The position numbers were made by a program, and so were the translations under genes. The notes beneath the pieces were generated by a model. That model saw nothing but the letters and a program-made list of their open reading frames with translations. It had not been told where the DNA came from and did no database searches. A DNA stretch of 64,000 bases, taken from Candidatus Levyibacteriota bacterium (GTDB lineage: Bacteria; Patescibacteriota; Microgenomatia; Levybacterales; UBA12049). Shown here piece by piece: positions 1 through 64,000 of this stretch; the first letter of the stretch is position 1, and every line of letters begins with the position of its first letter. The stretch is taken from contig CP066685.1 in NCBI GenBank assembly GCA_016432345.1, forward strand, positions 304,236-368,235. The letters run 5' to 3'.

Positions 1-1064
1 ATCAGATGCACATTTTAGTGGTCGATGATAGTTCGCCAGACAAAACAGCGGATGTTGTAGAACAACTTACCAAAAAATATAAAAATCTTCATCTTCTTAA
101 TAATGGAAATAAATTAGGATTGGGGGCGGCCTATGTTCGCGGCATGAATACTGCTATAGAAAAATTAGGGGCAGAAGTAATGTTTGAAATGGATGCCGAT
201 TTATCACACGATCCTAAAAAAGTGCCGGAATTCTTGCAAAAAATTGATGAAGGATATGATATGGTAATTGGCACGCGTTATAGCCAGGGGGGATCAATCC
301 CTTCAAATTGGGGAATAATTCGTAAGATTTATTCGGTCTTTGGCAACCTTTTAGTAAAAGCAATTCTGATGCGATTTTGGATTCATGATTGGACAGGTGG
401 ATTTAGGGCACTTAGAAAAGAAGTATTTTTGAAAGAAAAAAAAGAGCTTACTTCATTCAGAGGATACACGTTTCAAGTTTCTTTTCTTCATAAAGCTGTT
501 AGAGACGGATTTAAAGTTGCAGAAGTGCCGATACATTTTACCGACAGAACGCTAGGGCGATCAAAAATTGCTCCTAAAGAATATATTGCGGAACTGCTTA
601 CTTATGTTGTTGCTGCAAGATTTTGGGAACTTGTGTATTCTCCGTTTCTAAAGTACGCAATTACTGGATTTACAGGATATATAATTAATGCAGTGGGTCT
701 TGAGTATTTTTATCGTCAAGGATTTCATCCATCTATTGCTGGTGCTATTGGAGCAGAATTATCCATAATATGGAATTTTGTAATAAATAATTTTTGGGCG
801 TTTAACCAATACAAAATTACAAATCCACTTAAAATTTTGGTAAAATTTCCACAGTTTAATCTAGTGTCGTTTGGGTCTTTAATAATAATTTCTGCAATTT
901 TAGCAGTGGGGAATTATTTTTTTGGCCCAGCCTCCAGGCAAATTTTTCTTGTCATAGCAATAGGTTTTTTTGTTATTCCTTATAGTTATTCGATGTATAA
1001 TATTTTTATATGGAAACGCTGGCATATTTCTTTTCTTTCGGGTCTTCAAAAAATGGTAGGATGA
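1..1064 (+). CDS. GT2 polyprenol-phosphate mannosyltransferase-like enzyme (DPM1/Ppm1 type) fused to a C-terminal GtrA-like membrane domain; 5' end cut by window edge
   Basis: ORF 6..1064 remains open back to nt 3. Motifs VVDDSSPDKT, EMDADLSHDP and VIGTRY are typical of Dol-P/polyprenol-P mannose synthases. The last ~130 aa are hydrophobic with a GtrA-like pattern (KYAITGFTGYIINAVGLEYF...NFVINNFWAF). Confidence 0.8.
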   Translation, partial: QMHILVVDDSSPDKTADVVEQLTKKYKNLHLLNNGNKLGLGAAYVRGMNTAIEKLGAEVMFEMDADLSHDPKKVPEFLQKIDEGYDMVIGTRYSQGGSIPSNWGIIRKIYSVFGNLLVKAILMRFWIHDWTGGFRALRKEVFLKEKKELTSFRGYTFQVSFLHKAVRDGFKVAEVPIHFTDRTLGRSKIAPKEYIAELLTYVVAARFWELVYSPFLKYAITGFTGYIINAVGLEYFYRQGFHPSIAGAIGAELSIIWNFVINNFWAFNQYKITNPLKILVKFPQFNLVSFGSLIIISAILAVGNYFFGPASRQIFLVIAIGFFVIPYSYSMYNIFIWKRWHISFLSGLQKMVG

Positions 1065-2695
1065 TACGAAATTTTCAATTTTCAATTTTCAATTTTCAAT
1101 TTCGGTTCACGCACCTAATTATTCTTGTAATTTTATTACTTGCATCATTTCTACGACTTTATAGAATTGATGAGTATATGACGTTTTTGGGGGATGAAGG
1201 AAGAGATGCGTTTGTTGTTTACGATATTCTTCATGGTAAGCCAACATTGCTTGGTCCAACTGCATCTGTTGGAGGATTTTTCCTAGGCCCTATCTATTAC
1301 TATTTTATGGCTCCTTTTCTATGGTTATTTAACTACAATCCTGTTGGGCCCGCTGTAATGGTGGCTTTATTTGGCGTTGCTACAGTTTGGTTGGTTTACA
1401 AAGCAGGAAGTGAATTTTTTAGTGAAAAAGTAGGCATTATTGCTGCTCTTTTATACGCAATTTCTCCAATTGTTATTGCATACTCGCGTTCTTCATGGAA
1501 TCCAAACTTGATGCCCTTTTTCTCGCTTCTCTCTCTTTTTGTTGTCTATAACGCAGTTGCAAAGAAAAATAATCTGCTTTTTCTATTGTGCGGATTTCTT
1601 TTGGGTATTGCTTTGCAGCTTCATTACTTAACGATTTTTTTGAGTTTTATTATTGGCATATACATATTATGCGATGAGTTATGGTTGCAATATATTAAGA
1701 AAGCAAAACTTTTCGGCAGAGCAGGCATTGTTGTTGCGAAACAATACCTTTTTATTCTGGGTGGATTATTAGCTGGTTGGCTGCCGTTTTTTTTATTTGA
1801 AGTGAGGCATGGATTTCCCAATATTCAAAGCATTGCTAAGTTTATATTTTTTTCTGGCGATACTGGTACTAATATGAGTTTTTTCCCGGTGGTGATGGAT
1901 GTTTTTTTTCGTCTTTTTGGCAGATTGGCAACTGCATTTCCTCCTCCGGAGCAAATATCTGTGAGAGATTCTGTTGTAGCTTTTGATTTGGTTTTAGAGA
2001 GAATTACTATTCCTGCGACACCATTCTACCTTTTTACACTTTTTTTAGGAATCTTTTCGGCCTCCCTTTTTTTATGGAAATTTTACTTGATGCTTCGGGA
2101 AAAAAAAGAAAATATTCAAATACAACTTCTTGTCTTTTTATGGTTTTCTTTGGGTATTATGCTGTTTGGTTTTTACAAAAAACCAATTTATGATTACTAT
2201 TTTGGATTTCTTTTTCCATTACCCTTTTTACTTATTGGCAATGCTCTGTGGTTTTTATGGCAAAAGAGAAATGTTTTTAGTTTGGTAGCCGTTGGCATTT
2301 TTATTATATTGCTTACTGTGAATTTGCAGGGAATTCCGTTTCGGTCAGGAGCAAATCGTCAGTTAGCGCAGATGCAAACGATTGCCAATTTTGTTTTAAG
2401 TAAAACTGAAGGAAAACCATATAATTTTGCCATTATTAGTGGTGGTAATTCCGATCATGCATATCGGTACTTTTTTAGATTAGCAGGAAAAGACCCTGTC
2501 GAAATTAAAAAACCATACGAAGATTTCAATCGAAATTCGGTAACAAATCAACTTTTTGTGGTGTGCGAAGGACCATGTTCTCCTCCTGGAAATCCAGCCT
2601 GGGAAATTTCTGGTTTTGGCAGAGCAGAGATTATGGAAAAATGGGATGTATCAGTGGTAAGAGTATATAAGCTTGTTCATTATAAAAAGCAATAA
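1061..2695 (+). CDS. Polytopic membrane glycosyltransferase, GT-C fold (ArnT/PMT GT39-like)
   Basis: ORF 1010..2695. The likely start is ATG 1061, in an ATGA overlap with the upstream stop. There are more than 10 predicted TM helices and an N-terminal loop motif FLGDEGRDAFVVYDIL of the DE-containing GT-C type. It sits directly downstream of a polyprenol-P-sugar synthase. Confidence 0.6.
   Translation: MIRNFQFSIFNFQFRFTHLIILVILLLASFLRLYRIDEYMTFLGDEGRDAFVVYDILHGKPTLLGPTASVGGFFLGPIYYYFMAPFLWLFNYNPVGPAVMVALFGVATVWLVYKAGSEFFSEKVGIIAALLYAISPIVIAYSRSSWNPNLMPFFSLLSLFVVYNAVAKKNNLLFLLCGFLLGIALQLHYLTIFLSFIIGIYILCDELWLQYIKKAKLFGRAGIVVAKQYLFILGGLLAGWLPFFLFEVRHGFPNIQSIAKFIFFSGDTGTNMSFFPVVMDVFFRLFGRLATAFPPPEQISVRDSVVAFDLVLERITIPATPFYLFTLFLGIFSASLFLWKFYLMLREKKENIQIQLLVFLWFSLGIMLFGFYKKPIYDYYFGFLFPLPFLLIGNALWFLWQKRNVFSLVAVGIFIILLTVNLQGIPFRSGANRQLAQMQTIANFVLSKTEGKPYNFAIISGGNSDHAYRYFFRLAGKDPVEIKKPYEDFNRNSVTNQLFVVCEGPCSPPGNPAWEISGFGRAEIMEKWDVSVVRVYKLVHYKKQ
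1070..1103 (+). repeat. Heptanucleotide tandem array (AATTTTC) x4 perfect plus one unit lacking a T, in frame at codons 4-14 of the GT-C gene
   Basis: Read directly: aattttc aattttc aattttc aattttc aatttc. It encodes NFQFSIFNFQF. Confidence 0.95.
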
Positions 2696-3849
2696 TGCAG
2701 CGAATTATTATTTCTTTGATAGGTATTTTTTTAATTTGGAGAGTTCTTCTTTTTGTTCCACTTTTTATTGGACAGCAATTATTTATATACAGACAAGCAT
2801 TTGATTATACAAATATATGGAAATTTATAAAGCCATACGAGCCGGTAAATAATATACTGCTTTACCCATGGGCAAATTTTGATGGTGTATATTATCTTGC
2901 AATAGCGGGAGGCGAATATACTAAAGATAATGCTGGATTTTTCCCAGCTTTTCCCTTATTGATTAATGTTATTCATTTAGTTTTGGGAGGCGGTCAAACA
3001 TATGGATTAATGCAGTTTTTTTCTGCGTTGTTTATAGTTAATATTGTATTTATTTTAAGTTTATATGCATTTTATAAATTACTTAGGTTTGATTATGACC
3101 ATAGTACATCTACTAAAATAATTATTTTACTTCTTATTTTTCCAACATCTTTTTATTTTGTAAGTATTTATTCAGAAGGATTATTTTTTTTATTAACAGT
3201 TTTATCGTTTTATTTTGCAAGAAAGAGGCAATGGTTTTTTGCTGGGATATGCGGTATGTTTCTTACCGCAACAAGAATTGTTGGGGTGGCAATTTTTCCA
3301 GCTTTGGTTTACGAATTATATTTTCAAGAAAAAACATTTAAAACAAAAAAAATTATAAATTTATTTTTTATCCCGATTGGTATTGTAAGTTATGGTGTTT
3401 TTAATCTAGTAAGCTGGGGTAATTTTTTTCATTTTTTACAAGCGCATGGCACTTTAGGAAATGGGCGATCTACGGATTCGCTAGTACTTTTTCCACAAAC
3501 TATTTTTCGTTATATAAAAATTATATTTTCGGTTTCACCAGATATTTATGAGTGGTGGATTGCGCTTTTAGAGCTTGTTATTTTTATTGTTGCAATGTTG
3601 CTTATATATTTAGGTTTTAAAAAACTAATTCGTTTGTCTTATCTTGTTTTTGCCGCAATTGCATTTTTAATTCCTGTTTTTTCTGGAACATTTAGCGGAT
3701 TACCTAGATATGTAATTGTTTTATTTCCTTTATTTATTACCTTAGCATTAATAAATAAGAAGTGGATACATGTAACATATGTTGTTTGTGGAATAATTCT
3801 TTCTTTTTTACTTCTTATGCTCTTTTCCAGGGGATATTTTATTGCATAA
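2695..3849 (+). CDS. Integral membrane protein, PIG-V/GT-C-like mannosyltransferase family candidate
   Basis: ORF of 384 aa, about 9-10 TM helices. The motif WANFDGVYYLAIAGGEYTKDNAGFFPAFPLLI resembles the PIG-V-type mannosyltransferase signature. ATGA-type junction with the upstream GT-C gene. Confidence 0.5.
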   Translation: MQRIIISLIGIFLIWRVLLFVPLFIGQQLFIYRQAFDYTNIWKFIKPYEPVNNILLYPWANFDGVYYLAIAGGEYTKDNAGFFPAFPLLINVIHLVLGGGQTYGLMQFFSALFIVNIVFILSLYAFYKLLRFDYDHSTSTKIIILLLIFPTSFYFVSIYSEGLFFLLTVLSFYFARKRQWFFAGICGMFLTATRIVGVAIFPALVYELYFQEKTFKTKKIINLFFIPIGIVSYGVFNLVSWGNFFHFLQAHGTLGNGRSTDSLVLFPQTIFRYIKIIFSVSPDIYEWWIALLELVIFIVAMLLIYLGFKKLIRLSYLVFAAIAFLIPVFSGTFSGLPRYVIVLFPLFITLALINKKWIHVTYVVCGIILSFLLLMLFSRGYFIA

Positions 3850-3907
3850 TCTTATTGACAGAAAAGAAAAAACAAGGTAAACTATTACTACATTAGTATT
3901 AGTTTAT

Positions 3908-4321
3908 ATGGTACGATTTTCAAGAAGAGAAGATTACGCGGTTATTTTAGTTACTACACTTGCGGAGCATTATAGTCGTGGTCTTATATCGCTTTCGGAA
4001 GTTGCAAAATCTTATAAACTCTCACTTCTTTTTTTGCGAAATGTCGCAAACGATTTACGCAACAAAAGTATTGTAAAAGCAGTTGAAGGTAAAAAAGGCG
4101 GATACAAACTCTCAAAAAATCCCAAAGATTTAAAAATGGGAGAAGTATTAAAAGCGTTTTCTACAGAAGCATTATTAAGTTGTTGCTCTGCTTTTTCTGT
4201 AAAGGGAAAATGTCCGCAGGAAGGATTTTGTCGCACAGGCTATATTTGGCGTAAATTAAATAGAGAATTTTTAGAAAGAATTTCTAGTTTAAGCGTTTTG
4301 GATTTTATGCATTATAAATAA
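3908..4321 (+). CDS. Rrf2 family transcriptional regulator (IscR/SufR-like, Cys-rich C-terminal half)
   Basis: N-terminal wHTH pattern MVRFSRREDYAVILVTTLA...GGYKLSK, and cysteines at CCSAFSVKGKCPQEGFC. It lies immediately upstream of sufC. Confidence 0.85.
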   Translation: MVRFSRREDYAVILVTTLAEHYSRGLISLSEVAKSYKLSLLFLRNVANDLRNKSIVKAVEGKKGGYKLSKNPKDLKMGEVLKAFSTEALLSCCSAFSVKGKCPQEGFCRTGYIWRKLNREFLERISSLSVLDFMHYK

Positions 4322-4322
4322 T

Positions 4323-5051
4323 ATGCTAATTATTAAAAATCTGCAAATTTCAGTACAAGATAAAGAAATAGTTAAGGGAATTGACTTAACAATTAAAAGC
4401 GGAGAAGTACACGCTATTATGGGGCCAAATGGCGCTGGTAAAACAACGTTAGCCATGGGGATGATGGGACAACCGCAGTTCAAAGTTCAAAGTTCAAAGT
4501 TTAAAGTTAATGGTGAGGATATGCTTAATAAGCTACCTGAAGAACGGGCAAGGGCTGGGCTTTTTGTATCGTTTCAGTCTCCGGTTGAAATAACAGGGGT
4601 ATCATTTTTATCGTTTCTTCGTACTGCTTATAAAGCACTTTATAGTCAGGAAAAAGTACCGCTGTCAGAATTTAAACAAAGAGTGAAAAATGCGTTAGCA
4701 ACAGTGTTTCTTCCTGAAGAATTTATGCATAGATCGCTTAACGAAGGGTTTTCGGGAGGAGAAAAAAAGCGAGCAGAAATTGCCCAGTTATTGGTGCTGC
4801 GGCCAAAATTTGCAATTCTTGACGAAATAGACTCCGGACTCGATGTTGATAGCCTAAAAATTGTTGCAAAGGCAATAAAAGAAGTAGTTACAAAGTATCG
4901 ATTGGGAATTTTTCTTATTACTCATTACCAGCGGATATTACATTACCTGCGGCCTAATTATGTCCATGTGTTAATGGATGGGAAAATTAAAAAATCAGGT
5001 GGTATTAGTTTAGTCCGCTTGATTGAAAAAGAAGGATATGCAGCAATTTAA
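4323..5051 (+). CDS. sufC: Fe-S cluster assembly ATPase SufC
   Basis: Walker [10 protein letters not shown], signature FSGGEKKR, Walker [18 protein letters not shown]. Collinear with E. coli SufC as I recall it. Confidence 0.95.
4478..4505 (+). repeat. Heptanucleotide array (GTTCAAA) x3 perfect plus GTTTAAA inside sufC
   Basis: Read directly: gttcaaa gttcaaa gttcaaa gtttaaa. It encodes [10 protein letters not shown]. Confidence 0.95.
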
Positions 5052-6429
5052 TACTTCCAATTATGAATATGGATTCCATGATCTTATAAAGCCGGTTTTT
5101 TCAACAAAAAAGGGTTTGTCAGAAAAAGTGGTAAGAGAAATTTCCTGGATGAAAAAAGAGCCAGCATGGATGTTAGAGCATAGGCTTAAGGCACTCGCTC
5201 TTTTTTACTCCAAAAAAATGCCTGGTTTTGGTGGGGATTTATCTACTCTTGATTTTGATAATATTTTTTATTATGTAAAGCCAATGGACAAGCAGGGACG
5301 TACTTGGGAAGAGGTGCCATCTGAAATTAAAAACACCTTCGATAAGATTGGTATTCCAGAAGCAGAGAAAAAATTTTTGGCAGGAGTTGGCGCGCAATAT
5401 GATTCAGAAATGGTATACCACAGTGTTTCTAAAATGCTCGAGAAAAAAGGCGTTATTTTTGTTGACACAGACACTGCAGTACAAAAATACCCAGAACTAG
5501 TTCGGCAATATTTTGGCACTATTATTCCAGCTGCCGATAACAAATTTGCTGCATTAAATACAGCTGTTTGGTCTGGTGGGTCATTTATCTATATACCTAA
5601 AGGTGTTTATGTAGAGCTTCCGCTTCAAGCCTACTTTCGTATTAATGCCAAAAATATGGGACAGTTTGAGCGGACTTTAATTTTGGCAGACGAGGGAAGT
5701 TACGTCCATTATGTCGAGGGATGCACTGCACCGATATTTACTACCGATTCGCTCCATTCTGCAGTGGTTGAAATTTTAGTAAAAAAAGGAGCACGAGTTA
5801 GGTACACAACAATTCAAAATTGGAGCAAGAATGTATACAACTTAGTTACCAAACGGATGTTTGTGGAAGAAGAAGGTTTTGGTGAATGGATAGATGGGAA
5901 TTTAGGTAGTCAACTAACCATGAAATATCCATCGGTGTACCTAAAGGGAAGAAAAGCCCGGGGAGAAATTTTATCTTTGGCATTCGCGGGAGCAGGGCAA
6001 CATCAAGATGCGGGGGGAAAGGCAATCCACTTAGCGCCAGAGACAACATCTGTTATTAGCTCAAAATCGGTCAGTAAAGATGGCGGGCGAACTTCGTATC
6101 GGGGGCTGTTGAAGGTTGCTAAAGGTGCAGTAAATAGTAAATCAACAGTCAGATGCGATGCTCTTATTTTGGATGATAAAAGTAGATCGGATACTTATCC
6201 GACAATGGAAATTAATGAAGAAAAAGTGACTATTGGACACGAAGCCTCGGTTTCAAAAATTGGTGAAGAGCAGTTATTTTACTTTCAATCTCGTGGTATT
6301 CCCCAAGCGCAAGCGGAAGTGATGATTGTTAATGGATTTGTCGAGCCAATTGTGCGGGAGTTACCAATGGAATATGCGGTGGAACTAAATAGATTGATTC
6401 AATTGGAGATGACAGGGGCGGTTGGATGA
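5038..6429 (+). CDS. sufB: Fe-S cluster assembly scaffold SufB
   Basis: ORF 5023..6429 (TTG at 5023; first ATG at 5038). Conserved SufB blocks are [27 protein letters not shown] and HEASVSKI. Confidence 0.93.
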
Positions 6430-6995
6430 AGAATATAAAAATAGTTGTAAACAAAAATGAAGAAAAGGTAGTGCCGTTTGTGTGGGTAAATGGGAAAGAA
6501 ACGGAAGTTTCGATAGAAGCAAGGCTTGCAGGAGATGGTGCGAGTTTAAAAATTGTAGGGATTTTTTTTGGTTCAGATTCACATTCAGTAATTTTTAATA
6601 CCAACGTGGTGCACGAGGCAAAAAATACTAAGAGTCTTACTACTATTCGTGGGGTTTTTACAGATCACGCTTCTATTAATAATGACGGCATGGTGCGGAT
6701 TAACAAAGGAGCAAAAAATGCCGATGGGTATTTTGCTTCCAAAATTTTGCTTTTTGATAATGCAAAAGGCAGGAGCGTACCATCACTTGAAATAGATGAA
6801 AATGAATTAAAGGCAGGGCATGCCTCAACTGTTGGGAGACCAGACGAGAATCAGTTATTTTATCTTCGAAGTCGTGGCTTGTCGGAAAAGCAGGCCTCAG
6901 AATTAATTGTTTCGGGATTTTTTGAGCCTATTATTACGTTATTGCCACAATCTGATCAGGAAGTTGTGAGAAAGGAAATCTATGCAGCAATATAA
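6426..6995 (+). CDS. sufD: Short SufD-like Fe-S assembly protein (C-terminal SufB/D beta-helix region only)
   Basis: 189 aa with blocks [52 protein letters not shown] overlap with sufB. Confidence 0.8.
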
Positions 6996-8196
6996 AAAAG
7001 ATTTTCCAATTTTCCAGAAAAACCAAAAACTTGTTTATTTAGATTCTGCTGCAACAAGTCAAAAGCCAAAAATTGTACTAGATGCAATAGTGGAATACTA
7101 CGAAACTTATAATGCGAATGTTCGACGCGGTTTATATGCAATTGCCGAAAAAGCAACAGTAAAGGTAGAAGAGGTACGAAAACAGACAGCAAGGTTTATA
7201 AATGCCAAATATCCAGAAGAGATAATTTTTGTTCGCAATGCCACAGAGGCAATAAATTTAGTAGCCTATAGTTTAGGAAACTATATCAAAAAAGGAGATA
7301 GTATTGTTACAACAATTATGGAGCATCACAGTAATTTTGTGCCGTGGCAACAACTTGCCAAAATTAATGGTGCTAAATTTGAAGTCATAGATATCAATGA
7401 TAATTTTCAATTTTCAATTTTCAATTTTCAATCAAATCTCAATTTTCAAAAATCAAAAATGCTAGCTATTACGCATGTATCGAATGTTTTAGGGACAATT
7501 AATCCTATTAAGGAAATTATTAGAAAGGTAAGATCGAAAAATCCTCATATTAAAATTCTTGTTGATGCGGCACAGTCGGTACCACACATGTCAGTTGATG
7601 TGCAGGATTTGGATTGTGATTTTCTTGTATTTTCGGGGCACAAAATGATGGCAAGTACTGGCATTGGGGTATTGTATGGTAAAAAAGAATTATTGGCGCA
7701 GATACAACCATTTTTATATGGAGGAGACATGATTAAAGAAGTTACAATTGAACGGACAATCTTTGCAGACGTGCCGTATAAATTCGAAGCAGGAACTCCA
7801 GATATTGCTGGAATTATTAGTTTAGGTAGTGCAATTGAGTATATAAATAGTACGGGTATAAATAGAGTTCAGAATTATGAATTTAGAATTATGAATTATG
7901 CAATGGAGAGATTAAAAAAAATTGATGGACTCACGTTGTATGGTCCTCAAAATGCTCAAAACCGAAGTGGAGTAATAAGTTTTAACATTGATGGGATTCA
8001 CGCGCATGATGTGGCGCAGGTTTTGGGAGATATGAATATTTGTATTCGCTCCGGCCATCACTGCACCATGCCGCTCCACAAAAGATTAGGTGTGCCTGCC
8101 ACCGCCCGGGCAAGTTTTTATATTTATAATGATGAAGAAGATGTTGATAAACTTATTGATGGGTTAAAAGAAGTAAAAAAGATTTTTAGTCATTAA
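6982..8196 (+). CDS. sufS: Cysteine desulfurase SufS (class V aminotransferase)
   Basis: Blocks LAITHVSNVLGT, FSGHKM (PLP lysine) and RSGHHCTMPL (catalytic Cys loop). Collinear with E. coli SufS as I recall it. Confidence 0.95.
   Translation: MQQYKKDFPIFQKNQKLVYLDSAATSQKPKIVLDAIVEYYETYNANVRRGLYAIAEKATVKVEEVRKQTARFINAKYPEEIIFVRNATEAINLVAYSLGNYIKKGDSIVTTIMEHHSNFVPWQQLAKINGAKFEVIDINDNFQFSIFNFQSNLNFQKSKMLAITHVSNVLGTINPIKEIIRKVRSKNPHIKILVDAAQSVPHMSVDVQDLDCDFLVFSGHKMMASTGIGVLYGKKELLAQIQPFLYGGDMIKEVTIERTIFADVPYKFEAGTPDIAGIISLGSAIEYINSTGINRVQNYEFRIMNYAMERLKKIDGLTLYGPQNAQNRSGVISFNIDGIHAHDVAQVLGDMNICIRSGHHCTMPLHKRLGVPATARASFYIYNDEEDVDKLIDGLKEVKKIFSH
7402..7459 (+). repeat. Heptanucleotide array (AATTTTC) x4 perfect, followed by degenerate 7-nt units (aatcaaa tctcaat tttcaaa aatcaaa aat) inside sufS
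   Basis: Read directly. It encodes NFQFSIFNFQSNLNFQKSK. The degenerate tail mixes the AATTTTC and TCTCAAA unit types. Confidence 0.9.
7871..7900 (+). repeat. 14-nt tandem duplication (agaattatgaattt / agaattatgaatta) inside sufS
   Basis: Read directly. It encodes QNYEFRIMNY. Confidence 0.85.
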
Positions 8197-8210
8197 ATTA
8201 TTTAAAGTTT

Positions 8211-8633
8211 ATGAATAAAAAGATACCCAAAGTTAATGTAGATATTTTAATAATAAGAGGAAATAAGGTTCTTTTAGGGCTTTTAACCCAAAAGTGGAGT
8301 TATTTGGGAAAACAAATGTATGGTGTTCCAGGACGGGATGTTAAATTTGGAGAAAAAATTGGTGATACAGTAAAAAGAGATATTAGAAAAGATTTAGGTT
8401 GTGAGGTTTTGTCTCACAAAATTATTTGTGTAAACGCAAACTACGCGTTAGGAAATCATTATATTGGCATTGGGGTTGTGGCAGAAATAAAAGGGGAGAT
8501 TAAAAACTTAATTCCAGAAGATTGGGAGAAATGGGAATGGTTTGATAAAGATACAATTCCAAGTAATCTTTTTCCAGCGACTAAAAATCTTATTGAATGT
8601 TACTTAAAAAATAAATTTACGGTTTCTGAATAA
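8211..8633 (+). CDS. NUDIX-fold protein with a degenerate NUDIX box
   Basis: PGRDVKFGEKIGDTVKRDIRKDLG aligns to GX5EX7REUXEEXGU, but RE is replaced by RD and EE by KD. Embedded between sufS and sufU. Confidence 0.65.
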   Translation: MNKKIPKVNVDILIIRGNKVLLGLLTQKWSYLGKQMYGVPGRDVKFGEKIGDTVKRDIRKDLGCEVLSHKIICVNANYALGNHYIGIGVVAEIKGEIKNLIPEDWEKWEWFDKDTIPSNLFPATKNLIECYLKNKFTVSE

Positions 8634-8635
8634 TT

Positions 8636-9019
8636 ATGGACACACAAAGTTTATATCGTGAAGAATTATTAGAACACTACCGGAATCCACAAAATTTTGG
8701 GAAATTGTCTCATTTTGATATTTCATCAAAACAATCAAACCCATTTTGCGGAGATCATGTCGAGATGTTTATTACATTGGAGAAAGATAAAATAAAAAAC
8801 ATTGGGTTTGATGGTCGTGGTTGTGCGATTAGTATGGCGGGAGGGTCTATGTTGACGGAATTTGCAAAAGGAAAAACAAAAGAGGAGTTGACAAGTTTTT
8901 CGGAAAAAGATATGCTTGCGTTATTAGGAATTGAAGTATCGGAAACACGCAAAAAATGCGCGCTTTTGGCACTTTCGGTTTTAAAGGATTGTTTGTATGG
9001 CGTTAAAAGTAAAAGTTGA
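8636..9019 (+). CDS. sufU: SufU/IscU-type sulfur-transfer (Fe-S scaffold-like) protein
   Basis: LYREELLEHYRNPQNFG, and Cys motifs CGDHVEM, GRGCAIS and KKCALLA. Confidence 0.88.
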   Translation: MDTQSLYREELLEHYRNPQNFGKLSHFDISSKQSNPFCGDHVEMFITLEKDKIKNIGFDGRGCAISMAGGSMLTEFAKGKTKEELTSFSEKDMLALLGIEVSETRKKCALLALSVLKDCLYGVKSKS

Positions 9020-9275
9020 TCGGGAATTGTGTATTGGCGCCGCAAGTTGTGTTGCGGTTGCCCCTAATACGTTTGAGTTAGATAGTGAAGGAAAAGCTGT
9101 AGTTAAAAAAAAAGATGGTTCTGTTGAACCAACATCTAATTTTGTCGCTTATACAGATATTAACGATACAGAGGAAAATATTCTTAATTCTGCCAAGTCG
9201 TGTCCGGTAAATGCGATTATTATTGTTGAAGTAGATGATGCAGGAAATGAAATCCGCCAAGTCTGGCCCTCCTAG
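8997..9275 (+). CDS. Small ferredoxin (single-cluster type)
   Basis: VDRELCIGAASCVAVAPNTFELD ... SCPVNAI pattern. It overlaps the sufU end and precedes the oxidoreductase genes. Confidence 0.8.
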   Translation: MALKVKVDRELCIGAASCVAVAPNTFELDSEGKAVVKKKDGSVEPTSNFVAYTDINDTEENILNSAKSCPVNAIIIVEVDDAGNEIRQVWPS

Positions 9276-9276
9276 T

Positions 9277-11013
9277 ATGGTAGATTTTCAGTGGTTAATT
9301 GGTGGCGAAGCAGGATATGGCATTATGACTGTTGGCGCCATAATGGGAAAAGTATTTACTCGTCTCGGCTTGTCGGTTTTTGACTATACAGAATATCCTT
9401 CTCTTATTCGTGGAGGTCATAACGCGTATTATGTTAGGGCATCAGATGAAGAGATTTTTTGCCAGAAGCAGCCAGTTGATATACTCGTTGCATTAAATCG
9501 GGAAACAATTGATAGACACAAACACGAATTAACTCCGCAAGCGCTTGTAGTTTATGACCCGAATGTTACTAAGGTTGAGTCTACAGAATTTACTACACAA
9601 ACTCTTATTCTAATTCCTTTTTTAGAATTAACAAAGCAAGTTGGGGCAGATAGACTGATGATTAATACTGTGGCGGTTGGCGCATCGATTGCTCTTTTAT
9701 ACAATGATTTCTCTGTTTTAGAGGGAATACTCAAAGATATTTTTGGAAGAAAAGGTGAAAAAGTTATTGCGCTTAACGTTGATACCTCAAGAGCTGGGTT
9801 TGATTATGTTGTCAAAAATTTTGCCGGTAAATCACAAATTGCAATACAAGAAAAACCGCAGGAGAATTTGTTTATCGGCGGAGCTGAAAGTTTGGCTCTT
9901 GGGGCAATTCGGGCGGGGGTAAAGTTTGCAGCCATTTACCCGATGACACCTATTAATGCCGTCCTTACGACGCTTTCTGCATACGCACTTAAATATAACA
10001 TTGTGGTAAAAGAGCCGGAAGATGAAATTGCCGGAGTTAATATGGCAATTGGCGCCTCTTTTGCTGGAGTGAGAAGTATTGCTGCCACATCTGGCGGCGG
10101 TTTTGCTTTAATGGTAGAAGGTTTAGGTCTTGCAGCCCAAACCGAAACACCGCTTGTAGTAATTGAAGGTATGCGACCAGGGCCAGCAACAGGTATGCCA
10201 ACTTGGACAGATCAGGGTGATGTGAGGTTTGTTTTGCATGCGGCGCATGGAGATTTTCCTCGAATTGTTGTTGCTCCGGGCGATTGTCTGGAGGCATTTA
10301 CATATGTAATGGAAGCATTTAATTTAGCAGAAAAGTATCAAATGCTTGTTATTGTGCTTACAGATAAATATCTTAATGAAGGACACACCACACTCAAAAT
10401 CTCAAATCTCAAATCTCAAATCTCAAATTATAAAATTGACAGGGGGAAGATGCTGACCGATGAAGAAGCATTAAAAGAGACAGATTATAAACGATATCTG
10501 TTTACAGAAGATGGAATTTCACCACGTTCAATACCTGGCCAGCAGAATGGAATTGCCTTAAATGGATCCGATGAACATGATGAGAAGGGTTTGTATAACG
10601 AAACTTCAAAAATGCGAACAACAATGATGGACAAACGTTTTAAAAAATTAGACGCGGTTGCAAAAATATTGCCGCCGCCTGTAATATACGGCGACAAAGA
10701 TGCAAGTCTTACTATTGTTGGATTTGGATCGACAAAATTGCCGGTACTCGAGGCAATAAAGTGGTTAAAAAAAGAAGGAATAAGTGTTAATTTTTTGCAG
10801 GTTGTATATCTAAATCCCTTTCCGGCAGATGTGGTACTACAAATATTAACTGGTGCAAAAAAAACATTGGTTATCGAAGGTAATAAAACAGGCCAATTCG
10901 AAAGTGTTGTTCGGGAAAAGACAGGATTTGTATTTAGTAATCATTTTCGAAAATATGACGGCCGACCATTTTACCCGGAGGAAATAGTGGAGAAGGTGCG
11001 GTCATTACTATGA
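9277..11013 (+). CDS. 2-oxoacid:ferredoxin oxidoreductase, fused gamma/alpha subunit
   Basis: ORF 9235..11013. The likely start is ATG 9277, just after the ferredoxin stop. Blocks GGEAGYGIMT, AAIYPMTPI, GASFAGVRSIAATSGGGFALM and EGMRPGPATGMPT. Confidence 0.88.
   Translation: MVDFQWLIGGEAGYGIMTVGAIMGKVFTRLGLSVFDYTEYPSLIRGGHNAYYVRASDEEIFCQKQPVDILVALNRETIDRHKHELTPQALVVYDPNVTKVESTEFTTQTLILIPFLELTKQVGADRLMINTVAVGASIALLYNDFSVLEGILKDIFGRKGEKVIALNVDTSRAGFDYVVKNFAGKSQIAIQEKPQENLFIGGAESLALGAIRAGVKFAAIYPMTPINAVLTTLSAYALKYNIVVKEPEDEIAGVNMAIGASFAGVRSIAATSGGGFALMVEGLGLAAQTETPLVVIEGMRPGPATGMPTWTDQGDVRFVLHAAHGDFPRIVVAPGDCLEAFTYVMEAFNLAEKYQMLVIVLTDKYLNEGHTTLKISNLKSQISNYKIDRGKMLTDEEALKETDYKRYLFTEDGISPRSIPGQQNGIALNGSDEHDEKGLYNETSKMRTTMMDKRFKKLDAVAKILPPPVIYGDKDASLTIVGFGSTKLPVLEAIKWLKKEGISVNFLQVVYLNPFPADVVLQILTGAKKTLVIEGNKTGQFESVVREKTGFVFSNHFRKYDGRPFYPEEIVEKVRSLL
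10392..10434 (+). repeat. Heptanucleotide array (TCTCAAA) x4 perfect (10400-10427) with degenerate flanking units, inside the oxidoreductase alpha gene
   Basis: Read directly: actcaaaa tctcaaa x4 ttataaa. It encodes KISNLKSQISNYK. Confidence 0.95.
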
Positions 11014-11900
11014 CAACGTTAAAAGATTTAGAAATTACTTATGACAAACCAAACTGGTGCCCAGGGTGCGGAGATTTTGGCGTTTGGGTGTCGTTAAAGA
11101 ATGCAATTGTGCAGTTAAATTTAAATCCATGGGAAGTTGTGTTAGTTTCTGGGATTGGATGCTCAAGCAAACTACCTTATTGGGTAAAAACATATGGATT
11201 TAACGGCCTACATGGCCGTCCAATGCCTGCGGCAGAGGCAATTAGATTAGCAAACCATGGATTAACAGTTATTGTTGTTGCCGGAGATGGGGATCAATAT
11301 GGGGAAGGGCTTAGTCATTTTATTCATGCTGCAAGACGCAACATAAACATCACCGTTCTAGTACATAACAATCAAATTTATGGGTTAACAACCGGTCAGT
11401 ATTCGCCGGCAACCGATATGGGAGAAAAAAATAAGGCAACACCTGTCCCAACTGTTGAAGCACCGGTCAATCCAATAAGTTTAGCGTTATCAGCTGGTGC
11501 CACATTTATTGCCCGCGGATTTGCCGGAGACAACAAGCAAGAAACAGAATTATTAATTGAAGCAATTAAGCATAAAGGGTTTTCATTTGTTGACACTATG
11601 CAGCCATGTGTAACGTTTAACCACAAAAATACCTTTGCTTGGTTTTACGAGCGAGTCTATAAAGTAGAAACAAAAAATCATGACCCTAAGGATAAGACAG
11701 AAGCATTTGAAATAGCCGAAAGTTGGCCCCTTCGCAGGCTTCTTAAAGAGGGTGAGAAGGAGCAGATAGCTACAGGAATTATTTATCAGGAAGAAAGGCC
11801 TACATGGGAAGATGGTATCCCCCAAATCTCCACAATGCGGTTGGTTAAGCAGTCAATAGAAAACATAGACATTAACTCAATTTTAGATGAGTTAATATAG
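11010..11900 (+). CDS. 2-oxoacid:ferredoxin oxidoreductase, beta (TPP-binding) subunit
   Basis: WCPGCGDFG and GDGD...GLSHF TPP-binding blocks. ATGA overlap with the alpha subunit. Confidence 0.9.
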   Translation: MTTLKDLEITYDKPNWCPGCGDFGVWVSLKNAIVQLNLNPWEVVLVSGIGCSSKLPYWVKTYGFNGLHGRPMPAAEAIRLANHGLTVIVVAGDGDQYGEGLSHFIHAARRNINITVLVHNNQIYGLTTGQYSPATDMGEKNKATPVPTVEAPVNPISLALSAGATFIARGFAGDNKQETELLIEAIKHKGFSFVDTMQPCVTFNHKNTFAWFYERVYKVETKNHDPKDKTEAFEIAESWPLRRLLKEGEKEQIATGIIYQEERPTWEDGIPQISTMRLVKQSIENIDINSILDELI

Positions 11901-11917
11901 TATCAAATTATTAGTTA

Positions 11918-11952
11918 TTGACATGTTTAGTAACATTTAGTACAATTTAGTC
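11918..11952 (+). promoter_or_regulatory. Sigma70-like promoter TTGACA-17-TACAAT ending 6 nt before the ATG (leaderless type), overlapped by three 10-bp-spaced TTTAGT(A/C) direct repeats
   Basis: TTGACA at 11918-11923, TACAAT at 11941-11946, ATG at 11953. TTTAGTA at 11926 and 11936, TTTAGTC at 11946. Confidence 0.55.
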
Positions 11953-12219
11953 ATGAATGGTAACATAATTTCTGCTAAGGTTTATACACCAGAGCAAGTA
12001 GCAACGATGCTTCAGCTTTCTAAAAATACGGTATATCAACTTATTAATCGGGGTGAGATTATCGCCAAAAAGATTGGTAAGGTCTATCGTATTCCTGCAA
12101 GTTCTCTGTCCTTTGTCTTTACAGGACTCGATTACGATCTCTACAAGGCAGAAAAAGAAGACCGAAAGCAGTTATCTAAAGTCCAAGAAGAGATTGCAAA
12201 AGTACGAGCTACTCTGTAA
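11953..12219 (+). CDS. Excisionase/MerR-type HTH DNA-binding protein, probable antitoxin
   Basis: MLQLSKNTVYQLINRGEIIAKKIGKVYRIPASSL matches the excisionase-family HTH pattern. It lies 4 nt upstream of a PIN gene. Confidence 0.7.
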   Translation: MNGNIISAKVYTPEQVATMLQLSKNTVYQLINRGEIIAKKIGKVYRIPASSLSFVFTGLDYDLYKAEKEDRKQLSKVQEEIAKVRATL

Positions 12220-12223
12220 CTTT

Positions 12224-12649
12224 ATGGCTCTGAAAGTTTTTGTCGATACAGATGTTGTAATTTCTTCTCTTATTTCGCCAACTGGCGCAGCACATTTTTT
12301 ACTCAACCAAACAGACGACTTTGATTTGTTTGTTTCAAATATATCTGCAAAAGAAATCGACAAAGTTGTAAAACGGCTGCATCTTGATATAGAAAAAGCA
12401 AAAAATCTTATACAGAAACGTTTTTTTACTGTTCAATTAAAAGAAACGATTGAAGATATAAAATTAGTTTTCGATGAATATGTATTAGATATTAATGATG
12501 CGCATATTGTAGCGGGCGCAAAAACTGCGCATGCGCAATTTCTTATTTCTTACAATACAAAACACTTTAAGGCAGATAAATTAAAAAAAGATTTTAATAT
12601 TATTCTTGCCACTCCGGCAAGCTTTCTACAATATTTAAGAAGCCATTAA
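12224..12649 (+). CDS. PIN-domain ribonuclease, probable type II toxin
   Basis: ORF 12053..12649, with the real start likely ATG 12224. KVFVDTDVVISSLISPTGAAHFLL has the acidic PIN N-terminal signature, and a later D is present at DINDAHIV. Confidence 0.75.
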   Translation: MALKVFVDTDVVISSLISPTGAAHFLLNQTDDFDLFVSNISAKEIDKVVKRLHLDIEKAKNLIQKRFFTVQLKETIEDIKLVFDEYVLDINDAHIVAGAKTAHAQFLISYNTKHFKADKLKKDFNIILATPASFLQYLRSH

Positions 12650-13780
12650 GCTCTCTTTTAAGATTTCCTTATATACCTTTTTATACTCATCTACCATTTT
12701 TTCTACAGTAAAGTTTTCTTCAACATGTTTGCGGCACAAACGGCGCATTTGTAGATATTCATTTTTAGGCATTGCATATATTCGGTTAACTGCCTCGCGC
12801 AAACCGTTAATACCTGTTTTTTTAATAATCCAGTTTCCTCTTATATCATCATCTGACGGATTCACAATAAAGCCAGTTTCTCCATCTTTTATGATTTCAG
12901 GTATTGATCCTCGTCCATACGCAATAACAGGAGTTCCACATGCCATAGATTCAGTCATAACTAGTCCAAAAGGTTCTTCCCATTGAACAGGGAAAAGGAA
13001 AAGCTTACTTGTTTGAAAGTGTTTAATGAGCTCATGGCGATTTTTATTTAAAGCAATAGAAATTGAAGTGGAAAGGTTAACCTGATCAATTTTTTGCAAA
13101 ATATCATTAAACCACAGTTTATGCTCGCTTTTTGTAATTCCAAAAAGTTTGAGGTTTTGTTTTGTCAGCCTTGCTATCTCTATGACAATATCCATTCCTT
13201 TTTGAGGAATTGCCCGTCCTGCCCACATCATGTTTGTACCTCCTTGGGGATTAAAGATAAAACTATGGTAAGCATCGATTCCATGATAGATAGTAGCAAT
13301 ATAGGGTAGGTATGGTAAGCGTTTTCTTTGTATGTTAGTTGGAGAAACAAAGTAGACGTTTTTGTTCTCTTCGAAGAGAGAGAAATATTTTTTTGCATAC
13401 TGGATATCTGTGGGGTGATATAAAGTAATCAGAATAGGTTTTTTTACAAAAGGGGCAAAAGGTAGGGCAATGTCGCCATCACCTATATTAATATGATAAA
13501 GATCAAACTTATCTTGTTGCGAGAAGGCTTTGGAAAGAAGTGCTAATTCAAAGATAATGTGCTTACCGGCTTTAATAATATGCTCATTAGCAGTAGAGGG
13601 ATAATAATCAATACTCTCGATTTTTGTAGGTAGGTCAGAATCTCCGGAAGCAAAAGTCGTGATTTGAAGACTTTTTTGTTTTACCAAGCTATTAATAAAG
13701 GTATGAACAATAATTTCTGTCCCTTTTTTTGTAGTCTTTTTAAGACTAAGATAATTTGAAGCAATAATTGCGACTTTCAT
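12635..13780 (-). CDS. GT4 (GT-B fold) glycosyltransferase
   Basis: C-terminal motif EEPFGLVMTESMACGTPVIAYGRGSIPEIIKDGETGFIV (EX7E type). Confidence 0.85.
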   Translation of the reverse strand: MKVAIIASNYLSLKKTTKKGTEIIVHTFINSLVKQKSLQITTFASGDSDLPTKIESIDYYPSTANEHIIKAGKHIIFELALLSKAFSQQDKFDLYHINIGDGDIALPFAPFVKKPILITLYHPTDIQYAKKYFSLFEENKNVYFVSPTNIQRKRLPYLPYIATIYHGIDAYHSFIFNPQGGTNMMWAGRAIPQKGMDIVIEIARLTKQNLKLFGITKSEHKLWFNDILQKIDQVNLSTSISIALNKNRHELIKHFQTSKLFLFPVQWEEPFGLVMTESMACGTPVIAYGRGSIPEIIKDGETGFIVNPSDDDIRGNWIIKKTGINGLREAVNRIYAMPKNEYLQMRRLCRKHVEENFTVEKMVDEYKKVYKEILKESLMAS

Positions 13781-13789
13781 AAACTTTTG

Positions 13790-16018
13790 TCATGCTAGAC
13801 TGGATAATGTTTTTAGAAACTCTGCTGACCAGCGGTAGATATTATGAATTTTAACCACCTCTCTCATTTTAATCATTCGTATTGTTTGTTCTGATTCTTT
13901 CATCTCCAGTCCTAATTGTATAGCATCGGCAACCTGCTCTATATTATAGGGATTAATAATTAAAGCATCTTTTAGTTCGCGCGAAGCTCCAGCAAATTGA
14001 CTTAAAATTAATACTCCTTTCTCATCGCTTCTTGAAGCAACGAACTCTTTTGATACAAGGTTCATGCCGTCATGGAGAGAAGTGACTAAGCATATATTTG
14101 CTATTTTGTAAAATTCATTGATTTCTTTGTGCGTATAGCGTTTTTTAAGAAAAATTATTGGTTTCCATCCTTTCGTTTGAAACATGGCATTAATTTTTTC
14201 TACTTCTGTTTTGACGTCGTTTTCAAAATCTTGGTACCTTTTTATTTTGCTTCGCGAGGGAGGCGAGACCTGAATAAATGTAAAATGCTCTTTGTATGAG
14301 GGATATTTATTTAAGAAAAACGCAATTGCCTTAAACCGCTCTATGATTCCTTTTGTATAATCGAGTCTGTCAACGCCAAGCCCAATATATTTTGTTTTTA
14401 TGTCAAATGTTTTTAGTATATTGTTGCTATCCAGCTCGCCTGATTTGTCATTTGGTTCGGAGAGATATCCATTATAAAATGCTATACTTATGGGGAATGG
14501 TTTTATATAGCTTGTATGTCCATTTCTAGTTACGGCAAATTGTTCTAAATCAATCAGGGATTCTAATTCTCCTCCAACCGTATCAATAAAATTATTGCAA
14601 TACAGTTGCGTTTGAAAGCCAACTAAGTCTGCGCCTAAAATGCCGTTTAATAGTTCTTTACGGAATGGACAAATACGAAAAGATTCGGAATTTGGCCATG
14701 GGACATGCCAAAATATGCCAATTTTCGCATCAGGCCTCTGTTTTTTTATCAGTGTTGGAAGAAGCGCTAAGTGAAAATCTTGAATAAGCAGCATTGGATT
14801 TTTAATATTTTTAATTTCCTGTAGCACCGCTTTTGCAAATTTTTCATTTGCTGATTTGTATTCTAACCAATCTTCTTTTCTAAAGATTGGTCTTGTATGG
14901 GCAATATGGCAAAGCGGCCAAAGGCCTTCGTTGGAAAATCCATAATAATATCCTTTTTCTTCTTCTTCAGACAGCCAAACTCTGCGTAATGTATATTTTG
15001 GTTCATGGGGCGGGACTTTTACTCGATCATGATTGTCTACAACAAGCTTGTCAGCATTGCCGCTTCCATGGGCGATCCATGTGCCACCACATGCCTGCAT
15101 TACTGGTTCGATTGCTGTTACTACGCCACTTGTCGGGAAAAAATAACTTATGTCTCCCCCATTTTTTGTATGTATATATGGTTCTCTGTTAGATACGACG
15201 AGTATTGCTTGGTCTTTTAAAACATTTTTAATAAATTCCTTTAAACGTTCTGCTGTCCAAGGGGCATTAACCTTATCAAGTCCCAACTTTGCTTCCTCGC
15301 TTACGGCAAATCTTGCTTCCATCAGACTTCTATTAATGTTTGAAATTTCTCTAACGAGTGGTTGAAAAAAAGGGTTATTTGGTATCTGTTTAGACTTATC
15401 TCCTATACGAGTTGATTTTAATGATTCCACAATATTTTGTATGGGCTTATGAATAACCCATCGTAAAAATAAAATTGCTGCTATTGACAGAAGAAAAACC
15501 TGTATCGATAAACGCATTAAACTATTTCTCCATATTTCCTGTATGCGCGTATCAATATATCCAGCGTTTTGCGCTACCATCAAAGCTCCTACTACGCTTG
15601 TTTTGTCATGAAGAGGAACAGCAAAAATATATATGTTGCTGTCGTTAAGCGTAACGAAATCTCCGTTTGCCTTATCTCCATCCATTGCGTCAGATACAAT
15701 TTGTTGAGGTTCTAATGTTTCTTTAGATAAGCTTGAAGAAACAGCAATAATTTTACCCTTGTTGTCGAATATCGATAATCCAACGAGCCTTTCTTTATTG
15801 GCAAATTTTTCGACGACCGTTTGAAGATATTCATCTGATTTGTTAATAAAATTTGGCTCGACTGTTTCTCTTAAACTTTCTGCAAGGAGTGTTGATCTAT
15901 GTTGCAGGTCAATACTTAGTCTTTTTTCTTCTTGATCAACCTGTTTTATACTAAAGGAAATAACAACAAGTCCAACAATTGCCGCTATTAAAAAAACTAT
16001 TATTATAATTTGTCTCAT
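13790..16018 (-). CDS. otsA: Trehalose-6-phosphate synthase (GT20, OtsA) with an N-terminal TM / extracytoplasmic / TM / HAMP-like sensor module
   Basis: The C-terminal ~490 aa carry OtsA blocks: FSNEGLWPLCHIAHTRP, IQDFHLALLP, IGIFWHVPWPNSE, GADLVGFQT and LHDGMNLVSKEF. The N-terminal ~250 aa have two hydrophobic helices (aa 4-22 and 170-189) flanking a ~145-aa segment, then an amphipathic linker. Confidence 0.85.
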   Translation of the reverse strand: MRQIIIIVFLIAAIVGLVVISFSIKQVDQEEKRLSIDLQHRSTLLAESLRETVEPNFINKSDEYLQTVVEKFANKERLVGLSIFDNKGKIIAVSSSLSKETLEPQQIVSDAMDGDKANGDFVTLNDSNIYIFAVPLHDKTSVVGALMVAQNAGYIDTRIQEIWRNSLMRLSIQVFLLSIAAILFLRWVIHKPIQNIVESLKSTRIGDKSKQIPNNPFFQPLVREISNINRSLMEARFAVSEEAKLGLDKVNAPWTAERLKEFIKNVLKDQAILVVSNREPYIHTKNGGDISYFFPTSGVVTAIEPVMQACGGTWIAHGSGNADKLVVDNHDRVKVPPHEPKYTLRRVWLSEEEEKGYYYGFSNEGLWPLCHIAHTRPIFRKEDWLEYKSANEKFAKAVLQEIKNIKNPMLLIQDFHLALLPTLIKKQRPDAKIGIFWHVPWPNSESFRICPFRKELLNGILGADLVGFQTQLYCNNFIDTVGGELESLIDLEQFAVTRNGHTSYIKPFPISIAFYNGYLSEPNDKSGELDSNNILKTFDIKTKYIGLGVDRLDYTKGIIERFKAIAFFLNKYPSYKEHFTFIQVSPPSRSKIKRYQDFENDVKTEVEKINAMFQTKGWKPIIFLKKRYTHKEINEFYKIANICLVTSLHDGMNLVSKEFVASRSDEKGVLILSQFAGASRELKDALIINPYNIEQVADAIQLGLEMKESEQTIRMIKMREVVKIHNIYRWSAEFLKTLSSLA

Positions 16019-16035
16019 TAGTTACTCTATTTTAA

Positions 16036-16074
16036 CACACAAAAACCCCCGAGGTAAACCTTTTGGGGGTTTTG
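16036..16074 (-). terminator. Rho-independent-type hairpin (CCCCC/GGGGG stem extended by A/T pairs, then a T-run) downstream of the DUF5679 gene
   Basis: aaaaccccc-gaggtaaacctttt-gggggtttt read directly. On the minus strand the stem is followed by TTTTTGTGT. Confidence 0.5.
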
Positions 16075-16094
16075 TTTTGATAGACAAAAGCTTT

Positions 16095-16238
16095 TTATGC
16101 TGCGCCGATCTTGTACATGCCAGTGCCACAAGTTGGGCATTTGCCTTTCATTGCTGGTTTACCATTTTTCATGGTAACTTTAACAGCTGCTGGATCTTCT
16201 CTTTTTGCTCTGCATTTTACACAATACATTGATGCCAT
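16095..16238 (-). CDS. Small zinc-ribbon protein (DUF5679-like), 47 aa; absent from the supplied ORF track because it is under 60 aa
   Basis: Manual translation gives MASMYCVKCRAKREDPAAVKVTMKNGKPAMKGKCPTCGTGMYKIGAA, with CxxC...CxxC. A strong SD (GGAGGGAGGTG) lies 9 nt upstream of the ATG. Confidence 0.8.
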   Translation of the reverse strand: MASMYCVKCRAKREDPAAVKVTMKNGKPAMKGKCPTCGTGMYKIGAA

Positions 16239-16259
16239 AATATAATTCACCTCCCTCCA

Positions 16260-16493
16260 TCAATAAGTTATAAAAGGAATTTTTACTACTTGGTTTTTTA
16301 CCATGTATGAAAGGATCAGCTCTCCTATAATAATCCCTCCTGTGAGGAAACAGGTTTTTATGATATCGCGCATAAGATAAGAGTAAATATGCGTTGGAGA
16401 ATAAGACTGGATAGAATAAGAGGCTTGCAATTGCAGCTTTTTATGATGATCAGCGATAATTTTTTCTTTACGGGTTGGTCTTGCCTTAGCCAT
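16260..16493 (-). CDS. Hypothetical small protein with one C-terminal TM helix
   Basis: ORF of 77 aa. Its stop sits directly before the SD of the DUF5679 gene. I recognise no family. Confidence 0.4.
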   Translation of the reverse strand: MAKARPTRKEKIIADHHKKLQLQASYSIQSYSPTHIYSYLMRDIIKTCFLTGGIIIGELILSYMVKNQVVKIPFITY

Positions 16494-16515
16494 AGAATAC
16501 GGAAAGATTACACTA

Positions 16516-16545
16516 TTGACATGGAGGCTGTCAAGAGGCTAATAT
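16516..16545 (+). promoter_or_regulatory. Sigma70-like promoter TTGACA-18-TAATAT, 9 nt before ATG 16555
   Basis: TTGACA at 16516-16521, TAATAT at 16540-16545. Confidence 0.45.
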
Positions 16546-16554
16546 AAATAAAAC

Positions 16555-17022
16555 ATGGTATTTAATCTTCAACTCTTGGGTTTAATTATCACAATAATTT
16601 GGTTAGGTATACTTACAACATTATTTTGGCAATTTTCTTCTCATTACAATAATTTAACTCGCGGTATTAGCACGAAGACTCTTAAATCAATTTTGGATCA
16701 TATTCTGGTTCAACTTGAGGAAGCAGAGAAAAACATGTCTCTTTTGAAGATAAAATGTGATAAACTAGAAAAGGAAGGGTTATTTCATATTCAAAAAATC
16801 GGTCTATTGCGTTTTAATCCTTTTAAAGATACGGGTGGGGACCAAAGTTTTATTTTATCACTTGTTGATGCGAATAATACAGGAGTTATAATTACTGGTT
16901 TATATTCAAGATCAGGTACGAGATGGTATGCAAAACGAGTGATCAATGGCAAGGGAATGGAACATGAATTATCGGATGAAGAGAAAAAGGTTATAAAGGA
17001 AGCAAGGAGTACTAATGCATAA
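16555..17022 (+). CDS. DUF4446 family protein
   Basis: LLRFNPFKDTGGDQSFILSLVDANNTGVIITGLYSRSGTRWYAK matches the DUF4446 core as I recall it. It has an N-terminal TM helix. Confidence 0.7.
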   Translation: MVFNLQLLGLIITIIWLGILTTLFWQFSSHYNNLTRGISTKTLKSILDHILVQLEEAEKNMSLLKIKCDKLEKEGLFHIQKIGLLRFNPFKDTGGDQSFILSLVDANNTGVIITGLYSRSGTRWYAKRVINGKGMEHELSDEEKKVIKEARSTNA

Positions 17023-18172
17023 GAAAAAAATACAAATGATTGTAATTGCGGCGCTAGCATATTTATTGTCGGCAGAAGCATCGTACGCAATTTTTTCGCG
17101 TGTTTCTCCGCAAAAACAAGTAATTGTGCAGCCTGTGCCAAAAACAACTAACGGAAGTATCACATTTGATGATGCGCTTCCTAAAACAGAGGAATGTCCT
17201 ATGAACGGACAAAAATATTCAGAAAAGCAAAGAGAGTGGTGGGAAAAACACAGACCCCTTACTGTGATGATTGAAAATCACGAGAATTCCCGGCCGCAAT
17301 CAGGGCTTACTTTTGCAGATATTGTATACGAAGCAGTAGCAGAGGGCGGTATTACTCGCTTTATGGCAGTATATTATTGTCAGGACGCAAATCCAATCGG
17401 GCCTGTAAGGTCGGCTCGAACATACTTTATTGATTTTGCATCGGAGTATGGAGAATCACCGCTTTATGCACATGTAGGCGGAGCAAATACACCAGGTCCT
17501 GCCGATGCACTTTCTCAACTTACAACTTATGAGTGGACTGGCTATAACGATTTAAATCAGTTTTCAATAGGTTTTCCAACATTCTGGCGAGACTATGACA
17601 GGTTAGGTTATACAACGGAAACAGAACATACGATGTATTCAACAACTACAAAACTTTGGGATTTTGCTAAGAAACAGCGAGGATTAAGTAATGTTGATAA
17701 AGAAGGAGAGTCTTGGGACAAAAAGTTTATTAAGTATTTGTTTAAGGATGATAAAGCGTCTGCAGTAAATCAAACAATCCATCTCGAGTTTTGGGATAAT
17801 TATTCGGCTTACTTTGCTGATTGGACTTATGATAAACAGTCAAATAGTTATAAGAGAAGTAACGGTGGAAAATCACATATAGATAATAATACAAAAAAAC
17901 AGTTGACAACAAAAAATATTGTTGTATTATTCATGCAGGAAAGCAATGCAAATGATGGCTACGAGGACAACTTGCATCTTCTTTACAAGACTAAAGGGAC
18001 AGGGAAAGCGCAAATATATATGGATGGAAAAGAAATAAAAGGGACTTGGCGAAAGGATAGTAGAACAGGAAGAACACTAATTTTTGACAGTTCTGGAGAT
18101 GCGATAAAGTTTAATAGAGGAAAAATTTGGTTCGAAATCCTGCCCACAACTGGAGTAATAACGGTAAAATAA
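17015..18172 (+). CDS. DUF3048 domain-containing secreted/lipid-anchored protein
   Basis: RPQSGLTFADIVYEAVAEGGITRFMAVY matches the DUF3048 signature as I recall it. It has an N-terminal signal/TM segment. Confidence 0.7.
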   Translation: MHKKKIQMIVIAALAYLLSAEASYAIFSRVSPQKQVIVQPVPKTTNGSITFDDALPKTEECPMNGQKYSEKQREWWEKHRPLTVMIENHENSRPQSGLTFADIVYEAVAEGGITRFMAVYYCQDANPIGPVRSARTYFIDFASEYGESPLYAHVGGANTPGPADALSQLTTYEWTGYNDLNQFSIGFPTFWRDYDRLGYTTETEHTMYSTTTKLWDFAKKQRGLSNVDKEGESWDKKFIKYLFKDDKASAVNQTIHLEFWDNYSAYFADWTYDKQSNSYKRSNGGKSHIDNNTKKQLTTKNIVVLFMQESNANDGYEDNLHLLYKTKGTGKAQIYMDGKEIKGTWRKDSRTGRTLIFDSSGDAIKFNRGKIWFEILPTTGVITVK

Positions 18173-18201
18173 GGAGGGACTCCCCGTATAACGGGGCAGG
18201 T

Positions 18202-18777
18202 ATGTTTGCAGATTTAATTACATCTAAATCTAGAGTAACATTATTGAGTGTATTTTTTTTGTTTCCGTTTGAGATGTTTCATGTGAGAGAGCTTGTGAGA
18301 CGGACAGGAGATGAGATAAATGCAGTTCGCCGCGAATTATCTTTTTTAGAAAAAAAAGGTGTTCTTGCAAAAGAACCGCGAGCGAACAGAATTTATTATA
18401 CACTTTCTAAAAGTTACTCATTTTATTACGATCTGTTAAATATCGGAGCAAAAACAGTTGGTTTAGGAGCAGAGATACTTAAAAATCGCGCAAAACTTGG
18501 AAAAATAAAGTATGCAATGTTTTCGGGAGGATTTGTGAGAAGAGTAAAAAAAGGGCCAGACAGCGTTGATCTTTTAGTGGTGGGCACTGTTGTTTTACCG
18601 GAATTAGCACTTTTGGTAAAAGGTGAAGAAAAGAGGCTTGAGACAGAAATTAATTACACTGTTATGTCAGAGGAAGAATTTAATTTTAGAAAAAAAAGAA
18701 GCGATCCATTTATTATCTCGATCCTTACAAGATCAAGGTTAATGCTTGTTGGCGACGAGGAGCAAATGCTTGTATAA
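18202..18777 (+). CDS. Winged-helix (ArsR-like) transcriptional regulator with an uncharacterised C-terminal domain
   Basis: ORF 18127..18777, with the likely start at ATG 18202. FHVRELVRRTGDEINAVRRELSFLEKKGVL is a wHTH pattern. Confidence 0.55.
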   Translation: MFADLITSKSRVTLLSVFFLFPFEMFHVRELVRRTGDEINAVRRELSFLEKKGVLAKEPRANRIYYTLSKSYSFYYDLLNIGAKTVGLGAEILKNRAKLGKIKYAMFSGGFVRRVKKGPDSVDLLVVGTVVLPELALLVKGEEKRLETEINYTVMSEEEFNFRKKRSDPFIISILTRSRLMLVGDEEQMLV

Positions 18778-18782
18778 TTTAC

Positions 18783-20120
18783 TTGATGAAAAGCCCAAGA
18801 TTTATTTTTTGGCTTATTGTTGTTTTAACAATACTTGCTTTATATATTGATCTACCAAAAGAATTTACCCTTTTTGGGAAAAAGTTTTCTGCCTTTTCTC
18901 CCAATTTTTCTATTGGATCCTTGCATGTAAAAAAAGATTTTTCTATACGACGAGGCTTGGATTTAGAAGGTGGAGTAAGTATTACATACAAAGCAAAAGT
19001 TGAAGATTTGCCATCAAATCAGCGAAATGACGCTTTAGAATCTATAAAAAATGTTATTGAGCGCAGAATCAATTTTTTTGGGGTATCCGAGCCTGTAGTT
19101 CAGACAGCAACAGTTAATAATGAATCAAGAATTATTGTTGAAATTCCGGGAATTAGTAATGTTGATGAAGCTCTAAGTCTGATTGGCACAACAGCGCAGT
19201 TAACATTTTGGGAAGAAGGAGCATCAAATTCTGCAAAAATGAAACAAGCTACATCTTCGGCATTGCCTTATGGACTTACACAGTTTTTAGGACCAATCCC
19301 CAAAAAAACAGACTTAAGCGGAAAAGATTTGCAAAAAGCAGGCATAACGTTTAACACAAATACTGGTGTTCCTGAAGTGTCGCTTAAGTTTAGCAATGAT
19401 GGAGCAAAAAAATTTGCCGATATTACAAAGCGAAATCTAAATAAACCCGTTGCAATTGTACTTGATGATGTTATTATTTCAGCGCCAAGGGTGAATGTGC
19501 CAATTACAGATGGTAATGCAGTTATAACTGGAGGGTTTACTACAGAGCAAGCAAAAAACTTAAGTATCCAATTAAATGCAGGCGCGCTGCCTGTTCCACT
19601 TACTATTTTAGAGCAGCAAACAATTGGGCCGACTCTGGGAGAAAAATCGCTAAAACAATCGTTATTTGCAGGCGCTATTGGATTTGTTGTGATCGTTGTA
19701 TTTATGGTTGTTTTGTACGGGAGATTTGGTGTTATTGCGAGTATTGCGCTCCTTTTGTATACAATATTTACGTTGGCACTTTTTAAAGCTATACCTGTTA
19801 CATTGACACTGGCTGGCATTGCCGGATTTATTTTGTCTATCGGCATGGCGGTTGATGCCAACATTCTTATTTTCGAACGCCTAAGAGAAGAATTGCGAAG
19901 TGGTAGAAACTTATCTTCGGCAATAGAACTTGGTTTTACAAGAGCATGGTCATCAATTCGAGATTCGAATATTTCAAGTCTGATTACCAGCTTTATTTTA
20001 TATTATTTTGGAACAGGAATTGTTAAAAATTTTGCTTTTACACTGGCAATTGGTGTTTTAGTTTCGATGTTTTCGGCAATTGTAGTAACGCGAACATTTT
20101 TACGTCTAGTTTATAGGTGA
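18783..20120 (+). CDS. secD: Protein translocase subunit SecD
   Basis: GLDLEGGV, an N-terminal TM helix, a large periplasmic domain, and 5 C-terminal TM helices with LAGIAGFILSIGMAVDANILIFERLREE. Confidence 0.93.
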   Translation: MMKSPRFIFWLIVVLTILALYIDLPKEFTLFGKKFSAFSPNFSIGSLHVKKDFSIRRGLDLEGGVSITYKAKVEDLPSNQRNDALESIKNVIERRINFFGVSEPVVQTATVNNESRIIVEIPGISNVDEALSLIGTTAQLTFWEEGASNSAKMKQATSSALPYGLTQFLGPIPKKTDLSGKDLQKAGITFNTNTGVPEVSLKFSNDGAKKFADITKRNLNKPVAIVLDDVIISAPRVNVPITDGNAVITGGFTTEQAKNLSIQLNAGALPVPLTILEQQTIGPTLGEKSLKQSLFAGAIGFVVIVVFMVVLYGRFGVIASIALLLYTIFTLALFKAIPVTLTLAGIAGFILSIGMAVDANILIFERLREELRSGRNLSSAIELGFTRAWSSIRDSNISSLITSFILYYFGTGIVKNFAFTLAIGVLVSMFSAIVVTRTFLRLVYR

Positions 20121-20121
20121 T

Positions 20122-21024
20122 ATGAATATTGTTGGGAAAAAATATTGGTATTTTGGACTATCGCTTTTGGTGATTATTCCAGGGTTTATTTCGCTCTTTT
20201 TGTGGGGGTTACGGTTGTCGATTGATTTTACCGGAGGATCAAGAATTGAGTTTAGAATTCAGAATTCAAAATTCAAAATTGAGCGGTCAGAGTTTGAAAA
20301 AACAATAAAAAATCAAGGCATGGAGATAAGTTCGATACAGCAATCAAAAGATACATTTATTGTTAGGACTAAGCCGCTTGATCAAAAGACTCATCAAAAA
20401 GTAAAAGGAGCTATTGAATCGAAGTTTAGAGACGCTAAAGAAGTGAGTTTCCAGACAGTTGGGCCAACTATTGGGAAAGAAACAACCCTAAACGCAATAA
20501 AAGCAATTGTTGTGGCATCTATTCTTATTGTTTTATACATTGCGTGGTCATTTCGAAAAGTGCCAAAACCGGCCAGCAGTTGGCGGTTTGGCATATGCGC
20601 AATCGCAGCATTACTGCATGATGTGTTGGTGGTCGTTGGGATATTTTCGATTTTGGGTCATTTTTGGCATGTGGAAGTGGATAGTCTTTTTGTTACAGCC
20701 ATATTGACAATTATTGGATTTTCTGTTCACGATACGATCGTAGTGTTTGATCGGATTAGGGAAAACCTGCGAAGAATGCCTGGAGTAGCTTTTGCTAATA
20801 TTGTAAATGATTCGATATTGCAAACACTTAGCAGGTCTTTAAATACATCAATAACAGTTATTTTAGTTCTTTTTACAATGCTTTTGTTTGGAGGAGAAAC
20901 AATTAGGTGGTTTATTGTCGCGCTTCTTATTGGCATTGCCAGCGGGACATATTCTTCCATTTTCAATGCCGCCCCACTGTTGGTGGTTTGGCAGGAATTG
21001 ACAGAGAGAAGAAAACAGTCGTAA
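20122..21024 (+). CDS. secF: Protein translocase subunit SecF
   Basis: IDFTGGS, LLHDVLVVVGIFSI and GFSVHDTIVVFDRIRENL. Confidence 0.93.
   Translation: MNIVGKKYWYFGLSLLVIIPGFISLFLWGLRLSIDFTGGSRIEFRIQNSKFKIERSEFEKTIKNQGMEISSIQQSKDTFIVRTKPLDQKTHQKVKGAIESKFRDAKEVSFQTVGPTIGKETTLNAIKAIVVASILIVLYIAWSFRKVPKPASSWRFGICAIAALLHDVLVVVGIFSILGHFWHVEVDSLFVTAILTIIGFSVHDTIVVFDRIRENLRRMPGVAFANIVNDSILQTLSRSLNTSITVILVLFTMLLFGGETIRWFIVALLIGIASGTYSSIFNAAPLLVVWQELTERRKQS
20242..20281 (+). repeat. Heptanucleotide array (AGAATTC x2, AAAATTC, AAAATTG, plus an upstream AGAATTG separated by 5 nt) inside secF
   Basis: Read directly. It encodes IEFRIQNSKFKIE. Confidence 0.9.
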
Positions 21025-21088
21025 AATGAGTAGAGTGATACTTTTAAATACAGCTTAATTGAAACTCGTTGCAAACTTTTTTTCAACA

Positions 21089-21226
21089 ATGGCTGTAGTT
21101 TGGTTTACAGCAGCTTTTATAGAACCTAAAAGTATGATGCTGGTTACAACATCGTTATTTACAGGATTTTTTTCGTTATTGTTGGGTATTTTTGTATTAA
21201 AGGAGGTGGTAAATAATGAATCTTAA
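21089..21226 (+). CDS. Possible small membrane peptide (45 aa)
   Basis: Manual ORF MAVVWFTAAFIEPKSMMLVTTSLFTGFFSLLLGIFVLKEVVNNES. Hydrophobic. No clear SD. Confidence 0.25.
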   Translation: MAVVWFTAAFIEPKSMMLVTTSLFTGFFSLLLGIFVLKEVVNNES

Positions 21227-21341
21227 TTGGGAACAGATTATTTCTACAGGGTCTATTTACTGGATGCTTGTAATTATAGCAACTCTTTTATTCATTATTG
21301 CATTTAGAGGGGAAAAATATGGAAAGGGTTCGAAAAAATAA
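21216..21341 (+). CDS. Possible small membrane peptide (41 aa)
   Basis: Manual ORF MNLNWEQIISTGSIYWMLVIIATLLFIIAFRGEKYGKGSKK. The SD AAGGAGGTG has its core 9 nt upstream of the ATG. It overlaps the next gene's start by 23 nt. Confidence 0.35.
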   Translation: MNLNWEQIISTGSIYWMLVIIATLLFIIAFRGEKYGKGSKK

Positions 21342-21543
21342 AAAAATATACTATGCTAAAGAAGCAGATGTTCTTTGGTTTTTTGTTAAAAGCGGGCCAG
21401 AAATTGAATATAAGGAAATAGCGCCGGGTATAAGTGTTGAGCTTGGGGAAAGCGGGGAATTATTGGGTATTGAAATCCTTAATGCTTCAAAAGTTTTAAA
21501 TCCGATTCTTAGTCAAAAGCAGATGCAGATTCCAGCAAACTAG
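21319..21543 (+). CDS. DUF2283 domain-containing protein
   Basis: ORF 21298..21543, with the likely start at ATG 21319 (SD AGAGGGG). YYAKEADVLWF...VELGESGELLGIEILNASK matches the DUF2283 pattern. Confidence 0.7.
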   Translation: MERVRKNKKIYYAKEADVLWFFVKSGPEIEYKEIAPGISVELGESGELLGIEILNASKVLNPILSQKQMQIPAN

Positions 21544-21610
21544 GTTGGATTCTGTATCCTTGACAATCAGATCCCCCCCATCCATACTAAATATGGAAAG
21601 GAGGTTTTAT

Positions 21611-21814
21611 ATGAAGGTATTACCTACAAGTGGTAGAGATTTAAGAATTTTTTTGGTTTCATTTGTTGTTGCATTAGTAATGAACATCGGAGGATTTTTT
21701 AAAGTTACTAGTGGTGAACTGTTTTTATATTGGTTATTAAATTTCTTTCTTTGGATTATTTTGGCAATGGTAGTAATTAGATTGGTAGTTTGGGTATTTA
21801 AGAAGGTTTCTTAA
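21611..21814 (+). CDS. Small membrane protein (2 TM), hypothetical
   Basis: ORF 21545..21814, with the likely start at ATG 21611, 6 nt after SD AAGGAGG. Confidence 0.45.
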   Translation: MKVLPTSGRDLRIFLVSFVVALVMNIGGFFKVTSGELFLYWLLNFFLWIILAMVVIRLVVWVFKKVS

Positions 21815-21826
21815 TTAAAAAAACAA

Positions 21827-22276
21827 TTAGGACAAGTTTTCTCTGACGATTTTACTTACCAGATTTCCATCTGCTTTGCCTTTGGTTTTTGGCATTAGTG
21901 CTCCCATCACTTTTCCCATATCGGCAGCTGTTGTGGCACCTGTTTGAGTAATTGCCTCTTTTACGAGTTCTCGGATTTTATCTTCGGACATTTGTTCTGG
22001 TAAATATGCATTAAGCATTGCTAATTCTTTTTCCTCTTTTTTTGCCAATTCGATGCGGTTTGCATTTGTAAATTGTTCAATTGAATCTTTTCTTTGTTTT
22101 GCTTCTTTTTGGATAACAGCCAAAACATCCTCATCTGTTGCTTCGTATCCTGCCCCGCCTTTGTTAATTTCGTAATAATTTATGGCAGACAAGAGCATTC
22201 GAAGGACAGAGGTTTTGAGCTCATTTTTAGCCAGCATGGATTGTTTTAACTCGTTTTTAAGTTCCTGTTTGGTCAT
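21827..22276 (-). CDS. GatB/YqeY domain-containing protein
   Basis: LKQSMLAKNELKTSVLRMLLSAINYYEI ... AYLPEQMSEDKIRELV ... MGKVMGALMPKTKGKADGNLVSKIV. Confidence 0.85.
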   Translation of the reverse strand: MTKQELKNELKQSMLAKNELKTSVLRMLLSAINYYEINKGGAGYEATDEDVLAVIQKEAKQRKDSIEQFTNANRIELAKKEEKELAMLNAYLPEQMSEDKIRELVKEAITQTGATTAADMGKVMGALMPKTKGKADGNLVSKIVRENLS

Positions 22277-22277
22277 A

Positions 22278-23078
22278 CTAAATGAGCCTTCCTAATCCGA
22301 TTTTTCTGCTTTTATGAAACATAAAAACAAAAAACCATATTGCTATTATTAAGTAGATAAAGTTAAGTCCGAAACTTATTAGTAGCTTATCATAAGAAAG
22401 GTTACCCGTAAAGAGAATTTCGCGAAATCCTTCAAAAATATAGCTGGTGGGAATAAAAAGAGCAACTTTTTGCGCCCAAACCGGCAATATGGTTACCGAA
22501 TAATAAATTGCCGAAAAAGGAGCAATTAAGTATACACCGGCCCATGCCAAGGTTTGGATATTTTGGCCATATCTAATAAGAAATCCGGTAACAAAAAATC
22601 CGGCAACCCAGCCGGTTAGAATAAGACTTGCAATAAGCGGCAGTAAGTAAAAGCCATAGATAAATATATTTAATTGATACAGTATAAATGCAACAATTGC
22701 AGAGAATGCTAGACTTAAAAGTGTTTTAATAAAACCAAAAATCATAAATGCGACAATCCATTCGGAAATTTTAAGCGGCGAAACAAAAATATTGACGATA
22801 TTTTTATCCCATATTTCGGCCAACATATTAGTTGTTATTTCGTATTGTGTCCGCCAGACAACGATCCAAAAAATAAGTCCGGTGATAACAACAAATAAAA
22901 GTTGGGAGGGGTTATTGTTATTTCTAATAAAATAGAGTCCGGTTAAGCCCCACATAATAATATCCATTGCAGGCCAATAAAACATGTCGCTTAGTTTGTC
23001 AAAGCTATGAAACATGCCATAGGTATAGCGAAGTATCATTGCAAATACTCTGTTAAAATTAATCATGTTTTTCTCCAA
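22278..23078 (-). CDS. ABC-2 type transporter permease
   Basis: 266 aa, 6 TM helices, overlapping the upstream ATPase gene by 20 nt. Confidence 0.75.
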   Translation of the reverse strand: MEKNMINFNRVFAMILRYTYGMFHSFDKLSDMFYWPAMDIIMWGLTGLYFIRNNNNPSQLLFVVITGLIFWIVVWRTQYEITTNMLAEIWDKNIVNIFVSPLKISEWIVAFMIFGFIKTLLSLAFSAIVAFILYQLNIFIYGFYLLPLIASLILTGWVAGFFVTGFLIRYGQNIQTLAWAGVYLIAPFSAIYYSVTILPVWAQKVALFIPTSYIFEGFREILFTGNLSYDKLLISFGLNFIYLIIAIWFFVFMFHKSRKIGLGRLI

Positions 23079-23976
23079 TAACAGTAAGAAAATAATCTTC
23101 TAGATTTGGTTTATCAATACTAATTTCTTCGTATGTAATATTTTCTTTTGATAATATAGTTAGGAATTCTGCGATACGTTTTTCTCGAATAGGAACAGTA
23201 AAAATAAATCTGTCTTGCGTAAACAATAAATTTTGTTTTTCTAAAAAACTGATTGCTTTTTTTGTGTCTTTAGAAATTGTTAATGAAATTTTACATTCTG
23301 TAATTTTGTTGGCTAATTTTTCTGGCGTATCTTCATCGATAATTTTTCCGTGATCCAAAATAATAATTCTATCGCACATTTCTTCTACTTCGCTCATATT
23401 ATGGGAAGTAAAAAGCATACTCACGTTGTATGCTTGTTTTTCTTTTTTTAAGAATTCCCGTACTTTTATCGCAATTTCTGGATCAAGACTGGCGGTTGGT
23501 TCATCAAGCAGTAATACTCTTGGGTAATTAAGAAACGCTTTGACAAGTAATACACGCGTTTTTTCTCCAGCCGAAAGCATAAAAAATTGTTTCTTTTTTA
23601 CATCTTCTATTTCAAATTCTTTAAGTAACTTATCTATTCTTTTTTGTTTGTCAGGTATTTCATAAAGCCTTGCAAAACATTCTAAGATTTCAGAAACGGT
23701 AAAAAGCCAGGGGAGACTAATATAGGTAGATGAGTAATTAACCTGTTTTAAAATTTCTTCTCGGTGGTTTTTAAAAGATTTATTAAAATAGGAAACTTCT
23801 CCTTTTGTTTGTTCCATAACACCCAAAAGCATTTGGATGGTTGTTGTTTTGCCCGCGCCATTTGGACCAAGAAGACCTAGTACCTCGCCTTCTTGTATAA
23901 AAAATGAAATATCATTAACAGCAGTAAAGCTACCGAACTGTTTGGTGAGATTTTTGACGTCGAGAATTGGGCTCAT
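23059..23976 (-). CDS. ABC transporter ATP-binding protein
   Basis: Walker [10 protein letters not shown], signature LSAGEKTR, Walker B LLLDEPTASLD. Confidence 0.92.
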   Translation of the reverse strand: MSPILDVKNLTKQFGSFTAVNDISFFIQEGEVLGLLGPNGAGKTTTIQMLLGVMEQTKGEVSYFNKSFKNHREEILKQVNYSSTYISLPWLFTVSEILECFARLYEIPDKQKRIDKLLKEFEIEDVKKKQFFMLSAGEKTRVLLVKAFLNYPRVLLLDEPTASLDPEIAIKVREFLKKEKQAYNVSMLFTSHNMSEVEEMCDRIIILDHGKIIDEDTPEKLANKITECKISLTISKDTKKAISFLEKQNLLFTQDRFIFTVPIREKRIAEFLTILSKENITYEEISIDKPNLEDYFLTVIGEKHD

Positions 23977-25316
23977 AGTTTTTTTATTCGTGTGAGGAGA
24001 TACTCTTTGGTGTTTTTTGATTGATCTGGGTCTACCTCTTCAAAAAGTTTTTGTAAAATTTCCCCTACTTTTGGGCCGGGTTTGATACTTAATTCTTTCA
24101 TAATATCATTGCCGTCAATTGCTAAATCGTTTATAGAAAATGCCGCGGGCTGTAATTCTTTTTCGATTCTTTCTTTGAATAGTTTTAGTCTCCAACTTTC
24201 GGCTGTTTTGGTGCCACTGCCAAGTCTATCGGCAACCCGAAGATCTAACATGTCTTGGATATTTTCTATTCCCACTCTTCGAATAAATCTTCTTATTGCG
24301 GCATCGGTTGATTTTTCGTCAACCGTAAACATGTGCCAGCGAATAAGGGTAATTATGGCATCTCTGTCTTTTTTTGAGAATTTAAGTCTGTCGCAAATTT
24401 CTCTGGCAATTCTGGCCCCGACAATTTCGTGATTGTAAAATATCACTAATCCTTGTTTATCTTCGCTTCTAGCTTTTGGTTTGCCAACATCATGCAGTAG
24501 AGTTGCAAATCGAACAATTGGGTCATTTGATGGACAAAATTTTAGAGAAAGTAAATTGTGGGTAAAAACATCGGTGGTGTGGTGGCGGCCTGGTCGCACT
24601 TGCGAAACATCAATACCTTCTGTAAGTTCGGGTAAAATATAATCTAATAATCCCGCATTTTTTAAAAGCATTATACCATCGTATGGATGATTGCTGGATA
24701 AAGTTCGTAGAAGTTCGATTCGAATTCTTTCTCCTGAAACGTGAGTAATAAGTGCAGCATCTTTTTGCAATTCGTTCCAGGTATTTTCTTCAATAATAAA
24801 TCCAAGTTCGGTGGCGATGCGTATGGCGCGAAGAAGTCGGAGGGCGTCTTCTTTGAATCGAAGACTCGGATCACCAACAGCGCGGATAATTTTTTGCTCG
24901 ATATCTTTTTGTCCGCCAAACGGGTCAACAATAGCGTTTAGTTTTAGAGCAATGGCATTGATGGTAAAATCGCGGCGAGATAAATCTTCTTCTATTGTTT
25001 TTCCCCATTCGACTTTGTCTGGCCGGCGTTTATCGGAATAGGTTGTTTCGGTTCGAAAAGTAGTTATTTCGGCAACGTGTTTTTCGTTGTTTATGACGAT
25101 TGGTACTCCAACAGTGCCAAATTGATTGTCGTAAAATCCGTCTGGGAATACTTTAAGGATTTCTTCTGGTGTTGCATTTGTCGTAAAATCCCAGTCTTTG
25201 ACTGGTTTTTTCATAAGTAAATTTCGGATGCTGCCGCCAACAAGATATACCTCGAATTTTGCATCAGCTATTTTTTGGTAAATAGAAATAATTTCGTTTG
25301 GGATATTGTTTGTCAT
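23973..25316 (-). CDS. cca: CCA-adding tRNA nucleotidyltransferase (poly(A) polymerase family head plus HD domain)
   Basis: VYLVGGSIRNLL, DWDFTT, RRDFTINA and HD motif LLHDVGKP. Both tRNA genes in the window lack an encoded CCA. Confidence 0.85.
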   Translation of the reverse strand: MTNNIPNEIISIYQKIADAKFEVYLVGGSIRNLLMKKPVKDWDFTTNATPEEILKVFPDGFYDNQFGTVGVPIVINNEKHVAEITTFRTETTYSDKRRPDKVEWGKTIEEDLSRRDFTINAIALKLNAIVDPFGGQKDIEQKIIRAVGDPSLRFKEDALRLLRAIRIATELGFIIEENTWNELQKDAALITHVSGERIRIELLRTLSSNHPYDGIMLLKNAGLLDYILPELTEGIDVSQVRPGRHHTTDVFTHNLLSLKFCPSNDPIVRFATLLHDVGKPKARSEDKQGLVIFYNHEIVGARIAREICDRLKFSKKDRDAIITLIRWHMFTVDEKSTDAAIRRFIRRVGIENIQDMLDLRVADRLGSGTKTAESWRLKLFKERIEKELQPAAFSINDLAIDGNDIMKELSIKPGPKVGEILQKLFEEVDPDQSKNTKEYLLTRIKKL

Positions 25317-25335
25317 CTGCTATAGTATAGCAAAT

Positions 25336-26973
25336 ATGAATATGAAGAAGTGGAAAGTTTTACATAAATTGAAAGATGAAAGTATCATAAACGTTCTTCT
25401 GGAAAATAGGGGAATTAAAACTAAAAAAGAGATTGGGGAGTTTTTACATCCGAAATTGGAAGATGTGACGGTAAAAAGCGTTGGCATTGATGGGGTTCAA
25501 TTGAAAAAAGCATTGCAAAGAATAGAAGAGGCAATTAAAAAGCAGGAAGAGATTGTGGTGTTTGGAGACTACGATGTAGATGGAATTTGCGGAGCTGCAA
25601 TTTTATGGGAAACACTTTTTTGCTTAGGAGCAAGAGTAATGCCATATATTCCTCATCGAATAGATGAAGGTTATGGTCTATCCCTTGCGGGAATCTCAAA
25701 TGTCAAATCTCAAATGTCAAATCTCAAATTGATAATAACGGTAGACAATGGAATAGTTGCAAATGAGGCGGTTTTGTTTGCTAATAAACAAGGTATAGAT
25801 GTTATTATTACCGATCATCATGTGGTGGGAGAAATACTGCCAAAAGCATATGCAATTGTTCATACAACTAAATTATGCGGAACAGGGGTGGCTTGGGTTT
25901 TAGCTCAAGAATACAAAATACAAAATACAAAATACAAAATACTAGATCATCTTGCTCTTGTGGCGCTGGCAACTGTGGCGGATTTGGTGCCATTAACTGG
26001 TGCGAATAGAACACTACTTATGCATGGTTTATCTGTGTTGCATAAAACAAAACGACTAGGTATTGTGGCAATATGCGAAGAGGCGGGAATTGACCAGAAA
26101 ACAATTGAGACGTATGAAATTGGTCATGTGATTGCGCCAAGGCTGAATGCAGCAGGGCGAATAGAGCATGCCATGGATGCCTTGCGACTTTTGTGCACCA
26201 AAGACACAAAACGGGCAAAACTGTTGGCGCAAAATTTAGGAGCAACAAATAGAGAAAGGCAGGATATAACGCTGGAAAGCGCGCAGCACGCAGTGTCAGG
26301 AATCAGGAATCAGGAATCAGGAATCAGGAAGAAATTACTTTTTATTGCGGAGGAGCAATATCAGCAAGGGGTGATTGGACTGGTTGCTGGGCGGTTGGTC
26401 GAGGAGTTTTATCGGCCGGCAATTGTGGTATCTATTGGGGAAACACATAGTAAAGCCTCGGCGCGGTCAATTCACGGATTTAATATTATTGAATTTATCC
26501 GTACTGCATCTCATTTGTTGATTGATGCAGGGGGGCATCCAATGGCAGCGGGGTTTACGGTGGAAACAGCAAAATTAACTCTTTTGCAAAAACATTTAGA
26601 GGAAAAAGCAGAAGAAATAATAGACGAGGCATTGTTGCAGCGATCGTTGCGAATTGACTGTGAAATTCCAATAGAAATTATTGACCAGCATTTATATAAA
26701 GAATTGCAAGCCTTAGCGCCGTTTGGCATGAAAAACCCAGAGCCGACATTTGTCAGTAGAAATGTTGTTATTGAAGATATGAGATTAGTAGGAAAAGACA
26801 GAAAACATGTAAAGTTTAAATTTTCGATTGACGCAATTGGGTTTGGGTTGGGAGAGAAAGCAGGGGAATTTAGTGTTGGGGATAAGGTGGATATTGTTTA
26901 TACGATTGATGAGAATGAGTGGAATGGAAGAAAAACGTTACAGTTGAAGGTGAGGGATATAAAGAGAAATTAA
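25336..26973 (+). CDS. recJ: Single-stranded-DNA-specific exonuclease RecJ
   Basis: ORF 25306..26973 (TTG), with the first ATG at 25336. DHH motifs VFGDYDVDGICG, ITVDNG, ITDHH, GTGVAW and GHPMAAGF. Confidence 0.92.
   Translation: MNMKKWKVLHKLKDESIINVLLENRGIKTKKEIGEFLHPKLEDVTVKSVGIDGVQLKKALQRIEEAIKKQEEIVVFGDYDVDGICGAAILWETLFCLGARVMPYIPHRIDEGYGLSLAGISNVKSQMSNLKLIITVDNGIVANEAVLFANKQGIDVIITDHHVVGEILPKAYAIVHTTKLCGTGVAWVLAQEYKIQNTKYKILDHLALVALATVADLVPLTGANRTLLMHGLSVLHKTKRLGIVAICEEAGIDQKTIETYEIGHVIAPRLNAAGRIEHAMDALRLLCTKDTKRAKLLAQNLGATNRERQDITLESAQHAVSGIRNQESGIRKKLLFIAEEQYQQGVIGLVAGRLVEEFYRPAIVVSIGETHSKASARSIHGFNIIEFIRTASHLLIDAGGHPMAAGFTVETAKLTLLQKHLEEKAEEIIDEALLQRSLRIDCEIPIEIIDQHLYKELQALAPFGMKNPEPTFVSRNVVIEDMRLVGKDRKHVKFKFSIDAIGFGLGEKAGEFSVGDKVDIVYTIDENEWNGRKTLQLKVRDIKRN
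25694..25728 (+). repeat. Alternating heptanucleotide array (TCTCAAA TGTCAAA) x2.5 inside recJ
   Basis: Read directly. It encodes ISNVKSQMSNLK. Confidence 0.95.
25910..25942 (+). repeat. Heptanucleotide array (ATACAAA) x4.6 inside recJ
   Basis: Read directly. It encodes EYKIQNTKYKIL. Confidence 0.95.
26296..26330 (+). repeat. Heptanucleotide array (TCAGGAA) x5 perfect inside recJ
   Basis: Read directly. It encodes SGIRNQESGIRK. Confidence 0.97.
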
Positions 26974-26974
26974 A

Positions 26975-28270
26975 CTAATTATCTTTTTCAATCTTTGCTC
27001 GCGCTCGCGCTATGGCTTGTTGGTAGAGTGTTTGGATATCGTCTAGATCGTATATTTCTGGTGGGAAAAGTCGTTCTATAACTCCTGTTTCAAAGACTCG
27101 TTTTGCCTCAAATTCGTCACGCGACACCCCTCGTTGATATAAAGAATCAAGGTATGTTTTTATAGTATGAATAATGACTTCTACCTTTAATCCATGAAAT
27201 TTTACTTGAAGTTTGCATACCTTAAAGTCTTTGGAGCTGCCGCCGTTTTCGGCAGAGTATTTTCCATCTTGGATAGAATCCTCGATGTCTGTAACTTCTA
27301 TTTCGCTTCCTGAGGTTTGCGCGGCTCTAATAAATTGTTCAACAATTTTTTTTACATCACGATAAGTTTCAACGACTGCAAATACACCAAACACATCTTG
27401 CACTGCTTCGGTTGGTTCGTGTGATCTTTTTCTTAATAATTTTACTACCTGAGAAATATCCAGTTTTTTTCGAGTGTGGAGAAAAATTTTTCTATTTCCT
27501 TCCGTAAGTCTTCGTACTGGAAGAACGTCTAATTTTGTGCCTGGATATTGTTGTTGATAGACTCGCGCTTCTTGTCGTGTATTAAATGTAGTGTAGTTTG
27601 CGCATTCATATGTTTCTGGATTAAGATGACTAACAATGAATACTCTTTCTGGCGCGCCCCTTTTTTGATCTTTGCTTAACAAGTTTTGATCAAGGAAATA
27701 ATTTATTTCGTCAATACTCCCTTTATATTGACTAGCAGCATAATCAATGTCTTGAGCATATTCCATAAGCACTAATTTTCGGTATGCTTCAAACCGTGTG
27801 GTTCTATACTCATCTTTATTAAATATTATTGTCATAAGATCAACAGGATGGTGAATGTCTCGCAGTTCGTTGGTGAGATCGACTGCAACAACATCCTGAC
27901 CAAGAAAATCTTTACTAAGGTTATCTATTATCGAATCTGCAGTTTCAGAGTATTTTTTATACCGATTAGCTCTAGCTTCAATTGACTCGTCTGCAAAATC
28001 AGGAAACTGCAATGAAAATCGTTCGTCATATGTTGTTTTAACGCGAGCAAGCGCTTCGGGGGTCTTTGTGATAGCTGGAATCTCCGAAAAATTTTTGACG
28101 CCAAAAATTCCTGTGACTCTTGCTCGAAGAGCAACAAAATCCATGTAGAGTCCAGTAAATTTAAGCTCTCTTATTCCATGTGTACGTAATTGAGGAAAAG
28201 ACCCCGATCTTGTAAAATAGCGATCAAGAGATTCAAGCGGTTTCATACTATGGGATTGTATAAAATGCAA
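26975..28270 (-). CDS. Hypothetical protein; the C-terminal third resembles a degenerate RelA/SpoT-type nucleotidyltransferase domain
   Basis: aa ~260-385: HTRKKLDISQVVKLLRKR ... VQDVFGVFAVVETYRDVKKIVEQF ... FKVCKLQVKFHGLKVEVIIHT. This follows the order and spacing of the RSH synthetase blocks (RxKS..Kl.RK / D..G.R.v / Y.S.H / vE.QIRT), but with substitutions at the conserved R, H, Q and R. Assigned from memory of the family pattern only. Confidence 0.35.
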   Translation of the reverse strand: MHFIQSHSMKPLESLDRYFTRSGSFPQLRTHGIRELKFTGLYMDFVALRARVTGIFGVKNFSEIPAITKTPEALARVKTTYDERFSLQFPDFADESIEARANRYKKYSETADSIIDNLSKDFLGQDVVAVDLTNELRDIHHPVDLMTIIFNKDEYRTTRFEAYRKLVLMEYAQDIDYAASQYKGSIDEINYFLDQNLLSKDQKRGAPERVFIVSHLNPETYECANYTTFNTRQEARVYQQQYPGTKLDVLPVRRLTEGNRKIFLHTRKKLDISQVVKLLRKRSHEPTEAVQDVFGVFAVVETYRDVKKIVEQFIRAAQTSGSEIEVTDIEDSIQDGKYSAENGGSSKDFKVCKLQVKFHGLKVEVIIHTIKTYLDSLYQRGVSRDEFEAKRVFETGVIERLFPPEIYDLDDIQTLYQQAIARARAKIEKDN

Positions 28271-28276
28271 TAGCGC

Positions 28277-28305
28277 TTGTCAAGAACAAAAAAAATAGGT
28301 ATTAT
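28277..28305 (+). promoter_or_regulatory. Sigma70-like promoter TTGTCA-17-TATTAT, 9 nt before the aspS ATG
   Basis: TTGTCA at 28277-28282, TATTAT at 28300-28305, ATG at 28315. Confidence 0.45.
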
Positions 28306-28314
28306 GTATCAAAT

Positions 28315-29652
28315 ATGCAAAGAGTTCTTATTGCGGAAACTGTTGGTTATATAGATAGGGAAGTTTTAATTAAGGGTTGGATAAAAACCAGACGGGACCA
28401 TGGGAAGCTAATTTTTTTGGATGTTAGAGATAGGTCTGGAATTGTTCAAGTAGTTATAAATCCTCATGTTTCTCAAAATGCGTATGAGCAAGGACAAAAA
28501 CTGCGGTCGGAGTTTGTGGTTGAAATTATTGGAAAAGTTAACAAACGACCGGAAAAACTCGTTAACCCAAAGCTCGAAACAGGCACTGTCGAAATTGAAG
28601 CAACTGCGATAGCCATTCTGGCAGAAGCAGATGTCTTGCCTTTTGACTTAGATCAGCAAGAATTAAATTTAGAATTGCCAACACTGTTGGATTTTAGATC
28701 ATTAACTTTACGCCATCCCAAGCAGCAGGCGATTTTTGCCGTGCAGGCGGCGCTTGCTGCAGGGTTTAGAAAAGCAGCAGAACAACTTGGTTGTACCGAA
28801 ATTGTGGTACCAACAATTGCTATTTCTTCAACAGAAGGAGGAGCCGAAGTTTTTGCAGTTGATTATTATGGACATAAAGCATTTATGACCCAAAGCCCGC
28901 AATTATACAAACAAATGATGGTGCCAATCTTTGAGCGGGTTTGGACAATTGCCCATGCATATCGCGCTGAGCCATCAGTTACTACAAGACATTTGGCAGA
29001 AACTACACAGCTTGATTGCGAGCTGGGATTTGTAAATTTTGAAGAATTGTTAGATAGTTTGGAGCAAGTCGGGATGGAAATGGTTAGTTATGCCCAAAGT
29101 AAGTGCCAAGATATTTTTACAACATACAATTTGGAAAAAGTGCCTTCTGGCAAAATTCCAAGACTTACTCTACGGGAAGCGCAAGAGGTGATTTTTAAAG
29201 AATTTGGCCGAGACGGAAGAAAAGAAAAAGACTTAGCGCCGCAGGACGAAGTGGATATTTGCAAATGGGTCAAAGAAAAACATCATAGCGATTTTGTAAC
29301 AATTACCCATTTTCCAACAAAAGCCAAACCGTTTTATACCATGCCAGATCCTAAGAATCCAGAATACTCATTAAGTTATGATTTGTTATTTCGAGGCGTT
29401 GAGGTGTTAAGCGGTAGTCAGCGAATTAACGATTATGAGATGCTGGTTGCATCTATTAAAAACCGTGGCATGAATACCAAAGATTTTACCATGTATTTGC
29501 AGGCATTTAAATATGGTATGCCGCCTGAAGGAGGATTTTCGTTTGGACTGGAACGAATGACTATGAAAATTTTTGGGCTCTCAAATGTTAGGGAAGCAAG
29601 TCTTTTTCCAAGAGATATGGAACGAATTGATGAGAGATTATCGCGCATTTGA
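28315..29652 (+). CDS. aspS: Aspartate--tRNA ligase (short archaeal/type-2 form, possibly non-discriminating)
   Basis: OB-fold N-terminus (GWIKTRRDHGKLIFLDVRDRSGIVQVV) and class II motifs FRAEPS, GSQR and GGFSFGLERM. 445 aa, lacking the bacterial insertion domain. Confidence 0.9.
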   Translation: MQRVLIAETVGYIDREVLIKGWIKTRRDHGKLIFLDVRDRSGIVQVVINPHVSQNAYEQGQKLRSEFVVEIIGKVNKRPEKLVNPKLETGTVEIEATAIAILAEADVLPFDLDQQELNLELPTLLDFRSLTLRHPKQQAIFAVQAALAAGFRKAAEQLGCTEIVVPTIAISSTEGGAEVFAVDYYGHKAFMTQSPQLYKQMMVPIFERVWTIAHAYRAEPSVTTRHLAETTQLDCELGFVNFEELLDSLEQVGMEMVSYAQSKCQDIFTTYNLEKVPSGKIPRLTLREAQEVIFKEFGRDGRKEKDLAPQDEVDICKWVKEKHHSDFVTITHFPTKAKPFYTMPDPKNPEYSLSYDLLFRGVEVLSGSQRINDYEMLVASIKNRGMNTKDFTMYLQAFKYGMPPEGGFSFGLERMTMKIFGLSNVREASLFPRDMERIDERLSRI

Positions 29653-30598
29653 GAAAAAACTGTTAACTTTTGCAACTAGAAAAAACGCCAAAATTGCCTG
29701 CGTTTGTTTTGTTTTTTCGTTTTTGTATACGGGCATCATAATTGTTGATCAAAAAATTATCCAAGACACAGCAAGAGCAAAAATTATACCTCTTCCTTTT
29801 GTTATTTCTAAACCAGCAGAGTATCCTTTTATTTCGGCTGTTTTGGGAGAAAAAAGTATGTCGTTTCCTATTACAGCCCAAGCAGCAATAATTATGGATA
29901 ATGATTCAAAGGTTATTCTTTACGCCAAAAATGAAAATTTTCGTTTTTCCATGGCATCAACAGCAAAAATTATGACAGCATTAGTTGCTATCGAACACTT
30001 TAAATCATCGGATATTTTAATTGTTCAGAATGAAAAGGTTGAAGGCGTAAATGTTGGGTTTACAAAAGGAGAGAAAGTATATTTTAAAGATTTGCTTTAT
30101 GCAATGTTATTGCCATCTGGTAACGATGCGGCAATTGCCATTGCCCAAAACTATCCAGGAGGCGAGGCAGTATTTGTGGAAAAAATGAATGAAAAAGCAA
30201 AGGATTTACACCTTTTTAAAACCCATTATACCGATGCTTCGGGGCTTGATGATAACGGAAACTACACAACTGTTTTAGATTTGGCGCGTCTTGCTTCGTT
30301 TGGACTTAAAAACGAAACGCTTTCTAGTATTGTTGCAACTAAAAAGTATGTGATACGAAGTCTTGATGGAAATGTTTATATATTGAATAATCTTAATAAG
30401 CTGCTTGGCATAGATGGTGTTTACGGCATGAAGACAGGACATACAGAAGGAGCGGGAGATGTGCTTGTAACTATAAAAAAAGAAGGAGAAAAAGCATTTA
30501 TTTTGGTAGTGATGAAAAGTCAGGATCGTTTTGCCGATACTCAAACGCTGCTTTCTCTTATTTCCGGACAGATGCAGTATCAATCCATGCATCCGTAA
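29630..30598 (+). CDS. D-alanyl-D-alanine carboxypeptidase (serine peptidase S11, PBP5/DacB-like)
   Basis: ORF 29573..30598, with the likely ATG at 29630. SxxK = STAK, SxN = SGN, KTG = KTGHT. It has an N-terminal TM anchor. Confidence 0.85.
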   Translation: MRDYRAFEKKLLTFATRKNAKIACVCFVFSFLYTGIIIVDQKIIQDTARAKIIPLPFVISKPAEYPFISAVLGEKSMSFPITAQAAIIMDNDSKVILYAKNENFRFSMASTAKIMTALVAIEHFKSSDILIVQNEKVEGVNVGFTKGEKVYFKDLLYAMLLPSGNDAAIAIAQNYPGGEAVFVEKMNEKAKDLHLFKTHYTDASGLDDNGNYTTVLDLARLASFGLKNETLSSIVATKKYVIRSLDGNVYILNNLNKLLGIDGVYGMKTGHTEGAGDVLVTIKKEGEKAFILVVMKSQDRFADTQTLLSLISGQMQYQSMHP

Positions 30599-31622
30599 TG
30601 GCGGGGACGTAGGCGAAGAAGCCATTGTCGCCTTCGAAAACAATAATCGGCATAAGATATGTTTGAGGCGGGTCTCCAAGATAGTAGCCTAATGATACGT
30701 TTTTAATACGAATTATATCTTGATTCCCAAAATAAGAAGCAAGATATGCTTTTTGCTTTTGCAATTCTGCAAATGCTTGATCTGCAGTTTTTATGGGATA
30801 AGTGGCAGATGATGTTTGATTGATTGTTGAGTGATTGAATTTTGCTTCTATGATTTCTTCGTCAAATCTTCCCCCGGTCAGGATAAAATAAATAATTGAT
30901 TGAGGCGGGTTGGGGTAATAGATTGGGATTTGGTTTATGTCTTTTTGGTAAAAATCTACCCTCACAACTTGGGCGGTTGAGGGGCTTGAAGCTTCAACCA
31001 AACGTTGATTTTGTATTGTCAGAAGGGTGGTTTTTGTTTTGGCAATATCGATGTCATTTGGAAAAAGAGACAATCTTGTTAAAAAATTTGTAGCCGAAGT
31101 TTGGGCGCTGGCTTGGTCTGGAACAGGAGTTTTAATAAGAAGGTCTGGATTTAAAAGATAATTTGAAGAAAGCGTAAAGTTATTAGAGACAATATTTAAA
31201 ATCAGTTTTCTAAATGGAGAGGCTGTTTCTGTCCAGATGTAGGTGTTTTCGGAAAGTGGATAGGGAGAATTGTTAAAACCAATCGCCTCAACTTTTTTTT
31301 GAGCGTTTTGAAGCCCAAGAAGGTTTGGTTGAGATTCATCAATAGAATACACAGTTGTTCTGTCTGGGAAGTTGGGGAGAGTGCCGGTTATGGTATCAAG
31401 AGAATATAAAAGTTTTTTGTCGGTGCTGTTATTAGGAAAGATAAGGCTTGGTAATTTACCAAAGGCTACAGTTGGGGGAGCGGGAGGGGTGGGGTAAAAA
31501 TACTCTTTTATAGTGGTTCCAAATCTAACCACAAAAAAAAGAAGAATAAGAGCAAAAACAGTAATAACAGCCCATTTTGTGATTTGTTTTGTTTCCTCTG
31601 TGACTGCGTGAAGCGTAGGCAT
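30558..31622 (-). CDS. Hypothetical membrane-anchored extracytoplasmic protein
   Basis: ORF of 354 aa with a single N-terminal TM helix followed by a Pro-rich linker. I recognise no family. Confidence 0.5.
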   Translation of the reverse strand: MPTLHAVTEETKQITKWAVITVFALILLFFVVRFGTTIKEYFYPTPPAPPTVAFGKLPSLIFPNNSTDKKLLYSLDTITGTLPNFPDRTTVYSIDESQPNLLGLQNAQKKVEAIGFNNSPYPLSENTYIWTETASPFRKLILNIVSNNFTLSSNYLLNPDLLIKTPVPDQASAQTSATNFLTRLSLFPNDIDIAKTKTTLLTIQNQRLVEASSPSTAQVVRVDFYQKDINQIPIYYPNPPQSIIYFILTGGRFDEEIIEAKFNHSTINQTSSATYPIKTADQAFAELQKQKAYLASYFGNQDIIRIKNVSLGYYLGDPPQTYLMPIIVFEGDNGFFAYVPAITDAWIDTASVRK

Positions 31623-31664
31623 GCTGTATTGAGTATAGAAGATGGCTTATGATAAAATCAAGGT

Positions 31665-32903
31665 GTGAGACAAGTTCGAGTTCGCATTGCCCCGAGTCCA
31701 ACAGGCATTCCTCATATTGGCAATACCAGAACCGCGCTTTTTAATTATTTGTTTGCCAAGCATCATAAAGGTAAATTTATTTTACGTATTGAAGATACAG
31801 ACCGTGTTAGACTTGTGCCTGGCAGCGAAAATGCAATTAAAGAGATTTTTAGTTGGTTAGGGATACATTGGGATGAAGAGTATAAGCAATCAGATCGGAT
31901 TTTAATATACAAAGAATACGTACAAAAACTTAAAGAAAAAGAATTAGCATACGAAGATAATGGCGCAGTTAGATTCCGGATGCCAAAAGAAGGAGTAAAC
32001 GAATGGGAAGATGCCATAGGCAGCAAGAAAATTTTGTTTCAAAATAAAGACCAGGAAGATTTTGTTATTTTAAAGTCGGATGGTTTTCCCACATATAATT
32101 TTGCCAATGTGATTGACGATCATCTGATGGAAATAACTCATGTAATTAGAGGTGATGAATTTATTTCCTCAACTCCTAAGCATATCCAGCTTTATAAAGC
32201 TTTCGGTTGGGATCAGCCGGTTTTTGCCCATTTGCCAGTGATATTAGGTCCAGATCATCAAAAACTTTCAAAGCGGCATGGGGCAAAGTCGGCGCTTGAT
32301 TACCGCGACGAAGGGTATTTAAAAGAAGCGCTGCTTAATTATATGGTTTTGTTGGGTTGGAATCCTGGAAGCGATCAAGAAATTATGTCTTTAGATGAAA
32401 TGATCACTCTTTTTGATTTGCCGGGTGTTAACACGGCCAGTCCGATTTTTGATGTAAAAAAGCTATTGTGGATGAATGGAATATACATACGAAAATCTCA
32501 AATATCAAATCTCAAATCTCAAATAATATCTCAAAACTCAAAACTTAAAAATGTAGATGATGCGTTGTTGGATAAACTTATTCCTCTTGCGCAGACGAGA
32601 ATGAATACGCTGAATGATTTTTATACACTTACCCGACATTTTTTTGAAGAACCAAAAGTAGTTCTTGATGAAAAGGAAAAAGAAACTGCTCAAAAACTTT
32701 ATAATGCTTTTTTAACAATGAAACTTTGGGATAATGAAACAATTTTGTCATCATTAAAAAATGTTATTCATAAAGAAGGTATTCGTATGCCTATTTTATA
32801 TAAGATACTTACAGGCGCCCCAAGCGGTTTGCCATTGCCAGAATCCTTAACGATTTTAAGCAGAGAAAAGACGATAAAGAGGCTTAAAAAATTACTTACA
32901 TGA
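31665..32903 (+). CDS. gltX: Glutamate--tRNA ligase
   Basis: GTG start. VRIAPSPTGIPHIGNTRTALF (HIGH) and KLSKRHG (KMSKS). Confidence 0.92.
   Translation: MRQVRVRIAPSPTGIPHIGNTRTALFNYLFAKHHKGKFILRIEDTDRVRLVPGSENAIKEIFSWLGIHWDEEYKQSDRILIYKEYVQKLKEKELAYEDNGAVRFRMPKEGVNEWEDAIGSKKILFQNKDQEDFVILKSDGFPTYNFANVIDDHLMEITHVIRGDEFISSTPKHIQLYKAFGWDQPVFAHLPVILGPDHQKLSKRHGAKSALDYRDEGYLKEALLNYMVLLGWNPGSDQEIMSLDEMITLFDLPGVNTASPIFDVKKLLWMNGIYIRKSQISNLKSQIISQNSKLKNVDDALLDKLIPLAQTRMNTLNDFYTLTRHFFEEPKVVLDEKEKETAQKLYNAFLTMKLWDNETILSSLKNVIHKEGIRMPILYKILTGAPSGLPLPESLTILSREKTIKRLKKLLT
32496..32549 (+). repeat. Heptanucleotide array (TCTCAAA family): tctcaaa tatcaaa tctcaaa tctcaaa, a 5-nt break, then tctcaaa actcaaa acttaaa, inside gltX
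   Basis: Read directly. It encodes SQISNLKSQIISQNSKLK. Confidence 0.92.
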
Positions 32904-33490
32904 AATATTTTGCAGAAATTATATCGTTTATTTTTCATCCGGTGATTTTTTTTCTGATCATGCCAATTCTTATTGTTTCGCGATATAGCCAAAACTCAAT
33001 GTCTGTACTTAAATGGGAAGCGTTTTCTGCCTTGTTTGTGGCAATTGCAGTAACCATTGTTCTTATTGGCAGGAGAAGAGGAATTTTTTCCGATTGCGAT
33101 TTATCTAAAAAAGAAGAGCGGTATGAATTTTATTTTCTTATTCTTATCTTTGGCGTCATCTACATAGCCGTTTCACTTTTCTTCAAAGGAATTTTCTACC
33201 CAATGTCAATTATTGCAGTCGGTATTGTTTTTGGTATTGGTATTTTTGATTTTCTAAACCGTTTTGTCAAAACAAGCAACCACGTTGCAGTTGCATCTGC
33301 ATTTACAACGGCCATTTTTATTCTCTACGGTGTTTATTCTTTTCTTATAGTATCATGGATTGTTCCATTGCTTGCTTGGGCAAGGCTTAGACTTCGAAAA
33401 CATACCATAAACGAAGCAATTATTGGCGTTATTCTTGGAATAGGTATTGCCTTATTGACATTTTTTGTAGGAAGGTATATGTATAAATAA
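32900..33490 (+). CDS. Membrane protein, PAP2-superfamily phosphatase candidate
   Basis: 6 TM helices. SNH and RLRKHTINEAIIG resemble PAP2 motifs C2/C3 (SGH / SRxxxxxHxxxD), with E in place of D. Confidence 0.45.
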   Translation: MKYFAEIISFIFHPVIFFLIMPILIVSRYSQNSMSVLKWEAFSALFVAIAVTIVLIGRRRGIFSDCDLSKKEERYEFYFLILIFGVIYIAVSLFFKGIFYPMSIIAVGIVFGIGIFDFLNRFVKTSNHVAVASAFTTAIFILYGVYSFLIVSWIVPLLAWARLRLRKHTINEAIIGVILGIGIALLTFFVGRYMYK

Positions 33491-33495
33491 TCCAT

Positions 33496-33864
33496 ATGGT
33501 AGATTTTAAGAGATTATTGTTGTCATTTAAGTACGCATTCGAAGGTATAACTTATGCTTTTGTCCACGATCAAAATTTACGAATCCATATCTTGGTAACA
33601 TTATTTGTTTTAACTGCTGGAATTTTTTATAAATTGAGCGGATTTGAGATGTGGATATTGGGGATAATGATTCTTTTTGTTGTAATGGCAGAAATGCTCA
33701 ACACAGCCATAGAGCAAATGGTAAACCTAATTAGCCTTGAGCATAAAAAAGAAGCAAAAATAGCCAAAGATGTTTCTGCAGGGATGGTCTTTTTTACTGT
33801 CATAGCTGCAATTATAGTTGGTCTTCTTATTTTTCTTCCTCATATATTTATAAATCCATCTTGA
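33496..33864 (+). CDS. dgkA: Diacylglycerol/undecaprenol kinase DgkA
   Basis: FKYAFEGITYAF, NLRIH, EMLNTAIEQMVNLIS and AKDVSAGMV. Confidence 0.88.
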   Translation: MVDFKRLLLSFKYAFEGITYAFVHDQNLRIHILVTLFVLTAGIFYKLSGFEMWILGIMILFVVMAEMLNTAIEQMVNLISLEHKKEAKIAKDVSAGMVFFTVIAAIIVGLLIFLPHIFINPS

Positions 33865-33922
33865 CTTCTGATAAATTCTATGAGTACACTCAAGATAGGT
33901 TTTGAGGAAAGGAGGTGATTAC

Positions 33923-34135
33923 ATGAAAGCATTACACATAGTTGCTTTTACATTAGTTGTTGTTGGTGCTCTTAATTGGGGTTTGTGGGGACTTTTAGAT
34001 TTTAATTTGGTAACAGCAATTTTTGGCACAATTCCAGGGGTTGAGAAGTTAGTATATATCTTGGTTGGCGCATCGGGTGTTGTTTTGTTGGCAACACATA
34101 TGCAAGATTGCAAAGCGTGCGCATCGAAAAAATAA
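33923..34135 (+). CDS. DUF378 domain-containing membrane protein
   Basis: ORF 33902..34135, with the likely ATG at 33923 after SD AGGAAAGGAGGTG. VGALNWGLWGLLDFNLVTAIFG is the DUF378 signature. Confidence 0.8.
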   Translation: MKALHIVAFTLVVVGALNWGLWGLLDFNLVTAIFGTIPGVEKLVYILVGASGVVLLATHMQDCKACASKK

Positions 34136-34157
34136 GTTTAGGTTTTATACTATCCTG

Positions 34158-34189
34158 CTCGTCCCGATTCGGTCGGGACGAGTTTATTT
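34158..34189 (+). terminator. Rho-independent terminator (10-bp stem, 5-nt loop, TTTATTT tail)
   Basis: ctcgtcccga-ttcgg-tcgggacgag followed by tttattt, read directly. Confidence 0.75.
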
Positions 34190-34934
34190 AGTAGCGAGAC
34201 TGCAAAAAACCTTCGATAGTATTGTTTTCTTGATAACTTTCTGTAACAAAATAAATAGTGTTTTTGGGGTCTTTTTGGAAATTAATTACAGCACCATCAC
34301 CATTTAATAATATGTTTTGCAAAGGAGTATTATATATATTTTGCACAGCATTATCTTTGTTTTTTTGGTTTGATTGCATAATATATCGTTTGCCTCTTAT
34401 TTGCACCCCAAAGCTCTCAACAGAATAGCCAAGAAGTTGTAAATTTGGCGCAATTTGGTTTTGAATAAATAACAAGTTAGAAGTTTTTACGCTAAAGTGT
34501 ATGGTATATTCTTTCTGTAAACCCAAACCCCCATCCATGCCTCGCGTAAATACTTTTCGTTCTATATTGTGAGTTGCTTTTTCAAGCGGGTACCAAAGTG
34601 AAAGACTTTCAGTTACTGCTCGTACAACAAAAAAAACACTAAAAAGTAAAGCAATTGTACCTACTAAAAATATTCGCCACCAAGAAAATCTTTTTAAAGA
34701 AGCTTTAAACAAAAAAGAAATGACGTACATTGGTAAGAAAAAAATTGCCAAATTAATAATAATGTTTTTCATAGACATGCCAAATTCTTGGGCTATCACT
34801 TGCGCATAGGAAGTGGCTGTATACTGCGGTTTTGGGAAATACCATCCCTGCCAGGCAATAAAAATAGATGTTAACAAAACAATATAGGCAATTATTGTTA
34901 TAATTTTTACAGCAAGACTCTGTTTTTCAAACAT
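34188..34934 (-). CDS. Hypothetical membrane protein (3-4 N-terminal TM helices plus a soluble C-terminal domain)
   Basis: ORF of 248 aa. I recognise no family. Confidence 0.5.
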   Translation of the reverse strand: MFEKQSLAVKIITIIAYIVLLTSIFIAWQGWYFPKPQYTATSYAQVIAQEFGMSMKNIIINLAIFFLPMYVISFLFKASLKRFSWWRIFLVGTIALLFSVFFVVRAVTESLSLWYPLEKATHNIERKVFTRGMDGGLGLQKEYTIHFSVKTSNLLFIQNQIAPNLQLLGYSVESFGVQIRGKRYIMQSNQKNKDNAVQNIYNTPLQNILLNGDGAVINFQKDPKNTIYFVTESYQENNTIEGFLQSRY

Positions 34935-34952
34935 AGCTTACTATATTGTAGC

Positions 34953-35102
34953 TTAAGATGAAGATATTTGAAGAAGATATGTAGCAATTGCTGCCACAGC
35001 CAAAAGAGGCAATAGCCATTGTAAATTAGGATGTTTTACAAATAAAGCATCTGATGATGATTTATTTTTGCTTATAGATTTTTTAATTTTTTTCTTAGCC
35101 AT
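34953..35102 (-). CDS. Hypothetical small basic protein with a C-terminal TM helix
   Basis: ORF 34953..35183, with the more plausible start at Met-28 (MAKKKIKKSISK...). Confidence 0.35.
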   Translation of the reverse strand: MAKKKIKKSISKNKSSSDALFVKHPNLQWLLPLLAVAAIATYLLQISSS

Positions 35103-35217
35103 ATATTTAGTATTAAATAAAGTGTTTGTTCTTGTCAAGACCCTATAGTTAAATAGGGATACGAAATAAAATTCTTCTTGCAATTGCCATAGTATATATA
35201 TTACGCTCTAAATATAC

Positions 35218-35937
35218 ATGGGAAACCGATCTCATTCTAAAAAACATCATCAAAGAAAAACTATTCGGTTTTATCTAAGAATTTATTTTTTATCTTTTTT
35301 TGTTGGACTAACTGTGTTTATTTTGGGTACCTATTTTGTAAAGCCAAATCCACCCTGCGCTAATTCTATTTCTTGTCAAAGCTCCTTGTCAGAAAAAATA
35401 GAAAACGGCGCTGTTGGTATGTTCCAGGGGCACAAAATTGTTGCGCCAACAGTAGATACTGCGTACGATACGGCAATATCTGTAGTTTTGGGTACAAAAG
35501 ACACAAATGAAAAAAAACATATTTATATTGATTTGGAAAAACAAACACTCTATGCTTACGAAGGAAATAATAAAGTTTTTCAAACACTGATTGCGTCTGG
35601 TAGATGGGGAAGAACTCCTACTGGTAATTTTAACATCTGGCAAAAACTGCGAGCAACGCGCATGTCAGGCGGAAGTGGCGCTGATGCATACGATTTACCC
35701 AATGTGCCATATGTGATGTATTTTTATCATGATTTTGGTTTGCATGGAGCATATTGGCATAATAATTTTGGCCATACCATGAGTCATGGCTGTGTAAATA
35801 TGCGGCCAGTTGATGCCAAAGCATTATTTGAATGGGCAGATGGGCCAGAAAATAGCAAGCTGGGGACGCCAGTGTCGGTTTGTAATCAGTTTATCGGACC
35901 AGACAAATGCGTGCAGGAAAATCCAATACAATCATAA
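35218..35937 (+). CDS. L,D-transpeptidase (YkuD domain)
   Basis: Catalytic motif HGAYWHNNFGHTMSHGCVNM. It has an N-terminal TM anchor. Confidence 0.88.
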   Translation: MGNRSHSKKHHQRKTIRFYLRIYFLSFFVGLTVFILGTYFVKPNPPCANSISCQSSLSEKIENGAVGMFQGHKIVAPTVDTAYDTAISVVLGTKDTNEKKHIYIDLEKQTLYAYEGNNKVFQTLIASGRWGRTPTGNFNIWQKLRATRMSGGSGADAYDLPNVPYVMYFYHDFGLHGAYWHNNFGHTMSHGCVNMRPVDAKALFEWADGPENSKLGTPVSVCNQFIGPDKCVQENPIQS

Positions 35938-35938
35938 T

Positions 35939-36577
35939 ATGACAACACGACATAAAATAGAGCTTGAGACAATATCTTTTGTTTTTTTGGCAGCATTTTT
36001 AAGCAGCGTTGTTGTTTGGCAAAGTAATAAAAGTCTAAAAGATTGGTTTTATACATCGCTTCCTTTTAATGCGTCAAATAAAACAGATACTGTTGTTACG
36101 CCTGTGCCAGGTCCAAAAGTTGACATTGCATCACAAACTTCTCCTGATGGGGTAAAATTGCTTACTATGAAAAAAACCCACAATTCTGACTCGACTTTTA
36201 CTTATGTGTTTACAACATCCGACCAATCAGGTTCTAATCAAAAACAAATATACACCGTAAAAGCAGCAGAACCACAAACGTTTGGTGTGCCATATAATGC
36301 TTGGTCTCCAGATAACAAATATGTATTTATTCAAAAAAATGGAAGAGATGCTCTTATTTTTAAAGCAAATGGAGAAGAAATAGGTCCAAATCAAATGTAT
36401 TTTGATGTTGAAGATAATTTTGTGCAAAAAGGGATAAAAAATAAACTTTCAGAAGTAACAGGTTGGGCTTCCGAAACTCTTGTAATCGCTAATACATTTA
36501 CACCCGAAAATAACAAAATTTCGTATTGGTTTGAAGTACCAAGCAAAGCAATTATCCAACTTTCTTCTCAATTTTAA
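35939..36577 (+). CDS. Hypothetical membrane-anchored protein
   Basis: ORF 35810..36577, with the likely start at ATG 35939, 1 nt after the upstream stop. It has an N-terminal TM helix. I recognise no family. Confidence 0.5.
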   Translation: MTTRHKIELETISFVFLAAFLSSVVVWQSNKSLKDWFYTSLPFNASNKTDTVVTPVPGPKVDIASQTSPDGVKLLTMKKTHNSDSTFTYVFTTSDQSGSNQKQIYTVKAAEPQTFGVPYNAWSPDNKYVFIQKNGRDALIFKANGEEIGPNQMYFDVEDNFVQKGIKNKLSEVTGWASETLVIANTFTPENNKISYWFEVPSKAIIQLSSQF

Positions 36578-36579
36578 AT

Positions 36580-36639
36580 ATGGACAAAGACAATCAACTT
36601 CATAAAAAAGCATTAATGCTGGAATATTTTACCATTGGC
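36580..36639 (+). pseudogene. Possible 20-codon N-terminal remnant of a cation-diffusion-facilitator-type transporter gene
   Basis: Manual translation gives MDKDNQLHKKALMLEYFTIG. This resembles the ..ALxLEYFT(I/V)(G/A)WN.. N-terminal block of one CDF subfamily, from memory. After codon 20 the frame runs into the GC-rich element and stops at 36742-36744. Confidence 0.25.
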
Positions 36640-36665
36640 CGTTTACAGAAAATGTTGAATTTCAA

Positions 36666-36861
36666 TGTGTTAGCTCGGCCTTCGGCCTCGCTTGCTCCGG
36701 CGCGGCACCCCGACCCGCCGCGCCTCCGAAACTTATGTGTTTAATCTATGTTTGTCGTCTCGAACTACTTTTTATACGATCGGCGGCTGCGGGTTTCGTG
36801 CCTAAATCCTGGATTTTCCGTGCTCGCTGCGGCGAGCCCCCCAAACCTAAATCAAAACTTG
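36666..36861. ncRNA. Unclassified GC-rich structured RNA candidate adjacent to (3' of) tRNA-Gln
   Basis: A sharp G+C island in an AT-rich background. Perfect hairpins at 36822-36837 (6 bp), 36699-36724 (8 bp, 10-nt loop) and 36672-36692 (3 bp + 2x2 internal loop + 4 bp) flank an AT-rich centre (36731-36780). Strand is not resolved. Confidence 0.45.
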
Positions 36862-36932
36862 CTGCCGGGCTTGGATTCGAACCAAAATAAACGGATTCAG
36901 AGTCCGTTGTCCTACCATTAGACGACCCGGCA
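36862..36932 (-). tRNA. tRNA-Gln (anticodon CUG)
   Basis: Manual cloverleaf: TGCCGGG TC GTCT AATGGTA GGAC A ACGGA CTCTGAA TCCGT TTAT TTTGG TTCGAAT CCAAG CCCGGCA G. U1-A72, discriminator G, no encoded CCA. Confidence 0.9.
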
Positions 36933-36977
36933 CTGCGGCTTATTGTATCAAATCATCAGGTATGTTACAAAGTAAAC

Positions 36978-37541
36978 ATGAGAAAGCTAGATAAGCCATT
37001 ATTTTTTTTTGGTATTTTGCTTATTCTTGCTGGTTTGATTTGGAGCGTTGTTGTTCCAGCGCCTACTGTTGTTCAAAAAACGCCGTCTCCGGTTGCAACA
37101 AACTCTGCTGTTTTGGGAGCAAAAAATTACCAGGAAGCAGAGGTCATAAGAGTTGTTGACGGCGATACGATTCATATTCAGTTAGATAATAAAGAAGAGA
37201 TAGTGCGGTTTATTGGGGTAGACGCGCCAGAGGTTGTTGATCCGCGAAAAAAAGCGCAGTGTTTTGGTAAAGAAGCATCAAACTTTACCAAAAATATGCT
37301 AAACGGTAAAAAGATCATACTGGAAGAGGACGCATCACAAGGAAATAGAGATAAATACAATCGGCTTTTACGCTATGTTTTTTTAGAGGATGGCACAAAT
37401 TTTAATAAACTGCTTATCCAGGAAGGCTATGCCCATGAATATACATATCGTTTACCATATAGATATCAAGTAGAATTTAAGGAGGCCCAAAAACAAGCCG
37501 AAAGTCATAAAAAAGGTCTCTGGGCGGATAATGCATGTTAG
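36978..37541 (+). CDS. Thermonuclease (staphylococcal nuclease/SNase-like), membrane-anchored or secreted
   Basis: VVDGDTIHIQL...VRFIGVDAPE...RDKYNRLLRYVF...GYAHEY are the SNase catalytic blocks. It has an N-terminal TM helix. Confidence 0.88.
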   Translation: MRKLDKPLFFFGILLILAGLIWSVVVPAPTVVQKTPSPVATNSAVLGAKNYQEAEVIRVVDGDTIHIQLDNKEEIVRFIGVDAPEVVDPRKKAQCFGKEASNFTKNMLNGKKIILEEDASQGNRDKYNRLLRYVFLEDGTNFNKLLIQEGYAHEYTYRLPYRYQVEFKEAQKQAESHKKGLWADNAC

Positions 37542-38035
37542 GTTGGTTTTACTGCGCCGTTTACAGAAACGTTATTATTTTCTTTAGCTTTCTCAACCTG
37601 GGTTATTTTTTGCTGAATAAAGGAGATGGCGTTTTTAATATCATCTAAATCTTTTTGGATGTCTTCTACTTCCTCTTCTGCTTCTTGTTCTTCTTTTTCT
37701 TCTTCCAATTCTTTGTATGTATCAAGTAATGCTTGTCTATTTTGTGCTATCATGATGAAAGTAGCAAGAAAAATCGCCTCCAGAGAGACGATCATTGTTA
37801 GTAGTCCATAAGGGAAGCGGTCGAATGGATGAATGTATGGTTCAAGTAGTCCATGATTTATGGAAATCCAAAGTCCAAACCATAAGACATGAAAATAGAC
37901 AAAAGGCATGCTGCCAGAGAAGGCAGTAATTAAAGCTGCAAGGGTTCCTTCAAATCCATGCAGTTTTTTTAACAAGGCATCTGGCTTTATTTCGGCAAAA
38001 GCGGTGGTAGTTTTAGTTTCTATTTTTTTGTTCAT
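37538..38035 (-). CDS. DUF1003 domain-containing membrane protein
   Basis: GSMPFVYFHVLWFGLWISIN...FDRFPYGLLTMIVSLEAIFLATFIMIAQNRQ matches DUF1003, followed by an acidic coiled-coil tail. Confidence 0.8.
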   Translation of the reverse strand: MNKKIETKTTTAFAEIKPDALLKKLHGFEGTLAALITAFSGSMPFVYFHVLWFGLWISINHGLLEPYIHPFDRFPYGLLTMIVSLEAIFLATFIMIAQNRQALLDTYKELEEEKEEQEAEEEVEDIQKDLDDIKNAISFIQQKITQVEKAKENNNVSVNGAVKPT

Positions 38036-38042
38036 ATGTTTT

Positions 38043-38070
38043 ATTGTAAACCTCGTAATATATTTGTCAA
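38043..38070 (-). promoter_or_regulatory. Sigma70-like promoter TTGACA-16-TACAAT, 7 nt before the ATG of the DUF1003 gene (leaderless type)
   Basis: The reverse complement of 38065-38070 is TTGACA and of 38043-38048 is TACAAT. The start codon is at 38035-38033. Confidence 0.5.
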
Positions 38071-38112
38071 TCCTTAATTATTAGTGTATACTAGAGTTGT
38101 ATTTTGATTTGC

Positions 38113-38146
38113 TTGACAACTAGCAGATGTTATGGTAGAGTGCTAA
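38113..38146 (+). promoter_or_regulatory. Sigma70-like promoter TTGACA-17-TAGAGT, 9 nt before the lon ATG, overlapping a CIRCE-like element with a perfect right half-site
   Basis: TTGACA at 38113-38118, TAGAGT at 38136-38141. CTAGCAGAT-N9-GAGTGCTAA lies at 38120-38146, versus the consensus TTAGCACTC-N9-GAGTGCTAA. Confidence 0.4.
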
Positions 38147-38150
38147 TAAT

Positions 38151-40520
38151 ATGGAAAAACTAATTCCAATCATTCCAATCCGCGATGGCATCATTTTTCC
38201 CCACACGGATTCAGTTTTAACATTCGGACGACCAAAAAGTTTGTCAGCCCTTGAATCATCGTTTAAACATGAAAGAGTTGTCTGTTTTGTTTTACAAAAA
38301 AACCCGCGGCTTAATGATCCAACATCAGAAGATTTATACGAAATTGGCACACTGTCTAGAATTGAACGAATGATTCGAACCGATGGGGAGATTAACGCCC
38401 AAGTGCGTGGTATTTCTAGAGTTAGAATTCTTTCTTACGAACAACACGCGTCATATCTTTTGGCAAAAGTTGTGGAATTGCCGGATGTTATACAAGACTC
38501 GCCAGAAATTAAGGCGCTTTGCAACCATCTGACAAATGAATTTAGACGGGCTATGAATTTGGGCAAGCCGGCAGACTTTTTGGTGTTTATGAATATTATG
38601 TCAGAGACGTCTCCGGCCGAACTTTCGGATCTTATTGCTTCTGTTTTGGATTTAAAACCGATAGAAAGGCAGGGATTATTAGAAGAAACAGATGTCAAAA
38701 CAAGATTGGAGAAAATTACCGAATTTTTGGCTCGAGAAATAAAAGTGCTGGAATTAGAACGCCGAATTGCCTCCAAAACCCAGGAAAGGTTTGAAAAAGG
38801 GGCTAGGGAGGCAATGTTGCGCGAACGGCTTAAAACCATCGAAAAAGAGCTGGGAGACGAAGATACTGGGGAAATAAAAGAGATGATGGACAAAGTTAAT
38901 AAAATTGGCATGCCCGATGATGTCAAAGAAAAGGTAAAAAAAGAAATTCGAAAACTGGGACAAATGAATCAGTTTAATCCAGAAGCAGGTTATATTCGAA
39001 ATTATGTTGACTGGTTGGTAAGCCTGCCCTGGAGCAAAAAAAGTGAAAATAATGTTGATATTAAAACTGCCGAGAAAATTTTGGATGAAGACCACTTTGG
39101 ACTAAAAAAAATTAAAGAGCGAATCGTCGAATACCTGGCGGTTCATAAGCTGGCTGGTAAAATGAAAGGGCCAATTTTATGTTTTGTTGGGCCGCCTGGC
39201 GTTGGTAAAACTTCGATTGGAAAATCAATCGCTCGGGCCTTGGGGCGAAAGTTTGTTAGAGTTTCCCTTGGTGGTATTCGCGACGAAGCCGAAATAAGAG
39301 GACACAGACGAACTTACGTTGGCGCCCTGCCAGGGAGAATTATTCAGGGAATTAAAGATGCTGATACTAAAAATCCAGTTTTTATGCTTGATGAAATAGA
39401 TAAAGTTGGCGTAGACTTTCGAGGCGACCCGTCATCTGCGCTTTTGGAAGCATTAGATCCCGAACAAAATAATCAGTTTTCAGACCACTATCTGGAAGTG
39501 CCGTTTGATTTGTCCGATGTGATGTTTGTTACTACAGCTAATATCTTAGATACTATTCCGCCTGCTCTGCGCGACCGCTTAGAAATTATTCATTTTGCAG
39601 GTTACACATTAGATGAAAAGTTTAATATTGGGGGAAGATATTTGCTTAAAAAGCAAATGGAAGCGCATGGACTTAGCAGTGATAATGTGTTTATTACCGA
39701 CGAGGCCTTGCGCTATCTTATAGAACGCTATACGCGAGAAGCTGGAGTTAGGAGTCTTGAGCGACAGATAGCAGCCCTTTTTAGAAAAGTGGCAAAACTG
39801 GTGGCTGATGGCCAAAAAACAAAAACAGTTGTAACGCCAAAAAACATCGCCGCGTTTTTAGGTCCGGCAAAATATAATGCAACAATGGTCGAGAAAAAGG
39901 ACGAAGTTGGTATGTCAACAGGTCTGGCCTGGACAGAAGCAGGCGGAGATATTTTGTTTATCGAAGTAGCTTTGATGCCAGGAAAAGGAAGTCTTATCCT
40001 AACAGGCCAGTTGGGAGATGTTATGAAAGAATCTTGTCAAGCAGCAATGTCTTATATTCGCTCACGCGCGCAGACTTTGGGGCTTTCCGATAAATTTTAT
40101 CAAAAGCTTGATGTGCATATTCATGTGCCGGAGGGCGCGGTGCCCAAAGATGGTCCATCAGCCGGTATTGCCATCACCACTGCCATTGCCTCGGCCCTAA
40201 CAAAGATTCCGGTTAAACGGACAGTTGGTATGACTGGCGAGGTAACGCTTAGGGGCCGGGTTTTAGAAATTGGCGGACTTAAAGAAAAAGTTATTGCGGC
40301 TCATAGAGCAGGACTTAAAACAATTCTATTGCCAAAAGACAACCAGAAAGACTTAGAAGATATACCAAAAGAAGTTATTAAGGACTTAAAATTTGTTTTT
40401 GTCTCGCACATGGACGAGGTATTAAACATTGCGTTTGCCAAGCCATTTGTCAAAAAAGAAGAAGTTATAATGTCTTCCCGTCCTATGCTTCACGCCCGCC
40501 AACCCCAACCAGCAGATTAA
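38151..40520 (+). CDS. lon: ATP-dependent Lon protease (LonA)
   Basis: LON N-domain, Walker [10 protein letters not shown], Walker B FMLDEIDK, catalytic PKDGPSAG, and K in [19 protein letters not shown]. Confidence 0.96.
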
Positions 40521-41161
40521 TAGATAACTTTGTAGCGCAAATAGAGTTCGTTTTCGACTATTTCTGTTGACAAAAGTTCTAATTTTACCTCGTCTGGTTC
40601 TAAAAGTAGTCCTTCAACCATTGTTATTGCAAGGTTTTCTGTATTGCCAAATATTCGTGGAGAAATAGTTATAAAAAATTCATCAAGAAGCTTTGCTCGA
40701 AGTAACGATGCAATTACATGCGGTCCACCATCCACAAATACAGCTTTTGCATTTTTTCCTTTAAGGTACTCAACAAGTTCACTTATTTCTTTCTGAAAAA
40801 TAGTTGGGTTATACTCATAGGGATTTTCTAAAATTTTGGTCAGGGTTTCATCGGGGTGTTTGGTCAAAACTAAATATTTAGGAGTTCCAACTTTCCCATT
40901 TTTCTCCCGCAGTTTTTTAAATTCATCGCTATGTATAGTATCTATGGTATATTTAGCAAATCGAATGGCGGTATTTTTGCCATCAATTATGACATCCGCA
41001 TATGACCGAAGGTAGGTAAAAGTCTCGTAATCAGTTTTACTGGCAATTGGCCAGTAACCCTTTTTATTAATGTAAACTTTCCCATCAATGGTTTGGGCAA
41101 AGCTGGTGTAAAAAAAGGGGCGATTAGCTAGTTTTGGCAGGGAGAGGTTTTTATATGGCAT
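40517..41161 (-). CDS. RibD C-terminal domain / dihydrofolate-reductase-like reductase family protein
   Basis: ORF 40517..41206, with the likely ATG at 41161 just after the upstream stop. FAQTIDGKV...[14 protein letters not shown]...[13 protein letters not shown]. Confidence 0.7.
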
Positions 41162-41162
41162 G

Positions 41163-41816
41163 TTACTTTTTGTCAGTTTTAAGCCAGTTAACACCAAGGT
41201 ACACAAATGGTGTTTCGATAACAGACATAAAGGATTTTAAGAGCCAGTAGGGAATAATTAGGCTAACTAAAAATCCTATGTTGTCGCCAAAGCCTTTATC
41301 AAATGCGTAGAATGCGAGAAAAATAAATACGGTTGAATCGACAAGTTGGGAGATAAAGTTAGAGGTATTGTTTCGAAACCACAATGCTTTTTCGCCTAAG
41401 CTTTCTCGAATTTTAACAAATAGCAAAACATCTAAAAAGTCGGCAATAGCAAAGGCAGTAAGACTGGCCGCGGAAATTCTGGCGGTTAACCCAAAAATTA
41501 TGTCATAGGTTGTTTCTTTAGTCATAAAGCGAAGAGACGGCGGAAGACTGACTGCCAGAAGTGAAAATAAAAGTATTAAAACTATGACAGCAAGTCCAGA
41601 TCTAATAATGCTTCGCATGCGCTCTGCTCCAAACACTTCGGTAATAATATCGTTAATCGAAAAAATAACTGGTACAACAAAAAGCGCCACACTGGCATTC
41701 AGTGGATACGATCCAATATTTAAGATATGAAATGTTTTGCCGCCCATAAGCTCGGAAACAGCTATGCAGAAAATATAAATGGAGATTAAAAGATCAAGTT
41801 TTTGAATCTTAAACAT
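41163..41816 (-). CDS. yhhQ: Queuosine-precursor transporter (YhhQ/DUF165 family)
   Basis: ORF 41163..41834 (TTG), with the first ATG at 41816. VIFSINDIITEVFGAERMR and QLVDSTVFIFLAFYAF. Confidence 0.8.
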   Translation of the reverse strand: MFKIQKLDLLISIYIFCIAVSELMGGKTFHILNIGSYPLNASVALFVVPVIFSINDIITEVFGAERMRSIIRSGLAVIVLILLFSLLAVSLPPSLRFMTKETTYDIIFGLTARISAASLTAFAIADFLDVLLFVKIRESLGEKALWFRNNTSNFISQLVDSTVFIFLAFYAFDKGFGDNIGFLVSLIIPYWLLKSFMSVIETPFVYLGVNWLKTDKK

Positions 41817-41839
41817 TATTTTTTTCGGCAGCAAGGTTG

Positions 41840-41868
41840 AGTATATCGTGTTACTTTTTTAAAGTCAA
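41840..41868 (-). promoter_or_regulatory. Sigma70-like promoter TTGACT-17-TATACT upstream of the yhhQ-like gene
   Basis: The reverse complement of 41863-41868 is TTGACT and of 41840-41845 is TATACT. It lies 23 nt before ATG 41816. Confidence 0.4.
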
Positions 41869-41904
41869 TACATGGTATATTATAGATATTATATTTAGTT
41901 TGGT

Positions 41905-42798
41905 ATGAAAAAAAAGAAAACATCTCGTAAAAAGAAAAAATTTTCCAAAAAACTATTATTAATTCCTTTTTTCTTTCTTTTTGTTTTGTTTAGTTTTTCT
42001 GCATTTGCGCGCTGGCAGTTTAGTGAGATTGTTGAATCAAGAAAAACAGACATGGCCAAACTTCCCAAAGGAGTAAAAGCAGTTTTATCGGCAAGTTCCT
42101 CTGCCGCGTTTCGCGTGCCAATACTTATGTATCATTATATTGAGTATGTTAAGGATAAAAATGATACTATTAGACAATCACTTACGATTTCTCCCCGCGT
42201 ATTTGATTTGCAAATAAAAACATTAAAAGACGATGGTTATACCTTTATGACCGTATCTGAGCTTGCCATAGTTTTGGATGGAAAACGGGAGCTGCCGCAA
42301 AAACCAATTCTTCTTACTATCGATGACGGACACTGGGATTTATATACCGATATATTGCCAATTCTAAAAAAATACCATGTCAAGGCAACGGCATATATTA
42401 TTTCTGGATTGATTGGCGGATCCGATTTTTTAAGCAAAGAGCAATTGGAAAAAGTTATTCAAAGCGGGTTAGTTGAAATAGGCGCTCATACTGTCCATCA
42501 TGTTGGTTTGGCTTACAAACTTTTGCCTGTTGCAGAGTACGAAGTTAAGACGAGCAAGAAACAGCTTGAAGAGACATATCAGATTCCCGTTGTTTCTTTT
42601 GCCTATCCAGGCGGATCATTTGATGTTCAAGCGGAAAATGTTGTAAAAGAGGCAGGGTTTAGTCTTGCGCTATCAACAATTCCAGGTATCAAGCAGAGTC
42701 AAGAAAATAGGTTTTTCCTGTATCGTATTCGGCCAGGCTACCGAACAGGCAAAGATTTGCTAACGTATCTTCAGCAAGACCGCTTCCGACCGTGGTAA
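41905..42798 (+). CDS. Polysaccharide deacetylase (NodB homology domain), membrane-anchored
   Basis: LLTIDDGHWDLYTDILPILKKY, GAHTVHH and FAYPGGSF. Confidence 0.85.
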   Translation: MKKKKTSRKKKKFSKKLLLIPFFFLFVLFSFSAFARWQFSEIVESRKTDMAKLPKGVKAVLSASSSAAFRVPILMYHYIEYVKDKNDTIRQSLTISPRVFDLQIKTLKDDGYTFMTVSELAIVLDGKRELPQKPILLTIDDGHWDLYTDILPILKKYHVKATAYIISGLIGGSDFLSKEQLEKVIQSGLVEIGAHTVHHVGLAYKLLPVAEYEVKTSKKQLEETYQIPVVSFAYPGGSFDVQAENVVKEAGFSLALSTIPGIKQSQENRFFLYRIRPGYRTGKDLLTYLQQDRFRPW

Positions 42799-42807
42799 GC
42801 ATATAAG

Positions 42808-42881
42808 TACCCCCGACCGGATTCGAACCGGTGATCTTCTGGATGAGAACCAGATATCCTAAACCGCTAGACGACGGGGGC
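42808..42881 (-). tRNA. tRNA-Glu (anticodon CUC)
   Basis: Manual cloverleaf: GCCCCCG TC GTCT AGCGGTTT AGGAT A TCTGG TTCTCAT CCAGA AGATC ACCGG TTCGAAT CCGGT CGGGGGT A. G1-U72 wobble, no encoded CCA. Confidence 0.88.
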
Positions 42882-42947
42882 AAAAAACAATTCTATTTTA
42901 CTTCAAATCCACCTTTTGAGCAATAAAAGGTTTATATAAACCAAGGG

Positions 42948-44267
42948 TTATTCATATTTATGTAAAAAAGAGTTAAATACAGAACAGATATATTGGATGT
43001 GTTTTTCTTCTATACCTGGGTACAGACCAATAAAAAAAGTATTAGTAAATGTTAGGTTGGAATTTTCTAAACTTCCTATTTTTCGGTGTTTAATATTTTT
43101 ATATCCAGGTTGCCTTAAGATATTTCCAGCAAAAATTGGCCTGGTTTGTATCATATGATTTTCTATATAATTGGTAATGTAGAATCTGTCAAAAGGAGAA
43201 TCTTGTCTAATGGTTAATGGATAAGCAAACCAACTAGGATCTGATTTAGGCATAGCTTTGGGTAAAACAAAGTATTTTTCATATTTTTTAAAAAAAATTG
43301 AGTAAAAACCAAAGTTTCTTTTTCTAACTTTTATGAAATCAGCAGCTTTTTTTAGTTGTATTCGGCCCATGGCCGCCTGTATTTCGACTGGTTTTAAGTT
43401 ATACCCAATTTGGGAAAATATATATTTATGATCGTAAGGAATGTTGTCAATTTTAAACTTGAATCTTACTCCGCAAGTTCCATTTGGACCACTTTCAGCT
43501 GCGCCGCACCAGCAGGCCCTGCCCCATTCGCGAAGTGATTGAGTGATTTTTTGGAGTCTTAAATCATTTAAAAAAACTGCCCCGCCTTCACCTGCTGTAG
43601 TTATATGATGCGCAGGATAAAAAGACTGCGCCGCCATTATCCCAAAAGAGCCAGTTTTTTTACCGTTGTAGGTTGATCCAAAAGCATCACAATTATCTTC
43701 GATCACAAATAAATTATTATTGTTTGCAATATCCATTATTGCATCCATATCGTTAGGATTTCCTAGCGTATGAACAAGAAGTATTAGTCTTGTTTTTTTG
43801 CTGATGGCTTTTTTTATATCTTCTGCTTTTGGATTTAGCGTCTCCAAATCTATATCTACAAAAACTGGTTTTAGCCGGTGATGAACAAGGGCAGCAACTA
43901 CCGAGGGAAAGGTACAGGCGGGGGTAATTACCTCGTCTCCTGGATTTAAATGATTGGTAAATTGATAAGACATTAAAGAAGCAATTGCCAAAAGGTCTGC
44001 TGAAGAGCCGGAGTTAACTAAATATGTTCGTTTGGCTCCGATATAATCGGAAAGCTCTTTTTCTAACAACTCCCCTTCTGTTCCCAAACCAAACCATCCT
44101 TTTAACATTACATCAACCATGGCGTTTAAATCTTCTTCGTCGTAAACTGCGCCGGCATATCTTATGAGTGTTTTTCCTGGAATAAATTTGGAAGTGTTAG
44201 TTAAATGAAGATATTGTTTAACAAGAGCATGAATTTTTGACTTTATAGCTTCATTATTTTCATTCAT
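42948..44267 (-). CDS. rfbH: RfbH/DdhC-like PMP-dependent sugar dehydrase (DegT/DnrJ/EryC1 family; CDP-4-keto-6-deoxyglucose-3-dehydrase type)
   Basis: FIPGKTLIRYAGAVYDEEDL, NSGSSADLLA, SFYPAHHITTAGEGGAV, REWGRACWC and PSWFAYPLTI. This follows the RfbH block order as I recall it. Confidence 0.8.
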   Translation of the reverse strand: MNENNEAIKSKIHALVKQYLHLTNTSKFIPGKTLIRYAGAVYDEEDLNAMVDVMLKGWFGLGTEGELLEKELSDYIGAKRTYLVNSGSSADLLAIASLMSYQFTNHLNPGDEVITPACTFPSVVAALVHHRLKPVFVDIDLETLNPKAEDIKKAISKKTRLILLVHTLGNPNDMDAIMDIANNNNLFVIEDNCDAFGSTYNGKKTGSFGIMAAQSFYPAHHITTAGEGGAVFLNDLRLQKITQSLREWGRACWCGAAESGPNGTCGVRFKFKIDNIPYDHKYIFSQIGYNLKPVEIQAAMGRIQLKKAADFIKVRKRNFGFYSIFFKKYEKYFVLPKAMPKSDPSWFAYPLTIRQDSPFDRFYITNYIENHMIQTRPIFAGNILRQPGYKNIKHRKIGSLENSNLTFTNTFFIGLYPGIEEKHIQYICSVFNSFLHKYE

Positions 44268-44287
44268 TTATTTTATTTTAAAGATTT

Positions 44288-44296
44288 TGCTATAAT
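44288..44296 (+). promoter_or_regulatory. Extended -10 promoter element TGCTATAAT, 10 nt before ATG 44307
   Basis: Read directly. The -35 region is weak. Confidence 0.4.
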
Positions 44297-44306
44297 AAAA
44301 CAAGCT

Positions 44307-45245
44307 ATGAAGCATTCTTATCTTGTTACGGGCGGATTTGGTTTAATCGGTTCAACGCTTATTAACTCATTGGATGGCGATGTTGTCATTCTGTCCAGAA
44401 CTAGAAAAAATGAAGAAAGAGTAATAAGGCAGGATGTAAAGATATTACTTAAGGATTTGAATAGCTTAAGAGTAAATGATTTAAAAAATATTGATATAAT
44501 TTATCACTGTGCGGGCACTGTAGATAATTATCATGTGTTGACCGATCCATATATTGACGTTAAAACTAATATTAACGGGACTATTAATCTTTTAGAATGT
44601 TGCAGAAAATTGCAAATTCCCCCCAAAATAATATGTCTGTCAACTTTTTTTGTGTATGGAAACGAGTACACAAGGACCAAAAATCCAATTAACGAAGATT
44701 CAAAAACAGATCCTTTGGCTTTATATCCAATCACAAAACTAGCTTCGGAAAGCATAATTAAACTATATTCAAGGTTATTTAACATTCCTTATTTAATTTG
44801 TCGTCTGACAAATGTTTATGGAGAAAAGGAAGATTTTTCAAATAGCAAAAAGGGCGCTCTTAATTTTTTGATTATGAAAGCAATCAAGGGAGAAAAAATT
44901 AATGTGTATAGCGGTGGAGAATATTATAGAGATTATATTTTTGTTAAGGATGTTGTTTCGGCTTTACAATTTCTAGAAGAGAAATCAGTTAATGATACCT
45001 TTTTGATTGGATATGGCAAGCCCATCCTTTTTAAGGATATAATTTCTTATTTACATCAATTAACCGATAAAAAATCCGAAATTGGCCAGATTGATCCGCC
45101 AGAATTCCATAAAATTGTCGGTATAACAGATTTTATTGCAGATACATCTAAAATAAATTCATTGGGATGGTTTCCATCCATTGATTATAAAGAAGGATTA
45201 AAAATCATAGTTGAAAGATATAAGAGCTTGCTTAAACACAGATGA
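44307..45245 (+). CDS. NAD-dependent sugar epimerase/dehydratase/reductase (extended SDR)
   Basis: N-terminal VTGGFGLIGS Rossmann motif and YxxxK at YPITK. Confidence 0.85.
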   Translation: MKHSYLVTGGFGLIGSTLINSLDGDVVILSRTRKNEERVIRQDVKILLKDLNSLRVNDLKNIDIIYHCAGTVDNYHVLTDPYIDVKTNINGTINLLECCRKLQIPPKIICLSTFFVYGNEYTRTKNPINEDSKTDPLALYPITKLASESIIKLYSRLFNIPYLICRLTNVYGEKEDFSNSKKGALNFLIMKAIKGEKINVYSGGEYYRDYIFVKDVVSALQFLEEKSVNDTFLIGYGKPILFKDIISYLHQLTDKKSEIGQIDPPEFHKIVGITDFIADTSKINSLGWFPSIDYKEGLKIIVERYKSLLKHR

Positions 45246-45970
45246 AAACAAATATTTTTGTAGTAATGCCTGCATACAATGCCGCCAAAACTTTAGACAA
45301 GGTTTATAATCAAATCCCCAAAGGTATTATTGATAAGATATTGTTAATAGATGATGGTTCCAAAGATGAAACTGTAAGTATGGCAAAAAAATTAGGTATT
45401 CAAACAATTGTACACGAGAAAAATCTTGGATACGGAGGAAACCAAAAAACCTGCTATGATACAGCTTTAAAACTTGGAGCAGAGTATGTGATTATGCTTC
45501 ATCCAGATGGTCAATATAATGGAGCGGATTTACCGTTGTTTGTTAAGGCGCTAATGCAAAAAGAAGGAGATCTTATTTTGGGCTCGAGATTTTTAGGTAA
45601 GCAGCATGGTACTCCATTTTATAAGGCAATCTCAATTAAATTTTTAACTTTTTTGTTTAATCTAGTTTTAGACACTCATCTCACAGAAGCAAATACAGGA
45701 TATAGAGGATTTAGTAAAAATTTTTTAGAAAATATTCCTTACCGCAAGAATGGTAATGGTTATATTTTTGATCCACAAGTTATTATCCAGGCAGTTTATT
45801 TTGGTTTTAAAATATCGGAAGTATCGGTGGCAAAAGATTATTTAAAGGAAGCAAGCTCTCCAAATTTTTATCAATCTGTAAAACATGGATTAGAAAACAT
45901 TAAACTTCTTGCTCAATATCTGCTTCACATATTGCGCTTTAAGAAAATAGCTTTTTTGTCTAGCGCTTAA
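45242..45970 (+). CDS. GT2 glycosyltransferase
   Basis: VVMPAYNAAKTL, LLIDDGSKDET and HPDGQY. ATGA overlap with the SDR gene. Confidence 0.85.
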   Translation: MKTNIFVVMPAYNAAKTLDKVYNQIPKGIIDKILLIDDGSKDETVSMAKKLGIQTIVHEKNLGYGGNQKTCYDTALKLGAEYVIMLHPDGQYNGADLPLFVKALMQKEGDLILGSRFLGKQHGTPFYKAISIKFLTFLFNLVLDTHLTEANTGYRGFSKNFLENIPYRKNGNGYIFDPQVIIQAVYFGFKISEVSVAKDYLKEASSPNFYQSVKHGLENIKLLAQYLLHILRFKKIAFLSSA

Positions 45971-45980
45971 GTAGCGCAGT

Positions 45981-46009
45981 TTGTATGCGGGATCACTTTC
46001 TTGTATAAT
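45981..46009 (+). promoter_or_regulatory. Promoter candidate TTGTAT-17-TATAAT (TG immediately upstream of the -10), 9 nt before ATG 46019
   Basis: Read directly. Confidence 0.4.
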
Positions 46010-46018
46010 TTTTCTTAC

Positions 46019-46774
46019 ATGTTGAAACCGTTTATTTCCGTTGTTATACCCTCTTACGATGAGATGGCAAATTTGCAAAAGGGAGTTTTAGATAAAGTTG
46101 CTCATTTTTTGGATAAAAAAAAGTACAGCTATGAGGTTATCATTGTTGATGATGGTTCAACAGATGGGAGTGTTGTATTTGTCCAAGAGTTTGTAAAAGA
46201 AAATCCATGTTTTAAACTGATAAAAAATCAACATGCTGGAAAAGCTGGAGCAGTAACCTCAGGTGTGCTTTTAGCAAGCGGTAAATATATTTTATTTACC
46301 GACATGGATCAGGCAACGCCTATCGAGGAGGTCGAAAATCTTTTGCCTTATTTTAATGAAGGTTTTGATATTGTTATCGGTTCTCGAAGTACGAAAAGAA
46401 AAGGCTCGCCCTGGACACGTGTTGTTATGGCTCGGGGTATGATAATTCTTAGGACTGTATTTATTGGTTTAACAGGTATTACCGATACGCAATGTGGATT
46501 TAAAATGTTTAAAAAAGATGTTGCCAAAAAACTTTTTACCAAAATTCAAAAGCTGCACAATGGATTTTCACAAATTTCAGGATCCAATGTGGCGGCGGGT
46601 TTTGATGTGGAGCTTTTGTATCTTGCTCAAAAAATGAAATTTAAGATAAAAGAGGTTTTTGTAAACTGGCTGTATGTGGAAACCCGTCGGGTTAATCCGC
46701 TTACAGATTCCATCGAGGGTTTTTTTGATCTTCTTCGCATCAAACAAAACGACCTGCAGGGAAAATACAAATAA
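46019..46774 (+). CDS. GT2 polyprenol-phosphate hexosyltransferase-like (Dol-P-glucosyltransferase type)
   Basis: ORF 46001..46774 (TTG), with the ATG at 46019. SVVIPSYDE, IIVDDGSTDGS, FTDMDQATP and TDTQCGFKMF. Confidence 0.85.
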   Translation: MLKPFISVVIPSYDEMANLQKGVLDKVAHFLDKKKYSYEVIIVDDGSTDGSVVFVQEFVKENPCFKLIKNQHAGKAGAVTSGVLLASGKYILFTDMDQATPIEEVENLLPYFNEGFDIVIGSRSTKRKGSPWTRVVMARGMIILRTVFIGLTGITDTQCGFKMFKKDVAKKLFTKIQKLHNGFSQISGSNVAAGFDVELLYLAQKMKFKIKEVFVNWLYVETRRVNPLTDSIEGFFDLLRIKQNDLQGKYK

Positions 46775-46778
46775 ATCC

Positions 46779-47996
46779 ATGCGAATTTTCAATTTTCAAT
46801 TTTCAATTTTCAATTTTCTTGCGATATGTTATACAACAGTAATTCTTAGTTTGTTCTTTTTTTCCTTCACCCAGGTAGATTTAGGCCTAACACTTAGTCA
46901 ATGGTCTGTTTGGCAGGAATTTCAAAAATTTTTCCAAACTATTGGTTATTTTCAGCGGCCATTTTCAACCGTCTGGTATACTTTTTTGCTCATTTTTCTA
47001 TTTGGTTTTTACTTTGCCTTTTTATATTTAGCCCAAAAAAAATTACTTACAGAAAAGCAAATTACAATACTTATTTTGTTAACAAGCGCAATCTTATTTT
47101 TTTCCTACAACGCCTTTTCTTACGATTTATTTAATTACATTTTCGATGTAAAAATTGTTACGTTTTATCATCAAAATCCCTATACGCATCGGGCGCTTGA
47201 TTATATGGGTAATCCCATGCTTGGTTTTATGCATTGGACACAGCGGACTTATCCGTATGGACCCTTTTGGCTTTTGGTAACAATTCCTTTTGGTCTTCTT
47301 GATGGTTTTAGGCTACTGCTTCCCACGATGATGCTTTTTAAGGGACTGGCGTTTATTAGTTATTTAGGAACAGTACTTTTTTTAAAAAAGATTTTAGACA
47401 AAGTTTCTCCAAAAGACGCATTATTCGGCATAGTATTTTTTGCTTTTAATCCGCTTGTGTTAATCGAAAGTTTAGTATCAGCTCACAATGATATTTTTAT
47501 GATGTTCCTGTCTGTTTGGGCTTTTAAGCTCTTATTGGACAAAAAATATTTTCGTTCATTTTTATTACTTGTTTTATCAATAGGCGTAAAGTTTGCCACA
47601 GTATTTCTTATACCCGTTTTTTTACTAATTGGCTTTTTACTTTTTAAACAAAAAAAGATTAATTGGAATTTAATCTTTTTAATAATTACGCTGTTTATGA
47701 TTTTTCCCGTTGTCGTTGCTAGTGTTCGGACCAATTTTCAACCATGGTATCTTTTGTATATTTTGCCATTTGTGTCATTTCTTGCCAAAAAGTATTTCAT
47801 ACTCATTCCATCGGTTGTAATCTCTCTTTTTGCTCTGTTTGAATACGCGCCATTTTTATATACTGGTAATTGGAATTCACCAATTCCAGTACTTCTCGAA
47901 ACAATCAGATTTGTTGGTATTGGGATTTCGGCTTTTTTGGTAGTCATATGGTTTATACGAAATCGCTTTTTGGTAAGGCATAACGTGTTACAATAA
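46779..47996 (+). CDS. Polytopic membrane protein, probable GT-C-type glycosyltransferase (DUF2029/GT87-like)
   Basis: ORF 46674..47996, with the likely ATG at 46779, 4 nt after the upstream stop. About 11 TM helices. Loop NPYTHRALDYMGNPMLGFMHWTQRTYPYGPFW. Confidence 0.45.
   Translation: MRIFNFQFSIFNFLAICYTTVILSLFFFSFTQVDLGLTLSQWSVWQEFQKFFQTIGYFQRPFSTVWYTFLLIFLFGFYFAFLYLAQKKLLTEKQITILILLTSAILFFSYNAFSYDLFNYIFDVKIVTFYHQNPYTHRALDYMGNPMLGFMHWTQRTYPYGPFWLLVTIPFGLLDGFRLLLPTMMLFKGLAFISYLGTVLFLKKILDKVSPKDALFGIVFFAFNPLVLIESLVSAHNDIFMMFLSVWAFKLLLDKKYFRSFLLLVLSIGVKFATVFLIPVFLLIGFLLFKQKKINWNLIFLIITLFMIFPVVVASVRTNFQPWYLLYILPFVSFLAKKYFILIPSVVISLFALFEYAPFLYTGNWNSPIPVLLETIRFVGIGISAFLVVIWFIRNRFLVRHNVLQ
46784..46818 (+). 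repeat. Heptanucleotide array (AATTTTC) x5 perfect at codons 3-14 of the membrane protein gene
   Basis: Read directly. It encodes IFNFQFSIFNF. Confidence 0.97.
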
Positions 47997-48000
47997 TCAT

Positions 48001-49515
48001 ATGGACTTTGTTAACAAATACAAAAAAGAAATTATCTTTTTTGCACTCCTTGTACTTTTATTTTTCTTTACTCGTTTGTATAGATTAGATTCGTTACCTA
48101 TGTTTACCGACGAAGCAATTTATGTTCGGTGGTCGCAGATAGCAAAGCAGGATGCCAGTTGGAGGTTTATTTCTTTAACCGACGGCAAGCAGCCAACTTT
48201 TATTTGGACAACACTTATTATGATGCGTTTTGTTTCCGATCCACTGCTTGCTGGACGCTTGGCATCGGTTATGGCCGGTTTTTTCACTATGTTGGGTCTT
48301 TTTTTCTTAGGAAGGGAAGTTTTTTATAAACGCTGGATTGGTTTAATATCCAGCGCCTTGTACGTTGTATTTCCAATGGCGCTGGTGTACGACCGCATGG
48401 CTTTATACGATACAATGGTTGGCACTTTTGCCGTATGGAGCCTGTTTTTAGCAATTCTTCTGGTTCGAAATCTTCGTCTTGATACAGCGCTTTTATTGGG
48501 TTTTAGCGCAGGAGCAGGCGTGTTAACAAAAACATCTGGTTTTTTTAACATCTATTTATTGCCGCTGCTGTTTTTGCTTTTTGACTTCAAAAAACAGAAC
48601 TTGGCGCAAAGATTATTTCGTTTTGTGGGGCTTCTTCTGCTGGTTGTTGCGTTAACACAGCTTTATTATTCGGTGCTTAGACTTTCGCCATTTTTTTATA
48701 TCATTGCCGAAAAAAATGCTCTTTTTGTTTATACGTGGCACGACTGGTTAGATCACCCATTTAATTTTTTCTATGGAAATCTTAAAGGTGTATGGGATTG
48801 GTTTTTAACCTACACAACGTGGTCAGGAGTAATACTAATTTTTGGTTCATACGTTGTATACAAAAATCAGTGGCGGGAAAAGGCGGTGTTAACTCTTTGG
48901 TTTATTATTCCTTTTTTAACTCTGGCAATTTTTGGCAAAACTCTCTATCCGCGTTTTATTCTTTTTATGATTCTTTCTCTTTTGCCGCTTATGGCCTTAT
49001 CGCTTTATTTTCTGTCTGTGCAAAGTATCAAAAAACCGTTTATCGCTTTGTGTTTTATCATAGTTTTTGTTTTGCCGCTTCAGTCTGATTATTTTATTCT
49101 TTTGGATTTTGCTCACTCGCCAATACCCAAATCAGATCTGGGACAGTACATTAATAATTGGCCGGCCGGAGGGGGAGTAAAAGAGCTGGTGGCATTGCTT
49201 AAAGATCAGGCAGCCTATGGCAAAATCTTTGTGGCATCAGAAGGGACTTTTGGTAGCTTACCCACTTATACGGTAGAAATTTATTTAGGAAATAATCCAA
49301 ATATAGACAAACGGGGCATCTGGCCGATAACTGCGGAAATACCGGAGGATATTTTGGCCAAAGCCAAAATTATGCCAACATTTGTGGTGTTTAATAATTC
49401 AAGGTTTCCTCCGCCAAAATGGCCGCTTATTTTTGTGGCAAAATATCAAAAAGGCATCGGGGATGCATATATGAGTGTTTATAAAGTTGATCAGGCAAAG
49501 GTAAAACATAAATAG
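48001..49515 (+). CDS. GT39-like (ArnT/PMT_2) polytopic glycosyltransferase
   Basis: First loop FTDEAIYVRWSQ (DE motif), followed by more than 10 TM helices. Confidence 0.65.
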   Translation: MDFVNKYKKEIIFFALLVLLFFFTRLYRLDSLPMFTDEAIYVRWSQIAKQDASWRFISLTDGKQPTFIWTTLIMMRFVSDPLLAGRLASVMAGFFTMLGLFFLGREVFYKRWIGLISSALYVVFPMALVYDRMALYDTMVGTFAVWSLFLAILLVRNLRLDTALLLGFSAGAGVLTKTSGFFNIYLLPLLFLLFDFKKQNLAQRLFRFVGLLLLVVALTQLYYSVLRLSPFFYIIAEKNALFVYTWHDWLDHPFNFFYGNLKGVWDWFLTYTTWSGVILIFGSYVVYKNQWREKAVLTLWFIIPFLTLAIFGKTLYPRFILFMILSLLPLMALSLYFLSVQSIKKPFIALCFIIVFVLPLQSDYFILLDFAHSPIPKSDLGQYINNWPAGGGVKELVALLKDQAAYGKIFVASEGTFGSLPTYTVEIYLGNNPNIDKRGIWPITAEIPEDILAKAKIMPTFVVFNNSRFPPPKWPLIFVAKYQKGIGDAYMSVYKVDQAKVKHK

Positions 49516-49517
49516 CG

Positions 49518-51167
49518 ATGAATTTCTTCATCAAAAAACACGCGTACCTTCTGGCTATTTTGCTCTTTTCTTTTCTTCCGTTTATTACCACTTTTGCAAC
49601 CACATTGTATCCGTATACCCAGGATGGCTGGACGCATCTGGCTCGTGAAGGGGCTTTTTTTAAAGCCTTAAAAGATGGACAGATTCCTGTTAGGTGGGCG
49701 GGAGATTTAAATTATGGCTATGGCATGCCGCTTTTTAATTTCGCTTTTCATTTTCCCTATATTGTTGCCTCAAGTTTTATTTTTTTAGGGTTTGGTCTTG
49801 TTGATGCGTATAAACTTACAGTATTGTCTAGTTTTTTGTTATCTGGAATAAGTATGTATTTGTTTGCATCAGAATTTTTTAAAGACAAAAAAAAAGCAGT
49901 GCTTGCGGCAGTATCTTATCAATTCTTTCCATTTCATTTAGTAGATCTTTTAGTTCGGGGTAGTATTGGAGAGCTTTTTGCTTTTGCTCATTTGCCGCTT
50001 CTTTTATATGGAGCAACGCTTTTTTGGAGAAAAAAGAATAGATTTGGGATATTAATTGTTGCTTTGAGCACTGCATTTTTATTACTGTCGCATTTAGCAA
50101 CAGGTGGAATTTTTCTTATAATGGCAATTATTTTTGTGTTGTTATTTGGTAAAGATAGAAAAAGCAGATGGTACTTTTTGATGGCGGTAATTTTAGGATT
50201 ATTGCTTTCGGCATATTATGTGTTGCCAGCAATTTTCGAACATAAATATACCTATGGCGACTTATTTGCTCAAAATTTGTACAAACAGCATTTTGCCAAT
50301 CTTTCGACATTTTTTATCCCTAATTTTTTTAATATTAAGAGTTTGCGAATTGGCGATGTGCCAATACAAATAGGTTTATTTTCCATATTAGCTCTTTTTT
50401 TGTCAGTTATTATTTTTTTTCAAGAAAAGAGTAAGGAAGCCAAAAAACTTTTTTTGTTCTGTTTTTTCTTTTTTACAGCTTCATTATTTTTAACACAGCA
50501 GGTATCATCTTTTTTTTGGGAAAAAATGCCGCTTTTTACCCAATTTCAATTCCCCTGGCGCTTTTTAAGTATTATGGGTTTTGTTTTGTCGCTGCTTTCA
50601 GTCAGTTTTTTATCTATTCCTTTTTTCCAAAAAAAAATAGGGTTTTTAGTTTTGATTTTTGGTATTGTGTTTTCTACAATTTGGTATTGGACTCCACAAC
50701 TAGGTTTTATCAAAATAAACGAAGTTGATTATTGGAATTATCCCCTCAATACCACTTATTTTGGCGAAACAGATGTTATTTGGTCTGCGGGACCTGCAGG
50801 ATCTTATCCTAAAAACAGGATTGATGTTATTGGAGGCAAAGCAACAATTACAGATTTTGTTAAAAAATCAAACCTGCACACTTTTACTCTACAAGGAGAG
50901 ACGAAAAGTCAACTTGTCGATCACACACAATATTTCCCTGGCTGGCGTGTGTTTGTAGATAACAACGAAGTTCCCGTGCAGTTTCAAGACGAACATTGGA
51001 GAGGGCAAATAACTTTTTTTGTCCCAAAAGGAAAATATAATGTTGTTATTTCTTTTGGAGAAACAGCAATTCGCATATTTTCTGATTTATTATCTCTACT
51101 TACAATTATTTTCCTTTTTTTATTTTGTCTTTTCGATCCTAAAATTTTAAAAAGATTTTTTCTATGA
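49518..51167 (+). CDS. Polytopic GT-C-like membrane protein (family annotated as PTPS-related membrane protein), paralog 1 of 3
   Basis: N-terminal loop YTQDGWTHLAREGAFFKALKDGQIPVRWAGDLNYGYGMPLFNF and motif FPWRFL. Paralogous to 55158..56684 and 56692..58233. Confidence 0.55.
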   Translation: MNFFIKKHAYLLAILLFSFLPFITTFATTLYPYTQDGWTHLAREGAFFKALKDGQIPVRWAGDLNYGYGMPLFNFAFHFPYIVASSFIFLGFGLVDAYKLTVLSSFLLSGISMYLFASEFFKDKKKAVLAAVSYQFFPFHLVDLLVRGSIGELFAFAHLPLLLYGATLFWRKKNRFGILIVALSTAFLLLSHLATGGIFLIMAIIFVLLFGKDRKSRWYFLMAVILGLLLSAYYVLPAIFEHKYTYGDLFAQNLYKQHFANLSTFFIPNFFNIKSLRIGDVPIQIGLFSILALFLSVIIFFQEKSKEAKKLFLFCFFFFTASLFLTQQVSSFFWEKMPLFTQFQFPWRFLSIMGFVLSLLSVSFLSIPFFQKKIGFLVLIFGIVFSTIWYWTPQLGFIKINEVDYWNYPLNTTYFGETDVIWSAGPAGSYPKNRIDVIGGKATITDFVKKSNLHTFTLQGETKSQLVDHTQYFPGWRVFVDNNEVPVQFQDEHWRGQITFFVPKGKYNVVISFGETAIRIFSDLLSLLTIIFLFLFCLFDPKILKRFFL

Positions 51168-53524
51168 AAAAAGAATATCTTGCTCTATTTTTTTTAAGTC
51201 TTGTTTGTGCATTATTTTTTTATAAATTTATTTTTTTGGGGCTTGTTCCATTTCCCGGAGACTTGCTTATTGGAGAATACGGTCCATGGAAAACATATTC
51301 CTATTTAGGATATGTGCCAGGTAGTTTTCCTAATAAAGCCCAGTATTTCGATGTTATTCGTCAGTTATATCCTTGGAAAACTCTTGTTATAGATACGATA
51401 AAAAATGGCTCTTTTCCATTATGGAATCCCTATAATTTTTCAGGTAGCCCGCTTTTTGCCAATGTCCAGTCTGCTGTTTTATATCCGTTAAATGTTTTAT
51501 ATTTTATTTTTCCACAAATTATCGCCTGGAGTATATTAGTTTTCGCGCAACCTCTTATTGCTTGTTTATTTACTTATCTTTATGCAAGAAAAATTAATGT
51601 TGGAATTATTGGTAGTCTTTTCGCCGCTATTTCGTTTGGATTTTCTTCGTTTTTCTCGGTTTGGCTGGAATACAACACTATTGGACAAGTTATTTGTTAT
51701 CTGCCAATGGCGCTTTTTGCCGTCGAACAATTTTTTTCAAATAGAAAAAAACGTTTTATTTTATTATTTATATTTTCTCTTGTGTCAGCATCGCTGGCAG
51801 GGCATATTCAGGTATTTGCATACTTTTTTTTCTTTGTGGGAGTGTATATTTTTTTTAGGGCTAAAAGTTTGGGAATATCTTTTCCTTTTGTATTGTTTTT
51901 TTCCATGTTATTGTCTCTTGGTTTATCTTCGGTGCAGTTTATTCCCAGTTTAGAGCTTATCATATTTTCCGCCAGAAACACGCATCCTTATACGGAAATG
52001 GTTGAAAAAATTCTCATTCAGCCCTGGCAGCTCGTTATGCTTTTGGTGCCAGATTTTTTTGGCAACCCGGCAACCAGAAATTATTGGATACCAGATACCT
52101 ATGTTGGAAAAGTAACTTCAATTGGTTTTGTAGCTTTGATTTTTATTCTTTTTTCTTTTGTCAAAAAGAAACCATTTTTTTTCCGTTTTTTTTCTGTTGC
52201 CTCTTTGATTGTGTTAGTTTTTGCAACATTAAACCCCATAACTGCAATTTTATATCGTTTTGATATACCGTTTGTTTCCTCAAGCGCTCCAACGCTTGGT
52301 GTATTTATTTTTTGTTTTTCTATGTCAGTGCTCGCTGGATTTGGTATTGACGTTTTTCTTAGAGATGATAAATTAAAAAACAAATATTGCCCGTTCATCA
52401 TTGTTGGAGGCACACTTTTTGTTTTATGGATTGTTGTTTTTGCTTCCAAATATGATTTTGTTTCCTGGAAACAGATTTATTTAATAGGAATGAAGCCGCT
52501 TTTGTATGCATCGTTGCTTTTTGTTTTGACAAGTGTAGTGTTTTATATTGGATTTTTACTAAAACAAATAAAAATTTTTCTTGTGGTAATATTTCTTTTA
52601 TTGCAAATAGGAGATACATTTCGTTTTTTTCAAAAGTTTAATCCTTTTTCGCCAATACAGTCCGTTTTTCCCAAAGCAGATGTCTTAACGGTTCTACAAA
52701 ACAAAACAGGAATAAATCGTTTTTGGGGCTACGGAACTGCCGCAATTGAGGCAAATTTTGCCACACAGTATCGTCTTTTTTCGCCAGAAGGATATGATCC
52801 GCTTTATCCGAGTTGGTATGGTTCATTTCTTCCATCAACGCGCGACGGTAAGTTGCTTAGAGCATTTACTCCCCAAACCAGATCCGATGCAATCATATCA
52901 CAGGGATATGGCAAAGATAATTTTGTAAATGATTACCGAGATCGCGTACTTGATATGCTTGGTGTGTTTTATATTCTTGATCGAGACGCCAACGGTTTGT
53001 CTGAAAAATCATTCATTCCAGACCGATACCGTCTTATCTACCAAAAGGACGGGTGGAAAATTTTCGAAAACAAAAAAGCCTTACCGCGCGCATTTTTTGC
53101 CTCTCAATATCGTATTTTTACCACGCCAAAGGCATTTGAAGACGCATTTTTTGCCAAATCATTTGATCCCAAAGCGACCGTGTTGCTTAATGAAAATCCG
53201 GGAGTCTCATCTTTGGTAAATGGAGAAGCAGCCATTGTTTCGTATGCGCCGGAAAATGTGGTTATCAAAACAAATTCAGCAGGAGATAGTCTATTGGTGT
53301 TGTCCGATGCCTATTATCCCGGATGGCAGGCAACAGTCGATGGGCAACAAACCCACATATTTAAGGCCGACTATGCGTTTCGGGCAGTTGTCGTGCCAAA
53401 AGGCAGCCATGTGGTTATCTTTACATTTTTTCCATTGTCTTTTAAGATTGGAATAATGCTATCAGTAGTTAGTTTTGCTTTTGTCAGCATATTTGTTTTC
53501 TTTTCAAAAAAACAAAAAATATGA
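51164..53524 (+). CDS. YfhO family polytopic membrane glycosyltransferase
   Basis: LYPWKTLVIDTIKNGSFPLWNPYNFSGSPLFANVQSAVLYPLN is the YfhO N-terminal signature. 786 aa with a C-terminal beta-rich domain. Confidence 0.75.
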   Translation: MKKEYLALFFLSLVCALFFYKFIFLGLVPFPGDLLIGEYGPWKTYSYLGYVPGSFPNKAQYFDVIRQLYPWKTLVIDTIKNGSFPLWNPYNFSGSPLFANVQSAVLYPLNVLYFIFPQIIAWSILVFAQPLIACLFTYLYARKINVGIIGSLFAAISFGFSSFFSVWLEYNTIGQVICYLPMALFAVEQFFSNRKKRFILLFIFSLVSASLAGHIQVFAYFFFFVGVYIFFRAKSLGISFPFVLFFSMLLSLGLSSVQFIPSLELIIFSARNTHPYTEMVEKILIQPWQLVMLLVPDFFGNPATRNYWIPDTYVGKVTSIGFVALIFILFSFVKKKPFFFRFFSVASLIVLVFATLNPITAILYRFDIPFVSSSAPTLGVFIFCFSMSVLAGFGIDVFLRDDKLKNKYCPFIIVGGTLFVLWIVVFASKYDFVSWKQIYLIGMKPLLYASLLFVLTSVVFYIGFLLKQIKIFLVVIFLLLQIGDTFRFFQKFNPFSPIQSVFPKADVLTVLQNKTGINRFWGYGTAAIEANFATQYRLFSPEGYDPLYPSWYGSFLPSTRDGKLLRAFTPQTRSDAIISQGYGKDNFVNDYRDRVLDMLGVFYILDRDANGLSEKSFIPDRYRLIYQKDGWKIFENKKALPRAFFASQYRIFTTPKAFEDAFFAKSFDPKATVLLNENPGVSSLVNGEAAIVSYAPENVVIKTNSAGDSLLVLSDAYYPGWQATVDGQQTHIFKADYAFRAVVVPKGSHVVIFTFFPLSFKIGIMLSVVSFAFVSIFVFFSKKQKI

Positions 53525-55161
53525 AACAAAAATATCTTTTCTTTCTCTTTTTTATCATCTTATTTTCTGCAGCATTTCTTAGATTATATAAATTGGGTGA
53601 AGTACCCCCGGGTCCAAATCGAGACGAAGCATCAATTGGCTATACGGCTTATTCTTTATTACAAACAGGAAAAGATGAATATGGAAGGTGGCATCCACTT
53701 TCTTTTCAGTCATTTGGCGATTGGAAACTTCCTTTATATGTATACGCAACAGAAATATTTGTCAAATTTTTGGGTTTATCTGCTTTTGCAATTCGTTTAC
53801 CTTCCGTCATTTTTGGCATAGGCAGCGTTGTTCTTACTTTTTTTCTTGCCAAAAGACTTTCCCAAAGTCTAGCAGTGGCGTTTTTTGCCATGTTTTTTAT
53901 GGCATTTTCTCCCTGGAGTATTCATTTTTCCCGTGTTGCCTCCGAAGCAAATACGGCAGTATTTTTAACTATCACCGCAACCATTTTTTTCTATAAAGGA
54001 TTGCAAAAACAAACATATTTTATAATGTCTGCCATTTTTTTTGCCCTCACGTATTTTACTTATGCTGGAAATTACATTTTTACAACACTGCTAGTGTTAG
54101 GACTGACATTTTTATATCGTGAAGAGATTTTTAAAAAAACATATGGTATTGTGGCCGCTATTTTATTTATCCTACTTTCTATTTCTATCGGTTATATAAC
54201 ATTTTCTGCGAATACCACAAAAATTTCTGGTATTGGAATTTTTGGCAACTCGGCAGTGGTGCATGCACAGATAGAAATTCCCCGAAATGAGTATGCAAAT
54301 CCACAATCCTTTTTCGCGCGGCTGTTTTATAACAGAGTCTCTTTTGCTGCCGAGCATTTTTTTCAAAATTACCTGATGTCTTTTTCCCCGGAATTTTTAT
54401 TTGTTAAAGGCGGCGCTAATCGCGCTCATAACATTGCCAATTTTGGCAACATGTATTTACTTGATGTTTTACCTCTTTTTCTAGGAATCTTTTACTTGCT
54501 ATCTATAAAAAAAAACAAGGAGATAACAGTTGTTTTGTGGTGGTTTTTTATTAGTCCAATAGCAGCAAGTATTACCAAAGACGCCCCGCACTCGGCCCGC
54601 ATGCTTGCTATTCTTCCTATTTTACCGCTCGTTTGTTCTTTTGGCGTCTTTTATTTTTTGTCAAAAATTAGGCAGCGTTATAAACAAGTTTTATATATTG
54701 CTATGGCGGGTTTTATTTTTGCATATGCATACAGTATAGGAATGTATATTGATCGTTACTTTATTCATTTCCCCAAAAATGAAAGCGAAAATTGGGGAGC
54801 AGGATATCAATATCTTACAACTATTTTATCTGCGGACGAATATGTCGGTAAAGAAGTAATTATGTCAAAACCCGAGCATTCTCCATATATTTTTTTATTA
54901 TTCTATTCACGATTTGATCCAAAGATATATCAACAAATTGCCATTCGTTATCCAATAACAGAAGATGGTTTTGTGCATGTTAACGGATTTAATAGATATG
55001 TATTTAGAGAGATTGATTGGGAAAAGGATATGCAAAGATTAAATACAATTCTTATTGAAGAATCTTCATCTGTTTCGGATTCAATTAAAAAAATGTCTAA
55101 AACAAAAGAGATCACACTTTTGAATGGTAAATCCATGTTTACCATTGTAGAAACGAAATGA
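53521..55161 (+). CDS. GT39-like (ArnT/PMT_2) polytopic glycosyltransferase
   Basis: RDEASIGYTAYSLLQTGKDEYGRWHPL loop, followed by more than 10 TM helices. Confidence 0.7.
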   Translation: MKQKYLFFLFFIILFSAAFLRLYKLGEVPPGPNRDEASIGYTAYSLLQTGKDEYGRWHPLSFQSFGDWKLPLYVYATEIFVKFLGLSAFAIRLPSVIFGIGSVVLTFFLAKRLSQSLAVAFFAMFFMAFSPWSIHFSRVASEANTAVFLTITATIFFYKGLQKQTYFIMSAIFFALTYFTYAGNYIFTTLLVLGLTFLYREEIFKKTYGIVAAILFILLSISIGYITFSANTTKISGIGIFGNSAVVHAQIEIPRNEYANPQSFFARLFYNRVSFAAEHFFQNYLMSFSPEFLFVKGGANRAHNIANFGNMYLLDVLPLFLGIFYLLSIKKNKEITVVLWWFFISPIAASITKDAPHSARMLAILPILPLVCSFGVFYFLSKIRQRYKQVLYIAMAGFIFAYAYSIGMYIDRYFIHFPKNESENWGAGYQYLTTILSADEYVGKEVIMSKPEHSPYIFLLFYSRFDPKIYQQIAIRYPITEDGFVHVNGFNRYVFREIDWEKDMQRLNTILIEESSSVSDSIKKMSKTKEITLLNGKSMFTIVETK

Positions 55162-56684
55162 AAAAACAAATATTATATATTTTGCTGTTTCTTGCTGTTT
55201 GCGTTCCAGTACTTTTACCATTATTTCATCCTGGATTTTTTCAAAGTGATGACGGGGAGTGGATGATTATTAGATTTTCTGCTTTTCATCAGGCCATCAT
55301 CAACGGACAGTTTCCGGTGAGATTTTTGCAAAGGCTAAATTTCGGATATGGATATCCTGTTGCCAATTTTCTTTACCCGGGTTTTATGTATTTTGGAGAA
55401 ATACTAAAGCTTTTGGGGTTTGGGTTTGTTGATACAATAAAAATAACACTTGGGATTTCTCTTGTTGAATCGGTTGTTTTTTCTTATTTTTGGTTACGAT
55501 CTCTTTTTGGAAAGTGGCCAGCGATTATAGGAGCTTTTTTTTATCTTTATGCGCCTTACCACCTTTTTGATGTTTACAAAAGAGGATCAGTAGGAGAAAC
55601 GCTAGCTATTGCTATAGTGCCGTTTATTCTCTGGCAAATTGAGCGAAAAAGCTTGTTTTGGACAAGTCTTGGAGTAGCTCTTCTTATTCTTTCTCACAAC
55701 ACACTTGCTGTTTTATTTCTACCAGTAATCATTATATATGGATTTTTACGACGTGCTACAAGCTACGTGCTACAAGCTACGTGCTACGGTCTTGGTCTCT
55801 CCGCCTTTTTTTGGATACCGGCTTTATTTGATCTTCAATATACCATATTTGTCAAGACCCAGGTTGCCAGCTGGCAAACATATTTTTCTCATTATTCACT
55901 TGTTGGTTTATCAACATTTTCGATTCTTTTTATTTCTTTTATTTTTCTTATTTCTGGCAAATTCTTTAATACTTCGAAGTATGGAAAAAATGTGGTGATT
56001 TTTTTCTTTGTTTTAGGCGTAATTTCAGTTTTTTTTTCTACTTCAGCAAGTACTATATTTTGGAGATTTTTACCTGTTTCTTTTGTTCAGTTTCCATTTC
56101 GTTTTTTATCGCTAGCAATTTTAAGCGCTGCTTTTTTGTTTGCTTATATTCTTGATAAAATTAAAGAAAAGAATAAAATGATTATATCCATAGTTGGACT
56201 TAGTCTACTTGGATTTTCAGCAGCTCCTTATATAAAACCAGAAAGCTTTTTTGATAAGGGCGATTTGTATTATGCAACCAACGAGGCAACTACTACTGTG
56301 CAGGATGAGTATATGCCTGTTTGGGTAAAGCAAAAACCAACAGAACATCTTAAAAATAAAATGGAGATTTTAGAAGGAAAAGGAAGAATAAAAAACCTTG
56401 TTTTTAATAATAAAAAAATACATTTTGATCTAAATATGGAAAATAACGGAAGGATAAGAGTAAACACAGTCTATTTTCCAGGATGGAAAGCATATATAGA
56501 TGGCAGAGAAAGTAAAATAGATTACAGTAATAAATATGGCGTTATGGACATTTTTGTTGTAAAAGGCCCAAATGCGGTAGAATTTATTTTTTCAGAAACA
56601 CCAATGCGATTATTCAGCGATGTTATTTCATTTGCAAGTTTGCTTATTTTTTTGGGAGTATCTATTCGTTGGAAAATAAGGTAA
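55158..56684 (+). CDS. Polytopic GT-C-like membrane protein, paralog 2 of 3
   Basis: GFFQSDDGEWMIIRFSAFHQAIINGQFPVRFLQRLNFGYGYPVANF and FPFRFL. Confidence 0.55.
   Translation: MKKQILYILLFLAVCVPVLLPLFHPGFFQSDDGEWMIIRFSAFHQAIINGQFPVRFLQRLNFGYGYPVANFLYPGFMYFGEILKLLGFGFVDTIKITLGISLVESVVFSYFWLRSLFGKWPAIIGAFFYLYAPYHLFDVYKRGSVGETLAIAIVPFILWQIERKSLFWTSLGVALLILSHNTLAVLFLPVIIIYGFLRRATSYVLQATCYGLGLSAFFWIPALFDLQYTIFVKTQVASWQTYFSHYSLVGLSTFSILFISFIFLISGKFFNTSKYGKNVVIFFFVLGVISVFFSTSASTIFWRFLPVSFVQFPFRFLSLAILSAAFLFAYILDKIKEKNKMIISIVGLSLLGFSAAPYIKPESFFDKGDLYYATNEATTTVQDEYMPVWVKQKPTEHLKNKMEILEGKGRIKNLVFNNKKIHFDLNMENNGRIRVNTVYFPGWKAYIDGRESKIDYSNKYGVMDIFVVKGPNAVEFIFSETPMRLFSDVISFASLLIFLGVSIRWKIR
55753..55787 (+). 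repeat. 14-nt tandem array (GTGCTACAAGCTAC) x2.5, equivalent to alternating 7-mers GCTACAA/GCTACGT
   Basis: Read directly. It encodes RATSYVLQATCYG. Confidence 0.95.
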
Positions 56685-56691
56685 AAGAAAT

Positions 56692-58233
56692 ATGAAACAT
56701 TGGGGATTTTTTATCATCTTGGCAATTTCTTTTTGGGCGGTAAGATCTCTTTTTGCTCCTGGGTTTTTCCCAATACATGATGATACGCAGGTGGCCCGAG
56801 TTTTTGAAATGGGAAAAGTATTACAGACTGGAGTATTTCCTGCCCGTTGGGTGCCGGATTTAGGGTATGGTTATGGATACCCAATCTTTAACTATTATGC
56901 GCCGCTTGCGTATTATGTTGGTGGAATTATAACGCTTATTGGTGTAGATGCCCTTATTGCCACAAAAATTATGATTGGTCTTGGAGTCCTTCTTGCAGGT
57001 ATTTTTATGTACTTTCTTGTTCGAGAGCTTTGGGGAGAATTGGGAGGAATTATCGCAGCCCTTTTTTATATTTATGCACCATACCATGCTCTACAAATTT
57101 ATGTAAGAGGAGCGGTAGGAGAGCTTTGGTCATATGCTTTTATTCCTCTTGTGTTTTACGGATTGTATAAAATATATACAGAAAAAAAATGGAAATGGGT
57201 AATTGTTGGATCAATAGGATATACCGGAGTAATTCTGTCTCATAATTTAACAGCAATCATGCTTACACCTTTTTTACTCATTGTTATATTGTTTTATTGC
57301 TTCATTTTTTATAAAAATAGGCAACTATACGCTATACGCTATTCACTATACGCTGTTTTACTTGGTTTGCTTCTTAGTGCTTTTTATTGGATTCCTGCTG
57401 TTTTTGAAATGCAGTATACCAATGTGCAGTCTCAAATCGGCGGCGGCGCAGATTTTCGTGATCATTTTGTTTGTTTAAACCAGCTTTGGGATAGCCCTTG
57501 GGGTTTTGGCGGCTCAACAAAGGGATGTATAGATGGACTTTCTTTTAAAATAGGAAAACTGCATTTAATTACAGTGATAATGTCTCTCTTTGTAGTTTTA
57601 AGTTTTATATGGAGGCGGAGATATATACGACTTGGTATCATTCTTTTTTCTCTTGTTGGGTTTTTTGCATCAGTATTTTTGATGTTGGAAATCTCCAAAT
57701 CAATTTGGGAGACAGTTCCGTTGATCGCATTTTTTCAGTACCCATGGAGGTTTTTATTGTTTACTTCTTTTTTTTCATCATTTCTTGTTGGTGCAATAGT
57801 TTGGTTTTTAGAACAAGAATTTGGAAAAGTAAAATACTTTAATACTATTCTGTATTTAAGTACTGCAATTTTAGTGTTTCTTCTTCTATTTTTTAATATC
57901 AAACTTTTTCAGCCGCAGACAATACTGTTAAAAACAGCGCAAGATTATACAAACGACAGAGCTCTCAAATGGATAGCTTCAAAAACATCAGATGAATATT
58001 TACCAACAAATGTCAAACTTCCAATATCTGACTATGATATTCCAAAAAAAAATACAAATGAGAAAAGTGTTGCAGTAACGGTAGAGAATCAAAAAGACCT
58101 ATTTAAACGTTATAAAGATCAGCTTCCTCCTTTGCGATTTGAGCAAACAAATTTAGAAAAGATCGCCAACATATTATCCGTTATTGGTATAGGGGTACTT
58201 ATTATTGGTATAATCTATGCTAGGAAGAAATGA
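56692..58233 (+). CDS. Polytopic GT-C-like membrane protein, paralog 3 of 3
   Basis: GFFPIHDDTQVARVFEMGKVLQTGVFPARWVPDLGYGYGYPIFNY and YPWRFL. Confidence 0.55.
   Translation: MKHWGFFIILAISFWAVRSLFAPGFFPIHDDTQVARVFEMGKVLQTGVFPARWVPDLGYGYGYPIFNYYAPLAYYVGGIITLIGVDALIATKIMIGLGVLLAGIFMYFLVRELWGELGGIIAALFYIYAPYHALQIYVRGAVGELWSYAFIPLVFYGLYKIYTEKKWKWVIVGSIGYTGVILSHNLTAIMLTPFLLIVILFYCFIFYKNRQLYAIRYSLYAVLLGLLLSAFYWIPAVFEMQYTNVQSQIGGGADFRDHFVCLNQLWDSPWGFGGSTKGCIDGLSFKIGKLHLITVIMSLFVVLSFIWRRRYIRLGIILFSLVGFFASVFLMLEISKSIWETVPLIAFFQYPWRFLLFTSFFSSFLVGAIVWFLEQEFGKVKYFNTILYLSTAILVFLLLFFNIKLFQPQTILLKTAQDYTNDRALKWIASKTSDEYLPTNVKLPISDYDIPKKNTNEKSVAVTVENQKDLFKRYKDQLPPLRFEQTNLEKIANILSVIGIGVLIIGIIYARKK
57325..57354 (+). 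repeat. Heptanucleotide array (CTATACG) x2, CTATTCA, CTATACG, CTG
   Basis: Read directly. It encodes QLYAIRYSLYA. Confidence 0.92.
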
Positions 58234-58958
58234 AAAAACACAGCGTAGAAATAACAGTACCTGTCTATAATGAAGAAAAGGAATTGGAAGGAAATATCCT
58301 TAAACTTGCTGATTTTTGTAAAGAAAATCTAAAAAGCTACGATTGGCATATTACTATTGCCGATAATGCTTCAACGGACAACACACCGGTTATTTCGTCA
58401 ATTCTATCAAAGAAAAATAGCGATATATTTCATCTGCGTTTAGAACAAAAGGGCAGGGGAAGAGCGGTAAAACGTGCATGGAGCAATGCGGAGACAGATT
58501 ATTGTATCTATATGGATTTGGATTTATCTACAGATTTAAAACATTTACCGGAGCTTATTCATGTTCTTGAAAAAGGTTGCGATATAGCAATTGGTTCACG
58601 TTTAGCAAAAGGCGCCCGTGTTGAGGGGCGAACATTGCTTCGCGAAATTACATCAAGAGTTCTTAATATTGTTTTTATAAAACTTCCGTTCCAGACACAT
58701 TTTACCGATGCGCAATGTGGATTTAAAGGGGTAAAAAAGAAAGTAGTCTTAGAACTCTTGCCAAAAATTAAAGATAATGACTGGTTTTTTGATGGAGAAC
58801 TTTTAATCGTTGGCGAAAAAAGCGGTTACAAAATTTGCGAACTTCCTATTCATTGGGTAGATAATCCAGGATCAACAGTTAGACTTGTCTCAACAATCTG
58901 GGGAGATATAATGGTTATTTGGAGGTTGTTTAGGACCAAGCCATGGAGAAATCAGTAG
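58230..58958 (+). CDS. GT2 polyprenol-phosphate hexosyltransferase-like
   Basis: ITVPVYNEE, ITIADNASTDNT, YMDLDLSTDL and TDAQCGFKG. Confidence 0.85.
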   Translation: MKKHSVEITVPVYNEEKELEGNILKLADFCKENLKSYDWHITIADNASTDNTPVISSILSKKNSDIFHLRLEQKGRGRAVKRAWSNAETDYCIYMDLDLSTDLKHLPELIHVLEKGCDIAIGSRLAKGARVEGRTLLREITSRVLNIVFIKLPFQTHFTDAQCGFKGVKKKVVLELLPKIKDNDWFFDGELLIVGEKSGYKICELPIHWVDNPGSTVRLVSTIWGDIMVIWRLFRTKPWRNQ

Positions 58959-58959
58959 T

Positions 58960-60414
58960 ATGGATGAGCTTGACATTTTGACAATTGGAAAAAGGTCTGC
59001 GCATGGAATTTTAGCTCTTATTTCGCGGACATTTTTTTTAAGTATTATTTCTTTTGTTTCATCACTTGTTATTTTTACAGTTTTAACACCTTTAGATTTA
59101 GGAATTTACACAGCTGCCATTGCAGGCCAGCGGATTATTAGTTTTTTTACTGATTTTGGTTTTGGCGCAGCATTGATTCAAAAAAAAGAATCTCTTGAAA
59201 AGAAGGAATTAAAAACAGTATTTAGCGTGCAAGTAATTGCAACGTTGTTTTTATTTGTTGTGGTTGTAGTTTTTAGAGATCAGATTGCTAATTTTTTCCA
59301 GCTTGGAGAAAAAGCGCTAAGATTATTTCTTGTGCTTGTTTTCTTAATTTTTTTATCTTCTTTTAAGATTATTCCCTCAATTCTTCTAGAAAGAGAAATT
59401 CATTTTCAGAAATTAATTATTCCTCAAATTATTGAATCATTTATTTTTAATGCAATTCTTGTTATTTTAGTGCTTTTGGGGTATGGTATTGATAGTTATA
59501 GCTTTGCATTTCTTGTTTCTGCATTTATAGGAATTCCATTTTATTATTTTGTTTCTCCATGGAAAATTAGTTTTGGCATAGATAAGCAATCATTAAAACA
59601 TCTTCATTTTGGCGCACAATTTCAGGCAAAAAATATTCTTGCGGCAGTAAAAGATGATCTACTTACAGTTTATTTGGCAAAAACCTTGTCTTTTGTTGAT
59701 CTTGGATATATTGGATTTGGTCAACGTAATGCATTTTTTGCTTACCGCTTTATTGTTGACAATGTAACAAAAGTCACGTTTTCAACATACGCTAGAATGC
59801 AGGATGATCTTAAACTTTTAAAATCTGTTATTGAAAAATCTTTGTTTCTTGTAAGTTCTGCAATTTTTCCTTTGCTTTTCGGACTTATTATTGTTGCTCC
59901 GTACATAATTTTATATTTTCCAAAATGGCAGCAAAAGTGGGAACCTGCAATTATAAGTTTAACATTTTTTTCTTTGAATGCGGCTGTGTCTTCGATATCT
60001 GGAATTCTTGTGACAGTGCTTGACGCAACTGGTAGAGTAAGACAAACATTATATCTTATGATTTTGTGGACAGCGGCAACATGGATTATAACTCCGATAA
60101 GCATTTCTCTTTTTGGCTATAACGGCGTTGCCGTTACGTCTTTTCTTATAACACTTACTATCAGTATAACCGTTTATCTTGTAAAAAAGATTGTAAACTT
60201 TAGATTTTTTTCAAGTATTTATAAACCTCTTTTTTGTTCAGTCGTAATGAGTGTGTTTGTTTTTTTAACTGCGAAAATGTTTGTTGCTAATTTTATTAGC
60301 TTGGGTATTATAATAATGTTGGGAGCAGTAGTTTATATTTCTTTAATGTCTTTTTTTGCCAAAGAAATTAGAGAGGATATAAAACAATTAATTAAAAGTT
60401 ATGAAAAAAAATAA
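58960..60414 (+). CDS. Wzx-like oligo/polysaccharide flippase (MOP superfamily)
   Basis: 484 aa, about 12-14 TM helices, with a typical N-terminal RSAHGILALISRTFFLSIISFV and a conserved GFGAALIQ block. Confidence 0.75.
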   Translation: MDELDILTIGKRSAHGILALISRTFFLSIISFVSSLVIFTVLTPLDLGIYTAAIAGQRIISFFTDFGFGAALIQKKESLEKKELKTVFSVQVIATLFLFVVVVVFRDQIANFFQLGEKALRLFLVLVFLIFLSSFKIIPSILLEREIHFQKLIIPQIIESFIFNAILVILVLLGYGIDSYSFAFLVSAFIGIPFYYFVSPWKISFGIDKQSLKHLHFGAQFQAKNILAAVKDDLLTVYLAKTLSFVDLGYIGFGQRNAFFAYRFIVDNVTKVTFSTYARMQDDLKLLKSVIEKSLFLVSSAIFPLLFGLIIVAPYIILYFPKWQQKWEPAIISLTFFSLNAAVSSISGILVTVLDATGRVRQTLYLMILWTAATWIITPISISLFGYNGVAVTSFLITLTISITVYLVKKIVNFRFFSSIYKPLFCSVVMSVFVFLTAKMFVANFISLGIIIMLGAVVYISLMSFFAKEIREDIKQLIKSYEKK

Positions 60415-61312
60415 ATTGTCCATTGTTATTAGCGCATACAATGAAGAAGGGAAGATTACGCAATGTCTTGAGTCGGCTTCTTTTGCTGATGAGATTGTTT
60501 TTGTTGATAATTCTTCGGCAGACAAAACAGTTGAAATTGCCAAAAAATTTACTGACAAAATTTTTATTAAGCCAAATAATTTAATGCTTAATACTAATAA
60601 AAATTTTGGTTTTTCCAAAGCAACAGGTGATTGGATTTTAAGCCTGGATGCAGATGAGAGAATTACTCTTGAATTAAAAGAAGAGATGTTATCTGCTACA
60701 CGCCACGCGCCATCTGGTGTTAACGGCTTTTGGCTTCCGCGCAAAAATATAATTTTTGGCAAATGGATCAAGCATACAGGTTGGTATCCCGATTATCAAT
60801 TAAGATTATTTAAAAAAGATATGGGAAGTTTCTCTGCCAAACATGTTCATGAAATGATTACTCTTAAAGGAGAAACAGCTTATGTTAAAGAACATATATT
60901 ACATTATAATTACGATTCCATTTCGCAATTTCTAACAAAGCTTGATCTTATCTACACCTCAAATGAGGCCGAACAATTGTTAGGAAATGGATATGTAATA
61001 ACTTGGGCGGATGCGCTTAAAATGCCAATAAAAGAATTTGTAAGTAGATTTTTTGCACGAGAAGGATACAAAGACGGTTTTCATGGCTTGATGCTTTCTA
61101 TACTTATGGCATTTTATCATTTTATTGTTTTTGCCAAAATTTGGGAAAAACAAGGATTTAATCAAATTAGTGATGCCAAGATTTTACCGCAGACAGAAAT
61201 AGAAGTTAGAAATGCGCATAAAGAGATAATGTTTTGGTTTTTTAATGAGAAAATAAAGTCAGCAAATGGAATCAAAAAACTGCTATTTAGACTACGTCGT
61301 CATCTCATCTAA
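60401..61312 (+). CDS. GT2 glycosyltransferase (paralogous to 62218..62979)
   Basis: LSIVISAYNEE, FADEIVFVDNSSADKT and LSLDADER. Confidence 0.85.
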   Translation: MKKNKLSIVISAYNEEGKITQCLESASFADEIVFVDNSSADKTVEIAKKFTDKIFIKPNNLMLNTNKNFGFSKATGDWILSLDADERITLELKEEMLSATRHAPSGVNGFWLPRKNIIFGKWIKHTGWYPDYQLRLFKKDMGSFSAKHVHEMITLKGETAYVKEHILHYNYDSISQFLTKLDLIYTSNEAEQLLGNGYVITWADALKMPIKEFVSRFFAREGYKDGFHGLMLSILMAFYHFIVFAKIWEKQGFNQISDAKILPQTEIEVRNAHKEIMFWFFNEKIKSANGIKKLLFRLRRHLI

Positions 61313-62221
61313 ATGAATAAAGTAAGTATAGTTATTGTAAATTTTAACGGAAAAAAAGATACATTTCAATGTATAGAAAGTGTTGAAAAATTACAACCCG
61401 CCAGCTGGCGGGCAAATTACAAATTACAAATTATTGTTGTTGATAACGGTTCTGAAGAGGAGTTCAAAAAAGATGAAATTACAGTTTTAAGAAACGAAAA
61501 AAATCTCGGATTTTCTGGGGGAAATAATGTTGGAATCAGATATGCTTTGGGAAATGGAGCAGATTATGTAATGCTTTTGAACAACGACACGATAGTTAAT
61601 CAGCATTTAGTTGAAGAATTATTAAAGGTTGCCAACTTGGATAAAAGAATAGGAGTTGTAGTTCCTAAAATTTATTTTGCCAAAGGCCACGAATTTCATA
61701 GAGAGCGATATAAAGAAGAAGAGCGGGGAAAAGTAATTTGGTATGCGGGAGGGGTAATAGATTGGAATAATGTCGTAGGAATTCATAGAGGAGTTGATAA
61801 AGTAGATCATGGTCAATATGACAAAGTGGAGAAAACAGATTTTGCAACAGGATGTTGCATGTTAATTAAAAAGGAAGTTTTCGAACATGTTGGTTTATTC
61901 GATGAGAAGTATTTTTTATATTATGAAGATGCAGATTTTAGTATGAGGGCGATTAGGGGGGAATACAAAATCGTATATATGCCAAAGGCATTTCTTTGGC
62001 ATATTAATGCTGGTTCGACAGGGGGGTCAGGGTCGGCTCTTCAGGATTATTATACGACTAGAAACAGAATGCTTTTCGGAATGAGATATGCGCCATTGCG
62101 ATCAAAAGTAGCATTAATTAGAGAAAGTGTAAGTTTATTTTTTTCTGGGAGAAATTGGCAGCGTGTTGGAGTACGTGATTTTTATATCTCCCGTTTTGGG
62201 CGAGGAAGTTTTTTGATATGA
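61313..62221 (+). CDS. GT2 glycosyltransferase (rhamnosyltransferase/WbbL-like)
   Basis: VSIVIVNFNG, IIVVDNGS, NLGFSGGNN and YYEDADFSMR. Confidence 0.85.
   Translation: MNKVSIVIVNFNGKKDTFQCIESVEKLQPASWRANYKLQIIVVDNGSEEEFKKDEITVLRNEKNLGFSGGNNVGIRYALGNGADYVMLLNNDTIVNQHLVEELLKVANLDKRIGVVVPKIYFAKGHEFHRERYKEEERGKVIWYAGGVIDWNNVVGIHRGVDKVDHGQYDKVEKTDFATGCCMLIKKEVFEHVGLFDEKYFLYYEDADFSMRAIRGEYKIVYMPKAFLWHINAGSTGGSGSALQDYYTTRNRMLFGMRYAPLRSKVALIRESVSLFFSGRNWQRVGVRDFYISRFGRGSFLI
61397..61412. repeat. Perfect 16-nt GC-rich palindrome CCCGCCAGCTGGCGGG inside the GT2 coding sequence
   Basis: Read directly. It encodes PASWRA and is flanked by AAATTAC units on both sides. Confidence 0.95.
61414..61434 (+). 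repeat. Heptanucleotide array (AAATTAC) x2 plus AAATTAT; a further AAATTAC unit lies at 61388-61394, upstream of the palindrome
   Basis: Read directly. It encodes NYKLQII. Confidence 0.9.
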
Positions 62222-62979
62222 AATTATCCGCAATTATTATTGCAAAAGATGCAGAAGAACACATTGCAGATGCGATAAATTCTGTTTCCTTCGCAGACGA
62301 GACTATTGTTATCGATAATGGATCGATTGATAGAACATTGAATGTAGTAAGTAAAATGGGAGCAAAAAGTTTTTCATATCGGGCAAAGGGCTTTGCTGAT
62401 GCAAGAAACTTTGGTTTGCAAAAAGCAAAAGGCGAGTGGGTTTTCTATATTGATTCAGATGAGAGAGTAACAGATGTCTTGCAAAAAGAAATTGAATCAG
62501 CAATAAAAAATAAGGAATCAGATATTGTTGCATTTAAAGTGAAACGAAAGAATTATTACTATGGAAATCATCAGTGGCCGTATATTGAAAAGTTAGAAAG
62601 GTTATTTAGAAAAAAAAATCTTGAAGAATGGTATGGAGATTTACATGAAAGTCCAAAAATTAAAGGATCAGTTGGTTTGCTGGATGGTTTTTTGCTTCAC
62701 TACACGCGTCAAAACCTTGAATCTATGGTGGAGAAAACTATTGCCTGGTCGAAAGTGGAAGCAGAGTTGCGGTTTAGAGCAAATCATCCAAAGATGGCCT
62801 GGTGGCGTTTTTTTCGAGTTATGCTCACTGCATTTTATGATTCATACATTAAGCAAGGTGGATGGAAAGCAGGAATAATGGGTTTAATAGAAAGCATTTA
62901 TCAATCATTTAGCATGTTTATTACTTACTCTCGACTTTGGGAATTTCAAAACAAGCAAAATGGAGAAGAAAAAAATTAA
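62218..62979 (+). CDS. GT2 glycosyltransferase
   Basis: LSAIIIAKDAEE, FADETIVIDNGSIDRT and FYIDSDER. Confidence 0.85.
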   Translation: MKLSAIIIAKDAEEHIADAINSVSFADETIVIDNGSIDRTLNVVSKMGAKSFSYRAKGFADARNFGLQKAKGEWVFYIDSDERVTDVLQKEIESAIKNKESDIVAFKVKRKNYYYGNHQWPYIEKLERLFRKKNLEEWYGDLHESPKIKGSVGLLDGFLLHYTRQNLESMVEKTIAWSKVEAELRFRANHPKMAWWRFFRVMLTAFYDSYIKQGGWKAGIMGLIESIYQSFSMFITYSRLWEFQNKQNGEEKN

Positions 62980-62980
62980 T

Positions 62981-64000
62981 ATGAAAGTTAAACCAATTGT
63001 TAGAAAGATAGTTATTTATAGAATTGTTTGTTTTATCCTATTTTTAGTTATTTTTGCCAGGCCTACTTTTTTAGTCTATCAACAAAGGGAAAAATTTTTT
63101 TGGCCAGGATACCATTTGCAGTACGAAGCATATCGGTCTACATATTACTCTTCGCAATATGTCCAAAAAAAGAATCCGGGAATTATTCCTGATGAAACAT
63201 TAACTGCTTTTGCAGGAGGCATTTTTTTAAAAGGTATAAATCCTATACTTATAGTACATGATCATCCGCCTTTGGGGCGATATATTATTTCTCTCTCTAT
63301 TTTTCTATTTGATAATGCAAATACAATTGTAATCCCGTTGACTATTATTTCAGTATTGGGAGTATTTCTTATTGGAAGATTATGTTTAAACAACAGCCTA
63401 TTGTTATCGTTTATTCCTCTTGGAATTTTTATTAATGAACCTCTTTTTCTTGGTAAATTTAGTTACTCGCCAGTTCTTGAGTCTGTTCAATTGCCTTTTA
63501 TTATTTTTGCGTTGTATTTTTTTATAAAAGCAATTACAGCAAGAAAATATTTTTTTTGGTTTCTGCTCACCTCGCTTATGTTGGGTTTTGTGATTAGCAC
63601 CAGGTTTTTTATTCTTGGAGCAGCAGAACTTTTTAGCATGATGCTTTACCTGCTTTTGCAAAAAAACTTTGACAGAAGAGTCATTATTTTATTTATTTTA
63701 ACGCTACCCTTATCTCTAATTGTACTCATATTATCATATATAAAAACAATCCAAGCAGGGTATTCTGTTATGCAGGTTTTTTCAATCCAAAAATACATAC
63801 TGGCTTATCAACAATCAAAGTTGATTAATCTTTTTTCTTTCTGGGACTTAATACTTTTTAATAGATGGCATACATGGTGGGCAGATCAGCGGATTATTAC
63901 CGATGATACTTGGATTTTAGCCTGGCCAATTGCTACAGTTCTTACATTTATTAATTTTATATTAGTAGCGTTTAGAAAATTAAGGCTTACCGAATCAGAA
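62981..64000 (+). CDS. Polytopic PMT/GT39-like membrane glycosyltransferase, 3' end beyond the window (not in the ORF track)
   Basis: Manual translation is open from ATG 62981 to nt 64000 (340 codons). The loop DETLTAFAGGIFLKGINPILIVHDHPPLGRYIISLS resembles the PMT_2 DE...HPPLGK motif. Confidence 0.6.
   Translation, partial: MKVKPIVRKIVIYRIVCFILFLVIFARPTFLVYQQREKFFWPGYHLQYEAYRSTYYSSQYVQKKNPGIIPDETLTAFAGGIFLKGINPILIVHDHPPLGRYIISLSIFLFDNANTIVIPLTIISVLGVFLIGRLCLNNSLLLSFIPLGIFINEPLFLGKFSYSPVLESVQLPFIIFALYFFIKAITARKYFFWFLLTSLMLGFVISTRFFILGAAELFSMMLYLLLQKNFDRRVIILFILTLPLSLIVLILSYIKTIQAGYSVMQVFSIQKYILAYQQSKLINLFSFWDLILFNRWHTWWADQRIITDDTWILAWPIATVLTFINFILVAFRKLRLTESE

Follow-up and report, generated by a model that had tools for sequence, protein, structure and literature searches.

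Recognised mobile elements are few in CPR bacteria (Patescibacteria), whose genomes are tiny. Most known serine integrases target protein-coding genes, and to our knowledge they act at sites of about 40–50 bp without conserved structured modules beside them. Mini-hairpins with GNA triloops (the GCGAAGC type) are very stable, and the 3' external transcribed spacers of tRNAs can act as small RNAs, as is the case for 3'ETS-leuZ of E. coli. For islands that target tRNA genes, the tycheposon preprint reports partial tRNAs, remnants and a minority of elements with large serine recombinases.

Our analysis concerns a GC-rich element of about 225 nt that lies directly 3' of a tRNA-Gln gene in the 64-kb stretch of DNA analysed here (the window). 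We put the probability at about 70% that it derives from a CPR island family at tRNA-Gln and lacks the recombinase, be it as a decayed remnant or as a miniature version. The conserved element looks like the leftover of a mobile island rather than a housekeeping RNA gene. The family appears to be undescribed: Rfam, collections of cultured phages and plasmids and the searchable literature, including work on CPR structured RNAs and islands, yielded no account of it. The general kind, site-specific tRNA islands with remnants, is known.

A GC-rich element behind tRNA-Gln

The first-pass annotation had placed an element of about 200 nt at positions 36666–36861. The island 3' of tRNA-Gln is real, but its 3' limit is 36636 rather than 36666, since the flanks of homologous copies diverge only beyond the tail of a conserved module. 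The features of the element, all on the minus strand, are collected in Table 1. Its two GC-rich blocks, previously judged by eye, have a G+C content of 0.767 (36670–36729) and 0.60 (36790–36849), compared to 0.357 for the entire window. This makes the element the strongest non-coding GC island of the window. Only two other places contain 50-nt segments with at least 66% G+C (28711–28760 and 43483–43545), and both are inside long ORFs (28315–29652 on the plus strand and 42948–44267 on the minus strand). The element itself is non-protein-coding, as had been proposed.

The three hairpins described earlier are present exactly where they were reported. Read on the plus strand, they are GCTCGC-tgcg-GCGAGC (H1 in Table 1), GGCGCGGC-10 nt-GCCGCGCC (P4) and AGC-tc-GGCC-ttc-GGCC-tc-GCT (36672–36692, around P5). 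The window contains the 8+8 hairpin pattern a single time, and 100 shuffles do not contain it at all. The centre between the GC-rich blocks (36731–36780), which had been described as AT-rich and unstructured, is in part a 20-nt AT-rich insertion private to this copy.

As a whole, the region does not fold clearly better than shuffled sequence. Folding energies correspond to z-scores of −2.0 on the minus strand and −1.65 on the plus strand, and to −0.85 for the refined 227 nt. The signal of the element consists of local hairpins and homology, not of a global fold. Since the global folding energy is unremarkable, evidence for the element has to come from sequence comparison. A repeat search found neither terminal inverted repeats nor flanking direct repeats or a target duplication at the element ends, as a MITE or an IS-type transposable element would have.

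Table 1. Positions of the features in and around the element at tRNA-Gln
Feature	Position in window	Strand	Remarks
Promoter-like site TTGTAA-17-TACAAT (with TG)	36942..36970	-	Just upstream of tRNA-Gln; consensus match only
tRNA-Gln, anticodon CUG	36861..36932	-	62.5 bits; ends ..CCCGGCAGC, CCA not encoded
Entire inserted element, ~225 nt	36636..36860	-	Homologous to units of L186 and L257 made up of tRNA-Gln, trailer, linker and module
Trailer start AAGUUUUGAUUUAGGUUUGGGGGG	36838..36860	-	Diverged counterpart of the canonical CAGUAAAGAGAAGAAAGAGGUUGGGAGG found 3' of tRNA-Gln in occupied loci
Hairpin H1 GCUCGC-CGCA-GCGAGC	36822..36837	-	Same place as the canonical trailer hairpin GCGCUUUCCGCG..CGCGGAAAGCGC
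Conserved block CAGCCGCCGAUC	36778..36789	-	Common to L186, L257, L057 and L067
Linker GUUCGAGACGAC (canonical GUUCGAGCCGAC)	36754..36765	-	Found ahead of the module in copies of the recombinase-proximal and L186 types
AT-rich insertion, 20 nt, window copy only	36734..36753	-	20-column gap against L186 and L257
Conserved module M (CGGAGG..P4..P5..tail)	36634..36733	-	nhmmer E = 6e-29 with the family profile
Hairpin P4, 8–9 bp GC stem	36699..36724	-	Loop takes hairpin insertions of 0–60 nt in other copies
Hairpin P5 GCGA-GGCC-GAA-GGCC-GAGC	36673..36691	-	Tandem G.A mismatches, GAA triloop; optional in the module
AT-rich tail, degenerate in the window	36636..36672	-	Canonical UAAUCAAAUGAAGUUCGACAUUUUUYGUAAACSGCCAGC; putative element-side att half
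Hairpin AGCAUU/AAUGCU (AGCAUUAAUGCU) plus six U	36604..36620	-	Probable native tRNA-Gln terminator

The minus-strand hairpin and U-run that had been noticed downstream are also real (AGCAUUAAUGCU and U6). They were missed by the terminator scan because the stem has too few G-C pairs. In the window they lie 16 nt past the end of the module, while in a syntenic relative (L001) the counterpart lies directly past the tRNA. Hence AGCAUUAAUGCU-U6 is probably the tRNA-Gln's own terminator, displaced by the insertion. P4 and P5 do not look like intrinsic terminators: neither is followed by a U-run, and the scan of the region called only the tRNA anticodon arm.

The window belongs to a Candidatus Levyibacteriota (CPR) genome, and the flanking nuclease and a 212-aa protein each have 100% matches under that name. 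The gene order around the locus, with tRNA-Gln (minus strand), SNase, DUF1003 and Lon to one side and YkuD and a 212-aa protein to the other, is kept in relatives. The element is absent 3' of tRNA-Gln in the syntenic relatives L001, L003 and L007, the last of which is the closest (a neighbouring protein is 70% identical). At this locus L007 has an unrelated 180-nt spacer after tRNA-Gln (L007:3148-3327, minus strand) with nested hairpins, UUCGACUCA..UGAGUCGAA around two stem-loops, plus CUGCCCGCUGUGGGUAGCAG. A further relative, L004, equals the window over the first 30 nt after the tRNA, including the trailer start, and then its contig ends.

Other insertions at tRNA-Gln are found as well, in the form of homing-endonuclease-type ORFs. 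L004:1-960 contains a LAGLIDADG-like ORF between the remnant 5' half of a tRNA and a complete, different tRNA-Gln. L257:3650-4375 contains a GIY-YIG-like ORF with a complete tRNA-Gln on one side and a duplicate of the tRNA 3' end on the other.

Six contigs of the same species from other runs are 100% identical to the window wherever they overlap the element. Four of the six, all from short reads (L328, L329, L333, L334), stop inside P5-P4, 116–136 nt past the 212-aa gene. Such breaks would be expected if P5-P4 occurred repeatedly in the community. Among relatives, several contigs (L008-L010, L013, L014) likewise stop at fixed distances past the 212-aa gene.

The module family and its islands

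Conservation in other genomes, which the first-pass annotation had proposed to look for, was found in many CPR loci. A profile of the module, which is about 100 nt long, matches at least 170 copies in at least 131 public CPR loci (GTDB genomes and JGI metagenomes), and 37 of the 131 loci listed contain several copies. The window contains one. The order within the module is CGGAGG, P4, CYGGAGCAA, P5 and the AT-rich tail, and after the tail the flanks diverge. In a blastn search of INPHARED phages and PLSDB plasmids the complete module region had no match.

A recurrent island architecture is observed in L177, L209, L211, L245, L260, L265, L266, L219, L233, L250 and L236, and in mirrored form in L057, L188, L227 and L278. 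The tRNA-Gln gene is followed by a convergent recombinase gene, an inverted module, 1–2.5 kb of cargo and a second module that is co-oriented with the tRNA. The recombinase-proximal module points toward the recombinase gene and is preceded by a conserved leader. The distal module abuts unrelated host DNA. A DNA-inversion switch for the inverted copies is unsupported, as the orientation of the recombinase relative to the tRNA is constant in all loci examined.

The island protein is 500–540 aa long and carries Resolvase, Recombinase and Zn_ribbon_recom domains, which identifies it as a large serine recombinase. It is 87–94% identical between contigs of different CPR lineages. Of the loci listed, 59 module loci contain a tRNA of any kind, and 46 of these contain tRNA-Gln. 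For 57 of 76 modules no tRNA is closer than tRNA-Gln, and in 59 of 61 module/tRNA-Gln pairs the module is located 3' of the tRNA. tRNA-Gln is thus the predicted integration target of the element family.

Both module copies of one locus carry common private variants. Whole hairpins vary between loci: insertions occur in the P4 loop, in the tail loop and in the stretch that separates P4 from P5. P5 is deleted exactly between two GAGC repeats in L229 and L173, it has its inner stem swapped with the GA/GA mismatches and GAA loop kept in L236 and L283, and it is longer in L212.

Distal copies (L096:300-386, L052, L056, L075) and the copies of family B (L061, L128, L090, L093) frequently have a conserved 5' domain. 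Its order is GGGAG..UUUYCGCGCAYGGGYGGG.GGGGCAAG, an AU hairpin, a variable hairpin and AAAAUCGCGCGCGCAAAAAAUAG. The CUCGCCC of this domain could pair either upstream (GGGUGGG) or downstream (GGGCGAG), and in L096 a promoter-like sequence lies upstream of the domain.

The junctions of the islands suggest how the module might take part in integration (a slash marks the junction). In occupied loci the tRNA ends in ..CAGC and is followed by the trailer CAGUAAGAAGAAGAA..GGUAGCGCUUUCCG; the same trailer also comes after the recombinase-proximal module, which ends in ..GUAAACSGCCAGC. The trailer consensus is based on 26 tRNA-Gln junctions (..CAGC/) and 40 module junctions (..GCCAGC/). CAGTAA or CAATAA follows 34 of the 55 proximal copies compared to 6 of the 78 distal ones. 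The end of the tail, ..GCCAGC, also resembles the end of tRNA-Gln, ..GCAGC, and its GUUCGA motif resembles the T-loop.

A sister family shows a corresponding pattern at tRNA-Lys(UUU) (L085:3385-5304 and L283:6051-7638). Its recombinase is 57% identical, its modules have P5 ahead of a variable GC hairpin, and their tail is related. The tRNA-Lys junction ..CUCACCA/UUUUGGAAAUGG.. matches the module junction ..GUUCACCA/UUUUGGAAAUGG..; likewise, tRNA-Lys has the junction ..GGGCUCACCA/UUUUGGAAAUGGCAAG.., the proximal module has ..AAAAACGUUCACCA/UUUUGGAAAUGGCAAG.., and the DNA beyond the distal module is unrelated.

From the tRNA-like tail end, the trailer common to tRNA and module and the pattern at tRNA-Lys, we infer that the module tail is the element-side half of an attachment site. 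By sequence logic, tail/trailer would be attP and the tRNA 3' end attB, and a crossover at ..AGC/CA.. would leave tRNA/trailer (attL) on one side and module/host DNA (attR) on the other. Neither a circular junction nor an empty site was observed directly. An attachment role of this kind would not explain the conserved GC hairpins, because an attP of about 50 bp is normally enough for serine integrases.

The window copy differs from the recurrent islands. It shares its arrangement with two of the loci listed, L186 and L257, where tRNA-Gln, trailer, CAGCCGCCGAUC, the linker GUUCGAGCCGAC and the module follow each other on one strand without a recombinase. This tandem arrangement accounts for 3 of the 170 module copies listed. 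The window aligns end to end with the units of L186 and L257, and all three have CAGCCGCCGAUC, the GUUCGAG.CGAC linker and an AGGUU.GGG.GG motif in common. The alignment with L186 and L257 shows the window's 5' hairpin to be homologous to the trailer hairpin rather than to the hairpin before AAAAUC of distal copies. A tblastn search of the 64-kb window with the recombinase of L057 found no match, and for this reason we class the copy as a recombinase-less derivative.

Divergence within the copy is uneven. The left 134 nt are 46–51% identical to L186 and L257, while the module is 82% identical to L186 and P4-P5 is identical at 59 of 62 positions. The tail is degenerate (GAAAUUCAAC, CUGU, GGCCA-AUGG), and so are both junctions (..GGCAGC/AAGUUUUG and ..GGCCA/AUGG): the canonical junction (..AGC/CAGUAA or CAGUAAAG) and the module end ..GCCAGC are absent in the window.

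Taken together, the missing recombinase and the rare tRNA-trailer-module arrangement argue for a decayed or miniature island. According to this explanation, the island family inserts at the 3' end of tRNA-Gln by means of its large serine recombinase, and the window would keep both junction regions and the module with nothing between them. The recombinase would have been lost from, or never been present in, the 225-nt insertion between tRNA-Gln and its own terminator. Active recombination would not be expected, and the window copy is most likely inactive. One could argue against a relic that the tandem arrangement, with its 3 of 170 listed copies, could be an ancestral or a host state. The main observation that the relic model leaves unexplained is the high P4-P5 identity in a decayed copy. 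Unlike the decay of a pure relic, this uneven decay hints at constraint on the hairpins; gene conversion from copies elsewhere would be an alternative explanation.

Strand, fold and rival explanations

The strand of the element had previously been left unresolved. It can now be assigned to the minus strand from the co-orientation with tRNA-Gln, the promoter-like site, the terminator and stem variants of the G-U rather than the A-C type, which settles the ambiguity. Co-transcription with tRNA-Gln, also suggested earlier, we rate as probable given a promoter-like site upstream and a terminator after the element, with the reservation that the number of promoter-like sites in the region equals the shuffle expectation. 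Transcription probably starts at the tRNA promoter and runs on to the displaced terminator, so that the element would form a long 3' trailer. It is possible that P4 and P5 serve as terminator or insulator, protect an RNA end or form a regulatory leader of the recombinase.

Pairing was analysed in 112 distinct module copies for three proposed helices, which are paired in 95.5% of the cells; the count is biased for P5, since an exact P5 was required for retrieval. Variation in the stems is mostly from G-C to G-U on the minus strand. The closing pair of P4 is GC in 65, GU in 42 and AU in 3 copies, and one tail pair is GU in 51, GC in 34 and AU in 2. These variants show that the minus strand of the window is the sense strand; they are no proof of an RNA fold. 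Double changes occur in 3 of 21 pairs (6 cells), a pair count reached by 78 of 500 shuffles of these very similar sequences. Covariation in favour of an RNA fold of the module is therefore weak.

The first-pass annotation could not assign the element to a known RNA family, and neither can we. With Rfam 15, whose classes cover RNase P, SRP, 6S, tmRNA, riboswitches, ribozymes, introns and integrase-associated motifs, only the tRNA reached gathering score in the whole window. At E<=10 with relaxed filters nothing relevant was found in 36500–37000, nor, at the same E-value, in a canonical copy (L096:100-520). ARAGORN found no tmRNA at the element or in 22 related loci, and candidate frames for a tmRNA tag are broken by hairpin insertions that are not multiples of three. 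Resemblances to RNase P, SRP and hammerhead seen by eye are supported by no model.

It is therefore hardly credible that the element is one of the housekeeping RNAs (RNase P, SRP/4.5S, 6S or tmRNA) in a form too divergent for the Rfam models. RNAs of CPR bacteria are often divergent, and the element has what we take to be a 10-nt likeness to the CCGGAGCAAG stretch of RNase P. These points are outweighed by the Rfam and ARAGORN results and by an element that is multi-copy, sometimes inverted, located beside recombinases and absent from close relatives. The same distribution, together with a dispensable hairpin, weak covariation and an AT-rich tail that behaves like half an attachment site, speaks against the earlier view that the GC island is a functional, stand-alone cellular RNA gene.

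P5 by itself is found far beyond the CPR islands. Its minus-strand 19-mer, GCGAGGCCGAAGGCCGAGC, occurs in 35 viral stretches and has more than 120 matches among the GTDB genome stretches listed. The 22-mer formed by the 19-mer and TAA occurs in at least 120 JGI metagenome stretches. In GC-rich genomes the 19-mer stands alone, inside other palindromes or tandem arrays, whereas in AT-rich CPR loci the similarity around it extends for about 100 nt. A sibling hairpin, GCGAGCGCGAAGCGCGAGC, has 38 viral matches and GCGACCGGGAACCGGGAGC has none; an exact search of viral contigs for the other two hairpins of the window found no match either. The P5 19-mer belongs to a hairpin type that is generic and very widespread. 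We found no literature match for its sequence, and an Rfam search of the hairpin in 13 viral loci was also without a match.

The contexts of the 19-mer are diverse. In Gemmatimonadales/Longimicrobiales it forms tandem arrays with a 25-nt period, in which the hairpin alternates with a 6-nt spacer (given as cccctct) and some units are degenerate (L081:2054-2224, L142, L102, L110, L160). In alpha-proteobacteria it is nested in longer palindromes (L059, L070, L094, L099, L105, L109, L119, L122, L132, L143, L150, L153), the Rhizobiales-type form being CCUCAUCCUGAGG-x-19mer-x-CUCGAAGGAUGAGG. The nested form of haloarchaea (L055, L063, L098, L108, L111, L168 and others) is CCGCGA-19mer-GAGCGG followed by a T-run. 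A family of phage contigs from IMG/VR sample 3300045988 (L018-L020, L023, L024, L031, L033, L034, L036, L038, L040, L043, L045), and also L133, has a conserved motif of about 75 nt, GACAAGUGGGCGUGCAACCUCCUGCCCCACCGGGGA-19mer-CGCACAAGUUGUUAC, in an AT-rich intergenic position, with variants in L022 and L039. Contigs of giant-virus MAGs (L015, L046) contain two to three copies per locus within repeated intergenic units, and in L046 the 19-mer adjoins other GC hairpins with GAAG loops.

The wide spread of this hairpin raises the question whether the element is just a cluster of GC-rich hairpins, REP- or terminator-like, in an AT-rich spacer that has only the 19-mer in common with island modules. 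The 19-mer does occur alone in the 35 viral and more than 120 listed genome stretches, in contexts as unrelated as REP-like palindromes, haloarchaeal terminator-like sites and 25-nt tandem arrays. Its sibling is equally common, and whole hairpins come and go in the module. Against this, the homology reaches beyond the hairpin: the nhmmer match (E = 6e-29) is 100 nt long and takes in the AT-rich tail, L186 and L257 can also be aligned with the linker, CAGCCGCCGAUC and the trailer start, and the position 3' of tRNA-Gln is common to the family. The profile match and the alignment largely refute a generic cluster, which we regard as very improbable.

A more serious rival is a structured non-coding RNA with a function of its own. 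It could be a cellular RNA derived from the tRNA-Gln transcript, or it could be encoded by the island, for example as a regulatory leader or terminator of the recombinase or as an RNA taking part in recombination. The window copy would then have been kept for the use of this RNA. Such an RNA would account for the near-identity of P4-P5 next to flanks that fell to about 46%, for 77% G+C persisting within a genome of 36%, and for G-C/G-U/A-U variants that make sense on the minus strand only. It would also fit the P5 of L236 and L283, where mismatches and loop survived the swap of the inner stem, hairpins at the same position that differ in sequence and yet pair (family B and the hairpin before AAAAUC), large P4 insertions that are tolerated only in the loop, and a promoter-like site and terminator that bracket the tRNA plus element. 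However, the number of pairs with double changes is reached by 78 of 500 shuffles, P5 has been deleted precisely in two loci, and folding z-scores are unremarkable. The element is missing from close syntenic relatives, and its distribution and copy number track the mobile island. High identity may also reflect recent horizontal spread, as the recombinases are 87–94% identical too. We consider a functional RNA unlikely, but the least unlikely of the rivals. A bolder version is a long shot: the module, together with the conserved 5' domain of distal copies and of the tRNA-Lys sister family, could represent structured RNAs of a new class that the islands encode and that act in the recombination cycle, with a tail that mimics the end of the target tRNA, and the window copy could be retained because the RNA still serves the tRNA-Gln transcript. 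Such an RNA might control recombinase expression via the inverted upstream copy, or help in site choice.

Implications and comparison with known systems

Two families of serine-recombinase islands, with tRNA-Gln and tRNA-Lys as fixed targets, appear to be widespread in CPR bacteria. The analysis gives predicted attachment sites for new large serine recombinases, adds a conserved GC-rich non-coding module to CPR islands, and accounts for two features of CPR assemblies, contig breaks and a class of GC-rich "orphan" islands between genes. It also advises caution: GC-rich islands in AT-rich genomes can be scars of mobile elements and not cellular RNA genes.

Like 3'ETS-leuZ, the element is a non-coding stretch between a tRNA and its terminator and probably part of the tRNA precursor. 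It differs in that its sequence originates from a mobile element and a trans-acting role is not in evidence. With REP/BIME palindromes and the GCGAAGC-type mini-hairpins it has in common that P5 is a GC stem with a GAA triloop, and the identical 19-mer is found inside alpha-proteobacterial REP-like palindromes, haloarchaeal intergenic sites and tandem arrays. Unlike REP/BIME sequences, the window element is a single-copy mosaic of 225 nt with conserved AT-rich parts and a fixed place after tRNA-Gln, and no RAYT-type transposase context was seen.

The recombinase has the Resolvase, Recombinase and zinc-ribbon domains of phiC31, Bxb1, TnpX and SCCmec Ccr, and as in these systems a putative attP lies beside the gene and the core identity of attP and attB is short. 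Compared to known serine integrases, the CPR islands stand out by the conserved GC hairpins of the module and the tRNA target, with att sites assigned here by inference from sequence.

The closest likeness is to islands that target tRNA genes (Prochlorococcus tycheposons and islands of the Islander/TIGER type). There, too, a recombinase gene lies beside the tRNA 3' end together with a sequence that resembles the tRNA end, cargo is variable, insertions can be tandem or nested, and recombinase-less remnants occur. In contrast to these islands, the repeat of the CPR family is a 100-nt module of two GC hairpins and a tail instead of a partial tRNA, and the tail mimics only the last 6–9 nt of the tRNA and a T-loop motif. 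Intact CPR islands also carry a second, inverted module-plus-trailer upstream of the recombinase, and their hosts are CPR bacteria.

Follow-up and report, generated by a model that had tools for sequence, protein, structure and literature searches.

In-frame heptanucleotide arrays at a shared site of neighbouring GT-C glycosyltransferase paralogs in a Levybacteria genome

Two neighbouring GT-C glycosyltransferase paralogs in a 64,000-nt stretch of a Candidatus Levyibacteriota genome (the window, meaning the whole of the DNA analysed) carry heptanucleotide arrays at the same site, and these arrays are one instance of a genome-wide and lineage-wide class that extends over Levybacteria and other Microgenomates. 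Arrays of the class sit in many protein genes, essential ones included, at poorly conserved segments, and their units vary from site to site. We consider it probable that they originate from 7-nt replication misalignment under protein-level selection, persist by site and are re-homogenised, and that the array of one of the two paralogs was copied or seeded after gene duplication.

The genes are named here by their start positions (Table 1). As resolved by TRF, the array of gene 55158 spans 55751-55787 with 2.6 copies of a 14-nt period (100% matches), and it also reads as 5.4 copies of a 7-nt period (74% matches) in which ACGTGCT and ACAAGCT alternate; both this array and the next had been noticed in a reading of this DNA made from the sequence only. 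The first does not form a 14-mer class of its own, the 14-nt superunit being built from two variants of a heptamer. The array of gene 56692 comprises 4.3 copies of CTATACG (82% matches), the third unit being CTATTCA. Protein alignment bore out the earlier proposal that the two arrays occupy nearly the same loop position: both occupy identical columns, shortly before GL(G/L)LSAF(F/Y)WIPA, one ending 3-4 residues ahead of S215 of this conserved motif (55158) and the other 7 residues ahead of it (56692), in agreement with the distances first given. Near-invariant columns of the motif are S215, F217, W219, P221 and A222 (24-sequence alignment). Neither array is an insertion relative to the paralogs, and both share one codon register, with CTA at -8, TAY at -10 and GCT at -6/-13 relative to the junction of GL and xLSAF. 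The third paralog, 49518, had rightly been described as free of an array; it has the non-repetitive GKDRKSRWYFLMAV there and a period-7 score of 8-9/18, compared with 14/18 and 16/18 for the two window arrays and 18/18 for perfect arrays. Y(-10), L(-8) and A(-6) are retained in its segment, though encoded by TAC, TTG and GCG, which are not periodic, and none of eight orthologs of the 49518 type carries an array.

All three host proteins score above the Pfam gathering cut-off of 26.4 bits for PF10131 (34.9 for 55158, 33.9 for 56692 and 54.1 for 49518), and 56692 is 33% identical to 55158, whose product is 100% identical to HYV37_02010 of Candidatus Levyibacteriota. The AF2 model of 55158 (pLDDT 88, pTM 0.89) has a predicted multi-pass membrane GT-C architecture; its top Foldseek matches in the PDB were AftD, STT3, AglB, PglB, ALG12 and ArnT, with E-values down to 5.6e-5 and TM scores of about 0.4-0.5. 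The array residues of 55158 form a turn (198-200) and the first 10 residues of helix 201-214 in this model (pLDDT ~92), and the arrays of both paralogs are predicted to encode the turn between two transmembrane helices and, after it, the opening ~10 residues of the helix running into SAF(F/Y)WIPA. An alternative-frame ORF at 55738-55998 (86 aa) was rejected as a gene and is a by-product of the stop-free heptamer. An assembly artefact was rejected, since independently assembled genomes of different projects have arrays at matching sites.

Table 1. Heptanucleotide arrays, host genes and reference segments in the window.
Feature	Position	Strand	Evidence
AATTTTC x4.7 near N-terminus of PMT_2 GT-C gene	1070..1102	+	TRF
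AGTTCAA x4.6 inside SufC, length-neutral	4477..4508	+	TRF; gap-free alignment to 2D2E
Composite AATTTTC-type array inside SufS, length-neutral	7402..7460	+	TRF, alignment
GAATTAT x4.1 inside SufS	7872..7900	+	TRF, alignment
AAATCTC x4.6 inside pyruvate:ferredoxin oxidoreductase (PFOR)	10397..10428	+	TRF
AATTCAA x3.6 inside SecF	20256..20280	+	TRF
AATCTCA/AATGTCA x2.7 (14-nt) in RecJ	25692..25729	+	TRF
AATACAA x4.7 in RecJ	25910..25942	+	TRF
TCAGGAA x5 in RecJ	26296..26330	+	TRF
AAATCTC-type, ~8 degenerate units, in glutamyl-tRNA synthetase (GltX), length-neutral	32493..32550	+	TRF, alignment
AATTTTC x5 directly after ATG of GT87-like membrane protein	46784..46818	+	TRF, comparison with L001
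Third PTPS_related paralog, without array	49518..51167	+	Pfam PF10131
Segment of 49518 homologous to the arrays, GKDRKSRWYFLMAVILGL	50148..50201	+	Protein alignment, codon register
PTPS_related GT-C glycosyltransferase, G-type (GLSAFFWIPA)	55158..56684	+	PF10131, E=8.3e-9
In-frame heptanucleotide array, gene 55158 (residues 198-210, RRATSYVLQATCY)	55749..55787	+	TRF and sequence
SAFFWIPA motif of 55158 (S215-A222), anchor for array position	55800..55823	+	Alignment
PTPS_related GT-C glycosyltransferase, L-type (LLSAFYWIPA)	56692..58233	+	PF10131, E=1.6e-8
In-frame heptanucleotide array, gene 56692 (encodes LYAIRYSLYA)	57325..57354	+	TRF
SAFYWIPA motif of 56692	57376..57399	+	Alignment
CAAATTA x3 in GT2 gene, interrupted by GC palindrome	61413..61433	+	TRF; L001 has CAAATTA x4.9

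Strict arrays, defined by at least 19 of 21 matches, were scanned for at lags 4 to 15. The window holds nine at lag 7, six at lag 14 and none at every other lag, and 200 Markov-3 simulations of the window yielded no strict lag-7 array; 80 species-representative Microgenomates loci hold 36 at lag 7, 20 at lag 14 and 7-12 at other lags. TRF reported 43 repeats of period 7 and 38 of period 14 among 293. Lengths of perfect runs are bimodal (16-21 nt and 29-37 nt), and the typical array of ~30-37 nt corresponds to 4.3-5.3 copies of the unit. These head-to-tail 7-nt copies are commoner than chance and than other unit lengths, as is characteristic of heptanucleotide long SSRs. The window contains about 14 in-frame arrays in total, including those in SufC, SufS, GltX, RecJ, SecF and PFOR, with at least 10 different units and nearly all of them inside ORFs; three further genomes (L049, L020 and L011) carry arrays at the same N-terminal site as the array at 46784.

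Judged by their sequence context, the arrays appear to be translated in frame: 54 of 63 lie inside ORFs of at least 150 aa, and array hydropathy rises and falls with that of the flanks (Spearman 0.58, p=2e-5), the A content of arrays going down and their T content up with rising flank hydropathy. Alignments run gap-free across the arrays of SufC and GltX, and in SufS are interrupted only at the first of the two arrays, by a gap of a single residue. A rule that arrays are always +21-nt (7 aa) insertions was rejected because these three proteins align gap-free or nearly so and because loop lengths with and without arrays overlap. Such an insertion does hold at 46784 in comparison with L001, a sister genome at 70-73% protein identity, where five copies in the window stand against ~1.6, a difference of exactly 21 nt, 7 aa or 3 units. 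Copy numbers in the window and L001, which represent different species with ~70% protein identity, are 3 and 4.9 at 61413 and 4.3 and 3.6 at 57325. All array-bearing ORFs of the glycosyltransferase family are full length, and no genuine frameshifted allele occurs at the GT-C site among 157 motif matches in 81 sequences (consensus assemblies); a candidate OFF allele in L067 was rejected as a chance SHN-like match inside an intact ORF.

The family survey covered 144 genes from 81 sequences, namely the window and the 80 loci. For all eight strict period-7 arrays in the family, the distance to the SAF(F/Y)W motif downstream is 38-52 nt, and strict arrays of other periods are absent from that site in the 144 ORFs. 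About 20 of the genes carry an array once decayed ones count, more than 100 have no period-7 signal, and the array-bearing genes cluster phylogenetically. In Levybacteria the arrays of both paralog groups take the unit form CTAYNNN in one register, CTA at codons -8/-15 and TAY at -10 being common to both. The GCTA core noticed in the two window arrays is therefore real, since more than 10 orthologous arrays in other Levybacteria have the same register and CTA(Y) core. Ongoing turnover at the site was likewise confirmed, with orthologs carrying CTATACG, CTATTTA, CTATCTA, CTACATA or CTATCCG; the 56692-type arrays of L001 (CTATACG x3.6) and L018 (CTATACG) keep the register of the window, and a clade of about ten orthologs of 56692 retains an array or remnant in every member. 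In a further clade, clade C (L052, L056 and L071), three 100% perfect arrays have identical start, end and register; their units GTATCAC, TGGTCAT and TTCTCAC agree at only 4 of 7 positions, and the flanks are 59-65% identical. Perfect arrays in one register with differing units and diverged flanks are, as the sequences read, a case of concerted evolution. The clade C core is TCAY, offset by 3 nt from the CTAY arrays. Beyond this family, a GT2 loop (DaDER..EI[array]GYWIPR) has arrays in eight genomes with eight different units, and there are four further recurrent array sites. A tolerant loop alone does not readily explain eight of eight strict arrays in one 15-nt interval of ~1500-nt genes.

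The sequence-only reading had proposed that both GT-C arrays descend from one ancestral array that kept turning over after gene duplication. Positional homology and turnover were upheld, and the pre-duplication origin was not: nearly all of the 80 loci share the G/L duplication, while arrays are limited to sub-clades, so that, on sequence comparison, the array most likely arose after the duplication. L-type arrays occupy about ten contiguous orthologs of 56692. G-type arrays are scattered over some of the 55158 orthologs, and every genome with one has the 56692-type array as well. Most likely the second paralog gained its array by conversion, or by parallel seeding on the conserved Y-x-L-x-A codon pattern. 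Conversion between both paralogs within genomes was tried as an explanation; it is not established because the similarity of G and L arrays within genomes is only weakly elevated (0.571 versus 0.501; 46 of 720 permutations, non-significant). L001 is a striking within-genome case for conversion despite the weak overall excess. The suggested internal clock for array evolution fared poorly, as L001 keeps CTATACG in its 56692 ortholog and only a decayed CCATACG CCGTACG remnant in its 55158 ortholog; the perfect ACGTGCTACAAGCT array of the window is absent from L001. Furthermore, a metagenome scan with CTATACGCTATACGCTAT found (CTATACG)n in more than 120 unrelated contigs (GC 0.22-0.69), none of these contexts lying in a PTPS_related gene, and similarity of unit alone is thus weak evidence of descent. 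The coincidence between the paralogs is real and reflects site persistence and shared register, not a usable molecular clock.

In the mechanism that we favour, replication misalignment with a 7-nt step would create and re-homogenise the arrays, and selection would keep only frame-preserving outcomes (net +3 units, that is 7 aa, or length-neutral overwriting) and only units that, translated in three frames, are compatible with the surrounding protein. Because a repetitive site would keep slipping, the array would persist at its position through speciation while the unit drifts and is re-homogenised in concerted evolution. The age of the 56692-type array would match that of a Levybacteria sub-clade. 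The 55158-type array, which has its register and CTA core in common with the former, most likely came after the duplication, either as a copy from the paralog next to it or by parallel seeding, and in the window lineage would recently have been re-expanded with a two-variant 14-nt unit. Two observations sit badly with this mechanism. Simple slippage alters length by 7 nt and hence the frame, yet in SufC or SufS ~11 codons turned into a perfect array at unchanged length. The narrow mode near 33 nt could be read as about 1.5-2 copies to which 3 units were added, a reading at odds with the length-neutral cases. A regulatory role is not needed to explain the array pattern.

Two readings differ from this mechanism mainly in where the arrays come from. 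That one array is older than the duplication and has since turned over independently in each paralog would account for the position, register and CTA core common to the window arrays and those of both ortholog groups, for the 81-83% identity of the G-type arrays of L002 and L003 to the L-type array of L049, and for Y(-10), L(-8) and A(-6) in all three window paralogs; we regard it as decidedly unlikely, given a duplication found in nearly all loci and arrays found in sub-clades only, the absence of a period-7 signal from more than 100 of 144 family members, the 49518 type never carrying an array, G-type arrays being present only beside L-type ones, and the differing, 3-nt-offset core of clade C. 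Arrays might instead be born recurrently and independently at a hot spot, from a local 7-mer at a tolerant turn or helix start. The Y-x-L-x-A-I codons TAY NNN CTA NNN GCT ATH are already a 7-nt proto-repeat, Y(-10), L(-8) and a small residue at -6 are partly conserved family-wide even without arrays (49518 having the residues with non-periodic codons), many other loops have recurrent arrays with different units, and an identical unit arises in unrelated contexts. Against such recurrence, array-bearing genes are clustered and not scattered, orthologous arrays in the window, L001 and L018 have the same unit across 50-73% protein identity, and start, end and register coincide exactly among the three arrays of clade C, which leaves it a very doubtful account.

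The other two readings concern what the arrays do and how they are made. Least probable, in our view, is a NeuO-like contingency locus in which gain or loss of one unit (7 nt) frameshifts the surface-glycosylation GT-C paralogs off and on and yields phase-variable glycans. In its favour, the unit is not a multiple of three and lies inside the CDS, and the paralogous enzymes that carry the arrays in mid-gene act on surface glycans. As with many phase-variable genes, the site stays put and the units vary; the perfect state of some arrays implies that slippage is still going on, and heptanucleotide phase variation is documented for NeuO and HMW1A. Yet similar arrays occur in the single-copy essential genes SufC, SufS, GltX, SecF, RecJ and PFOR, where an OFF state would be lethal; they thus extend beyond dispensable genes that face the environment, glycosylation genes (which make up about a quarter of the window) hold only 5 of the 14 window arrays, the 157 motif sites of the 81 sequences include no frameshifted allele that would represent an OFF state, and copy numbers are low (4-5). 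Unlikely too, as we see it, is a distinct Microgenomates mutational process that overwrites ~30-37 nt coding patches in place with a local 7-mer, leaving length unchanged, the patches then being held at fixed protein positions over long periods by concerted evolution. A particular polymerase or a repair deficiency might underlie such a process, as opposed to ordinary SSR slippage; in a weaker variant, the GT-C site may additionally be used as a frame switch. If true, in-place overwriting would add a hitherto undescribed route of protein-sequence evolution in CPR bacteria.

Heptanucleotide repeats, recognised since 2007 as the commonest long SSR class of prokaryotes, have to our knowledge no accepted mechanism or role and were regarded as mainly non-coding, and our literature search found no description of in-frame heptamer arrays of this kind in CPR bacteria or Patescibacteria. 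Noteworthy here is their abundance inside the genes of an ultra-small CPR genome, where they are apparently translated and of a composition tuned to the local protein environment, together with their length neutrality in essential enzymes and a position that stays fixed across species while units turn over. They offer a tractable system for the interplay of slippage-type mutation and protein-level selection, for why 7 nt is special, and for the share of CPR protein divergence at loops and helix ends that repeats account for. In practice the arrays yield spurious alternative-frame ORFs, 7-aa-periodic 'low-complexity' peptides and apparent hypervariable loops, and annotators and phylogeneticists need to recognise them.

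Among known systems, DGR targets are marked by a template repeat elsewhere, adenine-specific differences and a nearby reverse transcriptase; DGR-type diversification was set aside, the pattern here being tandem periodicity and not A-site substitution against a template copy. Solved GT-C members (AftD, STT3/AglB/PglB and ArnT; also PF10131 and YfhO) have the fold and Pfam signature of the host proteins in common with them, with no repeat-encoded transmembrane segment described, and the array is not part of the family definition. NeuO of the E. coli K1 prophage CUS-3, which modifies surface polysaccharide, and the HMW1A/2A promoter of Haemophilus influenzae likewise have a 7-nt unit, whose copy number in those systems sets reading frame or expression; as far as the available accounts go, their arrays are long, isolate-variable and placed at the 5' end or promoter, whereas those described here have 4-5 copies, lie mid-gene and occur in housekeeping genes as well. 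Cyanobacterial STRR, the GGGNATC repeats of Nostoc and Xanthomonas and the TAACTGA repeats of Beggiatoaceae are likewise heptamer tandem arrays of few copies, for which action via G-quadruplexes or translational regulation has been proposed (PMC4692102, PMC4679880); they use one or few fixed units per genome and are mostly intergenic and under-represented in coding regions, in contrast to the diverse units and coding, apparently translated arrays of the window, which thus fall outside that class. A preference for four units has been reported for heptamer tandem repeats (PMC4692102). According to Mrazek et al. (2007), as reported in PMC4679880 and PMC4692102, no other long SSR class is as abundant as heptanucleotide repeats in most prokaryotic genomes, and it has been suggested that a polymerase contact of 7 nt makes slippage easier. 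The SSRs of Mrazek, Guo & Shah (2007) resemble our arrays in their perfect tandem 7-nt units, strongly over-represented relative to other unit lengths. As far as that account is available, units in multiples of three are likeliest in coding regions, whereas here 54 of 63 heptanucleotide arrays lie in ORFs, in frame and often in essential genes; and, unlike the SSRs portrayed there, the arrays described here are length-neutral, narrowly sized near 33 nt, conserved in position and apparently subject to concerted evolution.

The three genes are members of one family: 55158, 56692 and 49518 all matched PF10131 (PTPS_related) above cut-off in a profile search. The protein of 55158 is the same at 100% identity as HYV37_02010 from a Candidatus Levyibacteriota MAG, and its AlphaFold model (pLDDT 88, pTM 0.89) matched the GT-C enzymes AftD, STT3, AglB, PglB and ArnT. 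The label of GT-C paralogs, given in the sequence-only reading, is therefore correct. A three-way alignment likewise upheld the claimed positional match, with both arrays in the same columns directly upstream of GL(G/L)LSAF(F/Y)WIPA and the non-repetitive GKDRKSRWYFLMAV at these columns in 49518 (see the table below). In the model, the 55158 array covers residues 198-210, comprising a turn (198-200) and the ten opening residues of helix 201-214, which runs on as 216-228 bearing the motif SAF(F/Y)WIPA. The K/R-rich stretch found immediately upstream of the array site in orthologs suggests, by the positive-inside rule, that this segment lies on the cytoplasmic face.

Features of the window, with array positions in a GT2 loop of other genomes
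Feature	Position	Period or unit order	Detail
Gene 55158	55158-56684	...TTTTTACG ACGTGCT ACAAGCT ACGTGCT ACAAGCT ACGTGCT AC GGTCTTGGT...	G-type, GLSAFFW
Array in 55158 (TRF)	55751-55787	14 x2.6 at 100%; alternatively 7 x5.4 at 74%	
Gene 56692	56692-58233	...GGCAA CTATACG CTATACG CTATTCA CTATACG CT GTTTTA...	L-type, LLSAFYW
Array in 56692 (TRF)	57325-57354	7 x4.3 at 82%	
Third paralog	49518-51167		No array
Alternative-frame ORF	55738-55998 (+)		86 aa; opens shortly before the array of 55158
Glycosyltransferase cluster	46674-62979		Co-directional; seven GT-C-type membrane glycosyltransferase genes (GT87-like, PMT_2, PTPS_related, YfhO, PMT_2, two PTPS_related), then GT2 genes and a Polysacc_synt_3 flippase; stop/start codons overlap in many genes
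GT2 gene	61313-62221	AAATTAC	Array broken in frame by the palindrome
Palindrome	61397-61412	CCCGCCAGCTGGCGGG	Perfect, 16 nt, GC-rich; sole such sequence in the 35% GC window
RecJ gene	25306-26973	AATCTCA/AATGTCA; AATACAA; TCAGGAA	Three separate arrays
Double-length array, SufS	7402-7460	Mixed AATTTTC/AAATCTC-type	Degenerate, ~8 units
Double-length array, GltX	32493-32550	Mixed AATTTTC/AAATCTC-type	Degenerate, ~8 units
Minus-strand genes without arrays	About 12.6-16.0, 21.8-25.3, 27.0-28.3, 30.6-31.6, 34.2-34.9, 37.5-38.0, 40.5-41.8, 42.9-44.3 kb		
GT2-loop arrays, other loci	L002 14847, L003 15456, L007 15854, L014 15732, L016 17413, L022 15672, L029 16274, L052 11950	Eight different units	Loop DaDER..EI[array]GYWIPR, then KN

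The site is a positional hot spot. All strict period-7 matches in the 144 family ORFs (8/8) were located 38-52 nt upstream of the motif, where no other period matched; when decayed arrays were counted, ~20/144 genes carried an array there, these being 55158-like or 56692-like, and none of the 49518-type genes in the set did so. The Levybacteria units at the site conform to CTAYNNN (CTATACG, CTATTTA, CTATCTA, CTACATA, CTATCCG and the window's CTACAAG/CTACGTG) in a single register, with CTA at codons -8 and -15, TAY at -10 and NCT at -6 and -13. Both window arrays share this register, and the GCTA core noted earlier is therefore real. Arrays also recurred at two other GT2 positions, at the GT87-like N-terminus and at one YfhO site; loop lengths with and without arrays overlapped at the recurrent sites. 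A second hot spot, in a GT2 loop, carries arrays in eight genomes, and the window's ortholog has none in this loop. In the palindrome-interrupted GT2 gene the array peptide reads KLQ-PASWRA-NYKLQII; the equivalent array of the sister genome, L001, is uninterrupted (x4.9).

These arrays belong to a class that is spread across the window, in which TRF detected ~14 arrays with period 7, each holding roughly 4-5 copies. Among lags 4 to 15, a strict scan (≥19/21 matches) found arrays only at lag 7 (9 arrays) and lag 14 (6 arrays), and 200 Markov-3 simulations produced no lag-7 array. The hosts include SufC, SufS (two arrays), pyruvate:ferredoxin oxidoreductase, SecF, RecJ (three arrays), glutamyl-tRNA synthetase and several glycosylation genes. 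The same excess is present in 80 species-representative loci around homologs (1.47 Mb; Levybacteria, Gottesmanbacteria and other Microgenomates), with periods 7, 14 and 21 accounting for 90 of 293 TRF arrays and lags 7 and 14 reaching strict counts of 36 and 20, versus 7-12 at other lags. Perfect period-7 runs were bimodal in length (16-21 nt and 29-37 nt, nearly none between and none longer); runs of other periods decayed monotonically. Minus-strand genes of the window held 0 of the ~14 arrays (~3 expected by length), which could be due to chance or to a bias linked to strand or replication direction; arrays in soluble loops were A-rich on the plus (coding) strand. The CTATACG unit arises widely, since (CTATACG)n arrays of 2.6-7.3 copies were found in >120 unrelated metagenome contigs (L081-L160 among them; GC 0.22-0.69), both within long ORFs and in non-coding DNA; this metagenome scan returned no orthologous copy-number series for the 56692-type array.

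The arrays appear to be translated and filtered by selection at the protein level: 54 of 63 lie within ORFs of at least 150 aa, hydropathy is correlated between the encoded peptide and its flanks (Spearman 0.58, p=2e-5), and units are T-rich in membrane segments and A-rich in soluble loops. Units that survive within genes contain no stop codon in any of the three frames, and arrays therefore open spurious ORFs. Judged by alignment with solved homologs, the arrays are nearly length-neutral; the 11-aa SufC peptide aligned without gaps to EYTVERGEILL (2D2E), the first SufS array (NFQFSIFNFQSNLNFQKS) to DGTLQIDVLDEWL-SEKT (5VPR) with one 1-residue gap, the second (QNYEFRIMNY) to AAHEHALLEY (5VPR) without gaps, the GltX segment to 2O5R with no gap or -2, and the three RecJ arrays to 8Y30 with +1 to +4 aa. 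The exception is found in the GT87-like gene, at its unconstrained N-terminus: AATTTTC x5 in the window corresponds to ~1.6 copies in L001, and the L001 protein is shorter by exactly 7 aa (3 units). The double-length SufS and GltX arrays, still about length-neutral against solved homologs, may represent two expansion rounds or two fused arrays.

The history of the motif-upstream arrays was traced on a simple NJ tree with the array region removed, all comparisons being between consensus assemblies at species level. The window L-type gene and about ten contiguous orthologs formed clade A (L001, L002, L003, L006, L010, L014, L020, L049, L074 and the window; 55-73% protein identity to the window gene), all with arrays or remnants, and L018 (50% identity) lay near it. 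G-type arrays occurred only in six clade-A genomes, mixed among array-less G-type orthologs. Such a phylogenetically restricted distribution contradicts an array older than the paralog duplication; wholly independent origins at the site are contradicted by the clustering of array-bearing genes in the tree and by the retention of one unit across 50-73% identity. The earlier proposal of one ancestral array that kept turning over is upheld for the shared position and the turnover, and is not supported for the pre-duplication origin. Clade C (L052, L056 and L071) carries three 100% perfect arrays alike in start, end and register, with units GTATCAC, TGGTCAT and TTCTCAC and flanking DNA just 59-65% identical; arrays that are perfectly uniform internally, with units as diverged as the flanks, bear the signature of concerted evolution, in which arrays are re-homogenised after speciation. 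L001 (70-73% protein identity) retains CTATACG in its 56692 ortholog and has only a remnant (CCATACG CCGTACG CTATTTTC) in its 55158 ortholog, the window's perfect ACGTGCTACAAGCT array being absent from L001, which indicates that turnover rates of the two paralogs differ greatly over one interval. Over roughly 40 nt this remnant matches the array region of its neighbour at ~90% identity, the two proteins being 37% identical, and among the six genomes with both arrays G-L similarity was weakly higher within than between genomes (0.571 vs 0.501; 46/720 permutations); conversion between neighbouring paralogs is possible. Among the loci compared, L003, L006, L009 and many others are TPA MAG records titled 'uncultured Gammaproteobacteria bacterium' yet encode clearly Microgenomates-type gene clusters; these and L020, titled 'Pacearchaeota archaeon', are probably mislabelled or mis-binned.

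Phase variation by heptamer arrays, attractive as it is for glycosyltransferases, loses weight because essential genes carry identical arrays, glycosylation genes are not enriched for them, copy numbers are low and no frameshifted allele occurred at 157 motif sites. The most economical account would be a strong 7-nt misalignment bias in the Levybacteria lineage, in line with the known excess of heptanucleotide SSRs among prokaryotes and with the 7-nt polymerase contact proposed for it, as summarised in later articles (Mrazek 2007, via PMC4679880, PMC4692102). Outcomes would be retained where the reading frame is kept and where the three-frame translation of the unit suits the local structure, and a repetitive site would go on slipping, which would maintain the array and its concerted evolution. 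We infer the steps from misalignment to the length-neutral perfect array in SufC; transient 7-nt dislocation followed by realignment is our guess for length-neutral arrays.

Our literature search found no report of such arrays in CPR or Patescibacteria, and the known heptamer systems STRR, GGGNATC and TAACTGA have fixed units and are mainly intergenic.
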